A stretch of 63,998 nt of DNA, taken from the IMG/VR virus record IMGVR_UViG_3300043408_000061, positions 1-63,998 of that record; one strand, written 5' to 3'. Below are positions 1-63,998 of the stretch, one piece after another (position 1 is the first letter of the stretch; each line of letters starts with the position of its first letter). Made by a program: the position numbers and the translations under genes. The DNA comes from a virus. The notes beneath the pieces were generated by a model. That model was not told the origin of the DNA. It was given only the letters and a program-made list of their open reading frames with translations, and ran no database searches.

Positions 1-127
1 TGCTGCTGCCCATGCTGCTTTCCATGATGCTGTGTCTTCTGCTGCGTGTGCTGCTGCCCGTGATGCGTCAAGCTCTGCCTTGGTCGCAGTGCCGTTAAGG
101 TATCGCTCTACAACATCGTTGCACGCC
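1..127. repeat. 127-nt terminal overlap identical to 63872..63998 (closed/circular assembly, unit length about 63,871 bp)
   Basis: Compared base by base. Positions 1-127 equal 63872-63998. The overlap begins inside a (TGC)12 run. Confidence 0.95.
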
Positions 128-363
128 TTAGCTGCTGGTCTTAGGTGCTCAACACGTCTAGCGACGGCTAAGGCGAAGCGCTGAGTGCGCTCAGGTGTCG
201 GCTCAGTGCGTAAGCACCATATTGCGTCATCTAAACCGTTGCTTTCGAGTACGGTCGGGAGTGATAGCGGTTCGTCGTCGCCTTTGGTTTTGCCTAGGTG
301 CTTTAGAAGTTTAGTCCAGCCCCTTGAGCATGGGTCGTGTGAGCGAATGTCATTGAGTGTCAT
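1..363 (-). CDS. Ala-rich-tail paralog, copy 5, N-terminal 121 codons (gene crosses the junction and ends at 63677)
   Basis: ATG at 363. My own translation, MTLNDIRSHDPCSRGWTKLLKHLGKTKGDDEPLSLPTVLESNGLDDAIWCLRTEPTPERTQRFALAVARRVEHL..., matches the heads of the four paralogs at 61383-63680. Confidence 0.8.
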   Translation of the reverse strand, partial: MTLNDIRSHDPCSRGWTKLLKHLGKTKGDDEPLSLPTVLESNGLDDAIWCLRTEPTPERTQRFALAVARRVEHLRPAAKACNDVVERYLNGTATKAELDASRAAAHAAEDTASWKAAWAAA

Positions 364-364
364 G

Positions 365-778
365 TTACTTAGCCCCCAGCTTGAATGTGTAGTCGTTGTT
401 CGGATGTAGTACGATGCCTGTGGCTGTCGGGTACGCGGCTAAGATGTCAGCCGTTGTCAGCGCGTGGTAGCGATTGGCTGCTGTTCGGGCGTTGGCGTTC
501 TTGATTTTCTGCAGCACGTTAGGCAGTAGCCCTAATGTCGATGCGCGGTAGGTGATGCCATCATGCTCGAACGTCAGGCGATATGGGCGCACGGTAAGTG
601 TGATGTCCTGAGCGGTGCGCCATGCGTGAAATGCGTCATAGTCGTTGACTGTAAGACTCACGCTGTCGCTATCGTGTGCAATCCAAGGCGTAGCGCCTGG
701 GATTTTGATTCGTGCGAATAGCTTGTCGATGTGGGCTTGAAGCTCTGCTGCGTGTCGGGCTCGGATTTCTGATAACAT
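365..778 (-). CDS. hypothetical early protein
   Basis: 137-aa ORF packed in the leftward gene train. The N-terminus (L.E.RARHA.E) resembles that of 824..1294. Confidence 0.6.
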   Translation of the reverse strand: MLSEIRARHAAELQAHIDKLFARIKIPGATPWIAHDSDSVSLTVNDYDAFHAWRTAQDITLTVRPYRLTFEHDGITYRASTLGLLPNVLQKIKNANARTAANRYHALTTADILAAYPTATGIVLHPNNDYTFKLGAK

Positions 779-823
779 TGTTTTCTCCTGTTGGTTAGTG
801 AGTAAGGTTATTGTATCAGGGAT

Positions 824-1294
824 TTAGTCCGTGCTCTGCACTAAATCGTAACATTGTGTAACAGTAAGCAGTCGAGAGATATGATTATCGTAGTCTACAT
901 ACCGTGTCAGCCAGCCCTCGGTCGTGTGGCTCAGTGCCCACGGTATGCCAAATGTGATGTAACGTTTACCGTTGATGTAAAACGCCACGCTTGTACTGGT
1001 GTTGTCTTTTCGCAACAGTATTTGCCCTGTCTGGTCGGTGGCGCGATATTGGGGCGGTTGCGTGAGCGCAAACACTGACTCGTTGCGGGTTCCATGCTTA
1101 AATTTTGTAATCGTTTGCAATGGCTCGGCTAGGAGTGCGCTCCAATCATCAACCGCAAGGGCGACAAGCGGTTTGCCTGTGGTGTCCTGTGGGTAGGCTA
1201 GGCTTGCTCCGTTCGGTGGCACGTAAGCCCACGCTGCTGCCAGCGTTGCCCGCTCTTTAGCGTGGCGTGCGTCAAGTTCTGCTAGTGTAATCAT
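824..1294 (-). CDS. hypothetical early protein
   Basis: 156-aa ORF on the minus-strand train. Competing plus-strand ORFs are shorter and Cys/Arg-rich. Confidence 0.6.
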   Translation of the reverse strand: MITLAELDARHAKERATLAAAWAYVPPNGASLAYPQDTTGKPLVALAVDDWSALLAEPLQTITKFKHGTRNESVFALTQPPQYRATDQTGQILLRKDNTSTSVAFYINGKRYITFGIPWALSHTTEGWLTRYVDYDNHISRLLTVTQCYDLVQSTD

Positions 1295-1658
1295 TGATTG
1301 CTTTCTTTAGGTGGTCAGCCAGTGGCTTGTCGTATTTGGTTAGTGCTGTAATACCGCCTTGGATACGCTCAAGCGCCATAGTGTGTAGCTGTAGGTCGAT
1401 GCACTCCACGGGCTTGACGGGTTGGTGTGGTGGCTCTATGCGGTAATCATTGAGCGTGCGCTTGTCGCGTGACACGTCGAGATATACCCCGAAGCGATAT
1501 TGCGTCAGGTCTGCATTACGCACGTCCCGCAGAATGCCTGAGCGCGACATATGGCGCCCGTAGGTGAAAGCGAAGCCATTACTAGCGTTGATATAGCTGT
1601 AGGTGATGCGTTGGCGGTCGCGCAGTGCTCTAGCCACCAGTTGAGGTACTGTGTTCAT
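1272..1658 (-). CDS. hypothetical early protein
   Basis: 128-aa ORF with a short overlap with its neighbours. Confidence 0.55.
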   Translation of the reverse strand: MNTVPQLVARALRDRQRITYSYINASNGFAFTYGRHMSRSGILRDVRNADLTQYRFGVYLDVSRDKRTLNDYRIEPPHQPVKPVECIDLQLHTMALERIQGGITALTKYDKPLADHLKKAINDYTSRT

Positions 1659-1936
1659 GCTTTAAGTCTGTAATGGTCGTTTGTTGTAGGCTCGAATCGC
1701 TCAAAGCCAATGGTTCGGGCTTCATGCTCAGTGTGCTCAGGGCGGTGTCGGTCGGAGTGCTTGCAGAATTCCGCCAAGGCGCGGGGCATATCGGCGGAGT
1801 TATGCACGCTAATGGCGGTCTTACGGAACCATATGGACAGCGCGACATGCTTCTGCGTAAGAATGCAGTCGTTACGCCCTAATCGGTAGATGTAGTCGTC
1901 TTGTTCGGCGTTAAGCTGGTTGATTAAGTTGTGCAT
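1655..1936 (-). CDS. hypothetical early protein
   Basis: 93-aa ORF with a 4-nt overlap with the downstream gene. Confidence 0.5.
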   Translation of the reverse strand: MHNLINQLNAEQDDYIYRLGRNDCILTQKHVALSIWFRKTAISVHNSADMPRALAEFCKHSDRHRPEHTEHEARTIGFERFEPTTNDHYRLKA

Positions 1937-2153
1937 TTAAGCCACTCCATTGTTTCGGTGTCAGTTGGCGCTCTAGGCGTGGCAGCTCGAAGTGATACGG
2001 GTTTGCGATAGTGTCCCCGATACTCAGGTCTTGGGATGTTGCGAAGCTATGTAGCTGAATTAAACCGGTTGCAATGTTGTGGTGGTGTGTCCAGTAGCCA
2101 CGAAGACCGAAGCTGTTGGTGTTGGTCGATTTTCTAAATACTGTGTAGCTCAT
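1911..2153 (-). CDS. hypothetical early protein
   Basis: 80-aa ORF in the same train. Confidence 0.45.
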   Translation of the reverse strand: MSYTVFRKSTNTNSFGLRGYWTHHHNIATGLIQLHSFATSQDLSIGDTIANPYHFELPRLERQLTPKQWSGLNAQLNQPA

Positions 2154-2370
2154 AGCTCCTCCATTGTGGTGATACTGCTAAAAATTTATCGCGGTCTACT
2201 TCTGTCACAAATATCCGTGTTGGTTCGCTGCTGTCGGCTAAGCCACTGGATGTCAGCCTGTAAGCCAGTACATAGCCTTGTCCGCGTGCTGCTGCGTTTC
2301 TTTTAAGCCATTCGCGGTACTGATTGTCCGCGTATTGGTTCATAGCTAGTATTTGGTATCTTCCGTGCAT
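2134..2370 (-). CDS. hypothetical early protein
   Basis: 78-aa ORF. AAAGGG lies just upstream of the ATG. Confidence 0.5.
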   Translation of the reverse strand: MHGRYQILAMNQYADNQYREWLKRNAAARGQGYVLAYRLTSSGLADSSEPTRIFVTEVDRDKFLAVSPQWRSYELHSI

Positions 2371-2383
2371 TGTAGTGCCCTTT

Positions 2384-2407
2384 CTGCTGCTGCTGCTGCT
2401 GCTGCTG
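2384..2407. repeat. (CTG)8 / (CAG)8 intergenic microsatellite
   Basis: Perfect 8-unit trinucleotide run between the stop at 2422 and the start at 2370, abutting the ribosome-binding region. Confidence 0.9.
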
Positions 2408-2421
2408 CGTAGCGCAGAGCG

Positions 2422-2742
2422 TTATTTGTCATTGAAGTATGCAGCGTTGAAGCTGTAACCTTGTGGGTTCGTGCCAAGCAGTACGCCTGAGCCGTCATCG
2501 TCAAACCGCAGTGCTAGTGAGTCTTGCTTGAAGATGGCGCAGTATAGTCCTAAGGCGGTATACGTGGTCTCAGGGCTATATGCGCCCGATGCAATGATGA
2601 GTGTTTGCGGTGGTTGACCGTCCCACGGTTGGGCTTGGCGGATTGCAATGAGATTGAACCCGATGGCTGTCAGATATTGGATGGCGCGAGCGGCGTCTTG
2701 TGGTGCTGCTTCGGCGTTGATTGTGATAGCTGTATGGTGCAT
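2422..2742 (-). CDS. hypothetical early protein
   Basis: 106-aa ORF. Confidence 0.55.
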   Translation of the reverse strand: MHHTAITINAEAAPQDAARAIQYLTAIGFNLIAIRQAQPWDGQPPQTLIIASGAYSPETTYTALGLYCAIFKQDSLALRFDDDGSGVLLGTNPQGYSFNAAYFNDK

Positions 2743-2809
2743 GGTATTTGCCCTTTGGTTGATTGCTGTGGAGTTATTGTAGCGTGGTTTTGAGTGGTTT
2801 TGATGACTG

Positions 2810-3106
2810 TTACAAACTGTTACGTTTTAGCCATAGCCTACATAATAGGCGCAGCGCGTCAATGCGCTGTTGTAGTTGGTCAGGCGTGCCACGTAGTAGC
2901 TGTTGGCTGTGTTGGTCAGGCTTACCCCGTAGCAACGATAGCATTCCATCTAAGGTATATTCTCGGTGCTTGTGTTGGTAGTTGTAGGCTTCCACTACAT
3001 TATAAAATTTTATAGTTATGAAACCCGTTATCGCGGATTCTATTTCCGCTGGGTCAGCCTTTGGGTTGCACATTAAAAGCGCAGTTCTAACAATTCGGTT
3101 TCTCAT
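2810..3106 (-). CDS. hypothetical early protein
   Basis: 98-aa ORF with a 4-nt overlap with 3103..3543. Confidence 0.5.
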   Translation of the reverse strand: MRNRIVRTALLMCNPKADPAEIESAITGFITIKFYNVVEAYNYQHKHREYTLDGMLSLLRGKPDQHSQQLLRGTPDQLQQRIDALRLLCRLWLKRNSL

Positions 3107-3543
3107 TTTTGTGCTCGCTTCAATTTTTCACATATAACACATGCACCGCTGTCCGTTCTTCTCTCCCGCGTGTTGCATCGCTTGCATGGTATGTCGGGTG
3201 CATAGGTGGTGTCCCCGATTAGATATGCCGTTTGACGCGCACTAATAGGTTTGTATCGCTTTGCAATTACGGCATATAGTGGGGCACTAATCCAATGGCT
3301 CGGCTCGTCGGTGTTGGTGTCAAACCCTAAGCGCATTACGTAGTCTCTGAATATTTGCTCATGAAGGTCATCATTGGTCATCGGTGCGGTGCGCTGCTTG
3401 CAGTGCCAGCAATTGCCTGTGCTTGTATATCGCTTTGCGTCGATAGCACCACATATTTTACATGTTGAGTCTGAGTAGTACAGCTTTAGGTTTTTTAAGA
3501 TGGCTTCGTCTCTGTGCATATAGGCTTTCAAAGTAAGAATCAT
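3103..3543 (-). CDS. Cys-rich (two CxxC...CxxC modules) putative zinc-ribbon protein
   Basis: Contains CKICGAIDAKRYTSTGNCWHCK and CKRCNTRERRTDSGACVICEK. Similar modules occur in 58460..59275. Confidence 0.6.
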   Translation of the reverse strand: MILTLKAYMHRDEAILKNLKLYYSDSTCKICGAIDAKRYTSTGNCWHCKQRTAPMTNDDLHEQIFRDYVMRLGFDTNTDEPSHWISAPLYAVIAKRYKPISARQTAYLIGDTTYAPDIPCKRCNTRERRTDSGACVICEKLKRAQK

Positions 3544-3912
3544 AACACAGCTATCTACAAACTCGTACCCTTTTTTTTGAATATTTCCCTAATTATGTTT
3601 TTTATGTTCTGCTATCTATATTGGTTTTTAGCTAAGTCATTGATTTACTTATATATATTTATTTTTTACGCAAGAATAATAAATATAATATAATAAATAT
3701 AGTGTTGTAAAAAAACCACATAAAATATAGATAGCAGAACATAAAAACGTCCTACAAAAAAAGATTCAAAAAAACAGGTGCGAGTTTGTAGATAAAAGCG
3801 TTCTGATTTAATTTAAAAGCCTCGAAACCTAATTTTTTGTAGATAAACGCGTTATGATTTAAACATTAAGTAAAAAGATTATGGTTTTTTATATAGATGA
3901 GGGTTTTATGAT
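3544..3912. promoter_or_regulatory. AT-rich non-coding island with a long inverted repeat and TAGAT-type iterons (candidate origin or regulatory hub)
   Basis: 369 nt with no plausible ORF, and visibly far more AT-rich than the flanks. Repeat details are in the findings. Confidence 0.6.
3551..3795. repeat. imperfect ~72-bp inverted repeat (arms 3551-3622 and 3724-3795) around an AT-rich spacer
   Basis: 20-bp perfect core: TATGTTCTGCTATCTATATT (3603-3622) against AATATAGATAGCAGAACATA (3724-3743). Outer match: CTATCTACAAACTCG (3551-3565) against CGAGTTTGTAGATAA (3781-3795). Confidence 0.85.
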
Positions 3913-4185
3913 TTAAACCACAAACCTCAAACCGAAGCCTGTAGCCACGTCAATAACATCAATTATAGTATAGCCATGTGCTTTACACCTAGCCACCCAA
4001 GCCCAAAAGCGATTACCGTCACCCTCGGTAATGAGCGGGCGTGTCCACTTGGGCACATGCACGTTAAGGTCATCACGCCCACGGTAAGCGCATGGCTCAG
4101 CGCGATTAGCTTCCAGCTGTCGCTGATATATCTCAGGGTCTAGCGATTCAATTCTTACATCACCGATGTGATTCTGGGTTTTCAT
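3913..4185 (-). CDS. hypothetical early protein
   Basis: 90-aa ORF. Confidence 0.55.
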   Translation of the reverse strand: MKTQNHIGDVRIESLDPEIYQRQLEANRAEPCAYRGRDDLNVHVPKWTRPLITEGDGNRFWAWVARCKAHGYTIIDVIDVATGFGLRFVV

Positions 4186-4313
4186 ATCTTCCTGCCTTTC
4201 AAGTAAGTAGCTTTAAACAATTTGATTGCCGCTTCACGCGTTAAACCATGGTAATTGCGGACATCAGTACCACAGCGGATACAGTAGCCTTTGGCTGTGC
4301 GCTCGATAATCAT
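4182..4313 (-). CDS. small hypothetical protein (43 aa)
   Basis: Below the ORF-track cutoff. ATGA stop/start overlaps occur at both ends (4310-4313 and 4182-4185). Confidence 0.4.
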   Translation of the reverse strand: MIIERTAKGYCIRCGTDVRNYHGLTREAAIKLFKATYLKGRKI

Positions 4314-4480
4314 GACAGTGAATACTCCACGTCATTTTCATAGAGCCATGTCGTCACGGTTGGCGTTAAACCATCAGTAAAATAGAATGTGTGCGTTGAC
4401 CGCTGCGTAAGACTAGCAAACCCTCGGATTGTGGTGTATTGCCTAGGGCTTAGAATGCTGTGTATTGTCAAAATATTCAT
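4310..4480 (-). CDS. small hypothetical protein (56 aa), first gene of the leftward arm
   Basis: My own translation is MNILTIHSILSPRQY.... An ATGA overlap links it to the next ORF. Confidence 0.4.
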   Translation of the reverse strand: MNILTIHSILSPRQYTTIRGFASLTQRSTHTFYFTDGLTPTVTTWLYENDVEYSLS

Positions 4481-4570
4481 GGTTGTGAACCTATGTTGTT
4501 AATGATGTCCTGAATTGTATAGTATATATTTGTTCAAGGTTTATTAAGGTAAGTAATAAAGTGTAAGGCG

Positions 4571-4625
4571 TAAGGGCGTGAAGCCATTGGCTAGCGTAAG
4601 GGCGTGAAGCCTAGGGCGTGAAGCC
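4571..4625. repeat. three direct copies of TA(A/G)GGCGTGAAGCC
   Basis: Copies at 4571-4585, 4597-4611 and 4612-4625, immediately upstream of the heptamer array. Confidence 0.8.
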
Positions 4626-4714
4626 CCAAGCCCCAAGCCCCAAGCCCCAAGCCCCAAGCCCCAAGCCCCAAGCCCCAAGCCCCAAGCCCCAAACCCCAAG
4701 CCCTAAGCCCTAAG
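4624..4714. repeat. heptanucleotide tandem array (CCCCAAG)9 plus 4 variant units
   Basis: Nine perfect units at 4624-4686, followed by CCCCAAA, CCCCAAG, CCCTAAG and CCCTAAG. The complement is (CTTGGGG)n. Confidence 0.95.
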
Positions 4715-4911
4715 CGATATATACCCCCGTACAGGCTGGAGCGAGCTACGTGTTTGCCAAAATAACAACCATCCCTCTCACCCACTACCCCGGCTACAAC
4801 CACACGCCACACGCCACCGGCGGGGCGGTATAAGCCACACGCTAAAATCTGCTATCAATTTCATAGCACCCCTACAATTTGTACGTCTTAACCACCAGCC
4901 ACAAAACCACA

Positions 4912-4920
4912 TGCTATAAT
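4912..4920 (+). promoter_or_regulatory. extended -10-like element TGCTATAAT
   Basis: TGnTATAAT consensus read directly. Seven nt separate it from the ATG at 4928. No Shine-Dalgarno is present. Confidence 0.4.
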
Positions 4921-5152
4921 GCAAACCATGAAACTCCCAATAGACCTCAAACTTTACAGTGGCACCTGCGGTTCCACCGACGGTACATCGGCATTCAGCG
5001 TGCGCTTCCTGCTCACACCGCTTGAGTATGAGACCATGCTTGACATGGGCATCCTACCACCGGATACATCGCTGGTGGAGCACATCGAGCCCGCCGGGGA
5101 TTTACCGGCGCTTCACGACTTGCATCTTGAAGGCTCAAGCCGGGTACACTAA
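4919..5152 (+). CDS. hypothetical protein, first gene of the rightward arm (start 4919 or 4928)
   Basis: 77-aa ORF. A TAATG overlap couples it to the next gene. Confidence 0.55.
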   Translation: MQTMKLPIDLKLYSGTCGSTDGTSAFSVRFLLTPLEYETMLDMGILPPDTSLVEHIEPAGDLPALHDLHLEGSSRVH

Positions 5153-5619
5153 TGGCCAGAGACCTTAGCCTCGCCCTTGTCACGCCAACACAGCAGGATA
5201 TTTTCCTGACCGTGTTTCGTGAAACCGGCCTGTGGCATAAGGCCGCAGCTTCGGCAGGCACAACCAAGAGCGCCATCCAGCGGTACTGCGAGAATAAGAC
5301 TGATGATGCTGAGGTATTCTTACTCAACATCCAGGAAGCCGCTGGCCAGTGGGCCGATACAATTGAGGCGGAGATGACACGCCGGGCGATAGATGGTGTG
5401 GAAAAAGACGTGTACTACAAGGGTCAGATAGTCGGTACCGAGATTGTCTACTCTGACACCCTGCTATCGAAGATGGCCGATGCTCACATCCCGGCCTACG
5501 CCAAGACCAAAGAGCAGGAGTCTGGTGGCGTGAGCATCGTAATCAACACGTTCCAAGACCAAGCGCCCCAGGTCATAGTCGAAGCCCAGTCACCAACCTA
5601 CATAAGCGACCTAGAATAA
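5152..5619 (+). CDS. terS: terminase small subunit (putative)
   Basis: N-terminal HTH-like segment (TPTQQDIFLTVFRETGLWHKAAASAGTTKSAIQRY) and an EAEMTRRAIDGVE...YSDTLL...P.Y pattern typical of TerS families as I recall them. Located upstream of TerL. Confidence 0.6.
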   Translation: MARDLSLALVTPTQQDIFLTVFRETGLWHKAAASAGTTKSAIQRYCENKTDDAEVFLLNIQEAAGQWADTIEAEMTRRAIDGVEKDVYYKGQIVGTEIVYSDTLLSKMADAHIPAYAKTKEQESGGVSIVINTFQDQAPQVIVEAQSPTYISDLE

Positions 5620-5969
5620 TGTACATCGTTCCACCGTACCCATTCAATGAGCAGGAGTGCAACCTTGACGACAAGGTGTGGTCGGTACCACGCCTAGCGA
5701 TGCTAGCACGTGACCTACCGCTCCTAAGCCTACCGCTCGATGCGCTTAACCTTGCCAACACCGTTTACGAGTGCAACATGCGCGAGATGGTGCGGCACTA
5801 CAACACCATCAACGATGCGGACTTGGAGCAGCCCATCCTGCTCAGCGAAGACGGTGAGATATTCGACGGGCGTCATCGGATTATGAAAGCCCTAAGCCAA
5901 GGCCTAACACACATAAACGCTAAGCGTTTCGACATTAACCCATCGCCATGTAGGTACAATACAAAATGA
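5619..5969 (+). CDS. ParB N-terminal (ParB/Srx)-like nuclease-domain protein
   Basis: PILLSEDGEIFDGRHRIMKA contains the DGxHR signature. Confidence 0.65.
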   Translation: MYIVPPYPFNEQECNLDDKVWSVPRLAMLARDLPLLSLPLDALNLANTVYECNMREMVRHYNTINDADLEQPILLSEDGEIFDGRHRIMKALSQGLTHINAKRFDINPSPCRYNTK

Positions 5970-6163
5970 CAATACCTTCTAACGTAGTGATTGGCCAGGG
6001 TATGCTGGTCTACCGCAAACAGCCTGACGGCTCACAGCCCATCGTGATGCAAACGCGCTGCAACTGCAGCTCAACGCCACGGGAACAAACATCCCGTTTC
6101 GTTGACCAACATCGCGAGGGCTTTATAACGCACGAGCAGTTTACCAAAGGTGAATGGCAGTGA
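5966..6163 (+). CDS. hypothetical protein
   Basis: 65-aa ORF with an ATGA overlap with the upstream gene. Confidence 0.5.
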   Translation: MTIPSNVVIGQGMLVYRKQPDGSQPIVMQTRCNCSSTPREQTSRFVDQHREGFITHEQFTKGEWQ

Positions 6164-6327
6164 TGAAATATCTAGCAGTCACAGGCCTGACGTATCTGGC
6201 CTTTATGTTCACCATTGCGGAGCCTAACCCATTTGCGTGGGATGCCATACAGCGATTCACCCTGATACTGGTGGTCGCAGCGGCGAGTGTAGTTACATGG
6301 TTTTGCAACTCGAACTACAGCCTATGA
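6163..6327 (+). CDS. small membrane protein (54 aa, two hydrophobic segments)
   Basis: My own translation is MKYLAVTGLTYLAFMFTIAEPNPFAWDAIQRFTLILVVAAASVVTWF.... A TGATG overlap links it to the upstream gene. Confidence 0.45.
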   Translation: MKYLAVTGLTYLAFMFTIAEPNPFAWDAIQRFTLILVVAAASVVTWFCNSNYSL

Positions 6328-6459
6328 CCCAACTCCCACTCGTACCACGGCGTTCAGGCTTCTGCGTACCATGGCTGTGCCCCATCAGCCCGCTCAAGCT
6401 GCTACGCCCATGGCCAAACCCCACACTGCCTAAAACTCGTAAATCTAGGAGCGATAAGA

Positions 6460-7179
6460 ATGAGCCGCGTTACTGAAACACCTGCTGAAAGAACAGCACG
6501 CTGGCGACTGGAGAATCACGGTAGGTATATGGATACCAAATGGAAAGTTAAAGCGCGCCACAAACTAAAGTTCGCGGAAGCAGCATTAAATAAAAAGCCA
6601 AAGGTTAAAACACCCGAAGAGTCAGCGCATACTTTAGAAAAATACATATCGTACCACGCTAAATACCGAGAAGATAATGCGGCTCTGCTAAGTATGAAGC
6701 AGAAGGCATATCGAGAAGCAAATTCTGAAAAAATTAAAGCGCTGCAGCAAGCCAGATATATTAGGGATAAAGATAAGCATCTTGCTGCAGGGGCTGCATA
6801 TAGAGTAGCAAACGCAGATAAGATTAAAAAATACAGAGCTGACAATATTGATAAGCTACACGCCGCAAATAAAAAATATCGCACGGAGAACCCGCATATA
6901 ATTGCTGCTATAGCTGCAAAGCGACGAGCTAAAATATATCAGAGAACACCTACGTGGTTTGATGAGCTGCATGTTCAAGCAATATACAAATGCGCTGCGG
7001 AGCTTACAGCATCTACAGGGATGCGATATGAGGTTGACCACATAATCCCCATACAAGGGGCTAATGTCTCAGGATTGCACTGGCACCACAACATGCAGAT
7101 TATTAAAAAAGAAGATAATGTGCGAAAGCACAATAGGTTTAACATTGAGGATTACACACATGAACTTCCGATATATTGA
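6460..7179 (+). CDS. HNH endonuclease
   Basis: C-terminal EVDHIIPIQGANVSGLHWHHNMQIIKKEDNVRKHN (HNH motif). The N-terminus has repeated Y-R-x-x-N-x-x-K units. TAGGAG lies upstream. Confidence 0.85.
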   Translation: MSRVTETPAERTARWRLENHGRYMDTKWKVKARHKLKFAEAALNKKPKVKTPEESAHTLEKYISYHAKYREDNAALLSMKQKAYREANSEKIKALQQARYIRDKDKHLAAGAAYRVANADKIKKYRADNIDKLHAANKKYRTENPHIIAAIAAKRRAKIYQRTPTWFDELHVQAIYKCAAELTASTGMRYEVDHIIPIQGANVSGLHWHHNMQIIKKEDNVRKHNRFNIEDYTHELPIY

Positions 7180-7360
7180 AAAGAAGTATGAACAGTTCCA
7201 AATATACAGATTAAACATGTGCGACTTCGAGGCTTGGGTACCGGGCGGCAAGCTATTGGCCAAGCTATACCGGTTAACAGAGACAGGCTGTCCCTGCTGC
7301 TCCGGCGCCCGCGTGGTCGGCCTTATGCTAATCGCGTTTGGGGTAGGCTATGTGGTATGA
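7160..7360 (+). CDS. small Cys-containing protein with a C-terminal hydrophobic segment (start uncertain: 7160 or 7217)
   Basis: In-frame ATGs within ORF 7064..7360. Contains TGCPCCSGARVVGLMLIAFGVGYVV. Confidence 0.35.
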   Translation: MNFRYIEKKYEQFQIYRLNMCDFEAWVPGGKLLAKLYRLTETGCPCCSGARVVGLMLIAFGVGYVV

Positions 7361-7529
7361 TGTCGCAGCGCTGACGGCGTGGGCTATCAGCTCTATATTG
7401 GTGCGCAATTTAGACACCAAGAAAGAACTCAGCGGGGCGTCAGTCTTATTCTGGCTACCAGTTGCACTGTACGTAGTAGCATACCCATGCTACGTGCTTG
7501 TGTCTTTAGCGTATTGGATATTTAAATGA
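7350..7529 (+). CDS. small membrane protein (59 aa)
   Basis: My own translation is MWYDVAALTAWAISSILV...LFWLPVALYVVAYPCYVLVSLAYWIFK. An ATGA overlap links it to 7526. Confidence 0.45.
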   Translation: MWYDVAALTAWAISSILVRNLDTKKELSGASVLFWLPVALYVVAYPCYVLVSLAYWIFK

Positions 7530-7876
7530 TTACAATAAACCCCTGTGACCCGACACCACTGCTATTTGACCCAAGCCCATGCTTCCCGGCCAGTACCACC
7601 ACGTCGCCACCATTCAAGGCCACACTATCGAGGCCGGACAAGACATCCATTGACCTAACAACCACGCTGCTGCCAAGCGGTAAGCTGCAGGTCAACATGC
7701 CCGCTACGCCACCGGAACGCGGTATATGGAGCCTTAGTATCGGTACGCCAACATGCTGCTGCCACAACGCCAGAGTCTTCATTGACACCTGCCAGCCAGT
7801 CACGTACCCCGGTAAGCACAGCGCTACGGGTGACTCGCAGACATCACCAACCAATCCGATAACAGTATGCTGCTAG
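7526..7876 (+). CDS. Pro/Thr/Cys-rich hypothetical protein
   Basis: 116-aa ORF coupled to its neighbours. Contains TPTCCCHNARVFIDTC and ends in VCC. Confidence 0.45.
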   Translation: MITINPCDPTPLLFDPSPCFPASTTTSPPFKATLSRPDKTSIDLTTTLLPSGKLQVNMPATPPERGIWSLSIGTPTCCCHNARVFIDTCQPVTYPGKHSATGDSQTSPTNPITVCC

Positions 7877-8043
7877 CCTATATTTTCTACGCGCTCATAG
7901 TCGTTACGCTGTTCGCAGCGATGATGATGGTGTACGGCCTTGGACTGCTCCTCGGCTGGGCAACATGGAGTCTTATGTTCGTTACCGTGTGCGCACTGCT
8001 CAGCGTGACAGTGGGCCTTTGCCTTATGCTGGCAAGTGCATGA
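7867..8043 (+). CDS. small membrane protein (58 aa)
   Basis: My own translation is MLLAYIFYALIVVTLFAAMMMVYGLGLLLGWATWSLMFVTVCALLSVTVGLCLMLASA. Confidence 0.45.
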   Translation: MLLAYIFYALIVVTLFAAMMMVYGLGLLLGWATWSLMFVTVCALLSVTVGLCLMLASA

Positions 8044-8219
8044 CAGACGACGCTTGGGCTATTTTCGCCGTCGGATTCACATGCACGCTGTGGGCTTTGT
8101 GTATGGCTGTGTACGGCATTGTGCTGTGGCTTACGCCGTTTACCTTCACACTTTGGGTGCCAATCGTTGCAGCCTTAATATCGTGGATTGTCGTCGCCCA
8201 TGGAGTCATGAATGACTAA
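8040..8219 (+). CDS. small membrane protein (59 aa)
   Basis: ATGA overlap with 7867..8043. Sequence is MTDDAWAIFAVGFTCTLWALCMAVYGIVLWLTPFTFTLWVPIVAALISWIVV.... It overlaps the TerL start. Confidence 0.45.
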   Translation: MTDDAWAIFAVGFTCTLWALCMAVYGIVLWLTPFTFTLWVPIVAALISWIVVAHGVMND

Positions 8220-9621
8220 AACGATAACGCTTCCGGCATACGGCTGGACGCCTAGGCCCGACCAAATGCCAGCGTGGAAAGCGCTGATGTCACCGGACAT
8301 AAACCTTGTGGCTTTGGCCGCACACCGCCGGTATGGTAAAGACGCGTTAGGGTTGAGCTGGATAGCCACGGAAGCCATGCAGAAGGTGGGGTCGTACCTA
8401 TACACGCTACCAGAGTACAGCCAAGCGCGCAAGACAATATGGGATGGTGTTAACGCACGCACGGGTCGAACGCGTATTGACGATGCATTCCCACCTGAGA
8501 TTATCAAGCGCCGAGATGACAAAGGTATGTTCATCCAGCTCATCAACAACTCCACCGTTCAGCTCGCTGGCTCGGACTCAGTAGACGGTCTTGTTGGCGC
8601 AGGTATACGGGGGTTGGTTATGTCCGAGGCTGGACTATGTGACCCACGGGCGTGGGCGCTGTTCCGACCAATGTTGCTTGAGACAAAAGGCAAGTCACTG
8701 CACATCGGTACACCACGCGGCAAGAACGGCTTTTACAATATTATTGAGGCCAACCGCAACAAGGCCAGCGCGCACGTTCAGATTATCAGTGCATACGACA
8801 CACCAGTGTTCAGTGCGGAGCAGTTGAAGGAAGAGCGCCACACATACATCCAAGAGCATGGCACCACAATGGGCAATGCTTTATTCAGCCAGGAGTATGA
8901 GGCTAGCTTCGAGGCTGCAATCGTTGGCGCCGTGTGGGGCGCAGAGATAACGAAGCTCAAGCAGTCTGGGAGGCTGGCACCCTGCGGCTATGACCCTCGA
9001 TACCCAGTCCACACAGCGTGGGACCTGGGTGTGCGCGACTTCACCATCATCCTGTATTTCCAGTCTGTAGGCAATGAAGAGCGCCTGATTGACATCACGG
9101 CAGCCACGGACCTGGGACTGGACAGCTATGCCAAGATTTTGGCGGAGAAGGGCTACTACTACGGCAACCATTGGGGTCCACATGATATCCAAAACAGAGA
9201 ATGGGGCACAGGAACAAGCCGTATGGACCAGGCCGCACGCCTTGGGCTGCACTTTAAACGCGTCAGCAACACGCCAAAGGATGACCAAATCGCCTTGGGT
9301 GCCCAGCTCATGAACCGATTGGTGATAAACAACACTGAGGACCTGGATTCCGGTGAGCCGGTATGTGGCTACGCGCTTGAAGCCCTTACCAACTACCGGT
9401 TTAAGTTCGACGTAACACGCAAAATCAGCAGCTCAACCCCTGTTCACGACTGGACCAGCCACGTTGCCGACGCTTTTATGACGTATGCCTGCGCAAAAGC
9501 CCGTGATATTGGGTTTCAACGACCTCAGAATATCCTGCAACAGCACAGCGATACGCCAATGCCGCGCCTTTCGGCTATAATGGCTAGAATGAACAAGCCA
9601 ACCGGCTCAATGTGGGGCTAA
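8212..9621 (+). CDS. terL: terminase large subunit
   Basis: 469 aa. P-loop-like AAHRRYGKD, Walker-B-like GLVMSEAG, IGTPRGKNGFY, and a C-terminal nuclease-like region with acidic residues. Confidence 0.85.
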   Translation: MTKTITLPAYGWTPRPDQMPAWKALMSPDINLVALAAHRRYGKDALGLSWIATEAMQKVGSYLYTLPEYSQARKTIWDGVNARTGRTRIDDAFPPEIIKRRDDKGMFIQLINNSTVQLAGSDSVDGLVGAGIRGLVMSEAGLCDPRAWALFRPMLLETKGKSLHIGTPRGKNGFYNIIEANRNKASAHVQIISAYDTPVFSAEQLKEERHTYIQEHGTTMGNALFSQEYEASFEAAIVGAVWGAEITKLKQSGRLAPCGYDPRYPVHTAWDLGVRDFTIILYFQSVGNEERLIDITAATDLGLDSYAKILAEKGYYYGNHWGPHDIQNREWGTGTSRMDQAARLGLHFKRVSNTPKDDQIALGAQLMNRLVINNTEDLDSGEPVCGYALEALTNYRFKFDVTRKISSSTPVHDWTSHVADAFMTYACAKARDIGFQRPQNILQQHSDTPMPRLSAIMARMNKPTGSMWG

Positions 9622-9625
9622 ATAA

Positions 9626-11635
9626 ATGAATTTGGACGCAGCAAAAGACGAGATTGCTACGATTGTAATGGGACGACTGCGCGATGCTAAGGCTCTGCGT
9701 GAGTCTCGCCCTGTCTTCCAGAATAAATCCTTCGACGCAATGTTGAAACAGGCGGATGACCAGTACAAAAAGGTCTACTCTGTAGATTTATCCTCACGAC
9801 TCAACGCAACCTTCGGATATTGCCCTACGCGCTACGTGTCAATCACCAATATCAAGGTAAACGCCGCACGCGCATGGAAGACATCGCTGGCTGTCAACGC
9901 ACTAGACCGCATTGTAACGTGTATCCCGACGCCTGAGCCTGAGCTTGACGACTACTCCCGCGAGACTGTACGCCGGTCCATTGAGACCGACCTACGCAAG
10001 CGAATTTTAGAGCGTGGCAACGGCGTCGGAGATACATTACTCACACCGGATGGCAAGGTTGAGAAGGTTGTCCGGGATTTCATGGTGCGTGAAGCTCAGA
10101 AGCTCAAGGCTGTAGAGCAGATACGACTGGTCGGCATAGCAACAGAGGGTGCCAAGCGAGCCACCGTGAAGATGCGAGACCACATCATCGAGGGTGGGTT
10201 CCGTCAGGCTTACAGCCAGATTACGCACAACCAATTTTTGTATGGCATGGGCGTAGCACGCTTCCCAAGCTGGCAGAATGTTGCAGTTGTACAACACTCA
10301 GGTAAAGGTGTGAAACGCACGTTCGAGCTGCGACCCGTATTCCGCTCAGTAGACCCTAAGAACTTCTACTCGTCAGCCGACGCAGACAATTTAGCAGATT
10401 GCACCGGAAACACTGAGCTTACTAAGGTAACAAAAGCACAGCTTGTGGCCATGGCCAAAGACAAGCGCTACAACAAGAAAGCCATTGAGCAGATTCTCAC
10501 AGACTTTGCTGAGACTGACCGTGCATGGCTGTCACCTGAGTACACACCGCATAAGGAAAACAAATATTGGGAGCCCGACGAGACGATTGATATGTGTATT
10601 CATGAGGGCTTCTTCAACGGCCACGACTTAGAAGAGATTGGCGTGAAGGGTGTGAGTATCATGGACACCGTTAATGCTCACGTCGTCGTGTGTGGGGGCC
10701 ACACCATCCTATGCGAAGCAGAGAAACACCCCGGCGGCATGGACCGCACGTACTCCATCATTCCATTCCAACGCATTGGCAGCAATGTCTACGATGTAGT
10801 TGGCATCGCACACATGGTAGCGGACTACGAAGAGCAGGTCAACACACTGATGCCGTTGTTTGAAAACAACATTGGCTGGGCAGCCATGCCACCTATGATG
10901 AAGAACAGCTCAGTGTTCCAAAATCCGATAGATGCAAAGAATATATCACCGGGCCAGCAGTATGAGATATCGGACACATACATTGGTGGCTCAGCACCTG
11001 ACCCATTGCGCACAATGCGAACAGTCAGCGCACAGTATCACCTCATCATGGCCGAGATAAATGCTATCATTAAGCTAGCAGACGAGGCAAGTGGTATACC
11101 GGCTTTCGCCTATGGCGGCTCTGACTATGGCAAATCTTCACTAGGCGAGTTCAGCGCTCGATTGTCGGCAGCCATGCGCATTGTTAAAGAGGCTGCACTG
11201 GCTGAGGACACCGCGCTAGAGCCGAGCTGGCGGTCACTATTCCACTGGCTGCTTGAAAACGAGAAGGGCTTTGCTGAAGGCATGGATGTTGACTTGCAGC
11301 TTCGCGGTATCACGGGTCTGCTATCCGAAGAAGAAGTTACACGCAACCGTCAGGCAGTGCTAGGCATGATTATGACTGGGGTGGATAGGGGCACCATACC
11401 AAAAGACGTGGAGACCTACGCAGTACGCCGGGAGTTGGAGGCCAATGGCATACCTGCTGCAGAGCTAGGCATGGCAGACTCTATTCTCGACCACGCTGCA
11501 GCCCAGGCAGCCGGTATGCCTACGCAGCCGTTGGCTGCAGGCGGGCAAATACCAGCTCTTGATGGCCGAAGTTTAGGCAACATGCCGCAAGGCGCAGTGC
11601 TGGCACCCAACGGTGCTGAAACAGGAATACGTTAG
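9626..11635 (+). CDS. portal protein (putative)
   Basis: 669 aa, immediately downstream of TerL. The call rests on size and position only. Confidence 0.6.
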   Translation: MNLDAAKDEIATIVMGRLRDAKALRESRPVFQNKSFDAMLKQADDQYKKVYSVDLSSRLNATFGYCPTRYVSITNIKVNAARAWKTSLAVNALDRIVTCIPTPEPELDDYSRETVRRSIETDLRKRILERGNGVGDTLLTPDGKVEKVVRDFMVREAQKLKAVEQIRLVGIATEGAKRATVKMRDHIIEGGFRQAYSQITHNQFLYGMGVARFPSWQNVAVVQHSGKGVKRTFELRPVFRSVDPKNFYSSADADNLADCTGNTELTKVTKAQLVAMAKDKRYNKKAIEQILTDFAETDRAWLSPEYTPHKENKYWEPDETIDMCIHEGFFNGHDLEEIGVKGVSIMDTVNAHVVVCGGHTILCEAEKHPGGMDRTYSIIPFQRIGSNVYDVVGIAHMVADYEEQVNTLMPLFENNIGWAAMPPMMKNSSVFQNPIDAKNISPGQQYEISDTYIGGSAPDPLRTMRTVSAQYHLIMAEINAIIKLADEASGIPAFAYGGSDYGKSSLGEFSARLSAAMRIVKEAALAEDTALEPSWRSLFHWLLENEKGFAEGMDVDLQLRGITGLLSEEEVTRNRQAVLGMIMTGVDRGTIPKDVETYAVRRELEANGIPAAELGMADSILDHAAAQAAGMPTQPLAAGGQIPALDGRSLGNMPQGAVLAPNGAETGIR

Positions 11636-11667
11636 CCATAAGCCAAATAACTATTAGTTATGTACTG

Positions 11668-11676
11668 TGATAAAAT
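11668..11676 (+). promoter_or_regulatory. extended -10-like element TGATAAAAT
   Basis: TGnTAAAAT with 6 nt to the ATG at 11683 and no Shine-Dalgarno. Confidence 0.4.
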
Positions 11677-11682
11677 CCTGTT

Positions 11683-11958
11683 ATGAGCACTACAATTGCA
11701 GACAAAGCCACTAAAGTCGGAGATGAACTCTGGTATAACAGCCTCGGACTATGGGCGAAAGTAACAGCCCCAGGCATCGTTACCATTGAGGGCATCAACG
11801 GCCAGAAAGTTAAGTATCCGTTCACTGCAGGCGGCCTCATAAATGGCAAGAAGCAGTTGAGCTGGCATCAACCGCTAGTGTTCGACGCTCCAACACGCGA
11901 CGTCCGTAAATATCAAGAGCTTTTAGACAAGGCTCACTCTCTATTCGGGGACCAATAA
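11683..11958 (+). CDS. hypothetical protein (candidate leaderless gene)
   Basis: 91-aa ORF. A TAATG overlap couples it to the next gene. Confidence 0.6.
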   Translation: MSTTIADKATKVGDELWYNSLGLWAKVTAPGIVTIEGINGQKVKYPFTAGGLINGKKQLSWHQPLVFDAPTRDVRKYQELLDKAHSLFGDQ

Positions 11959-14399
11959 TGGCCTTGACCAACGACTGCTGCCCAGCCCCCGGACTACCTA
12001 CACCTGCCGTAGCAGGTCCGCCGCTACCTGACTCACAGCCATCGCCATGCGACATGGCTAACTGGGTAAAGATTTGCGGAAGCGACCAAGAACCCTTTGA
12101 AACCGTCGGGCAGGACTGCTCCGGCGCCCCCGTAGCGACCATGATTACTCCGGGTCAGGGTGGCTATGCCGTCCAGCCTGAAGGCCACGCATACAACGTA
12201 AAGATTTGCACACCGACGGGCCAAGCTGACCGCGAGATGGTTGTCATGTGTACGCCAACCGGCGGCAAGGTCATCGTTCAGAACGTCACACCACAAGAAG
12301 CTCCGCTTGGAACAGCACCTGTGTTTGAGGCTTGGAACTTTGACAGCACGCCATGGGCTGGTGACGTAACCACATTGGTTGACTGCGGTGCAGAAAAGGT
12401 TGATATTGCCCCGGCAGCATTCTTTTGCTCAGCCGGCCAAGAGGTAACACGCACAAGCATCTGGGATATATCCGTGCAGCCTGCAGTTTTGCTTGGCAAT
12501 ATCTGGCAGGACGTATTCGGAGCCATAATCGCACAGCCTGCAGCTGCAACATTGTACTCAGGCCAATGCCGCCAAGCCACATACGTGGAGCGCGCAATAT
12601 GTGCAAACACAACCTCTGGCGAAATCTGGAATATGGTTGAGCGTACAGTCACACAAGCAGACGGCACAGTATCAGTACGATACTTTGATGCAGATACATC
12701 ACCGATGGCAGATGTGACAGAGGCATACCTAAGTATTCGCCATGGCGGTGAGTGTGACTGCTGCAATGATGTCGTGCCAGTTCCTGTGACGGGCCTGCGA
12801 TTGTTCAAAGCTATCAACTCATCACAGTATTCCAGTGTTCAAGTTGGCCAGCCTGCCGTGTATCAGATTGTCGTAAACAACGACGGCCCATCCGCAGCCG
12901 ACGGCGCGACATTGGTTGACACACACCCGGCTGAGTTTATATACGACTCGTACTCCGTAAGCTACAGCGGTGGCGCAGCGGGGCTAACAGGCGTGTTCCC
13001 CAACTTTGTTATCGGAACAATGCCGTCGGGCGGACAGGTAGAACTGCTGATTACAGGGCACTACGACGTTATAGGCGAGACTGTAAATACAGCTACAGTA
13101 ACGCCTGCGACTGGAAGTGTTAACAACCCGCCTACCGGGTTAAGCTCATCTGCTACAACCGCAGTAAGCGGTGTTCCGGCATCCGTAACACTGACGAAGA
13201 CAGCCCCCGCTGTGCAAGATATTAACCAACTGGTTCAGTATGTAATCACTATGTCTAACGCTGGTCCAGGCCAAGCCAACGGCGTAGGTTTCTCTGACCA
13301 ATTGCCTGCCGAGTTCACACCGTCCAGCTTCGCATGGAGCTACACAGGCGGCGCATCAGGCGGCTCCCAAGTATCAGCTACTTATTTTGCTGTAGCCACT
13401 ATGCCTTCGGGTTCAACTGCTACATTAACAATAGCAGGCGTATTCAATACAGCCGCAGGCATTGTTGAAAACACCGTTGTTGGTATACCCCCAGCCAACA
13501 ATCCAGCGGTAGGGTTTACAGGTTCAGGCACTGACACAGCTACGTCATGCGCACGCGGATGGCTGCCATACCACGAACTGTTAATCCCCATATCGACAAT
13601 CATGGGCGTGTACAGCACCGGCTCAGGTGTTAATAACCTCGGATTTGTTGACTATGCAACAGGTGCAGTCACGTTCGTAGCTAATATCCCAGGCGCAAAT
13701 CTGAACGCGCTAGGTTTGGATAAATCATCCAACAACGCTGTGTTCTTGGACCGTGCAACAGGCCGCATCTACACAGCGTACTCACCATACTACGTTGTTG
13801 CACAGCCTAGTGTGTTGGGTGCAGGACCGATTGCTGCCGCCAACGCCATCATGGGTGCTTTAGATAGCGCGCAACAGTGGTGGGTCGGCGGCATAACTAA
13901 TAACACAGGAACAACAGCACAGATAAACATCGGTGTCGTAGACCCGCAGACTGGTGTTCAGACAGCTGTACCTAGCTTGACAGCCACATTGAGCACAGGC
14001 TCTAACGGCTTTGATTTTGACTTCGCCCCGAACGACGATTTGTACGCGCTTACGGGCTTGAATATTTACGTTGCAACCAAGTCTTCCAACTATTCTGGCT
14101 GGACCAATGTTGGCACGTTGACAGGAATCGCTGCAACTGGTGGCTCTGTAGCTTACGACCAAGGCACACTACGCGGAACATCTGCCACAGGTCAAATCTG
14201 GGCCTACGACATTTCAACTGGAGTCACATCAGTAACAAGCAACATGCCTGCAGGGTTCACCATGGCAGATATGTCAGGTGCCACAGACCCAGTATGCAAG
14301 CGATTCTTCTTGAATAACTGCGACGGCAAATTCTATGAACTCAACAAGGTGGTTGAATATGTACCCTACGGTACAGCTATTGCGGGGGACTGCGCATAA
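11958..14399 (+). CDS. large virion-associated adhesin-like protein with two DUF11-like repeat domains
   Basis: 813 aa. VYQIVVNNDGPSAADGATLVDTHPAEF and VQYVITMSNAGPGQANGVGFSDQLPAEF match the 'conserved repeat domain' pattern. The C-terminal half is Gly/Thr-rich and beta-propeller-like. Confidence 0.6.
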   Translation: MALTNDCCPAPGLPTPAVAGPPLPDSQPSPCDMANWVKICGSDQEPFETVGQDCSGAPVATMITPGQGGYAVQPEGHAYNVKICTPTGQADREMVVMCTPTGGKVIVQNVTPQEAPLGTAPVFEAWNFDSTPWAGDVTTLVDCGAEKVDIAPAAFFCSAGQEVTRTSIWDISVQPAVLLGNIWQDVFGAIIAQPAAATLYSGQCRQATYVERAICANTTSGEIWNMVERTVTQADGTVSVRYFDADTSPMADVTEAYLSIRHGGECDCCNDVVPVPVTGLRLFKAINSSQYSSVQVGQPAVYQIVVNNDGPSAADGATLVDTHPAEFIYDSYSVSYSGGAAGLTGVFPNFVIGTMPSGGQVELLITGHYDVIGETVNTATVTPATGSVNNPPTGLSSSATTAVSGVPASVTLTKTAPAVQDINQLVQYVITMSNAGPGQANGVGFSDQLPAEFTPSSFAWSYTGGASGGSQVSATYFAVATMPSGSTATLTIAGVFNTAAGIVENTVVGIPPANNPAVGFTGSGTDTATSCARGWLPYHELLIPISTIMGVYSTGSGVNNLGFVDYATGAVTFVANIPGANLNALGLDKSSNNAVFLDRATGRIYTAYSPYYVVAQPSVLGAGPIAAANAIMGALDSAQQWWVGGITNNTGTTAQINIGVVDPQTGVQTAVPSLTATLSTGSNGFDFDFAPNDDLYALTGLNIYVATKSSNYSGWTNVGTLTGIAATGGSVAYDQGTLRGTSATGQIWAYDISTGVTSVTSNMPAGFTMADMSGATDPVCKRFFLNNCDGKFYELNKVVEYVPYGTAIAGDCA

Positions 14400-14701
14400 T
14401 GGGTAAGTTCAATGCAACATGCTGCGACGTTGCGACGGTAGCGCCTAAAGCGGTGTCCTCTGGGACATTGCGCGGCGGCGCATTCACTGTCCCCGTCGGC
14501 GCTAAATCTGTGTCGTTGATGGTTCACTCCAGCGGCGGCGTCAGTGTAACCGGCGAAGTAAACGCCACGTTCGCTTGGGCTGGTTCATCCCGTACATGGG
14601 ATGCGACGGCTGTAGGCGGTACTGACGCGAGCTACGTCAACCCGTTCAACTTCACCGCCGACACAGCATCAGTTGTGTGGGAAGTGGATTATCAAATTTA
14701 A
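14399..14701 (+). CDS. small structural protein homologous to the C-terminus of 14711..15859
   Basis: 100 aa. Shares the pattern G..TVP.GAKS.S..V.S.G.V.TG...W with the last ~90 aa of the next protein. Confidence 0.6.
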   Translation: MGKFNATCCDVATVAPKAVSSGTLRGGAFTVPVGAKSVSLMVHSSGGVSVTGEVNATFAWAGSSRTWDATAVGGTDASYVNPFNFTADTASVVWEVDYQI

Positions 14702-14710
14702 AGGATAACT

Positions 14711-15859
14711 ATGTCAGCCGGAACTTCCGCCCAAACATCTAGTCCGCATATCAAGCAGGTTGTTGGCTGTGCCAACGGCGTAAGCTGGACATTGCGTGAA
14801 GAGATTGACCCAACGAACCTAACCACGGTTCAACAACTCTACATCAACAACGCAACGCAAGCTACACAAGCTACTGCACCTGCAGGCTTTGTGCCGGTTG
14901 CGTGTGAGACAGGCAAGGACTCTGAGTTCGTAGTGTTGTGCGACACAAGCACCACACCACCAACACCGTACTTGCGTCGAATCATCACGGACTTCTCAAC
15001 TGTTCCGCCTACAGACACCACGCTCAACTTCACGCTGAATGGCGCTGCATACACACCTGTAACTCCAGGCGTGTGCGACGGTTACGATTTAGTTGAAGGC
15101 TGTGCTGAAGTGTTCAGCACCGCCACCGGCGCATTGACACCTGTACGTGCACTACAACTTACACGATATGGCCAGTTAATTGGTACACCTTTGTACTACT
15201 CGAACACAACCAACGCAACTGTTGTGCCAGGCGCGACAGACCGCGTGTTGAATTGTGGTGAGTTGACATACACTGAGAGCATCTTGTGTGACAGCACACC
15301 GACAACATTCTGGCGCACGCAGTACAAGCTGGGTTCAACTGTTTTGTTCACACAAGACTTGAACATTGGCAAGACAGCTGCATACACAGCCGTCGGTGCA
15401 GTGGGTGTTTGCCCGGACTACGAAGTTGAAGACGAGTACGCATGTATCGCTGGCGCAGCTGCCAACGATGACACAATTTCCATTCGTGTCGTTCGCGTGT
15501 ACAACGGCGCTACGCTGGTCAGCGAGACTCGCACACGCTTGGATACATACGCTGTTGTTGCAAACAACGTCGTGTTGGTACCCTGTACGCAAGTTGCTGG
15601 CACAGTTCGTCAAGGCTCATTGATTAACACTGGTGCATCTGCGGTTACAATCCCAGCAGGCAAGCGCTCAATCAGTATCGTGGTTCGCTCAGGTTCTGTG
15701 ACAGGCACTGGCTCATTGCAGACTGGTGCTACGCAGTATCGCGCAGGCGAAGGCTACTCTTGGTCCATCAAGGAAGACGGCGAATTGCTGGAAGCAATGA
15801 CCTTCACAGGTACAACTCCAACGACTTCGTTCACAGTAATCTGGACTCAACGAGCCTAA
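14711..15859 (+). CDS. Thr/Ala-rich fibre/adhesin-like structural protein
   Basis: 382 aa with AAGGA upstream. Confidence 0.6.
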   Translation: MSAGTSAQTSSPHIKQVVGCANGVSWTLREEIDPTNLTTVQQLYINNATQATQATAPAGFVPVACETGKDSEFVVLCDTSTTPPTPYLRRIITDFSTVPPTDTTLNFTLNGAAYTPVTPGVCDGYDLVEGCAEVFSTATGALTPVRALQLTRYGQLIGTPLYYSNTTNATVVPGATDRVLNCGELTYTESILCDSTPTTFWRTQYKLGSTVLFTQDLNIGKTAAYTAVGAVGVCPDYEVEDEYACIAGAAANDDTISIRVVRVYNGATLVSETRTRLDTYAVVANNVVLVPCTQVAGTVRQGSLINTGASAVTIPAGKRSISIVVRSGSVTGTGSLQTGATQYRAGEGYSWSIKEDGELLEAMTFTGTTPTTSFTVIWTQRA

Positions 15860-15862
15860 CCA

Positions 15863-17020
15863 ATGACAACAAGCGTCAGTATAAGTTCTAGCGTAGAGGA
15901 GACCTTGGTATGCCAGCTGGCATACCCAGTCGCCAAACCTCTAATTCGTTACTACGACGGATTAGGGGGTGGCACGCTGCCAAGTATTCCTGCCGACACA
16001 ACACCTTACACTGCCGCTCAACTGTTGGTTAACGGACTCGTGGCTCCGATTCCTGTGAATCGGGCCGACAACTACTCAGCCCGTAGCCGTGGGTACATTC
16101 GACCTACGGTTACAGGCCTCTACACAATCTGGATTAGCAGCGATGACGCTGGTTTTTTCAGCCTTGGTGCAGCTAATGGCTCCACCTGCGGCCTGCCAAT
16201 CAGCGTTTCAAATGCTGGTTACTCTGGAGCACAAGGCTCTACAGGCGCATCATTCACCGTCAACCTAACAGCAAACGTTGCGTACCCTTATGAGATGGGC
16301 TACAGCGAAGGTGCAGGCGGCGACTACATTCAAATAGACTGGTCCGTAGGTGGAAGCGCACGCACAGTAATCCCCGCAGCAGTTATTTTTGCAGAGAACC
16401 CAAACTCATTGGCCAAGCGCCAACTCACGAAGACATCAATAGGTGGCGTTGACACATACACCACATTCGACGGCTCAGTTGTTGTACCTACAACCCAGCA
16501 GCCTTTGGTTGACTGTGGTACAAGTTATGATTACAACTGCGGCGGTGGCACATCTATTGCACTAGCTGCTACAATTCCGCTAGCAGATGGTGTTGCTGAT
16601 ACTCAGCGCGTTGGCGCTGTCGGTACGTCAACCGCAGCTGCTCGCGCAGACCACATCCACCCAGTTGCTAAGTTGGCCAACGTCGCCATGCCTGCAGTTA
16701 CTGTCGGCGGTGGAACACTGCAGGCCACCACGGTATGGCGTGAGACCACAACCGAAGAGACTTTAGAGAAAGCCATTCGCGTTGACATGACACCTACAGC
16801 CGCCGGTGCGTGGCGCACTATCAACTTCCCCAACATTGCAGGGTACACGCTAGCACGAGTAGAGCCAGCGGGTCTATATTGCGCCAACCTAGTAGGCGCA
16901 AACCCTTGGGTTGGCCAGCACTTTGTGTGGGGTGTGAGCACATTCTACTGGGCTACCCCAGCAGCATTTGTGAATCAGCCTTGCAACTGGAACTTCAATT
17001 TAACCTACGTTCTTAACTGA
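15863..17020 (+). CDS. PA14-like domain protein (putative receptor-binding/fibre protein)
   Basis: ARSRGYIRPTVTGLYTIWISSDDAGFFSLG...VAYPYEMGYSEGAGGDYIQIDWS fits the PA14 signature. Confidence 0.65.
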   Translation: MTTSVSISSSVEETLVCQLAYPVAKPLIRYYDGLGGGTLPSIPADTTPYTAAQLLVNGLVAPIPVNRADNYSARSRGYIRPTVTGLYTIWISSDDAGFFSLGAANGSTCGLPISVSNAGYSGAQGSTGASFTVNLTANVAYPYEMGYSEGAGGDYIQIDWSVGGSARTVIPAAVIFAENPNSLAKRQLTKTSIGGVDTYTTFDGSVVVPTTQQPLVDCGTSYDYNCGGGTSIALAATIPLADGVADTQRVGAVGTSTAAARADHIHPVAKLANVAMPAVTVGGGTLQATTVWRETTTEETLEKAIRVDMTPTAAGAWRTINFPNIAGYTLARVEPAGLYCANLVGANPWVGQHFVWGVSTFYWATPAAFVNQPCNWNFNLTYVLN

Positions 17021-17021
17021 T

Positions 17022-17420
17022 ATGCGCAACTATGACTTTGTGAAGAACGGCGTTTCGTATACGTTCACATCCCTACCGGATATGCCGGATGCGGATATTA
17101 TTGCGTTGATACCGGAGACCAAAGAGTCTGTATCACCGACACCAGTGCCTACACCAAACCCTGTGTCACCATCAGGATTGAAAGTAGCTATCGTAAAGAA
17201 AGACTTTGCAAGCATGGACGTTAGCTACGCCAACGGAAGTCTTGCATCTGCAACACTAAAGATTCGTGTAGGCAGCGTTGACCGACCGGACCGCATAGTT
17301 GCATCCGGAAAGACCGCGCTATCAACATACACAACAACAGTGAAAACCGGCTTCGCAGGACAGCGAATGGTGGTAACTCACGTTGAATCCAACACCTTAA
17401 TTTTCGACCAAGTATTATGA
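17022..17420 (+). CDS. hypothetical structural protein with a Pro-rich linker
   Basis: 132-aa ORF. Confidence 0.55.
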   Translation: MRNYDFVKNGVSYTFTSLPDMPDADIIALIPETKESVSPTPVPTPNPVSPSGLKVAIVKKDFASMDVSYANGSLASATLKIRVGSVDRPDRIVASGKTALSTYTTTVKTGFAGQRMVVTHVESNTLIFDQVL

Positions 17421-17665
17421 CCTGCCAGAACTGCGATTGCAATAAAAAAAAGAAGCCTGTGGTGCAGCACACTGCACCACAACCACGACGCATAAATGTA
17501 TCCTATAAGCACGTATCATATGTGTTAGTAGCTATTATTTTTGTAGCATCAGTGTGGTTTATAAAACCCTACTTCTGCAATTGTGCTGAGCTTGCTTTGC
17601 GCGTCGAGCAGCTTGAACGACACGGTGTGAAAGTTGACGCGCAGTTCCACAAGAGTTTGAAATGA
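17417..17665 (+). CDS. type-II membrane protein with a coiled-coil ectodomain
   Basis: 82 aa. Cys-rich basic N-terminus, transmembrane segment YVLVAIIFVASVWFI, then a helical tail. ATGA overlaps occur on both sides. Confidence 0.55.
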   Translation: MTCQNCDCNKKKKPVVQHTAPQPRRINVSYKHVSYVLVAIIFVASVWFIKPYFCNCAELALRVEQLERHGVKVDAQFHKSLK

Positions 17666-18408
17666 AACGATTAAAACATGGTTGGGTCCCCGCGCTACCG
17701 GATGCACGGGCGTACGCCTTTGTACCTAAAGCAGTAGCGCTACCATCGAAGGTTGACTTACGCAGTCAACTGCCTGACGTGTGGGACCAAGGCTCTATCG
17801 GGTCTTGTGTCGCTCACGGCGTAAGTATTTGCCACGTCGCCGCACAGCGAAAAGTGAAGGCCAAAGAGATTATGCCGTCACGCTTGGCGCTGTACTACCA
17901 AGGCCGCGCAGTACGTGGTTGGCAGAACCAGGATTCTGGGATGTATATCACCGACGCCATGAAGGTATCTGCAAAGCTAGGCGTAGCTGACGAAAAGCTA
18001 TACCCCTACTTGACAACTAAGTTCAAGCTAAAGCCCCCTGCATCGGTGTTTGCCAATGGGCTGCTGCATCAAACACTCGAATACCAGAAGATTGATTCCA
18101 CAAAACCAGACGTTATTAAGGCCGCGCTCGCGGAGGGTTTGCCTGTTGTATTCGGCTCAACACTGTACGAAGGCTACGAAACATTAAAACCTGGAAACGT
18201 AATGCCAGACCCAGACCTGAAGCGGTCAATTGTAGGGGGCCACTGCATGGCCTTGGTAGGCTATGACTCAGCGAAAAAGCAATTCCTTGTGCGCAACAGC
18301 TGGGGTAAAAGCTGGGGCGACAACGGCCACCACTGGATGTCGGAGAAGTACATTTGCAGCTTGAGCCTGACAGATGACGTGTGGGTGTTACGCACCGTTG
18401 AGCTATAA
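17662..18408 (+). CDS. papain-family (C1) cysteine peptidase
   Basis: QGSIGSCVAHG (catalytic Cys), GGHCMALVGYD (His) and VRNSWGKSWGDNGHHWM (Asn/Trp). Confidence 0.85.
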   Translation: MKRLKHGWVPALPDARAYAFVPKAVALPSKVDLRSQLPDVWDQGSIGSCVAHGVSICHVAAQRKVKAKEIMPSRLALYYQGRAVRGWQNQDSGMYITDAMKVSAKLGVADEKLYPYLTTKFKLKPPASVFANGLLHQTLEYQKIDSTKPDVIKAALAEGLPVVFGSTLYEGYETLKPGNVMPDPDLKRSIVGGHCMALVGYDSAKKQFLVRNSWGKSWGDNGHHWMSEKYICSLSLTDDVWVLRTVEL

Positions 18409-18432
18409 TCGCCAAAACATTAAAGGCCAACC

Positions 18433-19062
18433 ATGCTCGGTAAAGTAGAATTATTCAACGCAAGCAGCATCACAGATACCAGCCTCGACTACTTCGAGAT
18501 TACGGAGCAGACGACTGTCATAGGTTTCAATCTAGCGCCAACAGAGTACGTGACGTTCGAGATGACTGACATCCCGGAAGCACCACAGCCAGACAAGAAC
18601 TGCGACCCCTGCAACATGCCTGCGGTGGTAATGCCTACGGCGTTCGCTCATCAGGTGTTGACTTGCGCCAACGGCACACCGGTTAAGCTGTCAGCTGCAC
18701 GCCCAGTGTTGGTACTAAACGCGCCACTGGCCTGCCGTATCCGCGCAGTATTCCATGGCCACGACTTCTCAACCGGCGACATGCCTGTGCGTGTGTACGC
18801 TTACGGCTCAAAGGCTGTAACAATACAGCCTGCCAACTCTGGCTGTGCTGAGTGTTGCGAAGAAGCAACACCATGTGTTGACACAGCTGCAACCACAGAC
18901 GTCACCATCACATGCTTGAACAATGAAGTTCAGTACATTCATCGCACCGTTGTAACTACAAACAGCTGCACCAACGCGGCAACAACAGTGGAAAGCTGGC
19001 GGCTACAGGACGATACGACTGCTCCGTGGTTGAGTACAGCACCATGTTCTAACTTCGTGTGA
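18433..19062 (+). CDS. Cys-rich structural protein, paralog of the N-terminal half of 20632..21756
   Basis: 209 aa. The alignment by eye to the 20632..21756 protein is given in the findings. Confidence 0.6.
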   Translation: MLGKVELFNASSITDTSLDYFEITEQTTVIGFNLAPTEYVTFEMTDIPEAPQPDKNCDPCNMPAVVMPTAFAHQVLTCANGTPVKLSAARPVLVLNAPLACRIRAVFHGHDFSTGDMPVRVYAYGSKAVTIQPANSGCAECCEEATPCVDTAATTDVTITCLNNEVQYIHRTVVTTNSCTNAATTVESWRLQDDTTAPWLSTAPCSNFV

Positions 19063-19068
19063 TATAAT
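19060..19068 (+). promoter_or_regulatory. extended -10-like element TGATATAAT upstream of the lysis cassette
   Basis: TGnTATAAT, followed by AAGGAG at 19083-19088 and the ATG at 19095. Confidence 0.45.
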
Positions 19069-19094
19069 TCACGCACCGTAACAAGGAGTTAAAT

Positions 19095-19262
19095 ATGAAC
19101 CAAGCAATGATTTTCGGTTTAGTTCGCCACGGCCTTACATTGGCCGGGGGCTACTTAGCAGCCAAGGGCTTGCTAGACCCCGCATCGGTGGACACCGTAG
19201 TAGCCGCAATATTTACAATTATCGGCGCAGGTTGGTCGGTAAAATCTAAGCAAGGAGCTTAA
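19095..19262 (+). CDS. small membrane protein, holin-like (55 aa)
   Basis: My own translation is MNQAMIFGLVRHGLTLAGGYLAAKGLLDPASVDTVVAAIFTIIGAGWSVKSKQGA. It resembles small 'Pam3 gp28-type' putative holins as I recall them. Strong SD. Confidence 0.5.
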   Translation: MNQAMIFGLVRHGLTLAGGYLAAKGLLDPASVDTVVAAIFTIIGAGWSVKSKQGA

Positions 19263-19263
19263 T

Positions 19264-19533
19264 ATGTCACGAGCAGTATTAGTAACAGCCATCCGCGAAG
19301 CGGTACCTGAGCTGACCATCGACCAAGCTACAGCAGCATTGAACACCGTGCTCGATAAAATCATCGACTCCGTGCAAGAAGGTCACCCTGTTGTATTGGC
19401 GGGCTTCGGTAGCTTCTCCCCAAAAATCACAAGCGCACGAACCTGTCGCAACCCAGCTACAGGCGAAGCAGTGGACGTACCAGCCAAGGCGACGATTCGC
19501 TTCAAGCCTAGCAAGGCAGTGGTGGTATCGTGA
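19264..19533 (+). CDS. HU/IHF-family DNA-binding protein
   Basis: LAGFGSFSPKITSARTCRNPATGEAVDVPAKATIRFKPSK is the HU beta-arm signature. Confidence 0.85.
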   Translation: MSRAVLVTAIREAVPELTIDQATAALNTVLDKIIDSVQEGHPVVLAGFGSFSPKITSARTCRNPATGEAVDVPAKATIRFKPSKAVVVS

Positions 19534-19916
19534 AGCTGCTAGCTACACTCGCTGTAGCATTGACCATGGTTGGGTGCGCGTCACCTGACTATGCAAAATA
19601 TGCTGAAGCACAAGTTGCACGCTCAGCGCAAGAGGCTAAACGCCTTGACAATATTGCCTTGATTGCACGGGAATCCAATGACCCGACGGCTCGCATAGCT
19701 GCCATCATTACACTGTCACACGCTGAAACCAAGGCTCAGGACAGAATCGAAAAGCCGACCAACGTAATCGTTGAGGCTGTTCAGGCCGGTGCTCAGGTCT
19801 ATGGCACATGGGCGCAGACGCTACTGGGGGTGCTGCAGTTGCGTAAAGCTACGACTGGAATATCTGAGCAAGATGCTGCAAACGCAATCAACATACTGAA
19901 ACCTACGCTAAAATGA
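19530..19916 (+). CDS. lipoprotein (GTG start)
   Basis: MKLLATLAVALTMVG|C is a lipobox-like signal. GTGA overlap with the HU gene. Confidence 0.55.
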   Translation: MKLLATLAVALTMVGCASPDYAKYAEAQVARSAQEAKRLDNIALIARESNDPTARIAAIITLSHAETKAQDRIEKPTNVIVEAVQAGAQVYGTWAQTLLGVLQLRKATTGISEQDAANAINILKPTLK

Positions 19917-20164
19917 ACCATGAGGTTGTCATAACCACAGCGAAGGTTGGCACAATAGCCGGCGGCTCCACTACGGTGGTCGCTGGCTTTTTCAGTAATA
20001 TCCCTATCGCAGTATACGGCCTGTTCGCCACATTCCTGTTTGGTGTTTTAGGTCTTGCCGTAACGTACTACTTCAAAAACAAAGAGTACCGCATCAAACT
20101 GGCAGAGTTCAAAGCAAGCCACAACGGTGCAGAGCCTGACGATTTTCTCGATACCACCCAATGA
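19913..20164 (+). CDS. holin (class II-like, two transmembrane segments plus a charged C-terminus)
   Basis: 83 aa. Contains VGTIAGGSTTVVAGFF and IAVYGLFATFLFGVLGLAVTYYF. Sits directly upstream of the endolysin with an ATGA overlap. Confidence 0.6.
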   Translation: MNHEVVITTAKVGTIAGGSTTVVAGFFSNIPIAVYGLFATFLFGVLGLAVTYYFKNKEYRIKLAEFKASHNGAEPDDFLDTTQ

Positions 20165-20607
20165 TTAAGCTATCGCCACACTTCGACCTTGACGAGTTCA
20201 TGGCGTCGGAGTACGGCGCTCGCCATGGCATTGACAACACGCCATCACTTGACACGCTGGCTCGCCTTCGTGTAACAGCAGCGGGCATGGAAATGGTGCG
20301 AGAAGAACTAGGCAGCAACCCAATTATTGTATCCAGTGCATACCGCTGTGTGCGTATAAATCGCGCCATTGGCGGCTCAGCCAACAGCCAGCACTGTAAG
20401 GGTGAGGCCGTGGACTTCAAATGCCCGGCGTTCGGCACACCCCTCAACATCGTAGACACCCTACGGAAATCGAATATTAAGTACGACCAGTTGATTCTGG
20501 AGTTTTGGCAGGGCGGCCAGACGGGATGGGTTCACATATCCTTCTCTACAAAACCCCGTATGCAGTGCTTGATTATTGATAAGAAGGGCACCCGACCCTA
20601 CGCTTAA
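20161..20607 (+). CDS. peptidase M15-family endolysin
   Basis: SAYRCVRINRAIGGSANSQHCKGEAVDF and WVHISF give the H-x6-D ... H zinc ligands. Confidence 0.85.
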   Translation: MIKLSPHFDLDEFMASEYGARHGIDNTPSLDTLARLRVTAAGMEMVREELGSNPIIVSSAYRCVRINRAIGGSANSQHCKGEAVDFKCPAFGTPLNIVDTLRKSNIKYDQLILEFWQGGQTGWVHISFSTKPRMQCLIIDKKGTRPYA

Positions 20608-20619
20608 TAACTAAAACGG

Positions 20620-20625
20620 TATAAT
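20620..20625 (+). promoter_or_regulatory. TATAAT box 6 nt upstream of the ATG at 20632
   Basis: GGTATAATCACGCCATG, with no Shine-Dalgarno. Confidence 0.35.
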
Positions 20626-20631
20626 CACGCC

Positions 20632-21756
20632 ATGCTACCAACAACCCTATTTAACAATTCGTCCATCACTGGCACATCGCTGGTTAACTTTACGATTGAC
20701 AGCCAAGTTACGGTAGCCGCTATTGGTTTGCCTGCGGGTGCAACCGTCACGTTTGAGATGGTTCAGCTAAACACCCCAGGCCGAGAAGCCATGGGCAACG
20801 GCAATTGCTGTGAGGTTCCTGCGGACATCCTGCCGCACGAGCTGGCATGGCAACCGCTAATGTGTTGCGAAGGCCAACCAGTTCGCGTTAACTCGGCAAA
20901 CCCATTCATCGTTTTAGACGCTCCTCAGCACGTTCGCTTACGCGCATTGCTTACAGGCTTCGACTTCTCAGCTGGACCTTTCACCGGTGATGTCATCGTA
21001 TACCCTAGCACATCAACCATCACCAGCGACACAATGCGCGGGTGCTGCCCGGACCCAGTGGTTGTGCCACCACCCCCACCGCCAGTCACTGCAGCGGTTA
21101 GTATTTGCCCAACACCGGCGTGCTTCACATGGGGCACCACACAATATACCAACATCTCTGACTTCGTAGATGACGTCAAATCACTGGTGCTCGGAGCTGC
21201 ATATAACCCAACTACATGCACATTTTCTGCACCTGCGGGCTCAGTGTTTCCAGACCTGACGATTGTAGCGTGCGTGCCAGTGGTTGTGCCGCCAGTGTAT
21301 TGCCCCTCACTGCGCCTAGATGTATGCGACTGCAATGAGGTAGGTTTTGCATACCGTGAGGGTGATATTATAGACCCCGCAGCTACGGAATTAATACTAG
21401 CGTGCGACGGTTCAACCATCGGTTTTGCGTACCCGACGCCACGCCCCGGTGCAACAGTGCCATACGAAGATAACAATGTGGTAATTGCGTATTTGAAAAA
21501 TCGCTCTGACTGCGCACCAGAGGCATCGACTGTAGTGAATGTGTACAACAGCCCAATTACCAACGTCGCTGCACCGATAGTTAACGTAGCTGCTCCCGTT
21601 GTGAACAATGCGTTCGCACCAACTACCAACGTGGCCGCACCTAACATCGTGTTGCCAGCCCCAACGGTTGCAAGCCAGACGCTTGATGCCAACGATGCCA
21701 TCGTCACCACATTGACAAACGGCACCGTGTTTACAACACCCCTCTCTAACTGCTAA
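20632..21756 (+). CDS. Cys/Pro-rich structural protein, paralog of 18433..19062 (candidate leaderless gene)
   Basis: 374 aa. Conserved N-terminal ~150 aa, then PPPPPP and a repeated NVAAP(I/V)VN motif. Confidence 0.6.
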   Translation: MLPTTLFNNSSITGTSLVNFTIDSQVTVAAIGLPAGATVTFEMVQLNTPGREAMGNGNCCEVPADILPHELAWQPLMCCEGQPVRVNSANPFIVLDAPQHVRLRALLTGFDFSAGPFTGDVIVYPSTSTITSDTMRGCCPDPVVVPPPPPPVTAAVSICPTPACFTWGTTQYTNISDFVDDVKSLVLGAAYNPTTCTFSAPAGSVFPDLTIVACVPVVVPPVYCPSLRLDVCDCNEVGFAYREGDIIDPAATELILACDGSTIGFAYPTPRPGATVPYEDNNVVIAYLKNRSDCAPEASTVVNVYNSPITNVAAPIVNVAAPVVNNAFAPTTNVAAPNIVLPAPTVASQTLDANDAIVTTLTNGTVFTTPLSNC

Positions 21757-21765
21757 GGATATCCC

Positions 21766-22863
21766 ATGCTATTAAAAACAGGCGCGTGCTTCACCAATGA
21801 GTTGGAGCTTCCGATAAACCAAACCGTAATCGCTGCAGTATTCAACGACTGCAACGGCGACCCACTTACACCCGGTGCTCAGCTGGCCAAGTGCTCAGAC
21901 ATCCCTACAGCTGCAGCACCGCAGACATTGACACTCAGTGGTCAAACACTGAGCATCAGCGGCGGCAACTCTGTCACATTGCCAGACCAAGACACAGACG
22001 CTCAACAGCTGAGCATCAGCGGTAACGTGGTTAGCCTTACCAATGGTGGCTCTGTTACACTGCCGACGACGGCAGCACCTGTGCCTCAAACCCTAAGCAT
22101 CAGTGGCAACACTGTGTCGCTAAGCGGCGGTGGTGGTTCAGTATTAGTTCCTGACAATGACGCTCAAACATTGAGCTTGAGTGGTAATACTTTGAGTATT
22201 GCAGGCGGAAACTCTGTTACGTTGCCTGCTGGTGCAACACCTGTATTCGCTACCCCCGCAGAAGCACAGGCAGGAACATCCACAACACTACATATCAACC
22301 CTGCCGACTTGGTTGCACGCGAGAATATTCCGGCACAGACAGGCGTATCAAACGACGTAACTACTATCCCAGCGCCAACTGCAAGCCAATCACCTTGGGC
22401 TGTAAACCAGCTCGGTGAAGTATTACACTACGCTCCAGGCGTTGGCTGGCAGGTTGTAAACAATCGGTTCGGAGCACAAATCGTGCAGCCTGCAGGTACA
22501 ATACCAACCCCCGTATCTGCATGGGCTACCGCCGTTAGCTTGATGGCACCCCGCGCAGGGCGCGTGGTTGTAACAGGTCACATCGTGGTTGACTCTTCTA
22601 TGTTCAGCGCCGTCGCCGGCGGTATAGCAGTAAACGGTGTCAATAAAACCGCTAGTAACTCTGACTCTGTAGGACCGATAGGAACACCGTCGACATTTGC
22701 CGGTTCATCGGGTACGGCAACACATAATATATCTAGTGTAAATGCAGCTATTAGCTGGACTGGTAATGTTGCCGCAGGCGATATAATCCAACTCCAAGGT
22801 ATAACGGTAGCAGCTACAGGTCAAATGCGTTTAGGCAATCTTGAATACACATACATAAACTAA
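21766..22863 (+). CDS. tail fibre protein
   Basis: Five (Q)TLS(L/I)SGN.(L/V)S(I/L).GG.SV.LP repeats, followed by ATPAEAQAGTSTTLHINPADL, a common fibre motif. Confidence 0.7.
   Translation: MLLKTGACFTNELELPINQTVIAAVFNDCNGDPLTPGAQLAKCSDIPTAAAPQTLTLSGQTLSISGGNSVTLPDQDTDAQQLSISGNVVSLTNGGSVTLPTTAAPVPQTLSISGNTVSLSGGGGSVLVPDNDAQTLSLSGNTLSIAGGNSVTLPAGATPVFATPAEAQAGTSTTLHINPADLVARENIPAQTGVSNDVTTIPAPTASQSPWAVNQLGEVLHYAPGVGWQVVNNRFGAQIVQPAGTIPTPVSAWATAVSLMAPRAGRVVVTGHIVVDSSMFSAVAGGIAVNGVNKTASNSDSVGPIGTPSTFAGSSGTATHNISSVNAAISWTGNVAAGDIIQLQGITVAATGQMRLGNLEYTYIN
21922..22227 (+). repeat. in-frame ~20-aa repeats within the tail fibre gene
   Basis: Read from the translation, aa 53-154. Confidence 0.8.
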
Positions 22864-22872
22864 GGCCACAAT

Positions 22873-23271
22873 ATGAAATACATTGCACAACCTGATGGTA
22901 CTTATGCTGCCTTTGATGAAGCATCAGAAGAATACGCAGCGCTTGCAGCTTTACCTAAAGACCGACGTCCTACATTCTTGAGCGAAACGAACAAGGATGT
23001 TGCTGCGTACTTTAAAGCTCAGGTGCGTAAGGTTACATACGTAACTGCACGTCAAGCGCATGAAGCCTTGATTCGTAAAGGCTTGTACGACAACATCGTT
23101 AACGCGATTGCTGGAATTCCAGACCCTATTGAACGTCAGATTGCCGACAACTGGTTCCAGAAGTCTAACGCGTTTGACCGCAGCAATGAAACGCTAAAAG
23201 CTGTGGCCAGTGCCATCGGATTGAAAGCCAACGACATCGACAACCTGTTCGATTACGCCGCTACACTGTAA
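22873..23271 (+). CDS. hypothetical protein (possible fibre assembly factor, by position only)
   Basis: 132-aa ORF after the fibre gene. Confidence 0.5.
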   Translation: MKYIAQPDGTYAAFDEASEEYAALAALPKDRRPTFLSETNKDVAAYFKAQVRKVTYVTARQAHEALIRKGLYDNIVNAIAGIPDPIERQIADNWFQKSNAFDRSNETLKAVASAIGLKANDIDNLFDYAATL

Positions 23272-23747
23272 TGAACTACGCCGAAGCACGCCCACAAATT
23301 AAATCCGGAGACCTGCTTGCATGGTCTCACCGTGGGTGGCGCTCTTGGTATGATATTCAGATTCAACTGGTTCGATTCTTCACGCAATCCGAGTACAGCC
23401 ATGTGGGTGTAGCTTGGGTTACTGGGGGCCGGACCTTTGTCATTGAGGCCGTAACACCGAAGGTTCGCATCTACCCCTTATCAAAGCTGGGTGAGTTCTA
23501 TTGGATTCCAGAATTTATCGAGTGGACCCACGAGACGGAGGAGCTAGCGCTCAGCTACGTCGGCACGGAATACAGCAAGCTCGAAGCCCTGTCAGCATTC
23601 TTCGGCCAATCGTGGGACTCAGCTAAAATGCAGTGTGCTAAGTTTGCATTAACAGTGCTAGGCTTAAAGTCAACAAACCTAACACCGTCGGATGTTGTCG
23701 ATATTGCATTGATGGACGGTTGCGTATTACATAAAGTAGAGCAATGA
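23271..23747 (+). CDS. permuted papain-fold (YiiX/C92-like, NlpC/P60 superfamily) peptidase, putative
   Basis: IKSGDLLAW...FTQSEYSHVGVAWV...VIEAV, then a late Cys (KMQCAKF). This matches the pattern I recall for family C92. Confidence 0.45.
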   Translation: MNYAEARPQIKSGDLLAWSHRGWRSWYDIQIQLVRFFTQSEYSHVGVAWVTGGRTFVIEAVTPKVRIYPLSKLGEFYWIPEFIEWTHETEELALSYVGTEYSKLEALSAFFGQSWDSAKMQCAKFALTVLGLKSTNLTPSDVVDIALMDGCVLHKVEQ

Positions 23748-24052
23748 GCGAGACAAAAGAACTTCAAGATAGCTTCGCAACCAAAGCGTTGAACGCTATA
23801 CCACCATGGGCCTTGGGCTTCCTTGGTCTATTCATGGGTGTGATACTCACGCTGCAGATTACAGGCTACAACGGAGCACTTATTCGTGTGGTCGAAGCAT
23901 CAACCAAACGGTACGAAGCCAGCGCTGCAAGCCTTGAGACAAGCGCTCAGCGCTTGGAGCAAATAGCCACACGCCTCAATTCATTGGATGCTCGCGTGAC
24001 AGCTCTTGAGATTAACGCACAGCGCGTAGATGCCAAGTACCACACTAAATAA
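23744..24052 (+). CDS. type-II membrane protein with a coiled-coil ectodomain
   Basis: Transmembrane segment PPWALGFLGLFMGVILTLQI, then heptad-like SAASLETSAQRLEQIATRLNSLDARVTALE. Confidence 0.55.
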   Translation: MSETKELQDSFATKALNAIPPWALGFLGLFMGVILTLQITGYNGALIRVVEASTKRYEASAASLETSAQRLEQIATRLNSLDARVTALEINAQRVDAKYHTK

Positions 24053-24057
24053 CTATT

Positions 24058-24066
24058 TGTTATAAT
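24058..24066 (+). promoter_or_regulatory. extended -10-like element TGTTATAAT upstream of the head operon
   Basis: TGnTATAAT, GAGG at 24075-24078, ATG at 24087. Confidence 0.45.
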
Positions 24067-24086
24067 TCTTATACGAGGTACACATT

Positions 24087-24176
24087 ATGTTTTCTAAGAC
24101 ACCATCAGCTCCAGCACGAGCACCAATGAAGCCAGTTCCATGCGGAACTTGTCCAGGTGCGAACCGCAAGAAATGA
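24087..24176 (+). CDS. very small ORF (29 aa)
   Basis: SD-like GAGG upstream. ATGA overlap with the ATG at 24173. Confidence 0.3.
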   Translation: MFSKTPSAPARAPMKPVPCGTCPGANRKK

Positions 24177-24382
24177 CCGACCCACAAGCACTTAGCGAAC
24201 TAAAGAAAGATGTAGCGCTGTCACAGCGTCTGCAGGATTTGCTTCGTCAAGTGCTAACGGCGGAGGCGTCAAAGGCGCGTAATGCTACCCGTGGTATCTT
24301 CGATGTCGCTGCACTCAACCGACAGTTGGGTAAAGCCGAAGGCATCGAGGACTTGTTAAAACTAACCATGGAAAGCCGGTAA
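24173..24382 (+). CDS. hypothetical head-operon protein
   Basis: Internal ATG of ORF 24140..24382, coupled to the small upstream ORF. Confidence 0.45.
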   Translation: MTDPQALSELKKDVALSQRLQDLLRQVLTAEASKARNATRGIFDVAALNRQLGKAEGIEDLLKLTMESR

Positions 24383-24421
24383 CAGGACTGCTCAGCACTC
24401 CACTAATACCGCCTAGCAAAT

Positions 24422-25411
24422 ATGTCCCAAGCAGAAGCACGTAAACGAGCAGAAGAAAAATTAGCACGCCGAGGCCTCAAGTACAACGACGCCGGCGACA
24501 TTGTGCCAATCGAAGACGGTCAAGAGCCTGCCGCTCAGACCCAAACACAAGAGCCTGCCGCTCAGACCCAAACACAAGAGCCTGCCGCTCAACCGCAGGA
24601 CAACACAGATTACAAGTCAGAGTTCGAGAAGCTGAAGGCTGACTTCCAAGCGTTGCAGGGCCGACTGGCGCCATCGCAACGCGACGCGGACACATTCCGA
24701 GGTTTGTACGAAACCTCAAGCCGTGAGCTTGAGGCAGAGCGCATTGCAAGCCAAGCCAAGCTCGACAAGCTGCAGCAAGAATTGGCTGAGGCCACATCAG
24801 CTCGTGAGCGTAAGTCCATCGAAGCAGAGATTGAAGACTTGCTCGATGATGAAGACCGCGCTACGGTTGACCCGTCAGTGCTGGCTGTCATCAAGAAGGT
24901 AGCAGGTAAATTCTCTGCACCTAAACCACAAACATTTGACGCGGACGCTGAGGTAGAAAAGGCCTTAGCCGCACGCGAGAAGAAGAACGTAGATACGCAT
25001 CGCAACCGATTACTAGCGGATGCCAATACGGAATTGGGCAAGCTCAAAACACTAGCGCAGGACCCAGAGTTCAACGCTTACTGCGAAGAGAACCCAGAAG
25101 TAGATATGACGTTGACGCATTTTTTACATGCGTCAACAACAGCGGACATTGACCGTTACGCTAAAGCAGCTAACCGTCTAATCTCTGCGTACCGAACTGG
25201 CAAAGCGCCAGCTGATAGCCGGGTTGCTGACCCTAAAAGCGCCAGCACTTCCGTCCTTCAGTCAGCGTTAGCCCGTACTGCGGCGGCAAAGATGAGCGAA
25301 GAGCAACTGCGTGCAAAGACGCGGGAGTTCAAGCAGTTAATCCGCAACAACACCCCGGAGTCGAAGGCCAAGGCAAAATTGCTTATGGCTGAAATCGAAG
25401 CCAATACTTAA
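24422..25411 (+). CDS. scaffolding protein (putative)
   Basis: 329 aa, acidic and helical, directly upstream of the capsid gene. Contains the tandem repeat QEPAAQTQT. Confidence 0.65.
   Translation: MSQAEARKRAEEKLARRGLKYNDAGDIVPIEDGQEPAAQTQTQEPAAQTQTQEPAAQPQDNTDYKSEFEKLKADFQALQGRLAPSQRDADTFRGLYETSSRELEAERIASQAKLDKLQQELAEATSARERKSIEAEIEDLLDDEDRATVDPSVLAVIKKVAGKFSAPKPQTFDADAEVEKALAAREKKNVDTHRNRLLADANTELGKLKTLAQDPEFNAYCEENPEVDMTLTHFLHASTTADIDRYAKAANRLISAYRTGKAPADSRVADPKSASTSVLQSALARTAAAKMSEEQLRAKTREFKQLIRNNTPESKAKAKLLMAEIEANT
24521..24592 (+). repeat. 27-nt in-frame tandem repeat, 2.7 copies
   Basis: CAAGAGCCTGCCGCTCAGACCCAAACA occurs twice, plus a partial third copy. Confidence 0.9.
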
Positions 25412-25429
25412 CTTAATAAGGAAATTGCT

Positions 25430-26407
25430 ATGTCTCAAAACAATAGCGCCGCAGGTTACGAAAGTGTACGCGGCTCAGTTTATGCGCCACCAAAAATCGT
25501 TGCAAAGACGGTTGAGCTGTACCACGAGTGCGCTATCACGCCTCAGATTGCACGCTCGGACTTCTTGAGCGACGACGAGCTGTTCTGCGGCTCACGCGTT
25601 ATCTTCGGCGTTGAGCAAGACTTAAACTTGTTCTCTCAAGATACAGACAACAACGAGCACCCTGAAACTGCGAGCGGCCCGCTCACAGGTGAAGGCGCGT
25701 TGACTGTGTGTAACAACCAGAAGTTCGAGATTAAAATCACGAACAACGACAAGCGCATCATGTGCGGTAACTTCGGTGCATGGGAAACCAACGTGCGTAA
25801 GCAGTTGGACAAAGGCATCGTGCGTTTGGTTGACAACTACACTATTCCAAAAATCATGGCTTCTGCTCACGCAGATAACGTCGGCCATCGCGCAGGTAAG
25901 CTGTCACACAGCATCGACTTGGGCTGGCAAGACAACAGCGCTTTGGATGGCAACACCAAAGCCGGCTTTGAAAACATGATTTTGAACTTGCGCGAAGTGG
26001 CTCAAGAAGCAGGCATCGTGTGCGCTCAAGGTTCAGTGGCTGGCGTTGGCGACAGCGGTATGCCTACCATCCTAATCCCATCTAAGTTAGAGCGTTACGC
26101 TTTGGCCTTGATGAAGGACTTGGACACCTGCTGCTCCGACAAGAATGCTATGCGTACGGGTTTGATTGGTAGCTTGTACGGCATGAACGTCATCAGCTCA
26201 ACACGCATCCAAGGTAAGAACTTCGGCGCAGCCGGCACTTTGGCACCTGTCATGTTGATTGACCCAAGCCAAGTGTTGCACGCGTTTGACGTGATTAACG
26301 ACAAGTGGTACGAAGGCAAGTTTGAAGATTACTTGGTCGGTGAGTTCGTGTGGGAAACCCACGTATTCAACCCACACGGTGTCGCTGTTGCCATCTCTAA
26401 AGTTTAA
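25430..26407 (+). CDS. major capsid protein (putative)
   Basis: 325 aa with a strong SD (AAGGAA). Follows the scaffold gene, and the operon ends with a strong terminator. Confidence 0.65.
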   Translation: MSQNNSAAGYESVRGSVYAPPKIVAKTVELYHECAITPQIARSDFLSDDELFCGSRVIFGVEQDLNLFSQDTDNNEHPETASGPLTGEGALTVCNNQKFEIKITNNDKRIMCGNFGAWETNVRKQLDKGIVRLVDNYTIPKIMASAHADNVGHRAGKLSHSIDLGWQDNSALDGNTKAGFENMILNLREVAQEAGIVCAQGSVAGVGDSGMPTILIPSKLERYALALMKDLDTCCSDKNAMRTGLIGSLYGMNVISSTRIQGKNFGAAGTLAPVMLIDPSQVLHAFDVINDKWYEGKFEDYLVGEFVWETHVFNPHGVAVAISKV

Positions 26408-26426
26408 TTAGAAAGGACCATACACC

Positions 26427-27089
26427 ATGGCACGTAATGATAAAAGCGCTAAGGCGTTTCAAGTCTTCCGTGGCTCTAAGCCAAAGGCAGACCTCTATGC
26501 TCGCACGTCGGGCGATTGCTGCGGCCCAGCCGTAGCGGACTACGACAAACTCGGTTGCCGAGTTCGTTTTGACAACTCACTGGCGCACGAGAATCCAACA
26601 GGCGCTAATGAGAAGTTCCACTTCCAAAAGCAACGCTTTCCGGTTGAGCCTTTGGCTGCGCAGATTGCACACTTGAACAAAGTGGGCGTCGGTGCTCAGT
26701 TGTCAATCATCACTATCCCAACTTACGCGTTCGTAACCGGCGTGGGTGTTGTGGTATTGGCTTCCGAGCCCGGCTTGACATTCAAGTTGGCCACTCGAAA
26801 CGGTTTGGCATTGCCTGCTGCTGTCGGTATCAAGGTTGATGTGGCTGGTGACAGCTGCTGCCCAACACGTACCCAAGGCGCTGGCGACATCACTGCAGCG
26901 TTCGGTGAGTTGCCTGCAAACGTGACTGAGCAGTACATCTTCGGCCGCGATGCAGCCGGTGAGTTCAGCTTGGAAGCCGACGAGTTGATGCTCGAAGTGG
27001 TGACAATGCCTACAAGCGGCGTTATCGCTGGAGACTTTGACGTGATTGTGAGCGCGTCTTACGATATCATCAACCGCGCAGAGTCTTAA
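26427..27089 (+). CDS. capsid-associated structural protein (decoration-like?)
   Basis: 220 aa with SD AAAGGA. It is the last gene before the terminator. Contains two CC dipeptides. Confidence 0.5.
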   Translation: MARNDKSAKAFQVFRGSKPKADLYARTSGDCCGPAVADYDKLGCRVRFDNSLAHENPTGANEKFHFQKQRFPVEPLAAQIAHLNKVGVGAQLSIITIPTYAFVTGVGVVVLASEPGLTFKLATRNGLALPAAVGIKVDVAGDSCCPTRTQGAGDITAAFGELPANVTEQYIFGRDAAGEFSLEADELMLEVVTMPTSGVIAGDFDVIVSASYDIINRAES

Positions 27090-27123
27090 AAGCTGGGGTG
27101 TAATGCCCCTTGCTGTATAATGG

Positions 27124-27158
27124 TGGCGGCGCTTGCAAAAGTGACCGCCATTTTTATT
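27124..27158 (+). terminator. Rho-independent terminator
   Basis: TGGCGGCGCTT-GCAA-AAGTGACCGCCA: an 11-bp stem with one bulge and a GCAA tetraloop, followed by TTTTTATT. Confidence 0.8.
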
Positions 27159-27168
27159 AGGAACAACT

Positions 27169-27525
27169 ATGCCACAAAAATTTGTATCCCGCACCAACGG
27201 CCTTGAGCTGCATATCCCTGCAGACATGGGCGCTGCTGTACGCTTCTTATCCGTAGGCGAAGACGCTCGCCGCCATATCGACGATGGTCAAACCAGCACT
27301 CGCGTCGATGACCCTGACCAGCTCAAGGCTGAATTGAAACGAGCACAAGACAAGCTCGCTGCGCTTGAGGCCAAGTCCAAAGAACAACCTGTATCAGCTG
27401 AAGAAGCAGCTGCTGCAGCGCCCGCACCTCACGATGTAGAACAGCCAGTCACTGAGACTGCTCGACCTGCCAAATCCGGCAAAGCAAAGATTGCACTTCC
27501 AGCACTAGAATCAGACCTCGCGTAA
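27169..27525 (+). CDS. hypothetical structural-region protein
   Basis: 118 aa. SD AGGA. Confidence 0.55.
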   Translation: MPQKFVSRTNGLELHIPADMGAAVRFLSVGEDARRHIDDGQTSTRVDDPDQLKAELKRAQDKLAALEAKSKEQPVSAEEAAAAAPAPHDVEQPVTETARPAKSGKAKIALPALESDLA

Positions 27526-28346
27526 TGGCATCAACCCAAGGCCTTCGTTACAGCCCCGTCAATTGGCTCATCGTCGATTGGTCTTTCCCTGCTTGCGGTT
27601 TGCCTCAGCCTGCACCGTGCGAAACTACACCTACCCCAACACCGGCTACCGGTTGCGTGGGTGGGGTCCCAATAGTTATCGCACCGAACACGTATGACTG
27701 GGCACGGTTTTTACCGAATATGCAAGAAGGTTTGGAAGAACCAGACGATGACATTTGCGCTGACCGCGCACGGGAAGCGGCGATTGATTTCGCACGAAAA
27801 TCTTGGGTGCTACAACGCGAGGTCTCCTTCCGTATCCAGAAGGATGAAACATTCTACCCTGTGAACCCACTACCGGGTGAGCGCACTGTCGCAGTTATCA
27901 GCGTAAAGCAAGAGAACTCAGGCTGTGTGCCTTGCGGTGGATTCATGGGTCGCACTCAGTTTGGCGTCGAGTTCGACGTGCGACAGAACGGAATCCAAAT
28001 TACAAACGCTGGCTGCCTGTGTGCAAACGACGGGCAGTTGGTGACAGTATTGGTGGCCGTGGTGCCAACTGAAGACGCCTGCACATACGACACATTCTTA
28101 TATGACCACTATCGCGCTGTGATTACAGCGGAAGCGCGTCGTCGCTACGTGCGTGCGCACTACTACAAAGAGCGCATGTTACTCAACGCCCAGACCACAG
28201 AGCAGGCGTTTGAAATGGCAGCACTAATCGCCAAGCGTAACGCTACAAAATTTAGTACGCAAGACCAAGGTCAGAAGACCCCGGTATTATTCCACGGAAA
28301 CACGTCACGTCGAGCAGGCGGATATGCACAAGCGAGGATGTGGTAA
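27525..28346 (+). CDS. hypothetical structural protein (connector/adaptor candidate, by position)
   Basis: 273 aa. TAATG coupling. Confidence 0.55.
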   Translation: MASTQGLRYSPVNWLIVDWSFPACGLPQPAPCETTPTPTPATGCVGGVPIVIAPNTYDWARFLPNMQEGLEEPDDDICADRAREAAIDFARKSWVLQREVSFRIQKDETFYPVNPLPGERTVAVISVKQENSGCVPCGGFMGRTQFGVEFDVRQNGIQITNAGCLCANDGQLVTVLVAVVPTEDACTYDTFLYDHYRAVITAEARRRYVRAHYYKERMLLNAQTTEQAFEMAALIAKRNATKFSTQDQGQKTPVLFHGNTSRRAGGYAQARMW

Positions 28347-29017
28347 TGCTATTACACAGCTGGCTAATCACTGTCGCATCAGCGCTTAACGACGCTGAAC
28401 CTGGGCGCGAGTTCCACCGCTACCCGCTGCGTGACTACTTGGCCGCATACAAAGCAGCCATGAGCCTTGCGGCCAAGCACCGAGGTGAAGAGTTCATCGA
28501 GTTGGTGAAGGTTAAACTGCGTGCAGGAAAGCATCAAGACGCACGCCAGTGCTGCTCGCACGTCGTCGGTGTTGTAGACCAGATTGACGCCCAAGGCAAC
28601 ATCATAAAGCAGTTGTCAACCACAGCCAAGAAGGTTAAAAACAAATGGCGCAAGCCAAGCTGCGTCACATCGACGACAGCCACTGAGTCCTATTACATGA
28701 CGGCCACCACCATCGACACGCAGATGAACGGACGCTTCACTGTTGAACCTCCGGTTCCATGTGATGTAGATGTGTTCGTGTTGGTGAAGTGTGTTAAGAA
28801 AACCGACACGCTCACAGAGGCGGACTTGGCGACGATGGAAGTGGACGACACATCTATCATTCACACGGCTGCATGGCACTACGTGCTGGCTCGCATGTTG
28901 TCTGGCGACCGCCATGCAGGTAGCGCTGACAGCACATCCGCAATGCACTACAAACTATTCTTTGAGATTCTAGGCATCGCTTGGAAGAACGAAGACATCT
29001 TAGAAAACCCACGATAA
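28340..29017 (+). CDS. hypothetical structural protein
   Basis: 225 aa, overlapping both neighbours. Confidence 0.55.
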   Translation: MVMLLHSWLITVASALNDAEPGREFHRYPLRDYLAAYKAAMSLAAKHRGEEFIELVKVKLRAGKHQDARQCCSHVVGVVDQIDAQGNIIKQLSTTAKKVKNKWRKPSCVTSTTATESYYMTATTIDTQMNGRFTVEPPVPCDVDVFVLVKCVKKTDTLTEADLATMEVDDTSIIHTAAWHYVLARMLSGDRHAGSADSTSAMHYKLFFEILGIAWKNEDILENPR

Positions 29018-29805
29018 TGGCCAACCCAATTTGCACTGACCCAGTATGCGACACGACTGTACCTGCAGTTGTTGTGCCAACAACGCCTGTACTAACACCG
29101 ACATGCGGACTACCGACAAACGGAGTGTTCACCAATGCAACCATACATACAAACGCGAGTGGGTGCATTACCCACATTGAATCCGGAGAACCTTTCTTAT
29201 ACAGTCCAGACCCCTGCTGCCCTGACAGCGGAACAGGCACGGGAGGCGGCACAGGACTTGATGGACCTAAAGGCGACCCAGGTCCGGCGGGTACTGTTAC
29301 GATTGGTACAGTCACAACAGGAGCAGCAGGTACACCTGCATCCGTCACTAATGTCGGAACTGCTAACGCCGCAATACTCAATTTCATTATCCCGGCCGGA
29401 GACAACGGTCTTGACGGCGCAACGCCTTCGGGCGTTGACTTCAACCAAAACGGCTTAATCATCGACGATGGCTTGGTGCAGCAGATGCCAAGCTGGTGGC
29501 CACCGGTCACGAACTTTAACCCACCGTCAGCGTCAGGCGACGGCGTGGTGTTAACCTTCATCAAAAACCCAGCTACAGGTGAAGTGGCAGTAACTGTTAG
29601 CGCTTCAGGCATTTTGGCTAGCTTCGCTACGGAGCAGGCCACACAGAACTCTAACATCTCTGCGCTGACTAGCACTGTTGCTACGCTGCAAACGGATTTA
29701 ACGTCGTTGCAAAACCAACATAATGCGTTACAAGTGTTACATACCGCCTTGCGCTCTGAGCACGACACGCTTAAAGCACGGATTGACGCTGCAGGAATCC
29801 CATAA
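29017..29805 (+). CDS. collagen-like (G-X-Y) fibre protein with a C-terminal coiled coil
   Basis: GTGTGGGTGLDGPKGDPGPAGT, then ...ISALTSTVATLQTDLTSLQNQHNALQVLHTALRSEHDTLKARI. The start was taken at the TAATG junction. Confidence 0.65.
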   Translation: MANPICTDPVCDTTVPAVVVPTTPVLTPTCGLPTNGVFTNATIHTNASGCITHIESGEPFLYSPDPCCPDSGTGTGGGTGLDGPKGDPGPAGTVTIGTVTTGAAGTPASVTNVGTANAAILNFIIPAGDNGLDGATPSGVDFNQNGLIIDDGLVQQMPSWWPPVTNFNPPSASGDGVVLTFIKNPATGEVAVTVSASGILASFATEQATQNSNISALTSTVATLQTDLTSLQNQHNALQVLHTALRSEHDTLKARIDAAGIP

Positions 29806-31412
29806 TGGCATCGTTCCATTTCAATTTTTTTCAATCAAGTACGCCTCGTTTAGCTGACCACCTAATACCTACTCACGGCAGCGCTGAGGCGCTTGATTGT
29901 AAATTTCATTCAGGTGAGCTGGACTCTTGGCGCGAGCCTAAGCCTGTAGCCTCTGTACCTGAAGGCACACTACGCGTTCACCGCGTGGGCTGTTGCTGGC
30001 TGCCATTTGACTCCTGTGTTGACCTATGCGACGGTCCTATCCTGTGCAATGACTTCTACGTGACGGGCCGCAACGCGTATCCAGAAGTTGGAACTGTTGG
30101 TGAAGACTGCGCTCCCATGTACTCACGCTTGGGTGTGCCATGCCCTGAGTTCAAGCTGTCAGCTCTGCCTACCAGCGCTGCAGCCAACAAGGATTTAGTT
30201 AACACATCGTTCAGTTATCAATACGTGAACGCCCGTGGTAAGATTGGTCAGCCTGCACCGGCAAGCGACAACGTGCAGTTCAACGAGGGCACGCCTGTCG
30301 TGCTATCAGGTTGGGCGATACCGGACCCGTCCTGGGGTATCACACACGTTCGCTTGTCGGTCATGGTTTCAGGCCATGAGTCGGGTAAAGAAGCTACAAA
30401 CGCATTGGACACTGCTAGCTTAATAATAGCAGACGTGCCAATAAATACAGCGTCGTACACATTTAACCAGTATTTTGAAGAGCTTGACGACGCAGTGCAG
30501 GAAGACTTTGTGCGCCCACCTCCGGATGACATGAAGGGTATCTGCCGCATATCAAGCATGAACTGCTTGGCGGGCTTCTCTGGTCGGCGTGTGTACTTCA
30601 GTCACACCAACAACCAAGATGATTGGCCGTACTTCATGGAAGTTGAAGATACCATCAAGGCCATCACGGAAAGTGGCAACATGATTTACGTTGCTACGCT
30701 TGGTCGCCCAGCGGTGATTGAGGGTGACGCCAACTGTAAAACGGCAGGCTGTCGAAGCGTCATCAACCATCAAGAGGCTTTCCCCATGGTAAATACTACC
30801 ATGGTATCAATGCCTAACGGTGCAGGCTACGCGGCCAAGGATGGGTTCGTCGTGCTGTCAGGCAATAAGACACCAAAGCTGTTGACATGGCAGACTTATG
30901 CACCGGAAGATTGGCATGAGTTTCCGCCGAACAAAGTGTTTCCTGTTTACAACAACAGCTATCTGTATATGTTCGGTGAGCGCCGCTCTGCAGTGTTTCA
31001 GTTGGCTGGCCTTGAGCATGAGGGTTGGAGCGCTGACGCGCACTCATGGCTATCAGACCGCGTAACGTATGCAACCAACGGCGGAGACGGTGAGTTGTAC
31101 ATGCTCAAAGGCACACAGCTTGAGCGCTGGAACGCCGGCTCTGCACTCCGCCCCCACAAGTGGGTATCACCTGAGATTGTGTCAGGCACTGTAAAAAACT
31201 TCCGTGCAGCCTACGTCCACTTGAGCCGTGGGCCTGAGCAGTTCGTTCTTCGCGTCGATGACCGGAACGTGGAGAGTCGCCCCGTAACCAAGCCTCAAGA
31301 CTTCGTGCTCCCCGCATGGGGTTCAGGCTACCGGTTTCAGGTTACCCTTATCGGTACCGCCAAGGTAAGGCTTGTCAGTGTAGCTACGTCGTATAAGGAA
31401 TTGACGGCTTAG
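29805..31412 (+). CDS. large structural protein (tail/nozzle candidate)
   Basis: 535 aa. The call rests on position only. Confidence 0.5.
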   Translation: MASFHFNFFQSSTPRLADHLIPTHGSAEALDCKFHSGELDSWREPKPVASVPEGTLRVHRVGCCWLPFDSCVDLCDGPILCNDFYVTGRNAYPEVGTVGEDCAPMYSRLGVPCPEFKLSALPTSAAANKDLVNTSFSYQYVNARGKIGQPAPASDNVQFNEGTPVVLSGWAIPDPSWGITHVRLSVMVSGHESGKEATNALDTASLIIADVPINTASYTFNQYFEELDDAVQEDFVRPPPDDMKGICRISSMNCLAGFSGRRVYFSHTNNQDDWPYFMEVEDTIKAITESGNMIYVATLGRPAVIEGDANCKTAGCRSVINHQEAFPMVNTTMVSMPNGAGYAAKDGFVVLSGNKTPKLLTWQTYAPEDWHEFPPNKVFPVYNNSYLYMFGERRSAVFQLAGLEHEGWSADAHSWLSDRVTYATNGGDGELYMLKGTQLERWNAGSALRPHKWVSPEIVSGTVKNFRAAYVHLSRGPEQFVLRVDDRNVESRPVTKPQDFVLPAWGSGYRFQVTLIGTAKVRLVSVATSYKELTA

Positions 31413-31414
31413 GG

Positions 31415-31420
31415 TATAAT
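31415..31420 (+). promoter_or_regulatory. TATAAT box 7 nt upstream of the ATG at 31428
   Basis: GGTATAATCCACCCCATG, with no Shine-Dalgarno. Confidence 0.35.
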
Positions 31421-31427
31421 CCACCCC

Positions 31428-31805
31428 ATGCTTAAAGTAGTTCAACCACCCCAAAAAGAAGAAGACCTGCCAACCGTAGGTAAATGGCTATACGAAGGTA
31501 TCCGAGCGTTGGGCATCGAGCTTGACATTGAAGGGTTCCTGCTTGTATGGACAGGCGGTACCACAAAAATGATTGTGGAAACAGACGTTGATAATAAAAT
31601 CGTCAGCGCTGCGCTTCTCACCATCGGTAAGAAATGGACTGACTCGCGCCAAAGCGCCAGCATCTTGGCTATGCAAGGCGACCGAAAAAAGCTCATCGAG
31701 TATTGCACCAACTTAGCAACAGCTTTCAACGTCGAGTATCTGGCTTATGAAGCCTTAGAGGACGAACCGGGCGTCTTGTCCCGCGTGCATCGAATTGATA
31801 TGTAA
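31428..31805 (+). CDS. hypothetical protein (candidate leaderless gene)
   Basis: 125-aa ORF. Confidence 0.55.
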   Translation: MLKVVQPPQKEEDLPTVGKWLYEGIRALGIELDIEGFLLVWTGGTTKMIVETDVDNKIVSAALLTIGKKWTDSRQSASILAMQGDRKKLIEYCTNLATAFNVEYLAYEALEDEPGVLSRVHRIDM

Positions 31806-32707
31806 TGCCTCAAAAACTATGTATTGATGACGCTCAATATATAGGTGCCGCGCAAGAGTCGGCACTGGCCACGCTCGCCCGTGGTGTTACTGAGTTGGCG
31901 GTAGATGTAATACTTTCAAAGTGGCGTCGTGATGTAGCCAAGCAAATCAACGACATGAAGCAAGAGATTGCTGACCGTCAGGTTGCGCTTGCTGAGGCAG
32001 CCCACGGGCACGCATCTAGCTTCTACGGTAAAGAAGCAGCGCTTGTGGCTGATGCCATGGGGATTCCGAAGGTAACCCCTGAGTACGCACTGTCAACAGG
32101 ATGGACGAACTTCGCTGTTGAGTCAAACGCTTACGGTCGTGGCTCATGGCTAAAGGCTGCACGCGAGATGTGCATGGTACCTAGCCGTTGCGATGCAGGT
32201 CGATGGGAATCCCTGATGCGGAACAATGAAGTGGACACCGGAAACTACGCCATGCGTCAAGCCGAGGTTCGCTCGCAAGCGCTAAACGATGTGCGCTTTA
32301 AACGACAGTTAGACGCCATTGGCCTCGGTCAAGGGCGCTTCGGAAGTGGCGCAGGTTACAGTCAGGCAGCAGGCACCATCGCAACCAATGTTGGTGATGC
32401 AATTATGAACAGTGTCAACTCAGCCGCAGGCTTGGTTGGGTACCTGACAGGACGCAAAGAGACACGCCCTTCGTGGGAGTATGGGTACACGCCACGTGTA
32501 GGTAAGGCTGAGACCATGCGTGAGAACGGTAACGTTTTGATTGGTGGTCCACAGCAAAGCAACTTCGACCCTGTGGAAGATTACTTCAAATACAGTGCTG
32601 TCAAGAAGTACGATACCGGCACCAGCGATTACGCAGGGTACCGAAGCTCCGAGCCTGATACTACAGTTGACACACCTTGGGGCGGTGAGGCGAGGTACTA
32701 CCGATGA
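31805..32707 (+). CDS. putative internal virion protein
   Basis: 300 aa, coupled to its neighbours. Confidence 0.5.
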   Translation: MPQKLCIDDAQYIGAAQESALATLARGVTELAVDVILSKWRRDVAKQINDMKQEIADRQVALAEAAHGHASSFYGKEAALVADAMGIPKVTPEYALSTGWTNFAVESNAYGRGSWLKAAREMCMVPSRCDAGRWESLMRNNEVDTGNYAMRQAEVRSQALNDVRFKRQLDAIGLGQGRFGSGAGYSQAAGTIATNVGDAIMNSVNSAAGLVGYLTGRKETRPSWEYGYTPRVGKAETMRENGNVLIGGPQQSNFDPVEDYFKYSAVKKYDTGTSDYAGYRSSEPDTTVDTPWGGEARYYR

Positions 32708-33867
32708 GCTGCATATCACCTGAAGGATACAAATCTGCGGAGCGAATTCGCTTCGCGGCTGTAGTAACCAACGCCACATTAAAGATGGCAAAGTTGGTGT
32801 ATGAAGCTGCAACCAACGGTCAGCAGCTCATCGATAACTACCGCAAGCAGCACGAGTTAGCTAAGCGAGCGCAGGCAATCGCTGAAGCAATCCAAGGTCA
32901 GCAGTCTATGTTCTGGGCTGCGGAGCAACAGTTTGCAAACGAGTTCTCTACGCCCGAACCAATCGAGGATGTCGAGGTGATGGGTCGTCGCTACGCCGGG
33001 CGCTTAGTGTCTAGCGTGCTGGGCGGTTTCGCCGGAAAGATTCACGAGATTAAGTGCAACATGAACCGGTATTGCACCAGCGCGAACATGAAGGCGCTGC
33101 AAGATATTTACTTGATGCGCTCATTCGCTGTGACAGCAGCACGCACATTGGGGCGCAACATCGCTTTTGCTGAGTACCAAGCGCGCAACGACTTGAATTG
33201 GGAGCGTCGCAAGCAGGCCGCTGCATTAGGCCGCAAGCTCGGCGGTGACGCGTCAAGCCTTATCAAGTCCGCTGGTGCAGGCTTGGCCAGTATCGGCGCA
33301 GGCTACGAGCAAGGATTGAACTCAGCGCTAAAGGCTTTGGGCTACGAGAGCGCGCGCATGTTCGGCGACCAAGGCCCGACATACGAACAGGTGAACGCCC
33401 AGTTCTACACCGACACGTCACGCGATACCGTGAACGCAGCGGTACAGAACAATGAGGATTTCAACTTTGCGTCTTACAATACGGGCTACCAAAGCAATGG
33501 CGGAAACCCAATGTACGGCGCAGAGTCCGCAGGCATGGCTAACGGCTTGGCCACCAACATAAGCAGCAATGTAACGGACCAGCCTAGCGACCTTATTACC
33601 GAAGGTGACTTCAGAGGTGAAGGTAACGGGTTCGCATACGACGGTGACGATATGCCTAGCATTTACAAAGACTCGCTAAACGAGAATATGCCGGGGGCGC
33701 AAGACAAAGTTCGCTCCGGTAAATGGGCGTTCCCGGTTCAAGGCGGTGGTAAAGGCTTCGTCGAGGTGGATATGGATAAATTCGCTGTCGCCTACGCTGA
33801 CCACTTAAACGCAAACTTGACAGACCCAGCTAAAGGCCCAGCCGCCTCAGACCCAGGCTGGCCGTAA
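32704..33867 (+). CDS. putative internal virion protein
   Basis: 387 aa, helical and Gly/Ala/Asn-rich. Confidence 0.5.
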   Translation: MSCISPEGYKSAERIRFAAVVTNATLKMAKLVYEAATNGQQLIDNYRKQHELAKRAQAIAEAIQGQQSMFWAAEQQFANEFSTPEPIEDVEVMGRRYAGRLVSSVLGGFAGKIHEIKCNMNRYCTSANMKALQDIYLMRSFAVTAARTLGRNIAFAEYQARNDLNWERRKQAAALGRKLGGDASSLIKSAGAGLASIGAGYEQGLNSALKALGYESARMFGDQGPTYEQVNAQFYTDTSRDTVNAAVQNNEDFNFASYNTGYQSNGGNPMYGAESAGMANGLATNISSNVTDQPSDLITEGDFRGEGNGFAYDGDDMPSIYKDSLNENMPGAQDKVRSGKWAFPVQGGGKGFVEVDMDKFAVAYADHLNANLTDPAKGPAASDPGWP

Positions 33868-33881
33868 TAAGGAAACATGAT

Positions 33882-35048
33882 ATGGCAGGTATAGATTTTA
33901 TGTCCTTCATCGAAGGACGACGACTGGCAGAAAAAGATAATCGCACTGACGAGAATCATTGGCGCGACATGCTGGATAAGCAGCAGTCTTATGATATCCG
34001 TGAGCAGGCCTACGCCAACACCGAGCGCGACCAAGCCTATAAGGAGCAACAGCAAGGCTATCAGCTGACGGACATGCAGACCAAAGCTGACGACACGGAA
34101 GCCATGCGATTGGTCGGAGACTCATATGCAATTGCGCAAAAAGCTGCTCAAGCACAAGGTAAATCCATCGTGCAAGTGCTCATCGAGTCACCAATGTTTG
34201 AGCTGCAAGGTGCCAACCAACGGACTCAATCTACATTCCAAGCTGGTTGGCGCGACGTGCTGCAAAAGAGCATCATTCCGGCCTTGCGCGTCAAGGGTGA
34301 TACCGAAGCAATCAATCAATTGTCCGCTAAGTTTGGCCTGATTGACCAAAGCGGTATAGACCGAGCGCGTGAAGCCGGAAGCCCTGAGCTTATGGCCGAA
34401 CGTGTTAGTAAAACATTTGGGGCTGTACAGAATCCCAACGGTACTTTCACCATAGCTGGTAAGGAGTTTCCGCTTACTGAAGCCTGGGCGCAATCGTACA
34501 ACCTAGGCTCTAGTGTTGGCGCTACTGCGATAAACATCGGTAAGCAAGACACGGTTAACACTGCCAACGCCGCATTGCAAGCGCAGATTGCAGAAACCGC
34601 AGCTCGTGAAAGGGCAACTCGTGAATATGCGTATGTGCAAAATCACGTATCTGCAGGCGGAAACCGCGAGCAGCTGCCTTCACACCTGCAAGGTATCTAC
34701 GACACTAAGTACCCCAACGGGCTGCCGACTGCGGCCTCTGGTGCAACTGCGGCAAAGCCGATTATTGATGTTAACGCAGCTACATCGCAACCAACCATGC
34801 CTGTAACCCCAGGTGTGTCGCCTACAGGCTCATCAGTCAAAGGTTCCAGCGCAGCGGTGTTGCCGCCGGCTGCAGCAAACCTGGATTCTATGAGCACAGT
34901 TGAGCTAATAAACTTACGCAATCGCCTGATGACGGAAAAGAATGTACCCGGTTTATCTGCAGCGGAAATACTCAGCATAACGCAACGGGTAAATGAGCTG
35001 GTACAATATCGGCAGACACCATCTTATGTACGGAGTATGCCTCGATGA
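33882..35048 (+). CDS. putative internal virion protein
   Basis: 388 aa. SD AAGGAA. Confidence 0.5.
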   Translation: MAGIDFMSFIEGRRLAEKDNRTDENHWRDMLDKQQSYDIREQAYANTERDQAYKEQQQGYQLTDMQTKADDTEAMRLVGDSYAIAQKAAQAQGKSIVQVLIESPMFELQGANQRTQSTFQAGWRDVLQKSIIPALRVKGDTEAINQLSAKFGLIDQSGIDRAREAGSPELMAERVSKTFGAVQNPNGTFTIAGKEFPLTEAWAQSYNLGSSVGATAINIGKQDTVNTANAALQAQIAETAARERATREYAYVQNHVSAGGNREQLPSHLQGIYDTKYPNGLPTAASGATAAKPIIDVNAATSQPTMPVTPGVSPTGSSVKGSSAAVLPPAAANLDSMSTVELINLRNRLMTEKNVPGLSAAEILSITQRVNELVQYRQTPSYVRSMPR

Positions 35049-35782
35049 ATGAACGCGGAAAAGAAAACCTAGCCTACTCTCAGCAACCCAACGTCGCCAA
35101 GTTTTTGGCGATGGTGCAGGCTGCCGAAGGCTCCAAAGGTTACGCATCAGGGTTCAACAACGTGCCGCTTAAATCATTGGATGCACATCCAATGACTAAG
35201 AGCACGTTCACGCAAACCGATGGCACTACGAACTCGACCACAGCTGCAGGCAAATACCAGTTCATAGGAAAGACATGGAACGGTTTAAAATCCAAGCTGG
35301 GGCTTGAAGACTTCGGCGGCCCTGCGCAAGAAGCTGCAGCTGTTGAGCTTTTGCGCGAGAAGGGTGCGCTTGACGCCATCATCAAAGGCGACTGGACCAC
35401 AGCACTGGCCAAGACCGGAAGCACTTGGGCCTCACTGCCAACATCACCGTATAAGCAAGCCAAGCGCAGTTTGGATTTCGTGTATGAAAAGCTGGGTGAG
35501 AAGCGACCTGAAGGCGCAGTGTTCAAAGAGTTCTTCAAACAGCCGGCGCCAACAGGCGATTCGCCAATAGACACCACAACACCGTGGAACGCAGCTGTTG
35601 CAGGCGCACCACACTGGTCCGAAGACTTGGTTCGGCAAGCACAGATAGCTGACGATGAGCGCAACAAGCAGTCTGACCTACACGCCATGTTTTCTGATGG
35701 TACTACACCCAACCCAAAACATGAGATAGATTTGCCGCCAGCTGTGCGTGCTGCACTTGATGATATAATCCGGGCAGTTTAA
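35045..35782 (+). CDS. lambda-R-type (GH104) lytic transglycosylase
   Basis: FLAMVQAAEGS...AAGKYQFIGKTWNGLKSKLGLEDFGGPAQEAAAVELLREKGALDAI...TWASLP aligns by eye with phage lambda R. Confidence 0.85.
   Translation: MNERGKENLAYSQQPNVAKFLAMVQAAEGSKGYASGFNNVPLKSLDAHPMTKSTFTQTDGTTNSTTAAGKYQFIGKTWNGLKSKLGLEDFGGPAQEAAAVELLREKGALDAIIKGDWTTALAKTGSTWASLPTSPYKQAKRSLDFVYEKLGEKRPEGAVFKEFFKQPAPTGDSPIDTTTPWNAAVAGAPHWSEDLVRQAQIADDERNKQSDLHAMFSDGTTPNPKHEIDLPPAVRAALDDIIRAV
35761..35769 (+). promoter_or_regulatory. extended -10-like element TGATATAAT upstream of the giant gene
   Basis: TGnTATAAT inside the 3' end of the transglycosylase gene, 31 nt before the ATG at 35801. Confidence 0.35.
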
Positions 35783-35800
35783 ACTTTTACTTTCCTGACT

Positions 35801-38800
35801 ATGGCTGATATTTTTGACACCGGATTTTCAACAGTATCAGACAAAGAATGGCGGGCATTCCTAGATGAGTCAAGCCGTCCGCTTGTAGATGCACCAACAT
35901 CAGGCCGCAGTCAAACAGCGAACTTCGCTAAGCAGTTGGCGGATGCCCAACGCGCAGAGCAAAACGCCATCATCGACGCCAACAACGCGTCAGTAAAATT
36001 ACAGAATGAAGCAACCAAAGCTGCAGAGAAAGCAGCTAAAGAAACCGCAAAGCAGGCTAAGCTGGATGCTAAGGCGTTGCGCGAGGCAGGTCTACCGGAC
36101 ATTACGGAGCAGAAGCCCCTGCCTTTAAACTGGTTTGAGGCTAAGAAAGCTACAGACTATGACAACAAGCCATACGTAGAGCAGCAGCGCATCTACGGCG
36201 ATTGGCTTGACCAAGCTCAGGTAAGCATAGTCACAGCTAACCCGTCAAAGGCAGCCACTGCGCGCGCTGAGCTTGAGGCCAAAATCCCAATGCCTACAAA
36301 ACCGAAGGCGGACTTCGGTGACACGGACATCTTAGATAAGATGAACGTCGGTGCTCGCAGTTTGCTTGAGGGTGGAGCTAAAGTGGCTGCTGCGTTCATG
36401 GATGAAGGCGCTAGCAAACAATCCGTGCTGCAGTTTGCCAGTGAGCAAGCGGCGGCAAAGCAAGAAGCACGCCAGAACTTCAGCCCTGAAACTCTCGACG
36501 CTGAAAAAATGACAGCGTTTAAAAAACAGCAGCTCATCGAGAAGTATGGAAGTGAAGATGCCATACCTGCATGGGAGGGCTTCAAGCAAGGTGTTAGCAG
36601 CATGACCCAAGGCGGTGTTGTGCAAACCATCGGTAACGTAGGTCAATCGCTTGCATCTTCTGCGCCGTCCGTGGCAGGCAACGCTATGCGTATTGCAGGT
36701 GCCGGCCTGACAGCTACTGGCGGTGGCGCAGTCCTCGGCGTCCCACTTATGGCTGCAGGCACCGGCTTGGCCACGTTGGGCGGTGCTATTTCAACCGCTG
36801 CCGATGTCGGTAGCGATGTAAACGAAGAAGCCATCAAGCTGTATGAAAAGCAAGGCCTCAGTCCTAAAGCCGCACGCATTAAGGCTGAGGCCGCTACACG
36901 CACTGGCGCGTTAGCCGGTGCAGTGGTCGGTGGCATTGAGGGTTTGGTAGGCGCTAAGCTCGGTGCAGGTTCTGCTGTCAAGGCAGGTGTTGGAAGCATG
37001 GCTAAAAAGGCCACTATCGAAACTGCATCTGAAGGCGTGGCCGAAGGCGTCGGTCGAACAGCTGTAAACGCAACGCTTATCAACGAAGGCGACAATCGCA
37101 GCTTGACACGCGGTGTAGCTGAGGCTGCAGCGCAGGGCGCGATTGGCGGTTTAGGCATGGCTGCAGGCGGTCACGCATTAGCCCAAGCCACAGGCGCTAA
37201 AGAAGCACAAACGGAATCAGGCCCTGCGCCAATACCGCTGGTGCCCCAGGCCAACACGCCACAAGCTCCAGTACAAACACCCGTGTCAAATATTCCAGCG
37301 CTTGAAGCTGCAGCTGCAGCCCAAGACGCACTCGAAGCAGCCCAAGCCAAAGGCGACCCCGCTGAGATTGCAGTTGCGCAAGCTACGTTCGAGGCTGCAC
37401 GCAAAGCTGCTATAGAACCTGTAGCAACTGAGGCAACAACTACGCCTGCTGCAGTAGAAAATGTACCTAATGTTGAAGCCTTGCGCGTTGACGCGGAAAC
37501 AAAGACCGCTGTTGCTGAGGCCACACCGAAGGAAGACCCGGCATACCCTGCAGTGCAGCAGGCAGCTACGGACGCACGCGAAGCATATCAGGTTGCTATA
37601 GATTCTATAGCTGCTAATGCCGTAGAAACGAATCGTGTTGCAGATGCAGCAATCACCGACATGTTGACAAAGATTGAAGCCATCGGTGGGGGCATCTCAG
37701 ACTACGGCGTTAGCTTTGAGCCATTGGCCGGAGCCATTGGTCGCAGCGAGGGTATGCTGGTGGCGCAGGCAGCTAAGCGCCCGTGGGCATTGGACATCGC
37801 TAAAGGCGTTGAGCCTATCGTGGCTGTCGCCAGCGACGCAACTATTGAGCCGGCACAGCGGGCTGCAGCGCAGGCAGTTATCGCAGCGTTCGAGGCTACA
37901 GGCACACCGCTGCCAAAATACGAAACCACTAACCCGCCACGTGGTAGCACATCAGGTTCAATGTCGCACAGCAACATCAATCCTGCTGTACCGGGTGTAC
38001 TAAAACTAAACCGTAAATCTGCAGGCATAGCGACAATCATTCACGAGAATGTCCACGCGCTCACAGTGCTGGGGCTTGAGCAGATGCGCCGAAGTGGTAG
38101 CAAGCGAGACAAAGATGTTCTCGCTGGGCTTGACGCTATAATGGATTTCATTGAGCAGCACGCAGCAATACGGGCAACTAAAGCCGGTGCGATGTACGCA
38201 GCTAAGAATCGCTTTGAACTATTGGCAGAATCCATGAGTGGGCGCGCTTTGCCGTTCACATCTCAGTACACTGTGCAGGATGTCATCGACGCTGGAGAAC
38301 TTAGCCAAGGTGCAATTGAAGGCTTGATGATTCTAACCAATCGTCAGCCGACCACACTGCAGCAACTGTTCGCCAAGGCCAGGGACTACGTGCTCAAGGC
38401 CATGGGTTTGGCAGCCGCACGCAAAGGCAGTATCAGCGATGCGGTTCTGGCCGCGCAGGACATCGCCATGAATCGCCAATCATCAATGCTTGTGGAAAAC
38501 AGCGATGAGACCCTTGCCCCAGGCTATAGCTACGCAGGAAAGAACGCAACCGGAAACTACGCTACAAGCCTGTCGCAACTGGTGCAAGGTTTGCCCCAGA
38601 AGTACGAAGGTATTTACACCACAGCCGACGGTACCGCGATTGACCCCAACGACAGCTTGGCCTCAGTCGCCAGCAAGCCAGCCGTTGTCGCATTGCTCAA
38701 GGCCAAAGGATTTGATGGCTTCAAGACCGAGGGCGGTGAGACGTTCAGCTTGACAAACAATGACTCAAGCGGAAACTTCGATGCGTGGTTCAACGGAAGC

Positions 38801-41800
38801 AAGGTTGTCGATAAGCAAGGCAACCCATTGAAGATGTACACCAGTACATCTTCCGATGTGGACTTTAAAAAATTCAAGATGCCCCGTAATGGTACTTGGT
38901 TCACAATGTGGGCTGACTCAGCATCTGATTATGCGATTGACAACGATTCCAAAGGTTTGAAATACAACCCTGACACTCGGAAGTACGACGATGTTAACTC
39001 CGCTTCTCGCGTGCTGCCAGTATATCTACGTATTGTCAACCCGTACCCTATGACATCCGTGGATATGCAGCGTGTCAATGTGGCAAACTACAAGGCGGCT
39101 CAGGCCAAGTTGTTCGACGAGCTTCGAGCCAAAGGTTATGATGGTGTGCAGTGGTCGCCTGCTGAGTGGGTTGCTATAGGTTCTGCAAATCAAATTAAAT
39201 CCGCTATCGGTAACAACGGTGATTTCAGCCTCAGTTCGCCATTGATAAACAATGACGAAACACCACAAGCAAAGGCTATCACAGCGCAGGTTGCAAATAT
39301 CCAGCGCGTCATCGTCAGCAAGCGCACGACCAACGAGCAGCGCCTGACATACGTCGCTCGATTCCTCAACGGTACGCATGATGCGGACGTGATGAACGCA
39401 ATAAACGAAACTGGTGTAGGCCTGACGGTTCGCGCTTCACGTGAGACGCGTGCGCCATGGGCCGAAGCCGTACACTACGGTGACAAAGACTTATTGCAAG
39501 CCATCGCCACTGGCGCGTCAGATGTTGGTCAAGGTGCGGCAGCCCAAGCGCGTGCCGTGTTGCGCATGTACATGGAAGCCGGTCAAGACTTACCGAAAGT
39601 AGTAAAGATTGACGGCCTTATTCCTTTTGGTGATAAAGAAGCCATGGGTCAGTACATCCCTGAGCACCACACTGTTGAGCTGTCAGACCTATCAGACCCA
39701 AGCCACGCGGTGCATGAGTACCTGCACGGTGTTACACAGCTGGGCGTTGACGCTGCAAGCCGCAGTCCTGAAGGTAAGGCGCTCAAGTCCGTGATGCAGT
39801 ACATGCTCACATCCATGCGTACAACCGTGGTTCGTGAGGGTGAGACAAAGCCTTATGGCCTTGAGAACGAGCATGAGATGATGGGTGAATTGTTTAGTCC
39901 GTCGTTGCTGTCCGTGGCTGCACGCACCCCAATCGGAACGCCGCAGTCCAAAGCTGCACAGAAGATGATTGCTGAGCTGATGGGTGAGAAACCCGGCACC
40001 ATGATTCAACTGCTAGACGCGCTCATCCGTAAGATTGTGTCTTACATCGGTGTGAAGACGGTACCAAACAACATGGCAGAACTTTTGAGTCGTGTAGCTG
40101 CACGCGCTGTCGATGAAACGCGCAAGGCTGTGAACGATGGCATCGCGCCAGCGGACGCATTAGACCGTCCGGCGTTAGCTCCTGAGAGTGCAGCGTTCAA
40201 GTTGTGGTTTGGCAATAGCAAGGTTGTAGATGCAAGCGGCAAGCCTTTGGTTGTGTATCACGGTACTGGTGATGACATATCACGCTTCAAGGACGGGTTC
40301 GCACGAGCACGTAAAGGGTTCTACTTTACATCAAACCCTGAGTTCGCAGGTCGCTTTGCGGAAGACGCCGCAAGCGGCATTGGCTACGAATCTGATGAGC
40401 GAGCACAAGGTGCAAGCATCGTACCGGTATATTTAAGTTTGCAAAACCCTATTGACACTACTGCAGGTTGGCCTATCAGTGCGCTCAAAGGGCGTGTATC
40501 TGAAGTTGATTTAGCTGAGCTGCAGGACCTAGAGCCTACGGATTTTTGGATTGGCCTTGATGATGACCTCGGTTCTCGCGTATCTTCAGCCCTTAAAGCG
40601 TCAGGCTTTGATGGTGTTAAGGCTACAGAAGGTGGTAACCCTGTGTTCGTAGCCTTCGAGCCAAATCAAATAAAATCTGCCACGGGTAATAGCGGCAATT
40701 ATGATGGCTCGTCGCTCTTCATCAACGATGAAGTCCTGCCATCCGGCACTGTGCCACTGAGCATGAACACCCTAGGCCAAACGCTGACAGGCCGCATGGC
40801 AGGTGGCGATTACATAAACAATATCACCGCTGGTGTTAACGTCGAGCCTGTGCTGTTGTCCAGCAAGGTGCGTATGTTGGCCGCTGGTGAGAGTAGTCGC
40901 AGCGACAACTTCAAACAGCGCAAGGTGAACCAGCTAAATGACTTGCTGCACGACGCTCAAGGACCCGCGAAGCGCTGGATTATGTCACTGCCAATCAGCG
41001 AGGCTGCACGCCGCCGTATCAGCGACTTGCTATACCTGGCTCCCGGCAAGCGTGACAACGCGCTTACTGACGCCATGGAAAACCACGGCGGTAACGACGT
41101 GCTCGCGCAGCTGTCAGACATTAAGCGCAGCACCAAAGGCCTGACGTATGAGACTATCACCAGCTGGGTTGGTCACTGGATTACCGCCAACCACGTCGCA
41201 GAGAAAAACGACGGGCTTGTAGCCAAGCGTAAATCTGCGGCAGATGAAGCGGCAGTCGCATCAATGCAGAAGCCTAACGACATGCGCCTAGCGCTTGCAG
41301 CCGCTCGCGCGCAGCAGGCGTATCAAAACCAAGTTGACGCTGTTAACTCCACGGACTTAAACGCTGGCACGGAACAAGGCCCTGCGCACAAGGCTGGTGT
41401 GGCAGGTGGTTTGAATAACGCGCAGGCGGCAGCGCTCATGGCTGCAGTTGAAGGTCGCATACCGGTTGACAAGCTCAAGGCCGTGGCTGAGCGCGTGTAT
41501 GACCTGAACGCATACCGCTTGACGCTTGACATCGAGAGTGGCAAGGCTAATATCGTTAACGTACAGACGTTCCTAAAGCTGTCCGACGCTGACACACTCA
41601 AGTTGCAAGCGTTACACGACGCTGCACGCGATGGTACTGCAACTGAAGACATGCGCAATGAAGTGCGTGCGTTAGTGCGTAGTGAGTACGTACCTATGAC
41701 CGGGCACCCAATGTCCAGCATCGACGGTGCTGAGGCGGGTGTGTTCGGAGCCGGCAGCGCACAGCCAAATAGCCAAAAGAATTTCACCATGGAAGGCCGC

Positions 41801-43759
41801 ACGCGTGGCGTAGCTGACAACGGTATCGCAACCACGCTATCAGGATTGGTTAAGAGCGCCACGTTCCACGGATACGCAGACTTCACCACTGGTATTGGAG
41901 AAGCATACGACATGCTGAGCGACGACCAACGTGCAGCCGTAGGTATCACCAAGCATACAACCAAAGGTACTACGCGCGGTGGTGACAACGTTATTCTCGA
42001 TGGCCGCAAGAACAACGAAGTGAGCTACACTATTCAAGACCCTGCTGTGCTGGATGCAATACGTAAATCCAACGTCGCTGAGCATGACTACTTGCTGCAG
42101 AACTCCATCGGGAAGCTGACCAAGGGCTTTGCGTATTTGGTTACACAGGCTAACCCAATATTCGGTGTGAAGAACTTGATTAACGACGTTATCGAGCGTT
42201 CTCTTGTCCTATCAACGCGTGAATATTTCACGGCATCTGGCGGAAAGACTACGATTGGTGCTATGAAAATGGTAGCTAATACTGGTACCGCTTTCGGCGC
42301 TGTTAACCGCTTGTTGCGGGGTACTGCAGACTACAGCCAAGAGGCTGACATCGCATTGCGCGACTTGGTTGCAGCTGGCGGTATGAGTATAAGCCGTGAT
42401 GTGTTTGCGCGTGACGCGGTGAGTTTGTCTCGCAAGATTCGAGCAGCCGGTGACGGCGCTATGAGCGCACGCGGTGTAGTGCATACCGTTGGCAGTTGGA
42501 TTGACAAGTGGAATAAGCAGTTTGATATGGTGTCACCGCTTGCGTCGTACTTGGCATTGCGCCAAGCCGGTGTCACTGAGGTAGACGCTGCTGGTGGTGC
42601 GCTGGACCTGATGAACTTCCGCAAGAAGGGTGCTGCCATGGGCAACATATCTCAGGTATATGCGTTTGCACAACCGGCAGTAACTGGTGGCGCCAACATG
42701 CTGGGTGCGTTGAGCACTAAGAAAGGCCTCACGATTGCAGCGACATCGCTTATCGGGTTCGCGGCACTGCAGGCACTGGCCGAGGCTGGAGCAGATGATG
42801 ACGAAGGCGGAAACCTGCTGCGCCAACTACCTGATTATGCACGCAATCAGAACTTGAATGTGCAAGTTGGCGATTACGTTATCAGTGTCCCGTTGGGCTT
42901 CGGTACAACACGACTGGCCAAGACCGTAGGACGCATCGGTTCCGACATGGTGTACAAAGACAAAGGCGCTGGCGAAGCGCTGGTCGATATTGTCAAAGAG
43001 GGTTTGGTTCCAGCGCTGCTGCCGATTGAAGACACGAAAATTAAGGACCCGCTCAAGAAAGTGGCGTTCGAGTTTACACCTACAGCATTGAAGCCGTTGG
43101 CCGCATTAGCATTGAACGTGGATTCACAAGGCAATCAGATTGACCGTGAGAAGTGGATTGACCCTAAGCAATATCGTCACATGCAGGGTAGCAAGACTAT
43201 TGCCCCTCAATACCGTGACTTGGCAGCGCTTACGTTTGAGATGTCCGGCGGTATGCTCGACCTAACGCCTGAAGCTGCAAAGACAGTTATTCAGGGCTAC
43301 AGCTTGGGGTTGTTTAAGACGCTCGTCGCTGAGACAATAACAAACCCACATCGTGAATCCCAAGGCAAGGATACACCATTACCTATCGTTGGTTCATTGC
43401 TGTCATCAGTGGCCAAGCCTATCAACGAGGATGCGTGGAAAGGCCAAGTGCGTGCAGCTCAGCAAGAGCTGGATGAATTGAAGCGGGAAGAGGCTAAGCT
43501 AGAAGCTAGCAGCAACCCTGATGACCGCGTGGCACTGCGTGATTTGCAGCGTAAGCCTGAGTACAAACTCCTGCAGACATACGATGAGCTTGACAAGCGC
43601 TTACGCGCTGAATCTGCACGCGTTACACGCTCAGAGAACTCAGGCCAGATTACTGAGAAGGCAGCCAAAGAGCGCAAGGATACCATACGCGAGCGCCGGT
43701 CAGTTGAAGAAGCTAAGTTCTTGGTGCAATGGCGCAAAGCAAAGGGCCTCAACGAGTGA
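35801..43759 (+). CDS. giant (2652 aa) polyvalent virion/ejection protein with two HExxH modules and two ART-like modules
   Basis: Single uninterrupted ORF. HENVH at 38042-38056 and HEYLH at 39713-39727. ART-like modules at about 38768-39220 and 40190-40696. Gly/Ala-rich hydrophobic N-terminal region and C-terminal hydrophobic segments. Confidence 0.8.
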   Translation: MADIFDTGFSTVSDKEWRAFLDESSRPLVDAPTSGRSQTANFAKQLADAQRAEQNAIIDANNASVKLQNEATKAAEKAAKETAKQAKLDAKALREAGLPDITEQKPLPLNWFEAKKATDYDNKPYVEQQRIYGDWLDQAQVSIVTANPSKAATARAELEAKIPMPTKPKADFGDTDILDKMNVGARSLLEGGAKVAAAFMDEGASKQSVLQFASEQAAAKQEARQNFSPETLDAEKMTAFKKQQLIEKYGSEDAIPAWEGFKQGVSSMTQGGVVQTIGNVGQSLASSAPSVAGNAMRIAGAGLTATGGGAVLGVPLMAAGTGLATLGGAISTAADVGSDVNEEAIKLYEKQGLSPKAARIKAEAATRTGALAGAVVGGIEGLVGAKLGAGSAVKAGVGSMAKKATIETASEGVAEGVGRTAVNATLINEGDNRSLTRGVAEAAAQGAIGGLGMAAGGHALAQATGAKEAQTESGPAPIPLVPQANTPQAPVQTPVSNIPALEAAAAAQDALEAAQAKGDPAEIAVAQATFEAARKAAIEPVATEATTTPAAVENVPNVEALRVDAETKTAVAEATPKEDPAYPAVQQAATDAREAYQVAIDSIAANAVETNRVADAAITDMLTKIEAIGGGISDYGVSFEPLAGAIGRSEGMLVAQAAKRPWALDIAKGVEPIVAVASDATIEPAQRAAAQAVIAAFEATGTPLPKYETTNPPRGSTSGSMSHSNINPAVPGVLKLNRKSAGIATIIHENVHALTVLGLEQMRRSGSKRDKDVLAGLDAIMDFIEQHAAIRATKAGAMYAAKNRFELLAESMSGRALPFTSQYTVQDVIDAGELSQGAIEGLMILTNRQPTTLQQLFAKARDYVLKAMGLAAARKGSISDAVLAAQDIAMNRQSSMLVENSDETLAPGYSYAGKNATGNYATSLSQLVQGLPQKYEGIYTTADGTAIDPNDSLASVASKPAVVALLKAKGFDGFKTEGGETFSLTNNDSSGNFDAWFNGSKVVDKQGNPLKMYTSTSSDVDFKKFKMPRNGTWFTMWADSASDYAIDNDSKGLKYNPDTRKYDDVNSASRVLPVYLRIVNPYPMTSVDMQRVNVANYKAAQAKLFDELRAKGYDGVQWSPAEWVAIGSANQIKSAIGNNGDFSLSSPLINNDETPQAKAITAQVANIQRVIVSKRTTNEQRLTYVARFLNGTHDADVMNAINETGVGLTVRASRETRAPWAEAVHYGDKDLLQAIATGASDVGQGAAAQARAVLRMYMEAGQDLPKVVKIDGLIPFGDKEAMGQYIPEHHTVELSDLSDPSHAVHEYLHGVTQLGVDAASRSPEGKALKSVMQYMLTSMRTTVVREGETKPYGLENEHEMMGELFSPSLLSVAARTPIGTPQSKAAQKMIAELMGEKPGTMIQLLDALIRKIVSYIGVKTVPNNMAELLSRVAARAVDETRKAVNDGIAPADALDRPALAPESAAFKLWFGNSKVVDASGKPLVVYHGTGDDISRFKDGFARARKGFYFTSNPEFAGRFAEDAASGIGYESDERAQGASIVPVYLSLQNPIDTTAGWPISALKGRVSEVDLAELQDLEPTDFWIGLDDDLGSRVSSALKASGFDGVKATEGGNPVFVAFEPNQIKSATGNSGNYDGSSLFINDEVLPSGTVPLSMNTLGQTLTGRMAGGDYINNITAGVNVEPVLLSSKVRMLAAGESSRSDNFKQRKVNQLNDLLHDAQGPAKRWIMSLPISEAARRRISDLLYLAPGKRDNALTDAMENHGGNDVLAQLSDIKRSTKGLTYETITSWVGHWITANHVAEKNDGLVAKRKSAADEAAVASMQKPNDMRLALAAARAQQAYQNQVDAVNSTDLNAGTEQGPAHKAGVAGGLNNAQAAALMAAVEGRIPVDKLKAVAERVYDLNAYRLTLDIESGKANIVNVQTFLKLSDADTLKLQALHDAARDGTATEDMRNEVRALVRSEYVPMTGHPMSSIDGAEAGVFGAGSAQPNSQKNFTMEGRTRGVADNGIATTLSGLVKSATFHGYADFTTGIGEAYDMLSDDQRAAVGITKHTTKGTTRGGDNVILDGRKNNEVSYTIQDPAVLDAIRKSNVAEHDYLLQNSIGKLTKGFAYLVTQANPIFGVKNLINDVIERSLVLSTREYFTASGGKTTIGAMKMVANTGTAFGAVNRLLRGTADYSQEADIALRDLVAAGGMSISRDVFARDAVSLSRKIRAAGDGAMSARGVVHTVGSWIDKWNKQFDMVSPLASYLALRQAGVTEVDAAGGALDLMNFRKKGAAMGNISQVYAFAQPAVTGGANMLGALSTKKGLTIAATSLIGFAALQALAEAGADDDEGGNLLRQLPDYARNQNLNVQVGDYVISVPLGFGTTRLAKTVGRIGSDMVYKDKGAGEALVDIVKEGLVPALLPIEDTKIKDPLKKVAFEFTPTALKPLAALALNVDSQGNQIDREKWIDPKQYRHMQGSKTIAPQYRDLAALTFEMSGGMLDLTPEAAKTVIQGYSLGLFKTLVAETITNPHRESQGKDTPLPIVGSLLSSVAKPINEDAWKGQVRAAQQELDELKREEAKLEASSNPDDRVALRDLQRKPEYKLLQTYDELDKRLRAESARVTRSENSGQITEKAAKERKDTIRERRSVEEAKFLVQWRKAKGLNE

Positions 43760-43803
43760 GGCCTTTAGTGCCGGCCAGGGGCCCCCGACCCGGCGCTGTT
43801 GTA

Positions 43804-45240
43804 TCATAGGTAAAAGCGCTCGTCCGTTAGTGCATCGCGCACCATTGTTTCGACATCGGTTTTGCTTTGCAGCATCTGCCAAACGCGACCGTCCCACGTA
43901 CTCTCAACCTCAAGCAAGTACACATTCACCAACCGCTTGTAGCCTGACTGCATTTGGCGTATAGGCCCGATGCGCTCAATCACTTGGAGGAAGTAATCAA
44001 GAGAGAAGAAGGGGGTGTATATCACCATGCTATTACCGCCATGCTGCAGGTTAACACCATGGCCTGCAGACATTGGATGTAGCAGCAGCATCGGTATCTC
44101 GCCGCGATTCCATTTATCCTCAGTCTCGTTGTTGTCATCAAACAGCACAGCATGGGGGAAGCGTGCCTGTATCTTTTTTATGTCATGTTTATACCAGTAT
44201 GTCACGATGATTGGCGCACCGCCGGACTCCTCAACCACGGACTCAAGCGCGTCGAGCTTGAGGCTGTGAATGTCATGCACTTCATCTGTCACACTATCAA
44301 TCAAGGCCCCACTGCAGAACTGCAGGCACTTATTGATAGCTGCGCCAGCGTTGACCGCAGTGATGGTCGTGTCTTCTTTCAGCTTTAGCACGGACTCATC
44401 ACGTAGCGTACGGTACTGGGCCTTTAGCTTGCTGTCAAAGTACACAGGCACATGCACGAAGTTAGGAGCTTCAATATTGAAGTACCGATACGTATCAATC
44501 ACGATGTAAAGATGCTTAATTCGCGCGATAATCTCCTCGGTGGCACCTTGCCATGGCTCGAATACTGCAGCCTCTTTAGAGGTGCCAATACGCTGGCGAA
44601 ACCAGCGGTCAGTGAAGGCTGTGTACGTAGCGCCCAGGGCCTTGCCCCTATCAAGGAACCACGTTTGACCCCAAGCCTTGTGAATACCCCCTGCAGTGAA
44701 TGTGCCTGTCAAGTTAATCCACTGCTTTGACTTGTGAGCCACGGACCCCAGCTCCGCAGCGCGAGCGGTACCGCCACGGCGGTAGAACACCGTACCGGTT
44801 TTAGGGTGCTTAGCCCAGCCACCACGAAACCCTGCCAGCTTGGTTGACTCATCACACACAACACACTCGAAGGGCCACGCGCCATCAAGCTCTTTGATGA
44901 GCCACTCAATATTTTCATAGTTGATTGTGTAGATGTCAGCATCAACGCGCAAGGCTGCACGACGCTGCTCAGGCGTACCGATAATCACCGATGTACGCAG
45001 GTGCTCAAGACCGGACCATAGCTTCGTCTCTGCAGTCCACACGTTCTTGGCCACACGTTTAGGTCCAATGACAAGCGTGCGTGGTGTGGAGCCAGTGAGC
45101 AGTGATTGCATCGAGAGGTGGAACATTGTCAGGCTGGTCTTACCGCCGCCCATGCCGAGGTTTACGCCGCACCGTGGGGTATTGGCCATGTGGTCCCACA
45201 CGTCCGATGCGTAGTCACGAGGCGTGTATATTTTTACCAA
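43804..45240 (-). CDS. SNF2-family helicase
   Basis: GMGGGKT (Walker A), VCDEST (DExx) and a C-terminal LLLHPMSAGHGVNLQ...IERIGPIRQ helicase-C pattern. Confidence 0.8.
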   Translation of the reverse strand: MVKIYTPRDYASDVWDHMANTPRCGVNLGMGGGKTSLTMFHLSMQSLLTGSTPRTLVIGPKRVAKNVWTAETKLWSGLEHLRTSVIIGTPEQRRAALRVDADIYTINYENIEWLIKELDGAWPFECVVCDESTKLAGFRGGWAKHPKTGTVFYRRGGTARAAELGSVAHKSKQWINLTGTFTAGGIHKAWGQTWFLDRGKALGATYTAFTDRWFRQRIGTSKEAAVFEPWQGATEEIIARIKHLYIVIDTYRYFNIEAPNFVHVPVYFDSKLKAQYRTLRDESVLKLKEDTTITAVNAGAAINKCLQFCSGALIDSVTDEVHDIHSLKLDALESVVEESGGAPIIVTYWYKHDIKKIQARFPHAVLFDDNNETEDKWNRGEIPMLLLHPMSAGHGVNLQHGGNSMVIYTPFFSLDYFLQVIERIGPIRQMQSGYKRLVNVYLLEVESTWDGRVWQMLQSKTDVETMVRDALTDERFYL

Positions 45241-45527
45241 CTCATCACCCCATCAGCGCTAACACTATAACCCAGAGCTTCGAGCTCTTGCAACAATACT
45301 TGGAACCACGGTCTATCGTCAAGATTGTCAAGCCGTAGTTTCGAGCCTACGAAATGTAAGTCAATGATGTTCTGCTTGGAGTATATAGTCCGCCACAGTT
45401 CAGCCTCTAGCGTTTTGCAGAAACTGTTATATTCCCTAATAGGGTGGGGTTGGCGTGCGCCTTCGGCAGATATGATGTTTAGCATGTTATCACGTAGGGT
45501 GGTACTGGGTTGCACGGCGTTTCCCAC
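45234..45527 (-). CDS. hypothetical protein (alternative start 45485)
   Basis: 97-aa ORF. Confidence 0.45.
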   Translation of the reverse strand: MGNAVQPSTTLRDNMLNIISAEGARQPHPIREYNSFCKTLEAELWRTIYSKQNIIDLHFVGSKLRLDNLDDRPWFQVLLQELEALGYSVSADGVMSW

Positions 45528-45682
45528 GTAGGCATAGGCGGAGGCTCAGGGCGGTAGTACCTATTAATATTGCCAAACATAACAGCTAGAAGCTCGTGAA
45601 CCTGTCTAGCTGTTTCTATAGTCATATCGTCAACGATTTGTTGTGCTGTTTTCATGAAAGTTCCATAGTTTAAATATCGCAT
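45479..45682 (-). CDS. hypothetical protein
   Basis: 67-aa ORF. Confidence 0.4.
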   Translation of the reverse strand: MRYLNYGTFMKTAQQIVDDMTIETARQVHELLAVMFGNINRYYRPEPPPMPTWETPCNPVPPYVITC

Positions 45683-45944
45683 CTACTTTTTCTTTGCTGT
45701 CGGCTACGTAGCTGTTGAACTGGTACGCGTTCATCAGTCGCTGCTCCTCAAGCTGCATCGCGCTAGGCTTTTCGCCTGGGGCTTTACATTCAATCTGCAG
45801 CAGAAGGCCGTTCGGCATAAAGCACCATTGGTCAGCTGACCCGCTGCGGCCTTGGTATACAACCTTACGGGCGAAACCGCCGAAGTCTTTAGCACGCCGT
45901 TGAACGTAGCGCTCGATGGGTGATTCTCTACGACCCATGGTCAT
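45630..45944 (-). CDS. VRR-NUC domain nuclease
   Basis: ARKVVYQGRSGSADQWCFMPNGLLLQIECKAPGEKPSAMQ fits the D...E.K VRR-NUC core. The start was moved to the internal ATG at 45944 to limit the overlap. Confidence 0.6.
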   Translation of the reverse strand: MTMGRRESPIERYVQRRAKDFGGFARKVVYQGRSGSADQWCFMPNGLLLQIECKAPGEKPSAMQLEEQRLMNAYQFNSYVADSKEKVDAIFKLWNFHENSTTNR

Positions 45945-46182
45945 CGCTCCAGTTGTAAGACCTATCAATACCGCTAAATATCCGCTGATATATTTCAGCT
46001 GTTGGCTTGCGCTCAACCACGAGGTCCGGTTCACCATCAGAGATGTATTCACTGAACACCGAGCACGCGAGCTGTTGCTCTTTGCATTGCGCTCGGTGCG
46101 CGCACCCGTCGCACGGAGCTTTCTCCGCTATAATTCCTTGCCAACTTTTCAATTCAATCTCCAAGAACGGTAAGCGACCCAC
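45928..46182 (-). CDS. Cys-containing hypothetical protein
   Basis: 84-aa ORF. Confidence 0.4.
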   Translation of the reverse strand: MGRLPFLEIELKSWQGIIAEKAPCDGCAHRAQCKEQQLACSVFSEYISDGEPDLVVERKPTAEIYQRIFSGIDRSYNWSDDHGS

Positions 46183-46487
46183 AACAGGGTCTTAGGTTTG
46201 ATAGCTGCAAGCAGTACATACTCCGTGTACAGTCTTTTTCTGTAGCTTACCATGATATAGCCCGCGTCATCTAACACTATACGTTGTACCTCTGAGGCTA
46301 AATATTCAGATGGCTGCTTGCAGTCAAACACATACACCATATCCAATGACCGGATGAATGTGTCGCACCCATGCAGTGCAACCCGACAGGCCAACTTCAC
46401 AAGCTGCCACGGCGTAGCGCTCAACTTCATCTTCATGCCTATGTATGCACCACCCTTGCACGGCGTTATTGTTTGCCAGCCCATCAT
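46149..46487 (-). CDS. hypothetical protein
   Basis: 112-aa ORF. Confidence 0.45.
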   Translation of the reverse strand: MMGWQTITPCKGGAYIGMKMKLSATPWQLVKLACRVALHGCDTFIRSLDMVYVFDCKQPSEYLASEVQRIVLDDAGYIMVSYRKRLYTEYVLLAAIKPKTLLWVAYRSWRLN

Positions 46488-46606
46488 AACCCACTAACCT
46501 CCACAATATCTTTGAACCACTCTATCTCATCTTTGCTTAGGTCGAAAAGGTTTTCTTGTGGACCTGTGCGTTGATGCATCGCCCATGTGAATTTAGTTTT
46601 ACGCAT
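46484..46606 (-). CDS. very small ORF (40 aa)
   Basis: My own translation is MRKTKFTWAMHQRTGPQENLFDLSKDEIEWFKDIVEVSGL. ATGA overlap with 46487. Confidence 0.3.
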   Translation of the reverse strand: MRKTKFTWAMHQRTGPQENLFDLSKDEIEWFKDIVEVSGL

Positions 46607-46937
46607 TATCGTATCTCCGTAGTATCAACTCCAAGCGTGCTAGTGCGTTCCATGCTGTATGTGCGGCATGGTACAGCTCGGAGTCCGGGTCAATCAACTC
46701 ACCCTGGGCTTCTTTCAATAAATGACGGTACGCCGCATCGGTGTAACGCTCAACGCCATTGGGTACTGTTGCCCAACCGTTGTCGGTGTACTTGTTAGCA
46801 CCAAACGTACCGACACGGCCAACTTCTTCAAGCGCTTTTGCAAAGCCGTGGAGCACGAGGCTCATGCGTGTTTTACCTGCGTCCAGCTTGGCACCGGCTT
46901 CGTGTGGCGATTTGCCGTTCGGGTCTTGCTCAGCCAT
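46599..46937 (-). CDS. dATP/dGTP pyrophosphohydrolase-like (DUF5664-type) protein
   Basis: KLDAGKTRMSLV...ALEEVGRVGTFGANKYTDNGW...RYTDAAYRHLL...DPDSELYHAAHTAWNALARLE matches the family pattern as I recall it. The ATG at 46937 lies 2 nt after the polymerase stop. Confidence 0.55.
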   Translation of the reverse strand: MAEQDPNGKSPHEAGAKLDAGKTRMSLVLHGFAKALEEVGRVGTFGANKYTDNGWATVPNGVERYTDAAYRHLLKEAQGELIDPDSELYHAAHTAWNALARLELILRRYDNA

Positions 46938-46938
46938 A

Positions 46939-49020
46939 TCAATCCTTCCTATATCTAACGTTAGTCTCATATCCTGCAGCTGCAAGCGGCAGGCCCTTAC
47001 ACCAGTCGTGCGGTGTTGATAGAATCGCACCAAGGCCAGCATCGTTAAACGCTGGACTATCCGGTGTTTCTGTAATCAACTCGTCGTGAACTCGCATGAC
47101 TGTAGTATAACCCAAATCTCCAGCTTTTAGCATGGCGTGCAATAAAAAATCTCTGGCGCTTGCTTGTGTTGCGTGCGCGACAAACTTACCTGCATAGATG
47201 TGGGTGCGCACCCACTGATTCGTCACTTGGTCCATGCTCATGTAGGTGATTCCGTCCTCTGTAATACGAGGGTTCGGGTAGCTTAGTACGCGGCCTGATG
47301 GCAACTTGCAGAATATCCACTTGCTTCTGCGCTTGTACGCTAGGTGTTGGCCAGCCTTGAACCACACATCTGGTGTGATATATGCATTGCGGAACGCTGC
47401 TTCGCAGTCAGCCCAAAGCTGAGCTACGTTGCCATGTGCGCTGCGCCACTGCTGCTTGATATACTCACACGCAGCCCACTGATGAAGCGGTAAGCCGTAA
47501 TCAAATTTGTTTTTCTGCGCCCAATCAAACTTGCGTAGGACCTCATGCCACAGCGCTTTGTCTGCTGCCGCTTCGGTAGCAGATGCGAGCTGCTCCAGGT
47601 CTACGCGGTAGATACCTAAAAACTGCAGGAGTCCAGACACTCCGCTACCAAATCCTAGGCTAAGCTCGGCGGCTTTGCCTACGTTACGGCGGTCTTTAGA
47701 TACGTCCTCCGGTGCGACGCCCATCATCTTTGAGTATGCAGCCACGTAGTTATCAAACTTAATTTTGCCTGCGTCGTAGTCGCTGAAATACGACAGTTTC
47801 CACGACTCGCCGGCGAGCCATACAACGACACGCCCCTCAATGTTGGATAGGTCTGACACGACTAGCTTCTTGCCTTGCGATGGAACGATAGCTCCACGTA
47901 ACGCGGACGACAAAACATCCATCGGCTTCGCGTGTGTAAGTTCAAGGCACCCTGCTTTGATGTCCGCTATCAAACCCTCGGCGTCATGCTCGAACCAACC
48001 CGCTGGCCTAGGTAGATTCTGCGGCTGAAAGACACGACCGGCGTCGCGGCCCGTGCCGCTTGCACCACAGAATAAAATCGTTCCAGTCATGCGACCACGC
48101 GAATCGCTGCAAGCCAACAGCTTTTTGTACTTGGCAACAGAGGCTTTAGACACTGCCGCACGCTGCTCAAGCAAGAAGCGGGCTCCCTGCGGTATGTCCG
48201 TTGCTAGGGCTTTGTCGATTGTCGCTGACTGCATGTTCGGCAGGTCAACCTGATACTCCGTTTTCAGGTGTTCGCGCAATGCTGCAGTCTGTGTTGTCGA
48301 ACTTAACAATCCCTCAGTGGCATCTGATACGTCCTGCGCAGAGGCTTTAGCTACTCGCTCTGCTGTTGATACCGCTGTGCTCGCCAGTGCTAAGTCAACA
48401 CCAAAACCTCGTTGGTTCATGCGCTCCGTCTCAACCCACAGAATGCGCTCTATGTGTGAAGCGTCAAGCGGAAAGTTCGCCTTCGGCATCAAGTTGTGTA
48501 TCTCGCGCATAGCAACCACATCATTCACGCAGTACTCTCGGAAGCGTAGCCATTTATCCGCCGGCTCGACACCTCGGAAGCAACCTTGAGCATCAGGTGT
48601 ACAGAACCAACGGACCAGCGTTCGTCCGTCTTTCAGCTTGGCTTTGTCAGATGGCAGCTTAAACACAGTGCATAAATTGTCGAGCGACGCGGGCAGGTTA
48701 TGCTCCAATGCTTGAGTCATCGTGCAATACCAGCGCTCTAACGGGATAGGAAACCCAAATAGCCCAGTGCTGTTTATGAGCTGCGCGTCAAATGAGGCGT
48801 TGTGTGCCAGCAAAGTGTTGGCTGCATCTTTGGCTGCGTCATACAGAGCTACAGGGCAAGGCTCGCCAGACCGCACATCCCACATCTGCACCGGTTTGTC
48901 ATCAATAGCCCACGCGCAGAGCAAAACGCTAGCACCTGTGCAGTAGTTAGCCAAGCCAGTGGATATGTCTACAGTGCTGTAAGTCTCTAGGTCGATGAAA
49001 ATCTTAGCCATGGTTTGCAA
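46939..49020 (-). CDS. family A DNA polymerase with 3'-5' exonuclease domain
   Basis: Exo motifs IFIDLETYS, HNASFDAQL and YCVNDV. Pol motifs VVSDLSNIEGRV, RRNVGKAAELSLGFGSG and RVHDELI. Confidence 0.9.
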   Translation of the reverse strand: MQTMAKIFIDLETYSTVDISTGLANYCTGASVLLCAWAIDDKPVQMWDVRSGEPCPVALYDAAKDAANTLLAHNASFDAQLINSTGLFGFPIPLERWYCTMTQALEHNLPASLDNLCTVFKLPSDKAKLKDGRTLVRWFCTPDAQGCFRGVEPADKWLRFREYCVNDVVAMREIHNLMPKANFPLDASHIERILWVETERMNQRGFGVDLALASTAVSTAERVAKASAQDVSDATEGLLSSTTQTAALREHLKTEYQVDLPNMQSATIDKALATDIPQGARFLLEQRAAVSKASVAKYKKLLACSDSRGRMTGTILFCGASGTGRDAGRVFQPQNLPRPAGWFEHDAEGLIADIKAGCLELTHAKPMDVLSSALRGAIVPSQGKKLVVSDLSNIEGRVVVWLAGESWKLSYFSDYDAGKIKFDNYVAAYSKMMGVAPEDVSKDRRNVGKAAELSLGFGSGVSGLLQFLGIYRVDLEQLASATEAAADKALWHEVLRKFDWAQKNKFDYGLPLHQWAACEYIKQQWRSAHGNVAQLWADCEAAFRNAYITPDVWFKAGQHLAYKRRSKWIFCKLPSGRVLSYPNPRITEDGITYMSMDQVTNQWVRTHIYAGKFVAHATQASARDFLLHAMLKAGDLGYTTVMRVHDELITETPDSPAFNDAGLGAILSTPHDWCKGLPLAAAGYETNVRYRKD

Positions 49021-49513
49021 ACTCTCCGTGATGTAGTTCGCGCTGTGCGCGTATTGCTGCAGTTGCTTCTTCTAAAGTGGCAAAACGGTCTCCGATTGAT
49101 TTTCCGTTTACTCGAAGGGTTGTTTTGTAGGGCTTGTCGGTAGTATAGAGCAGGAGCATAACACCTTTGACTCCGGTTTTATTCGTCTTGCGATTGCGCA
49201 TGTTCTGCTGGTTCTGCGCTCTTGTGCATAGTCGCAGGTTGGAAGGCGTATTGTTTAGACCATCGCCGTCGCAGTGGTCAACCAGCTTATCGGGCCAAGT
49301 ACCGTGCTGTAAGGCGTAGGCTATCACATGTGCGTAAATAAACCGGCGTACTCCGGTTTCGTTCGTTACGCCTACTTGACGATATGATGTTCTAGGCGCT
49401 GTCACTAAACCGCCGGCTATGGTTCTGGTTGTTCTGTTGTTACCTCTGTCAACGCGCCACATCACGTTTGGCCCATCCATAATAAACAGCTCACGCGCTC
49501 GTTCGATAGTCAT
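49004..49513 (-). CDS. HNH-AP2 homing-type endonuclease
   Basis: HCDGDGLNNTPSNLRLCTRAQNQQN (HNH) plus C-terminal TGVKGV...TLRVNGKSIGDRFATLEEA (AP2-like). The longest ORF start (49555) falls in the terminator T-tract, so an internal ATG was chosen. Confidence 0.75.
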   Translation of the reverse strand: MTIERARELFIMDGPNVMWRVDRGNNRTTRTIAGGLVTAPRTSYRQVGVTNETGVRRFIYAHVIAYALQHGTWPDKLVDHCDGDGLNNTPSNLRLCTRAQNQQNMRNRKTNKTGVKGVMLLLYTTDKPYKTTLRVNGKSIGDRFATLEEATAAIRAQRELHHGEFANHG

Positions 49514-49551
49514 GTGGTTTTCAATGCTTGATTTCATACAACTATTGTAAA

Positions 49552-49585
49552 ACAAAAAAGCCCTGCTGGTTCAGGGCTTTTAATA
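49552..49585 (-). terminator. Rho-independent terminator (hairpin 49558-49579)
   Basis: AAGCCCTG-CTGGTT-CAGGGCTT. On the minus strand it is followed by TTTTTTGTTTT. On the plus strand it is also followed by TTTT. Confidence 0.75.
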
Positions 49586-49586
49586 T

Positions 49587-49910
49587 TTATTTTTGCGAGT
49601 CTCGGTCAACTTCATGGTACTCTTCTTGCGTCTTAGGCGTCCTATCTTTAACCATTTGTCTGTACGCCTGCATAGGAGCCAACAGTCCGTCTTTTTCCAT
49701 GCGCCGCAGCCAGTACACTATCGTTGATATGCGATACAATCTAAGCGCTTTCCGAAGTATGATTTCAATACCATATTTAAGGCATAATACTAAGAATATA
49801 CAGGCTATCAGCAGAGCCGCCAGTATTACAGCCGCTCCAATCAGGTATGTTACTGTGTCGAGATAAAGTTGATTCATATTATTTCCTATGTTGTTGCGCG
49901 TTGTACGCAT
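49587..49910 (-). CDS. membrane protein
   Basis: 107 aa with transmembrane segment YLIGAAVILAALLIACIFLVLCL. Confidence 0.55.
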   Translation of the reverse strand: MRTTRNNIGNNMNQLYLDTVTYLIGAAVILAALLIACIFLVLCLKYGIEIILRKALRLYRISTIVYWLRRMEKDGLLAPMQAYRQMVKDRTPKTQEEYHEVDRDSQK

Positions 49911-50283
49911 AGTTGACTGCGGATTTTATCGTTCGCTCTGGTAGCTCACGGCAGCACGTTAGGTAGTTGTCAATCATTGTTAGCACGGCCTCACGCCCTA
50001 CACCATCGAACCTAATCGGTGTGCGCTCACGAGCTTTCAATAGCGCTTCAAACGCATCCACTATCAACTGCTCAGGGTCTGTAAGTTTACGCTGTTGGCG
50101 CAGTGCTTCTAGCACATTGCACGCATTTGCTAGCTCACACCAATGCTGTTGTGTCGGCTTGTCACCAGTGAGGATGGCCGTCATCGCATCAAATATACGG
50201 TAGTGGTTATGCACGTAGCTAGAGGTCAAGGCCGGGCGCCTGGGGCTGGAAGCGTTTATCTGTGCGCGTGTGTATGGTGGCAT
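49879..50283 (-). CDS. hypothetical protein
   Basis: 134-aa ORF. Confidence 0.5.
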   Translation of the reverse strand: MPPYTRAQINASSPRRPALTSSYVHNHYRIFDAMTAILTGDKPTQQHWCELANACNVLEALRQQRKLTDPEQLIVDAFEALLKARERTPIRFDGVGREAVLTMIDNYLTCCRELPERTIKSAVNYAYNAQQHRK

Positions 50284-50468
50284 TATTTTTTAAACGTCGG
50301 TAGTGGCGCCCAATGTGTCCAATGCTCTTTGCCAGTGTAGTTACCGTAGGTGGCTACGCCTGCGTCTTTGTTGATGAGCTGCAGCTTCACGCCACGTGGC
50401 GTATCAGGACCTACGGGACTCCAGTGATATGTGCGGTCAACAGCTGCGGATTTAGTGGAGTCAATCAT
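50283..50468 (-). CDS. hypothetical protein
   Basis: 61-aa ORF sharing 1 nt with the next gene. Confidence 0.45.
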   Translation of the reverse strand: MIDSTKSAAVDRTYHWSPVGPDTPRGVKLQLINKDAGVATYGNYTGKEHWTHWAPLPTFKK

Positions 50469-50535
50469 TATGTATATGTGAGGGGTGAAGTACCATTCGC
50501 TGTGTTTTGATTACACCATCCAGCTTTCGCCTAGT

Positions 50536-50573
50536 GGTGTGCTGCCCAAGTATGGCTAGGGTGGCAGCACACC
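50536..50573. other. 11-bp perfect hairpin in a 175-nt intergenic gap
   Basis: GGTGTGCTGCC (50536-50546) pairs with GGCAGCACACC (50563-50573). No flanking T-tract. Confidence 0.7.
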
Positions 50574-50643
50574 GGCTATGGTCTTCTATTGTCTAGTCAA
50601 CCCTCAATGACAAGTTGGAGATGATGGCAACCTATACTGTTGC

Positions 50644-51237
50644 TTAACCCAAGTCGTCCATGTCGCTGGCTTCTACGGCCTCGAACTCGTCGGCGCTGGC
50701 TGCAGCGCTGCCGCCGAAGGCCTCGTCGTCACGAGCGAACTGCACGCCAGAGAAGCTAGCGCACAAGCGACCCCACTGGGCTTGGTAGTAAATGCTGAAC
50801 ACAACGTTGGCTTGGCAGCCACTGTAGATGCGCGTTTGTGGGCGAGCCAACGGTGCTGGTTTACCATCTGTGCCGGCCACGTTGTCGAGCAGCGTAGGTG
50901 CAGTCTCAGTGTGAGCGGTGATGAACCAATTGCCCTCGTAGCCAGCGCTGCCAGCCTTGATAGCGCCCGGAGCGAACGGAACTTTGTTCTTGGCCACTAA
51001 CTCAGCCCATGTCTTCTCAGCTTTTGCCGTACCGACTGCCGCAGTGACTGCGACCTTGCCGATTTTGACAAGCTGGTTGTACGTGGCTTCGTTGTCAATG
51101 ATGATGTCGATTGAGTAGCGGTGCTTACCTTGACCCTGGAACTGCTTAGGTTCGTTGAGTGTTGGATATGAGACACGGCCACCATCAAGGCGGAATTTTG
51201 CTGCATTGTCCGGGTATGTTTTGATTGAAGTTGTCAT
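50644..51237 (-). CDS. DUF2815-type ssDNA-binding protein
   Basis: N-terminus ...FRLDGGRVSYPTLNEPKQFQGQGKHRYSIDII and an acidic C-terminal tail DEFEAVEASDMDDLG. Confidence 0.65.
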   Translation of the reverse strand: MTTSIKTYPDNAAKFRLDGGRVSYPTLNEPKQFQGQGKHRYSIDIIIDNEATYNQLVKIGKVAVTAAVGTAKAEKTWAELVAKNKVPFAPGAIKAGSAGYEGNWFITAHTETAPTLLDNVAGTDGKPAPLARPQTRIYSGCQANVVFSIYYQAQWGRLCASFSGVQFARDDEAFGGSAAASADEFEAVEASDMDDLG

Positions 51238-51246
51238 TTTAGGCTT

Positions 51247-52449
51247 TCAGTTAAAGTCGTCAGTTGTTGCCGCACCTGTCCACTCTGGTCGAGGGTCGTT
51301 GATAGGCGCGATGGTTTTGCTTGGTGCGCTGCGTGACACCAGAGAAGATAGGTCAATGCTTGTGACTTTGGCCTTCTTCAACGCTTTCTCAGCCACTGCT
51401 GGCGAGATAAGGGATTTAGTATACACGCTTTCAACTGGTAATTCCGTTGAAAGTTGTGTAGCTGCAACAGTTTCGTCAGTCCATTTGCGGTTGCCTTGCT
51501 TACCAGCCACGAACTTAACGCCTACGGATTCACCGCGACCAGCGCTAGCGCGAGCATACACTTCGTCTTCAACAGCGGTGATGAAGTTGCGCAGTAAGTC
51601 TAGTGACTCATACGCTGCACGTACCGGAGCATCGTCGATAAGGCTTGGCGCTGATACGATGTCAAAGTCATCCGATGTACAAGCGTTGACAACTTCTTTT
51701 GTAGCAGCCAAGAGTGTTGGACACGCAGCAGCGTGCTTACACCACTGGCACTGGGATTCACCTGCCGAGGTATAAGTCGCATAGAATTTGGCCGTTGGCC
51801 CCGACTTAGCCAGTGACTTGGCGGAAGCAGTAGCTTGTGTGGCGGCGTTCTTGTAGGCTTTAACTTCATCTTGCACCTCCTCGATTGACATCTCATGCAG
51901 CGTACCGAATCGCGTCACGTTGGGTTGGTATATGCCCAATGTTACATTGCGAACAGGCTCGCCTGTTGTGGATTCAAGAGTGTCCGCCACGCCTGCAGCA
52001 TACAGAATCAACTGTTTGTTATCTTCCGCATCGACAGGCTTGCGACCCAGTTTCAAGTCGTGAATCTCAATGTCGCCATTGTCTAGCAAGATGACTGCAT
52101 CGGAAGTACCAAAGCCTTCGGCTTCATCCACACCCAGCAAAGTAGCATAATTGATTTGAACTTCTGACAATAGCGTGCCGCCACGAGAGCGCAGGAACTC
52201 AATGTAGTTGTTCACATCAACCTGCGTGTCTTCCGGGACGTCATGTGTGACGCCATCGATTGTCACCGTGGTGATGTCGTATGCGTTCTTGTTCTCGCGG
52301 ATGCAGATGTCTGCAACCTCATGGCCAATGGTGCCTGCGAGAGCAGCGGCGCTCTCCGTCCGTGGTGCATCTTTGGTCAGCGCAATAGAGCCGGGGCATC
52401 GAACCCAGCGATGGGCGCTTGACGCGCCAAACGTGGAGTGCTGAGCCAT
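51247..52449 (-). CDS. DUF2800-type PD-(D/E)XK (Cas4-like) nuclease
   Basis: STFGASSAHRWVRCPGS at the N-terminus and the Cys cluster CQWCKHAAACP. Confidence 0.65.
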   Translation of the reverse strand: MAQHSTFGASSAHRWVRCPGSIALTKDAPRTESAAALAGTIGHEVADICIRENKNAYDITTVTIDGVTHDVPEDTQVDVNNYIEFLRSRGGTLLSEVQINYATLLGVDEAEGFGTSDAVILLDNGDIEIHDLKLGRKPVDAEDNKQLILYAAGVADTLESTTGEPVRNVTLGIYQPNVTRFGTLHEMSIEEVQDEVKAYKNAATQATASAKSLAKSGPTAKFYATYTSAGESQCQWCKHAAACPTLLAATKEVVNACTSDDFDIVSAPSLIDDAPVRAAYESLDLLRNFITAVEDEVYARASAGRGESVGVKFVAGKQGNRKWTDETVAATQLSTELPVESVYTKSLISPAVAEKALKKAKVTSIDLSSLVSRSAPSKTIAPINDPRPEWTGAATTDDFN

Positions 52450-52895
52450 TACAGCGCTTTCAAAGCAGCCAAGAACGCAGTGTACTGCTCAACCTTGAGG
52501 TCAGCACCAACCTTGCAACCGAACTCACCGAGCAAAGCAATCAGCTCAGCGCGCTTGGTCATTGATACAGTACGAATCAGCGGACGAATTTCATCGTCGT
52601 AGCTTGGTATTGGTGCATCGGGCTTCGGTTCTACTGGTGCGGGTGCTGCCGCTGGTGCTGGTGCTGGTGCTGGTGCCTCGACCTTCGGCCCGATGGTGTC
52701 GAAGTCATTGTCGTTATCGACAAGCGTCTTAACTTGCGGTGCAGGCTTCTTGACTGCAGGCTTCTTAGGTTCAGAGCCTTCAGCTTTAACACTGGCAATG
52801 ACGGCTGGGATTTCAGCCTCAGCATAACGGCGTTCGCGTGCAGCGGCAAGCTCAAAATATTCGGTGGCGGCTGCTATCAGTTTATCAATTGACAT
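52449..52895 (-). CDS. hypothetical protein with an (AP)n linker
   Basis: Start moved to the ATG at 52895, which is preceded by GAGGA. Contains EAPAPAPAPAAAPAPVEP. Confidence 0.55.
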   Translation of the reverse strand: MSIDKLIAAATEYFELAAARERRYAEAEIPAVIASVKAEGSEPKKPAVKKPAPQVKTLVDNDNDFDTIGPKVEAPAPAPAPAAAPAPVEPKPDAPIPSYDDEIRPLIRTVSMTKRAELIALLGEFGCKVGADLKVEQYTAFLAALKAL

Positions 52896-52941
52896 CTTAG
52901 ATTCCTCTGGTTGGTTGAAGTGAGATTGAATTATATACGAA

Positions 52942-55239
52942 CTATTCGAGACTTTCGTATTCTTGGTAAAAAATATTTTGGTATTCTTTGTTGTGTGAAT
53001 CCAACAGCTCGGAGCCCAAGGCCACGAACGTGAGGGCGGCATCACGTAGCACCTGCTCGGTGACGTTACCTTTGAACGCTATGCACTGCAGCACAGTGTT
53101 CAACGTAACCGTTGGTTGCCCGCACATTTTCAGGTATTCAACGATAGCTGCGTGGCGGATAGATACCTTGCGGAAGCTGCGGCGTACAGCTTCGGTCTCA
53201 GGCAGGGCTTCAAGCTCAGCGTACAGTTCTTCTACGCAATTAGGATTAGCCTTAATCTCAGCCAATGCTTCGGCGTAGTATTGCATCTTGTTCTCGGCAA
53301 ACAGTTCACGGTTGATGTACTGACCCTTGGCCAAGCCGTCGCATATCCGCATCGGAAAATAGCGACGGTCACCCGTGGTGTCTTTTAGAATCTCGGTTTC
53401 GTTGGTTGTGCCAATCAGGATACATCGGCGTGGGCGTGTGGTCTCACCCTCCTCGTATAGCTTGCGCCATGAGTCGCTGGATGCAGTCATAAACGCTTTG
53501 ATAGTGGAGTTGCTCAACTTCTCACTGCCGGCCATCTCACCAATTTCAAGCACCGTTGAGCCTTGAACACCGCGTCGCATCTCTTTAAGGTCTTCCTTAA
53601 ACTCGAAGGTCTTATAGTGGTTCACGTCAAGCGCTAGTGATTTAACCCATGATGACTTGCCTCTACCCTGGGAGCTATGCAGAATGGCTGTACCCTGCAC
53701 GTCCGTTTCCTTTGTGCTGCTCATGCGCAACACCAGCGATAGGAATATATACCTACCAACGGCACGGTTGTAAGGCGTGTCCTTGGTGCGCAGCACATCA
53801 GGTGCCATGCGATGTAGTCGAGCGATACCGTCGTGCTCAGGTACCGAGGCTAAGGCTTCAAGCGCAGAGTCGAACGTGCGATTCTTTAAGAATGTATTTA
53901 TCTGAGCTGCCACGATAGCGTCCGAGGATTTAAAACCGATGCTGTGCATGGTGTCACCGATATGATTTTGTATCATGGTGACATCTGTCTTAGCAAGCTG
54001 TCGCCAATCCTCATCCCCGGTGGCCATAGTCTGCGGTGCGCCTATGAAGCTGTCCAGCTGCAGCTTGTAGTTACCGCACAACTGCGGATACTTGAGCGCC
54101 ACCTGAATGTTCATGTTCACATTGGTGTCGATGATAGCCTTGGCACCCTCCCTCTTAGGCTTTGTCTTACGCCACTCAGGGTCATCTTCCCATGCGGTTA
54201 TAGGCGCAGGCTCACCGTATGCACGCACCACGACATCACCAAAGTCATCAGGCGCATACCCAAAGTGCTCATGCAAGTGCTTGATGTTTCGCGTCAGGCA
54301 GTGGCTGTGCTGACAGCGGTAATTGGCAGGGCCGGAAGCGTCAGGCCCGAAGTAACTGGATGCTGACACACTACTTACGGATGTGTGGTCATGTGACCAA
54401 GGGCAGCGGATATGAATCTTGTTGCCATCTTCGGCAATGAAGTTATCCGACTCGCGCAGTATCTGAGCGAACGGGTCAAGTGCGCTGAGCGCTGCACCCT
54501 TGGCTCGCATCGTCTGGCTTGGTAGGCTGTCAATAACCTTGGTTCCATAGGTCTCACTGATAAACTTCCACAGCCAAGTGAAGTCTTCAAGCGATATGCT
54601 TGGGATGTCACGCGGTTGAGGGATGCCCTCTGGCCACCAATACTCAATACCACTGACATGCGTTCCAGCCAGCATAGTGTGCTGCCCCGCTGCTAGCAAT
54701 TCTATAGCGCCTTGACCCGCGCGCATCTGGATAACGGACTTACGTAACGGCTCATCGGACTGCACGCGAACGAACACTGTGCAACGGCCTTGCTTACCGA
54801 GGCGCATGGGTGCAGCACCGAGTGTCAGCTCTAGGTCTTGAAGTATGAGGCTTGTAACGTCAGCGCTGTCACAGTCAATATCGATGGCCTGAATGTCAGC
54901 GGTGCGCACGCAGATACCAAGGCGGTTATCCGCTGACCACTTGGCTATGTCTGCTGGCGTTGTCTTATGCTGCGGCCAACCCTTCATTGGGTATGCTATA
55001 TTACCCGCGCTTATAACGCTGGGTATCTTGTGGAATGAATGTGCAGGGCTGTGCTCAGTGCCGGCTGCAGGGCTGCACACTGATGGCAGTACCGCCTGAC
55101 CCCACACCGCAAAGGCTTGTTGCCATTGCTCGTGGGATGCGCCGTAAGATTTAGATGTCAAAGTCAATGCTCCTGTTAAGCTAAAAGGGTGGCGAGAAGA
55201 CCAGTAACAGGCTGGTCTTGGAGAAGAGCTACTTCCCAC
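52942..55239 (-). CDS. Prim-Pol / VirE-family primase-helicase
   Basis: N-terminal Prim-Pol-like region (DIQAIDIDCD), zinc motif CPWSHDH...CQHSHC, and P-loop SSQGRGKSS. The true start may be the TTG at 55161, downstream of the hairpin at 55198-55222 and an AGGAG. Confidence 0.8.
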   Translation of the reverse strand: MGSSSSPRPACYWSSRHPFSLTGALTLTSKSYGASHEQWQQAFAVWGQAVLPSVCSPAAGTEHSPAHSFHKIPSVISAGNIAYPMKGWPQHKTTPADIAKWSADNRLGICVRTADIQAIDIDCDSADVTSLILQDLELTLGAAPMRLGKQGRCTVFVRVQSDEPLRKSVIQMRAGQGAIELLAAGQHTMLAGTHVSGIEYWWPEGIPQPRDIPSISLEDFTWLWKFISETYGTKVIDSLPSQTMRAKGAALSALDPFAQILRESDNFIAEDGNKIHIRCPWSHDHTSVSSVSASSYFGPDASGPANYRCQHSHCLTRNIKHLHEHFGYAPDDFGDVVVRAYGEPAPITAWEDDPEWRKTKPKREGAKAIIDTNVNMNIQVALKYPQLCGNYKLQLDSFIGAPQTMATGDEDWRQLAKTDVTMIQNHIGDTMHSIGFKSSDAIVAAQINTFLKNRTFDSALEALASVPEHDGIARLHRMAPDVLRTKDTPYNRAVGRYIFLSLVLRMSSTKETDVQGTAILHSSQGRGKSSWVKSLALDVNHYKTFEFKEDLKEMRRGVQGSTVLEIGEMAGSEKLSNSTIKAFMTASSDSWRKLYEEGETTRPRRCILIGTTNETEILKDTTGDRRYFPMRICDGLAKGQYINRELFAENKMQYYAEALAEIKANPNCVEELYAELEALPETEAVRRSFRKVSIRHAAIVEYLKMCGQPTVTLNTVLQCIAFKGNVTEQVLRDAALTFVALGSELLDSHNKEYQNIFYQEYESLE

Positions 55240-55255
55240 GCTCGCCGTAAGTGGA

Positions 55256-55495
55256 TTAGTATATCACAGTTTTTTCAGCAACGTATTTTTTCAGTTCTTC
55301 TGGAGTGAACACGTACAGCTCAAGCGACATGGCTTTTCCTGCACCGGTCTCACATTCCGTAGGATGGAAGTTTCGGGCGAGGTATTCAGCTGCATCCATG
55401 TGAATACGATTTTGAAAGTACGGCACTACGTCGGCTATGCTCATGCGTTCTGTAGCTTGTGGTATATTTACAACACATTTATAGTGATTCTTCAT
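55256..55495 (-). CDS. hypothetical protein
   Basis: 79-aa ORF. Confidence 0.5.
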   Translation of the reverse strand: MKNHYKCVVNIPQATERMSIADVVPYFQNRIHMDAAEYLARNFHPTECETGAGKAMSLELYVFTPEELKKYVAEKTVIY

Positions 55496-55815
55496 GCTGC
55501 CCTCTGTGCTTCAAACAAGCTGTAAAAATGTTCGTCATTGGCTATGTAACCCCATGGCGTGGTGACCACGTGGTTAGACGGACGCTTGTGTTGGCGGACG
55601 CCTTTCTCTGGCCAGTGGCCACAGCTCAGAAAGCGACGAGCTAGGTTCAGTGAGAAGTACCGCACCTTGGCACCGACGTTCACGTTGATACGTCCGTCGT
55701 TGTTAGGGTTGACACCACCTACGGGCACGCTACCACCAATGCGGTACACGACATTGCTACGTAGCTCGTACTTCTTGCGGATGAGGACTTCCTCTTGTGG
55801 CGTAGGTCTAATCAT
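55492..55815 (-). CDS. hypothetical protein
   Basis: 107-aa ORF with a 4-nt overlap. Confidence 0.5.
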   Translation of the reverse strand: MIRPTPQEEVLIRKKYELRSNVVYRIGGSVPVGGVNPNNDGRINVNVGAKVRYFSLNLARRFLSCGHWPEKGVRQHKRPSNHVVTTPWGYIANDEHFYSLFEAQRAA

Positions 55816-56167
55816 TTACCACCTCGTAGTCAATGGCAGAGTTCTCATCACACTCAGTGATACGAACCTTGATATTCGGCGCTTTATACGCCTGTTGTAT
55901 TTCAACAACATCACCAACACTCAACCCAGAGTAGTTGTACTTATCGTCTAGCAGTTGTTCGATGCTGCCTACGCAATCTTCACCCTCATCATTATCCCAA
56001 AACATGTTGGGTGGCAGTTCGATTGCAGCCTCAAGCGTTTTGATATGCCCACAAAGTATTGGGCTGTGGTGTAGCTGCGACTTCTCGTAGCCCCGCAGAT
56101 ATTCAAGTATTTCTTTTGCATCTGATGTAGTTAAATTAATCAAGTTGTACTCCAATCTTCCGTTCAC
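55808..56167 (-). CDS. hypothetical acidic protein
   Basis: 119-aa ORF. Confidence 0.5.
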   Translation of the reverse strand: MNGRLEYNLINLTTSDAKEILEYLRGYEKSQLHHSPILCGHIKTLEAAIELPPNMFWDNDEGEDCVGSIEQLLDDKYNYSGLSVGDVVEIQQAYKAPNIKVRITECDENSAIDYEVVND

Positions 56168-56441
56168 GAATATTAAAAACCAATTGCGCTGGGTGTAGGA
56201 TTTCGTTCTCCAGTAGAAACCATGTCAGGCTTGAACGATTGAAGCGCACGGACTGGTATATGAATTGCTTTTGGGCTTGATAGCTACGCTTCGAGATTAT
56301 CTCGAACGTATGCGGGTCGAGTGCCCAGGGTGCAAGGCTGCGGTCTGCAGCCCACGCTTTGAGCATAGCTTCCTGAGCAGGCCAATCATTGCGTATCGGG
56401 TTCTCTTTCCGCCACTCGGCTGTGCGCTTGGATGGTGTCAT
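56136..56441 (-). CDS. hypothetical protein
   Basis: The ATG at 56441 forms an ATGA overlap with the upstream small ORF. The track ORF extends to 56483 via TTG. Confidence 0.45.
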   Translation of the reverse strand: MTPSKRTAEWRKENPIRNDWPAQEAMLKAWAADRSLAPWALDPHTFEIISKRSYQAQKQFIYQSVRFNRSSLTWFLLENEILHPAQLVFNIRERKIGVQLD

Positions 56442-56596
56442 CGTAGCACCATAAGTGCAGAGGCTGCTATCAGCGGCACCCAAAAAAAGTAATGTAAAGA
56501 TTCACTAGCTGCTGTGCGGCCATCTGCGCTCAGTATTATTTGACTGATGAGTACGCCCGTGGCAATACCAAGGAGCATTGTGCTTATGTATATCAT
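56438..56596 (-). CDS. small membrane protein (52 aa)
   Basis: My own translation is MIYISTMLLGIATGVLISQIIL...FFWVPLIAASALMVLR. ATGA overlaps occur at both ends. Confidence 0.4.
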   Translation of the reverse strand: MIYISTMLLGIATGVLISQIILSADGRTAASESLHYFFWVPLIAASALMVLR

Positions 56597-56943
56597 CGTA
56601 GCAGCCCCATTTCAATAGCCTTGAGACATGTGTGTGCAGCGATTGCGTTAGCGCCGTTTACTACACTACCCATTGACCATGGCATCACGGTGGAGAAGTC
56701 GTTGACCCCACCCAAATACTGAATAATGTAATCACCCCGTGCTTCACCACAGCCCCTATAGAACTGGCGGAATCTTCGCATGTCGCTCATGTTTGTAACA
56801 TCAACCGACACAATGTTTGCCTTGGATATGCTTACGGTATCTAGGTGAACCGCCCATGTGCCAAGCCCCACATCCACGTACTTTGTCTGCGCGTCAGCTT
56901 GAAAACAAATAGCTGCAAGCAATGCGATGATTAGTCTTGGCAT
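56593..56943 (-). CDS. secreted/periplasmic protein
   Basis: Signal-peptide-like MPRLIIALLAAICFQADA|Q. Confidence 0.55.
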   Translation of the reverse strand: MPRLIIALLAAICFQADAQTKYVDVGLGTWAVHLDTVSISKANIVSVDVTNMSDMRRFRQFYRGCGEARGDYIIQYLGGVNDFSTVMPWSMGSVVNGANAIAAHTCLKAIEMGLLR

Positions 56944-57101
56944 GGGTGCTCCTCGACTGTAAAGAACGCGTTGCGCAATGTTAGTTCACCTGTCCCAGTG
57001 TCGAACACCGACCACTCATCGTCGTCGTCCATGCTTACAAGTTTTCCGATAAATTGCCCTTTTCGCTGATGTGTGATGATATAAATCTTACCTATCTCCA
57101 T
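56931..57101 (-). CDS. small acidic ORF (56 aa)
   Basis: My own translation is MEIGKIYIITHQRKGQFIGKLVSMDDDDEW.... Short overlaps with both neighbours. Confidence 0.35.
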   Translation of the reverse strand: MEIGKIYIITHQRKGQFIGKLVSMDDDDEWSVFDTGTGELTLRNAFFTVEEHPCQD

Positions 57102-57502
57102 GTCGTTCTCCCTTCGTCTGTAAATTGTAACTCTGTAATCTTCTTTAGCATCTCGTCTCGGTCACGTCGCCGTTGTAGGCAGCGCTCACGGTTGTCGAGG
57201 TAGTATTGTGGGTCTGTGACTTTCTTTTTCTGCACTCGACTACGCCTGCGACTGTTGGCCAGCTGATGCAGCTCTGACGCCAATGGCCTGGGCGCATTGC
57301 GCTTGGCGCCTTTCATCAGCATGGGGTTGTTTCCAAGTTGAGCAGAAGCGATGTAGATAACCTTGGCTGCAAGCATCAGCTTCACGATGTCAAGCACGTA
57401 GCCCTTGGCGGTCAAGCCTTTGGCCTGTAAGTCTTTCAACGTGATAGGCAGCTCACGGAATATGAGCTTGGCTAGGGTGTTGACTTCAAGCAGATGGCTC
57501 AA
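57092..57502 (-). CDS. basic hypothetical protein (start uncertain; TTG at 57502 preceded by GGAG)
   Basis: The track ORF runs to 57580 but overlaps 57486..57668. The C-terminal half is Arg/Lys-rich. Confidence 0.45.
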   Translation of the reverse strand: MSHLLEVNTLAKLIFRELPITLKDLQAKGLTAKGYVLDIVKLMLAAKVIYIASAQLGNNPMLMKGAKRNAPRPLASELHQLANSRRRSRVQKKKVTDPQYYLDNRERCLQRRRDRDEMLKKITELQFTDEGRTTWR

Positions 57503-57668
57503 GCTGTGACTCCAATCGCTTGATTGCGTTGTTGATGTAGAACAAGTCGGACTCGTTCTTGTCGTGCTCCAGCTCAGCATCTACCAGCATCGTGCGGAGT
57601 TTGGCCAGCTGCTGACGGCGGATGGTCTGCGGGTCATTGACCTTGGTGAATAGCTTAAAGATGTTCAT
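57486..57668 (-). CDS. hypothetical protein
   Basis: 60-aa helical ORF. Confidence 0.45.
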   Translation of the reverse strand: MNIFKLFTKVNDPQTIRRQQLAKLRTMLVDAELEHDKNESDLFYINNAIKRLESQLEPSA

Positions 57669-57874
57669 GTCGGGTTGGTCGTGTCTGTTATCGGTCGTGC
57701 GGTTGTGAAGTGTATTAGCCCACGAATGAGCTTGTCACGTGCTGCGAATGCTGCATCTTTTGTAGCGTAGCGAGTGGCGTGAAACTCCTCGCCGCGCTTG
57801 ACGTAATACTTCTTGCAGTACGTGACAATCTTCAATGGCTCAGTTGCTGCCATAGAAGAACTCGTAGTTGCCAA
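57665..57874 (-). CDS. hypothetical protein
   Basis: 69-aa ORF with a 4-nt overlap. Confidence 0.45.
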   Translation of the reverse strand: MATTSSSMAATEPLKIVTYCKKYYVKRGEEFHATRYATKDAAFAARDKLIRGLIHFTTARPITDTTNPT

Positions 57875-58088
57875 TCGAGTGCGCTGGGATGGTGGCCAAT
57901 GTGTTAGCTTTCAGCTCGAAAGCCGTGGTGAACACATCGATAGTTGCTGTGTGGTCAGGCTTATTGGTCACTGCGTCACGCGCCACGCGGTAGCTGTAGC
58001 CTTCAGCACGCAAGCGTTGCGTCTCAATGCTGAAGTTGTCAGCTGCTTGCTGTTCGTTCTGGGATTTGATTTGGTTTAAGCCGTGCAT
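57840..58088 (-). CDS. hypothetical protein, first gene after the early terminator
   Basis: 82 aa. AAAGGA upstream. Confidence 0.5.
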   Translation of the reverse strand: MHGLNQIKSQNEQQAADNFSIETQRLRAEGYSYRVARDAVTNKPDHTATIDVFTTAFELKANTLATIPAHSIGNYEFFYGSN

Positions 58089-58119
58089 TTGAAGTTCCTT
58101 TGCTGTTAGTGAAGTGTAT

Positions 58120-58128
58120 AGTATACCA
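58120..58128 (-). promoter_or_regulatory. extended -10-like element TGGTATACT (minus strand)
   Basis: The reverse complement reads CATGGTATACTATACACTTCACTAACAGCAAAGGAACTTCAAATG. Confidence 0.4.
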
Positions 58129-58133
58129 TGGTT

Positions 58134-58310
58134 TTAGGTATTTAGCGGGCTGTATGGAAATATTTTTCGTTCGTTGTTTTCGCGCCACTCTTTTGCTTCG
58201 GCTAATGTCTTGAAGCGTTTGGCGTACGGCTTACCGTTTATGTATATCTGTGCCTTAAAGCCGTTTCGGTTTCTACTCACGCCTTTGACCCCTAGCCTAT
58301 TGCCTGTGCA
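58134..58310 (-). pseudogene. orphan AP2-like domain ORF (remnant of an HNH-AP2 endonuclease, or a stand-alone small DNA-binding protein)
   Basis: My own translation is ...TGNRLGVKGVSRNRNGFKAQIYINGKPYAKRFKTLAEAKEWRENNERKIF.... There is no ATG, only a GTG at 58280. No HNH part lies upstream, because the terminator is there. Confidence 0.45.
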
Positions 58311-58313
58311 GGA

Positions 58314-58372
58314 GGGAAAAAGAAAAGCGCTTAACTAGTTGTACCCGTGACAAGAGAAGACTAGTTAAGCGC
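58314..58372 (-). terminator. Rho-independent terminator closing the early leftward operon
   Basis: 13-bp perfect stem: GCGCTTAACTAGT (58327-58339) with ACTAGTTAAGCGC (58360-58372). 20-nt loop. Followed on the minus strand by TTTTCTTTTTCCC. Confidence 0.75.
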
Positions 58373-58459
58373 CCAGCAGGTCACTAATGAAGCGACTGGC
58401 ATTCATACAACCTTAAAAGCCCGAAGAACTCGGCGGGAGGGTGTAATACTAAGATTGTA

Positions 58460-59275
58460 TCACAGTTTTACCCTCAACCCCATCTTTGCCCTTGGCCACC
58501 AATCCTCAACGTAATCTTCGATACCTGTGCCATTGGTGTAAACCCGAAGCAATGCACCCTTGACGGTGGCGTATGCCGTGGTGTCCTTGTGCTGGCTGTA
58601 AGCCTTAGCCCCGACTGCCATGGCGATGGCGATACAGCCCTCGCCACGGGCTTTGGCTACTGACCCCTGCACCGTAGCATAAGAGCGTGAATTTGGTGCC
58701 AATGCGCAAGCCGTTGCGTGCACACTCTTGGCGAACAACTCCTGCCCCTCACGTGAGGTGGTCACGGTGGCGTCACCCATCGCGTACCCCGTGTTGAACT
58801 CAGGCGGTAGCACATGCTCACCTGTGTAGTACGCCATGACCCTGCCGCCCTGTATCTTACGCTTATCGCGTGAGTGCTTAGTGCGTGCAGGCTTTGCCTC
58901 TTTGCGCCCTCTAGCCCTGTCGGCGTACTGACGCGGGTACTTACAGAACAAGCACTGACGGTTGTCGATGTCGCGTGGCGCGTAGTGCCCATGTACACAC
59001 GGCTTGTATGAGAGATAAAACCCCAAGCCTTTGGCAATGGCTTCGTCGCGTGTGGCGGGTAGTGTCTGACTCAGGGCGTGCGCCACGATGTCAGGGCGTT
59101 GCACCTTAGCAACCGTGTTCTTCTTGATGCTCTTGCCCATGCACTCAGTGCAGAGGCGTGACGCCACGAACCGAGGGGCGCTGTGTCCACGCTTACATGG
59201 CTTGTCAACGGTGTAATACATCAAGCCTTGCTCAATGGCGTCGTGTCGGTCTATCGGGTGCATATCAGTTAACAT
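58460..59275 (-). CDS. protein with two N-terminal PC..GH..PR...C..C zinc-ribbon-like modules
   Basis: Contains YYTVDKPCKRGHSAPRFVASRLCTEC and YLSYKPCVHGHYAPRDIDNRQCLFC. Confidence 0.6.
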   Translation of the reverse strand: MLTDMHPIDRHDAIEQGLMYYTVDKPCKRGHSAPRFVASRLCTECMGKSIKKNTVAKVQRPDIVAHALSQTLPATRDEAIAKGLGFYLSYKPCVHGHYAPRDIDNRQCLFCKYPRQYADRARGRKEAKPARTKHSRDKRKIQGGRVMAYYTGEHVLPPEFNTGYAMGDATVTTSREGQELFAKSVHATACALAPNSRSYATVQGSVAKARGEGCIAIAMAVGAKAYSQHKDTTAYATVKGALLRVYTNGTGIEDYVEDWWPRAKMGLRVKL

Positions 59276-59483
59276 CGAATAGCTCCGAGTTAAAAGTCTT
59301 GCGCTCTTGTTTTAGTAGCACTCGACGGTTGGCTGGGTTGCGGATGGTGCGGTACACATCACGCGTTACCGCACGCCAGCCGCTTGGGGTGTATAGTTGG
59401 TAGGTAACATCTTTTGAGAGTGAATCCCAATCGATGTCGGCTGTCGCCCCTACAAGACGAGCAGTAGAAGTAGTATCATGCAT
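59265..59483 (-). CDS. hypothetical early protein
   Basis: 72-aa ORF. Confidence 0.45.
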   Translation of the reverse strand: MHDTTSTARLVGATADIDWDSLSKDVTYQLYTPSGWRAVTRDVYRTIRNPANRRVLLKQERKTFNSELFDVN

Positions 59484-59490
59484 ATAAAAA

Positions 59491-59841
59491 TCAAGGCTGC
59501 AGCCCGTGTCCGATGGCCATATTTTTCAGGGCTTCTGGCCAGTTATGCACAAGTATGTTGTCATGCACGCCTTGCAGATTACTGATGAGACTATGCACAT
59601 TTGAGTCTGTGCTTATAGAATCTCGTAGCTTCGGGTATCTATTGCATACTGAACCCCAGCTCAACTCTAATTCCCCTGCGTCCATGTCTGGGCGGTACAT
59701 CTCATCAAGTATCAAGCACCCAGCGGCACACATTAGCCCGTTATCACCTCTGTATTGGCAACGGTTGTATACGTTCGTGCTCCGAGCGTTCTGCTTGAGC
59801 ATGTGGTCGCGCACTTTGTTAAAGACTTCTTGTTTGTTCAT
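59491..59841 (-). CDS. hypothetical early protein
   Basis: 116-aa ORF. Confidence 0.55.
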   Translation of the reverse strand: MNKQEVFNKVRDHMLKQNARSTNVYNRCQYRGDNGLMCAAGCLILDEMYRPDMDAGELELSWGSVCNRYPKLRDSISTDSNVHSLISNLQGVHDNILVHNWPEALKNMAIGHGLQP

Positions 59842-60164
59842 AGTGATATATCCTTTCCCTCTGATACGTTGATTGTCGGCAGCTTCTCGCGTACATAGCC
59901 CTCAATGATTAGGTCATCGGCGTGGTCGCGCCAGTCACCGTGTTCGTCGATGTAGGCGTCGTATGTGCGACCCGATAGAACATGCTCTACGCGGTGGCTG
60001 TCGTTCGGGTAATGCTCTGGGTCGTAGCGCAGTGCCCCACACCCCAAAAGTTTATCAATCAAGTGGTCGTCGCCAAGCTCGTAGTCGAGGCGTGATACTT
60101 GGAAGTCGTAGCCAAACTCGGTGCTTACGTTGATGTGTTGACCCTCAAATACAATCGTTTTCAT
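59838..60164 (-). CDS. hypothetical acidic early protein
   Basis: 108 aa with a 4-nt overlap. Confidence 0.55.
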   Translation of the reverse strand: MKTIVFEGQHINVSTEFGYDFQVSRLDYELGDDHLIDKLLGCGALRYDPEHYPNDSHRVEHVLSGRTYDAYIDEHGDWRDHADDLIIEGYVREKLPTINVSEGKDISL

Positions 60165-60553
60165 ACAATCTCTCCCAATGCGCGAAGCGTTTTAATCATG
60201 AAGTTTCTGTTGCTCGATGTAATCTCTGAGCCTGTCTTGTCGCACACCCAAACCCACGTACCCTCGTCGGCAGCGTGTGTGATTACGCCTGTCTTAGTTG
60301 AACATGCGTCGATGCTCTTGTCGAAAAATATAGGTGCGTCGCCATATTCAAGCCAGCGGTCAACGACGCGTTCTTCAAAGTCGTCGCTGCCATCGTGCTG
60401 GAAGCACTTGACGGGGATGCTGCCACCGTAATAGTGTTGAGCGCTGGCGTACAGCGCCCACGTTGTCTTGTCGTTATCGTGTATCAAGTACCCTCTGATG
60501 TGGTCTGATTCAACGAACGCGCAGTTGAGTGAGTCTTCTGTGTATTTAAGCAT
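60161..60553 (-). CDS. hypothetical early protein
   Basis: 130 aa. Confidence 0.55.
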   Translation of the reverse strand: MLKYTEDSLNCAFVESDHIRGYLIHDNDKTTWALYASAQHYYGGSIPVKCFQHDGSDDFEERVVDRWLEYGDAPIFFDKSIDACSTKTGVITHAADEGTWVWVCDKTGSEITSSNRNFMIKTLRALGEIV

Positions 60554-60556
60554 GGT

Positions 60557-60883
60557 TCAATCCTCTGATGGTGTGATTACTTCGACCAAGCCTTTCAGCT
60601 CGACGTTTGAATTGACAGCGTACCATGTGCGGTCTTTGATGTAGGCTTCTCCAGCGTAGCCAGCGTACTGATGCACGTCATAGATTACATCTTCAGCGTA
60701 GAGGCTGTCGGTCGGGTCATTGATGATGACGCCTTGGCGCAGGAAGAAGTCAATCAATTCGCTTTCGCTGAGGGCAAACTCGTCGGGTGTGCATACGTAT
60801 ATTACTTGGTTGTCGTTGAAGCGTGTATGTTCAAGCGCTACTTGGTAGTCATACCCGTCATGGGTGAGGATTCTGGTAGTCAT
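60557..60883 (-). CDS. hypothetical acidic early protein
   Basis: 108 aa. Confidence 0.55.
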   Translation of the reverse strand: MTTRILTHDGYDYQVALEHTRFNDNQVIYVCTPDEFALSESELIDFFLRQGVIINDPTDSLYAEDVIYDVHQYAGYAGEAYIKDRTWYAVNSNVELKGLVEVITPSED

Positions 60884-60926
60884 GTTTTTCTCCTTTGTGT
60901 TGTGAGTGAAGTTAGTATATCAGGGT

Positions 60927-61184
60927 TTAGCGAAGTTGCTCGAACATCTTTGTAAAAGTTTGTAACGATACATTCCCGATAATCTTTTCGCCATCGGTCT
61001 CAATCACGGCAATCGGGTTGCAGAACTGGTCGAGCAGTGCCACGTAGGTGAAGAGTCCGTCTTCAATCACCACGCCTGTGGGTTGGATGCCACGCGCAAA
61101 GAACTTGGCTGCCAGCTCTGGCGGTTTGGTGTTGTGTCGTCCGAATTGATAGTAAATTTTAGTCATGTAGTAGTCCTGTTGCAT
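60927..61184 (-). CDS. hypothetical early protein (start 61184 or 61166)
   Basis: The internal ATG at 61184 is preceded by AAGGGGG. The track ORF extends to 61307 but overlaps 61159..61386. Confidence 0.45.
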   Translation of the reverse strand: MQQDYYMTKIYYQFGRHNTKPPELAAKFFARGIQPTGVVIEDGLFTYVALLDQFCNPIAVIETDGEKIIGNVSLQTFTKMFEQLR

Positions 61185-61386
61185 ATTCAACCCCCTTGAC
61201 AAAGTAATACTTTGCGTTGCTGCGGGATACTGTTCCTTCTTTTTCGTGTGCCTCGTCGTATGCCGCATCAAATGCCGCATCTTGTCTAGCTCGCCTGATT
61301 CGTTCAATGGCTGCCGTCCAATCAGCAGGGCTTCCTGCGGTGGCTTCGTAGTTGAGTATGATTCTGTGCGCTTCGTCTAGTGTCAT
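61159..61386 (-). CDS. hypothetical early protein
   Basis: 75 aa. ATGA overlap with paralog copy 1. Confidence 0.5.
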   Translation of the reverse strand: MTLDEAHRIILNYEATAGSPADWTAAIERIRRARQDAAFDAAYDEAHEKEGTVSRSNAKYYFVKGVEYATGLLHD

Positions 61387-61880
61387 GCGAATATCTCCTT
61401 GAAAATTTCGATTTGGGCTTCACGCTCTGATGCTTCTGCTGCCCATGCTGCTCCACGTGCTGCCCATGCTGCTGCCTGTGATGCTGCCTGTGATGCTGAT
61501 GCTACTGGTTCTACTGCCCGTGATGCGTATGCTGCTGCCCGTGATGCGTATGCTGCTGCTGCTACTGCTTCCCAGCCTGCTGCGTGAAGCTCTGCCTTGG
61601 TCGCAGTGCCGTCGAGATAGCGCTCGGTTACATCGTTGCACGCCTTAGCTGCTGGGTTTAGGTGCTCAACACGTCGGGCGACGGCTAAGGCGAAGCGCTG
61701 AGTGCGCTCAGGTGTTGGCTCAGTACGTAAGCACCAGATTGCATCATCTAAACCATTGCTTTCAAGTACGGTCAGGAGCGATAGCGGTTCGTCATCACCT
61801 TTGGTTTTGCCTAGGTGCTTTAGCAGTTTAGTCCAGCCGTCTGAGCATGGAGAGTGATAGCGGATGTCATTGAGTGTCAT
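61383..61880 (-). CDS. Ala-rich-tail paralog, copy 1
   Basis: 165 aa. Conserved head MTLNDIRYHSPCSDGWTKLL..., a 52-aa variable tract with AAAYASR duplicated, and tail SEREAQIEIFKEIFA. Confidence 0.8.
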   Translation of the reverse strand: MTLNDIRYHSPCSDGWTKLLKHLGKTKGDDEPLSLLTVLESNGLDDAIWCLRTEPTPERTQRFALAVARRVEHLNPAAKACNDVTERYLDGTATKAELHAAGWEAVAAAAYASRAAAYASRAVEPVASASQAASQAAAWAARGAAWAAEASEREAQIEIFKEIFA

Positions 61881-62404
61881 GCGAATATCTCCTTGAAAAT
61901 TTCGATTTGGGCTTCACGCTCTGATGCTGCACGTGCTGCTCCTGCTGCTGCACGTGCTGCGGCTGCCCATGCTGCTGATGATGCTACTGCTGCTGCCTGT
62001 GCTACTGCTGCGTCTGCTGCGTCTACTGCGTGTGCTGCTGACCATGCTGCTGCTGCTGCGTCTGCTGCGTCTGCTGCCCATGCTGCTGCTGCTGCGTCTG
62101 CTGCTGCATCAAGCTCTGCCTCGGTCGCAGTGCCGTCGAGATAGCGTTCGGTTACATCGTTGCACGCCTTAGCTGCTGGGTTTAGGTGCTCAACACGTCG
62201 GACGACGGCTAAGGCGAAGCGCTGAGTGCGCTCAGGTGTAGGCTCAGTACGTAAGCACCAGATTGCATCCTTTAAACCATTGCTTTCGAGTACGGTCAGG
62301 AGTGATAGCGGTTCGTCATCGCCTTTGGTTTTTCCTAGGTGCTTTAGAAGTTTAGTCCAGCCATCTGAGCATGGAGTGCTATAGCGAATGTCATTGAGTG
62401 TCAT
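61877..62404 (-). CDS. Ala-rich-tail paralog, copy 2
   Basis: 175 aa with the same head and tail and a 62-aa variable tract. Confidence 0.8.
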   Translation of the reverse strand: MTLNDIRYSTPCSDGWTKLLKHLGKTKGDDEPLSLLTVLESNGLKDAIWCLRTEPTPERTQRFALAVVRRVEHLNPAAKACNDVTERYLDGTATEAELDAAADAAAAAWAADAADAAAAAWSAAHAVDAADAAVAQAAAVASSAAWAAAARAAAGAARAASEREAQIEIFKEIFA

Positions 62405-62907
62405 GCGAATAGCTCCGTGAAAATTTCTACATGGGCTTCACGCTCTGATGCGTCTGCTGCCCATGCTGCTGATGCTGCCCATGCTGCTGCTGCTGCTGCT
62501 GCTACGGCTGCCCATGATGCTGCGTCTACTGCGTGTGCTGCTGACCATGCTGCTGCTGCTGCGTCTGCTGCGTCTGCTGCCCATGCTGCTGCTGCTGCGT
62601 CTGCTGCTGCATCAAGCTCTGCCTCGGTCGCAGTGCCGTCGAGATAGCGTTCGGTTACATCGTTGCACGCCTTAGCTGCTGGGTTTAGGTGCTCAACACG
62701 TCTAGCGACGGCTAAGGCGAAGCGCTGTGTGCGCTCAGGTGTTGGCTCAGTACGTAAGCACCAGATTGCATCATCTAAACCGTTGCTTTCGAGTACGGTC
62801 AGGAGTGATAGCGGTTCGTCGTCGCCTTTGGTTTTGCCTAGGTGCTTTAGAAGTTTAGTCCAGCCATCTGAGCATGGGCCATGAGAGCGAATGTCATTGA
62901 GTGTCAT
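62401..62907 (-). CDS. Ala-rich-tail paralog, copy 3
   Basis: 168 aa. The first 32 aa of the tract are identical to copy 2, then the two diverge. Confidence 0.8.
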   Translation of the reverse strand: MTLNDIRSHGPCSDGWTKLLKHLGKTKGDDEPLSLLTVLESNGLDDAIWCLRTEPTPERTQRFALAVARRVEHLNPAAKACNDVTERYLDGTATEAELDAAADAAAAAWAADAADAAAAAWSAAHAVDAASWAAVAAAAAAAWAASAAWAADASEREAHVEIFTELFA

Positions 62908-63140
62908 ACTGCGTCCCCTAAGTAGCTGTTGAACTTGGTGCGTGGGTGCGCGGCTGCGTACTGTTTAGCCAGCGTGCGAGTGTCGAACACGATGGGGATG
63001 ATGTCGTGATTTGGAAAGCCCAAGGCGTCGAGCGTTACGAGCACGCTTTTGCCTTGGCTCAGGGCTTGCTTGCGAAGCTGTGCATTGTGGTGGATGACGG
63101 CTTGCAGATTTTGAGTGATGATTTGGGTGATGCCTTGCAT
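62904..63140 (-). CDS. hypothetical protein interrupting the paralog array
   Basis: 78 aa, unrelated sequence. ATGA overlap with copy 3. Confidence 0.55.
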   Translation of the reverse strand: MQGITQIITQNLQAVIHHNAQLRKQALSQGKSVLVTLDALGFPNHDIIPIVFDTRTLAKQYAAAHPRTKFNSYLGDAV

Positions 63141-63143
63141 GGT

Positions 63144-63676
63144 TTAATCCTTAAAAATGGTCTTGAAAATTTCTACATGGGCTTCACGCTCTGTCCATGC
63201 TGCTGCGTCTGCTGCTGCTGCTGCGTCTGCTGCTGCTGCTGCGTCTGCTGCGTATGCTGCTGCTGCTGCTGCTGCTGCTGCGTCTGCTGCTGCTGCTGCT
63301 GCTGCTGCGTCTGCTGCTGCGGCTGCTGCTGCTGCGTCTGCTGCTGCTGCTGCTGCGTCTGCTGCGTCTGCTGCGTCTGCTGCGTCAAGCTCTGCCTCGG
63401 TCGCAGTGCCGTCGAGATAGCGTTCGGTTACCTCGTTGCACGCCTTAGCTGCTGGGCTTAGGTGCTCAATGCGTCGGGCAATAGCTAAGGCGAAGCGCTG
63501 AGTGCGCTCAGGCGTAGGCTCAGTACGTAAGCACCAGATTGCATCATCTAAACCGTTGCTTTCGAGTACGGTCAGGAGTGATAGCGGTTCGTCGTCGCCT
63601 TTGGTTTTGCCTAGGTGCTTTAGCAGTTTAGTCCAGCCGCCTAAACATGGAGTGTGATAGCGAATGTCATTGAGTG

Positions 63677-63680
<4 letters not shown>
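63144..63680 (-). CDS. Ala-rich-tail paralog, copy 4
   Basis: 178 aa. The tract is almost pure (A5-9 D)n. Confidence 0.8.

Positions 63681-63998
<318 letters not shown>

Follow-up and report, generated by a model that had tools for sequence, protein, structure and literature searches.

The question raised by this locus is what kind of protein is encoded by a single frame of 2652 codons, and how the enzyme-like domains within it came to stand side by side. The frame lies in the window, a stretch of 63,998 nucleotides (positions 1 to 63,998 of IMG/VR virus record IMGVR_UViG_3300043408_000061), where it closes the late, plus-strand arm and faces the replication arm in convergent orientation. A preliminary description, made from the letters of the DNA, had read the product as a polyvalent virion protein with two copies of one unit, an HExxH zincin-like segment followed by an ADP-ribosyltransferase (ART)-like segment. 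The explanation that is favored here, and which we judge somewhat likelier to hold as a whole than to fail, is that of a polyvalent protein in which a conserved delivery scaffold carries ART cargo, and which is packaged and ejected. This scaffold has three parts, namely an N-terminal domain shared with gp50, the virion RNA polymerase (vRNAP) of phage N4, a zincin-like metallopeptidase, and a C-terminal module of ~1000 residues that ends in an LPD38 domain. The metallopeptidase is duplicated in the lineage of this phage, the family has a hypervariable cargo region between the peptidase and the C-terminal module, and two linker sites are here filled with ART-PolyVal cassettes, one behind each peptidase. 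According to prediction, polyvalent proteins give phages one of their main ways of bringing finished enzymes into the cell ahead of all phage gene expression, and hardly any has been studied experimentally.

The open reading frame and the two late genes that inform its setting are as follows.

35801..43759, plus strand: whole ORF, giant polyvalent protein of 2652 aa (intact frame; syntenic orthologues)
35045..35782, plus strand: upstream neighbor, protein with a lambda-lysozyme-like lytic transglycosylase domain (phage lambda lysozyme 1am7, E 8.9e-15)
29805..31412, plus strand: 535-aa protein of a PHROG 'internal virion protein' family (phrog_511, 1.5e-62)

The frame is unbroken over all of its 2652 codons, an identical 2652-aa protein is found on a Logan contig recorded in three samples, and intact orthologues of 2311, 2513 and 2301 aa occupy the same gene order in three other assemblies. 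Therefore, the ORF is not an assembly artefact, and its earlier reading as one uninterrupted gene, which a split in independent assemblies would have called into question, is sustained. Upstream, where a transglycosylase and three putative internal virion proteins had been proposed, the product of 35045-35782 is lambda-lysozyme-like and additionally matches PHROG lysozyme families, while that of 29805-31412, which is conserved in L003, L004 and L005, matches an internal virion protein family. Megablast with the gene as query matched none of 50,697 phage records, tblastn of the protein against phage records gave partial, low-identity matches only, and the terminase shares at most 40% identity with its counterparts in cultured phages, so that no annotated close relative could be used. 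Searches with PADLOC and NCBIfam gave no hits, and a sequence search of the PDB with the whole protein was empty. One apparent independent relative with two ARTs (P0071) was set aside, as it proved to be a fragment of the 2652-aa protein itself, at 100% identity.

By its domain content, the 2652-aa protein is a phage-type polyvalent protein, as had been proposed, for it contains two ART-PolyVal domains and one LPD38 domain, all of which score above Pfam thresholds.

38756..39247, plus strand: ART1 cassette (aa 986-1149; ART-PolyVal, T-W-D subclade; GC 0.47)
40172..40711, plus strand: ART2 cassette (aa 1458-1637; ART-PolyVal, H-Y-D; GC 0.496)
42821..43321, plus strand: LPD38 domain (PF18857, aa 2341-2507; Pfam 74.7-78.2 bits against a gathering cut-off of 27)

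Proteins of this type were described by Iyer, Burroughs, Anand, de Souza and Aravind (2017, J Bacteriol; PMC5512222), and LPD38 has been reported from phage-type polyvalent proteins only (Iyer et al., 2017; PMC5512222). With them the present protein shares its nature as a giant late-gene product in which at least one zincin-like metallopeptidase is interspersed with effector domains, the presence of ART-PolyVal in more than one copy, the LPD38 domain, and a mosaic shuffling of domains among orthologues (PMC5512222). It differs from them in that its metallopeptidases match no Pfam model and in that one of its ARTs is of a rare, His-less T-W-D type. A shared layout is recognizable in ~35 representatives of the family, in which an N-terminal domain and a metallopeptidase are followed by a variable region of 65 to 1350 aa and then by a C-terminal block, C1-C2-C3. 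An ART directly precedes C1 in six of these representatives, and in five further members of the family a Pfam scan of the variable region matched nothing. What the locus adds is no new kind of system; rather, the gain and loss of ART cassettes becomes visible at nucleotide resolution between close relatives.

The ends of the scaffold are occupied by an N-terminal region with a counterpart in N4 and by a C-terminal module with a different distribution.

36041..37408, plus strand: N-terminal region similar to the N-terminal part of N4 gp50 (region profile against gp50 aa 171-528, E 1e-11)
40793..41947, plus strand: conserved C-terminal module part 1 (aa 1665-2049), without a known family (family profiles; match in Pasteurella phage Pmp11)
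41948..42820, plus strand: conserved C-terminal module part 2 (aa 2050-2340; D-L-M-N-F-x-x-x-G motif, hydrophobic segments, then an acidic DDDEG patch)

The N-terminal ~450 residues match the N-terminal region of gp50, both in BLASTP (28% identity, E 1.6e-5) and in a profile comparison where the real sequence scored 41.1 bits and 300 local shuffles reached a maximum of -2.8. The profile of the peptidase family likewise matches gp50, at aa 2184-2297 and 8e-8 (27.7 bits for the real sequence, against at most 6.0 for 300 composition-preserving shuffles). The latter segment falls within the metallopeptidase region of N4 vRNAP (aa 2130-2448), which was the seed of the zincin-like family of polyvalent proteins (Iyer et al., 2017; PMC5512222). 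The two proteins have in common a homologous N-terminal region (gp50 aa 171-528), a homologous HExxH..T metallopeptidase module (gp50 aa 2184-2297, LIHELVHAST), and a position as the final gene of the late arm, convergent with replication genes. However, the vRNAP_dom, vRNAP_dom_2, N4_RNAP_helical and vRNAP_plug domains that Pfam recognizes in gp50 of N4 (Schitoviridae) are all missing from the 2652-aa protein, which instead has metallopeptidase and ART cargo in its central part, and gp50 has no match to the C-terminal 1000 aa with the LPD38 module. Judged by these domains, the protein is not a vRNAP, though it has flanking domains in common with one. No RNA polymerase was recognized among the other ORFs scanned in the window, a scan that small or divergent enzymes could escape, and BLASTP of the other structural proteins against N4 gp51-gp59 found no similarity. 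The N-terminal and peptidase parts of N4 vRNAP thus exist as a cargo-independent frame in phages without a virion polymerase, which bears on the origin of the N4-type enzyme.

Profiles of the C-terminal module matched neither N4 gp50 nor gp26-29 of cyanophage A4. Its second part finds tblastn matches in Vibrio podophages, Methanosarcina virus MetMV and Stx2a phages, and the conserved block runs past LPD38 to aa 2647, where it ends in a charged helical tail. Hydropathy analysis located uncharged, Gly/Ala-rich stretches at aa 263-334 and 369-389 and hydrophobic segments toward the C-terminus at aa 2277-2330 (nt 42629-42790), which agrees with the stretches that had been pointed out at both ends. 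Since these segments are short and Gly/Ala-rich, insertion of the protein into a membrane is a guess.

Between the two ends lie the peptidases, which had first been noticed as two HExxH segments.

37727..38410, plus strand: zincin-like metallopeptidase module A (aa 643-870; H748, E749, H752, T755 and E806, with an upstream invariant H723)
39395..40060, plus strand: zincin-like metallopeptidase module B (aa 1199-1420; H1305, E1306, H1309, T1312 and E1359, with an upstream H1290)

The motifs HENVH at aa 748 (nt 38042-38056) and HEYLH at aa 1305 (nt 39713-39727) are the only two of the HExxH form in the whole protein, for which 0.015 would be expected by chance given its composition (27 His), and the probability of at least two was 5e-5 in 20,000 shuffles. 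BLAST relates module A to module B weakly (21% identity, E 1e-3), and a profile built from the orthologues of either module finds the other at 5e-10 to 3e-5. Seven module sequences carry without exception the HExxH motif, a Thr at +3 and, ~50 residues further downstream, a Glu, and HExxH is retained across the family representatives (from 74 hits) with the exception of one weak secondary stretch. An AF2 model of module B (pLDDT 82, pTM 0.80) has the order helix, beta-sheet, HExxH-helix and Glu-helix, with HExxH placed in helix 101-121 and the Glu in helix 158-165. Its top fold matches in the PDB are all zincins, including anthrax lethal factor and IrrE/PprI, and these are weak (best E 0.045, TM 0.3-0.4), whereas among the predicted structures of BFVD it matches polyvalent proteins and N4-like vRNAPs at E 5e-5 and TM up to 0.65. 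An 'internal core protein' of a Ralstonia phage is also found among the peptidase fold matches. Pfam models gave no hit on either HExxH segment at E values up to 10, so that no zincin model passed its threshold, and remote members of the family gave sub-threshold matches only (ATLF at 24.0 bits against a cut-off of 27.4, SprT-like, Zn_peptidase_2 and others). Taken with the homology to N4 vRNAP, the invariant HExxH and Glu, the topology of the model and the zincin fold matches support the zincin-like reading, and the two modules are, by their sequence relationship, paralogous zincin-like metallopeptidase domains. The pair is an old part of the scaffold, being present in relatives down to 42% identity, and peptidases are retained even in relatives without recognizable cargo, where ~65-85 aa separate the metallopeptidase from C1 (P0079, P0080).

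Packaging of the 2652-aa protein in the virion is plausible, and we infer it from synteny and from homology to N4 gp50. In such a scheme, the protein would be made late, packaged in the capsid beside other internal proteins, and then ejected so as to enter the cell either before the DNA or together with it. A position at the end of the structural block and beside a lytic transglycosylase is also that of podophage ejection proteins (A4 gp26-gp29, PMC12002296; T7 gp14-16). T4 Alt offers a working model of an ART carried in the head, which is injected together with the DNA and modifies proteins of the host at an early stage, but it is a small R-S-E enzyme (Alt/VIP2 clade) found outside polyvalent proteins, whereas the ARTs discussed here belong to a family described as of H-Y-D type. 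It is conceivable, if very unlikely in our estimation, that the giant protein is neither packaged nor ejected and is instead a late cytoplasmic or tail-associated product (fibre- or tape-measure-like) whose enzymes act in assembly or lysis. Annotators do label comparable giants as tail proteins, for example A4 gp27, and the homologous giant ORF of Pasteurella phage Pmp11 comes directly after the portal gene instead of closing the tail and internal-protein block. However, cryo-EM of A4 places the 'tail proteins' gp26-gp28 in the capsid as components of the pre-ejectosome (PMC12002296), the gene studied here lies behind a member of an internal virion protein family and a lytic transglycosylase, and it is homologous to two regions of gp50, which is known to be packaged and injected. 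In addition, ADP-ribosylating or proteolytic cargo would have no obvious role in a fibre.

The cargo of a packaged and ejected protein would be its ART domains. Scanned separately against Pfam ART-PolyVal (PF18760, gathering cut-off 31.2 bits), ART1 scores 60.9 bits over aa 1004-1142 and ART2 scores 98.7 bits over aa 1477-1633, so each of the two segments first described as ART-like passes the cut-off singly; they are about 31-32% identical to each other (E 9e-19). The active site of the family consists of a His in strand 1, a Tyr in strand 2 and an Asp in strand 5, and is Tox-ART-HYD2-like (PMC5512222). ART2 has this triad intact (H1487, Y1508, D1604). ART1 has T1014, W1033 and D1114 at the corresponding places and so departs from the H-Y-D configuration and lacks the catalytic His, in agreement with the initial remark that its HGT had become TST and that this copy may be inactive. 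Among 85 ART domains from 70 related proteins, the His is retained in 81 and the Asp in most, and the second position varies between Tyr, Phe and Trp; the four His-less domains are all T-W-D and are related to one another (49-72% identity). ART1 is thus assigned to a rare T-W-D subclade of ART-PolyVal and is not predicted to be an active enzyme of the H-Y-D type.

An AF2 model of ART2 (pLDDT 80.5, pTM 0.78) resembles solved structures of the ADP-ribosyltransferase fold. [quoted passage not shown] Sequence comparison with A4 gp26-29 found no similarity, the ART included, so the match to 9k3a_B is at the level of fold only; the authors of the pre-ejectosome study describe no ART (PMC12002296). 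A search of PDB sequences with the ART profile was empty. AcrIF11 and MbcT have the ART fold in common with the ART2 model (probability 0.99-1.0), and AcrIF11 is an ART of phages and plasmids that disables a defense complex, but both are small, stand-alone proteins without sequence-level similarity to ART2, and MbcT degrades NAD+ instead of transferring ADP-ribose to a target.

In the mechanism that we consider most likely, ART2, whose H-Y-D site is intact, would once in the cell use NAD+ to ADP-ribosylate a host macromolecule in a way that favors infection, a candidate target being a component of defense or transcription. ART1, which lacks the catalytic His, is probably no conventional transferase and may bind NAD, ADP-ribose or a target. 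We know of no ART-PolyVal domain that has been shown to transfer ADP-ribose. It has also to be considered, as an unlikely alternative, that the ARTs consume NAD+ in the manner of an NADase or an MbcT-like NAD+ phosphorylase, or that the substrates they modify are nucleic acids; such activity might serve, for instance, to counter NAD+-dependent defenses or to mark DNA or RNA. MbcT is the best match among enzymes, and the family triad ends in Asp where classical protein ARTs have Glu (PMC5512222). On the other hand, AcrIF11, a protein ART that acts on a CRISPR complex, and the PARPs and tankyrase are matched too, Iyer et al. group ART-PolyVal with protein-modifying ARTs (PMC5512222), and the few molecules carried by a virion would be a weak means of depleting NAD+.

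The peptidases would most plausibly serve to cut the giant protein or a neighboring protein, so that cargo is freed or activated. N4 vRNAP is reported to be packaged unprocessed, and the region that contains its metallopeptidase is needed for encapsidation (Iyer et al., 2017; PMC5512222), so autoprocessing of the 2652-aa protein is not a given, and a role of its metallopeptidases in encapsidation is equally open. One could thus suppose that the giant protein acts uncut and that its peptidase modules are themselves effectors which cleave host proteins after ejection, as anthrax lethal factor or IrrE-type proteases would, or are determinants of encapsidation; we hold this to be possible but would not expect it. 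The precedent of N4 speaks for it, as do the best fold matches, anthrax lethal factor and IrrE/PprI, both proteases with an effector or regulatory function, and in P0079 and P0080, where no cargo is recognizable, the peptidase is kept although there is nothing obvious to release. Yet nothing points to a host substrate, strict conservation of HExxH and the Glu across the family argues for catalysis and against a purely structural role, and with a peptidase standing immediately before each cargo slot, the layout fits release.

How the cargo arrived is recorded in the comparison with relatives, and it is here that the preliminary description has to be revised.

38750..38764, plus strand: left 15-nt direct repeat TTGACAAACAATGAC, at the junction of the ART1 cassette (copy spacing 492 nt, equal to the size of the insertion)
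39242..39256, plus strand: right 15-nt direct repeat TTGATAAACAATGAC (spacing to the left copy equal to the length of the insert)

When the gene is aligned with orthologues of 77%, 56% and 60% identity in a four-way comparison, both ARTs stand out as clean indels. At its slot, ART1 is missing from P0001, P0002 and P0003, ART2 is missing in P0001 and P0003, and both are missing in the orthologues of 77% and 60% identity. P0002 holds a cassette of the ART1 type in slot 2, with NEEVLP on both flanks, and ART1 is 72% identical to this ART in the other slot, against 31% to ART2. The duplication of the peptidase is common to all close relatives, including the ART-free P0001, P0003 and P0072. A single duplicated unit of HExxH and ART is therefore rejected, both by the alignment and by the identities of the ART subclades, for relatives without ARTs have the peptidase pair and the two ARTs differ in subclade. 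Their identities indicate instead that ART1 and ART2 are members of different ART-PolyVal subclades that were inserted separately, as recent add-on cassettes on a conserved peptidase frame. A sequence immediately before slot 1 that might be the remnant of an ART scored 4-8 bits, which is too weak for a claim.

In an ART-free orthologue, both cassette sites read S-L-x-x-N-D-E. It may be speculated, and we consider it distinctly unlikely, that these linkers have two purposes, as plug-in recombination targets for the swapping of effectors between phages or slots and as sites at which the upstream peptidase cleaves to release cargo. If true, the family would provide a programmable 'one peptidase, one cargo' delivery scaffold, of which the N4 virion RNA polymerase would be one such cargo. 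Near-isogenic scaffolds that have either no ART cassette or one or two of them, each in a defined slot, constitute a natural experiment, so the effect of a cassette on host range or defense evasion, and the role of the adjacent peptidases, are directly testable. Both cassettes are also AT-richer than their surroundings, the GC content of the gene outside them being 0.544.

The open reading frame at 35801-43759 (+) comprises 2652 codons in an uninterrupted frame and closes the late arm of a genome in which nt 1-127 are identical to nt 63872-63998 (an assembly overlap); therefore, the window is the entire phage genome, 63,871 bp in length and circular or terminally redundant. The late and replication arms are convergent.

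Layout of the genome
From terminase (8212) and portal (9626) through to the ORF at 35801-43759, + strand: late arm
From 45 nt past the stop of the 2652-codon ORF, - strand: replication arm, with genes for a SNF2-like helicase, DNA polymerase A, an HNH endonuclease and a PrimPol/VapE primase

Enc34-type ssDNA-binding and PD-(D/E)XK genes are found in syntenic relatives, and the 197- and 400-aa ORFs of the window are taken to be their counterparts. Directly 5' of the giant ORF is a lambda-lysozyme-like gene (1am7, E 8.9e-15), and farther upstream is one for a 535-aa protein in a PHROG 'internal virion protein' family. A frame of this length might have proved to be split by frameshifts in independent assemblies, as the preliminary description allowed, and it is not: a Logan contig, recorded in three samples, encodes the identical 2652-aa protein, and intact orthologues are present in three other assemblies.

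Orthologues of the 2652-aa protein
P0001: 2311 aa, intact, 77% identity, gene order as in the window
P0002: 2513 aa, intact, 56% identity, gene order as in the window
P0003: 2301 aa, intact, 60% identity, gene order as in the window

A Pfam scan of this protein recognized two ART-PolyVal domains (aa 1004-1142, 60.9 bits, and aa 1477-1633, 98.7 bits; cut-off 31.2 bits), LPD38 (aa 2341-2507, 78 bits) and nothing beyond these, and PADLOC, NCBIfam and PDB sequence searches with it were empty. HExxH occurs at aa 748 and 1305 and nowhere else in the protein, versus a chance expectation from composition of 0.015 (P for at least two, 5e-5). Orthologue profiles of each HExxH region match the other (5e-10 to 3e-5), and they are therefore paralogous modules (A and B) of ~220 aa each. 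Among the residues invariant across the seven aligned module sequences are H-E-x-x-H itself, a His ~15-25 residues before it, a Thr at +3 and, ~50 residues past HExxH, a Glu (E806 in module A, E1359 in module B); this is the gluzincin pattern.

Modelled with AlphaFold2 (pLDDT 82, pTM 0.80), module B runs from a long helix through a small beta-sheet to the HExxH helix, which is followed by another helix and then by the Glu-bearing one. The top PDB matches of the model were all zincins, with anthrax lethal factor first and IrrE/PprI-type proteases after it, at weak scores (best E 0.045, TM 0.3-0.4), and clearer matches were found among predicted viral structures (E 5e-5 to 1e-3, TM 0.4-0.65), including 'large polyvalent protein associated domain' proteins, N4-like virion RNA polymerases, a Ralstonia phage internal core protein and a crAss-like 'RNAP associated protein fused to zincin protease'. 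When 1.84 billion representative proteins were searched exhaustively with an HMM, only 74 members of the peptidase family were found at E <=1e-3, nearly all of them giants of 2000-5000 aa; HExxH is kept in the matched stretch of mapped representatives, bar one weak secondary match, and the Pfam zincin matches of remote members are all sub-threshold (ATLF, 24.0 bits with a cut-off of 27.4; SprT-like, Zn_peptidase_2, M4 and M90). [quoted passage not shown] The initial view of the HExxH segments as zincin-like is thus upheld by the gluzincin pattern, the zincin-only, if weak, top PDB fold matches and the homology to the gp50 metallopeptidase (MPTase) region, and we conclude that modules A and B form a clade of the polyvalent-protein MPTase that Pfam does not detect, for which the predicted catalytic activity is likely.

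Searched as a profile, the N-terminal 640 aa also match gp50 (aa 171-528, E 1e-11; 41.1 bits versus <=-2.8 in 300 shuffles; 28% identity by BLASTP, E 1.6e-5), and gp50 likewise ends its late arm, facing replication genes. None of the gp50 RNAP Pfam domains, four in number, is present in the window protein, however, and the C-terminal 1000 aa of the latter are without a gp50 counterpart. The window's other structural proteins do not match those of N4, no RNA polymerase was recognized among the other window ORFs scanned, and the early-arm ORFs past the replication genes are all < ~280 aa. With N-terminal and peptidase homology to gp50 and no RNAP domains, the window protein therefore shares the parts that flank a vRNAP and is not itself a vRNAP. 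The recognition of these gp50 parts as a cargo-independent frame is counted as an added value of this analysis.

It had been proposed that an HExxH segment plus an ART-like segment form a duplicated two-part unit, and comparison with orthologues led us to abandon this idea, as the ARTs are cassettes missing from orthologues that keep the peptidase pair. In a four-way alignment that is otherwise continuous, aa 986-1149 (ART1) are absent from P0001, P0002 and P0003, and aa 1458-1637 (ART2) from P0001 and P0003. The DNA flanks of ART1, TTGACAAACAATGAC and TTGATAAACAATGAC, are 492 nt apart, the exact insert length. The ART at the second linker site (slot 2) of P0002 is 72% identical to window ART1, only 34% to ART2, and has NEEVLP on each side; in ART-free P0001 the slots read SLTNNDE and SLFVNDE, or S-L-x-x-N-D-E in both. 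The ART1 and ART2 cassettes are AT-richer (GC 0.47 and 0.50 versus 0.544 for the remainder of the gene), and the peptidase pair, with no ART required, is found in P0001, P0002, P0003 and the relative P0072 (42% identity). It follows from the ART indels, the slot swap and the presence of the peptidase pair in all of these relatives that the peptidase duplication is old scaffold and that each ART was acquired separately and recently. Two polyvalent proteins that are more distant (P0006, P0007) contain ART arrays with a repeated linker (...PDIRYSLRQTNTPAFKQWFG...) between ARTs, the same theme of repeated junctions. Polyvalent-protein mosaicism has been described in general (Iyer et al., 2017; PMC5512222); what is added here is that the exchange of cassettes at paralogous linker sites can be followed at the nucleotide level.

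Nucleotide identity to the orthologue in the syntenic assembly L003 is higher in the inter-slot region (window 38650-40150, aa ~951-1450; 84-94%, and 63-84% at third positions) than in the remaining gene (61-84% and 41-68%), which suggests more recent exchange of this segment. The module A tail directly 5' of the ART1 slot (window 38480-38755, aa ~895-985; LLKAKGFDGFKTEGGE) has a weak likeness (4-8 bits) to the last third of ART-PolyVal and may be a decayed older ART; a 17-nt near-repeat lies at 38702-38718 in this tail and at 39128-39144 in ART1.

The ART-PolyVal site consists of H (strand 1), Y (strand 2) and D (strand 5) (Iyer et al., 2017; PMC5512222). ART2 has this triad (H1487, Y1508, D1604) and is probably an active ADP-ribosyltransferase. 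[quoted passage not shown] The A4 likeness is by fold alone, as A4 gp26-29 have no sequence similarity to the ARTs, and the pre-ejectosome paper does not mention an ART-like domain (PMC12002296); if real, it offers an experimental precedent for an ART-like domain within a podophage ejection-protein core. ART1 has T1014, W1033 and D1114 at the triad positions. The His is missing in only 4 of 85 ART domains (from 70 related proteins), and all four are T-W-D and 49-72% identical to one another, which points to a conserved His-less subclade, a further added value, whose member ART1 is probably not a conventional transferase but is under selection for some function.

Some 35 representatives of the family have a common plan of N domain, MPTase, a variable part of 65 to 1350 aa and a conserved C1-C2-C3 C-terminal module, with an ART immediately before C1 in six. 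Pfam had no match to the variable parts of five other members, nor to further unannotated repeats in such regions, for example an R-Y-Q-S..L-x-F-x-S-x-I-D motif unit that occurs three times in P0004 (aa 864-1613) and an HExxxH-type segment (MHEVGVH) in P0107 (aa ~1164-1786). The most widely conserved part of the 2652-aa protein is aa 1665-2647, which matches Pasteurella phage Pmp11 across ~940 aa and, at aa 2068-2308, Vibrio podophages, a Methanosarcina virus and Stx2a phages. Conserved within it are a D-L-M-N-F-x-x-x-G motif, a hydrophobic stretch (aa 2277-2330), an acidic DDDEG patch, LPD38 and a charged helical tail; this module could act in capsid anchoring, channel formation or translocation.

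The window protein matches phage-type polyvalent proteins already described (PMC5512222), and therefore belongs to a known kind. Its domain identities, paralogy, cassette indels and gp50 homology are shown here, and on the best-supported reading it would be a delivery scaffold, packaged in the capsid and co-injected with DNA, that carries the probably active ART2, ART1 as a divergent ART-like domain and a pair of metallopeptidases; the peptidases may process the giant protein, function in assembly or target host proteins. In a CRISPRi study another putative polyvalent protein was essential in coliphage PTXU04, indicating that such genes matter without revealing the mechanism.

Elsewhere in the genome, an 813-aa ORF 3' of the portal gene (11958-14399) with DUF11 repeats and a 385-aa ORF (15863-17020) with a PA14/GLEYA domain look like virion proteins bearing adhesin-type domains. 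On the - strand, 61383-63680 plus 1-778 contain at least five copies of a ~370-nt unit (85-88% nucleotide identity, ~500 nt spacing), which make up a tandem array of small early ORFs (137-178 aa) that are paralogous to one another and to which Pfam had no match. The HNH_3 endonuclease gene (49004-49555, -) adjoins the DNA polymerase A gene and is likely a mobile homing endonuclease, because it is missing at this position in L003 and an HNH_3 gene lies elsewhere in L005, another syntenic assembly; in a third, L004, the polymerase gene product is 1041 aa, versus 693 aa here.
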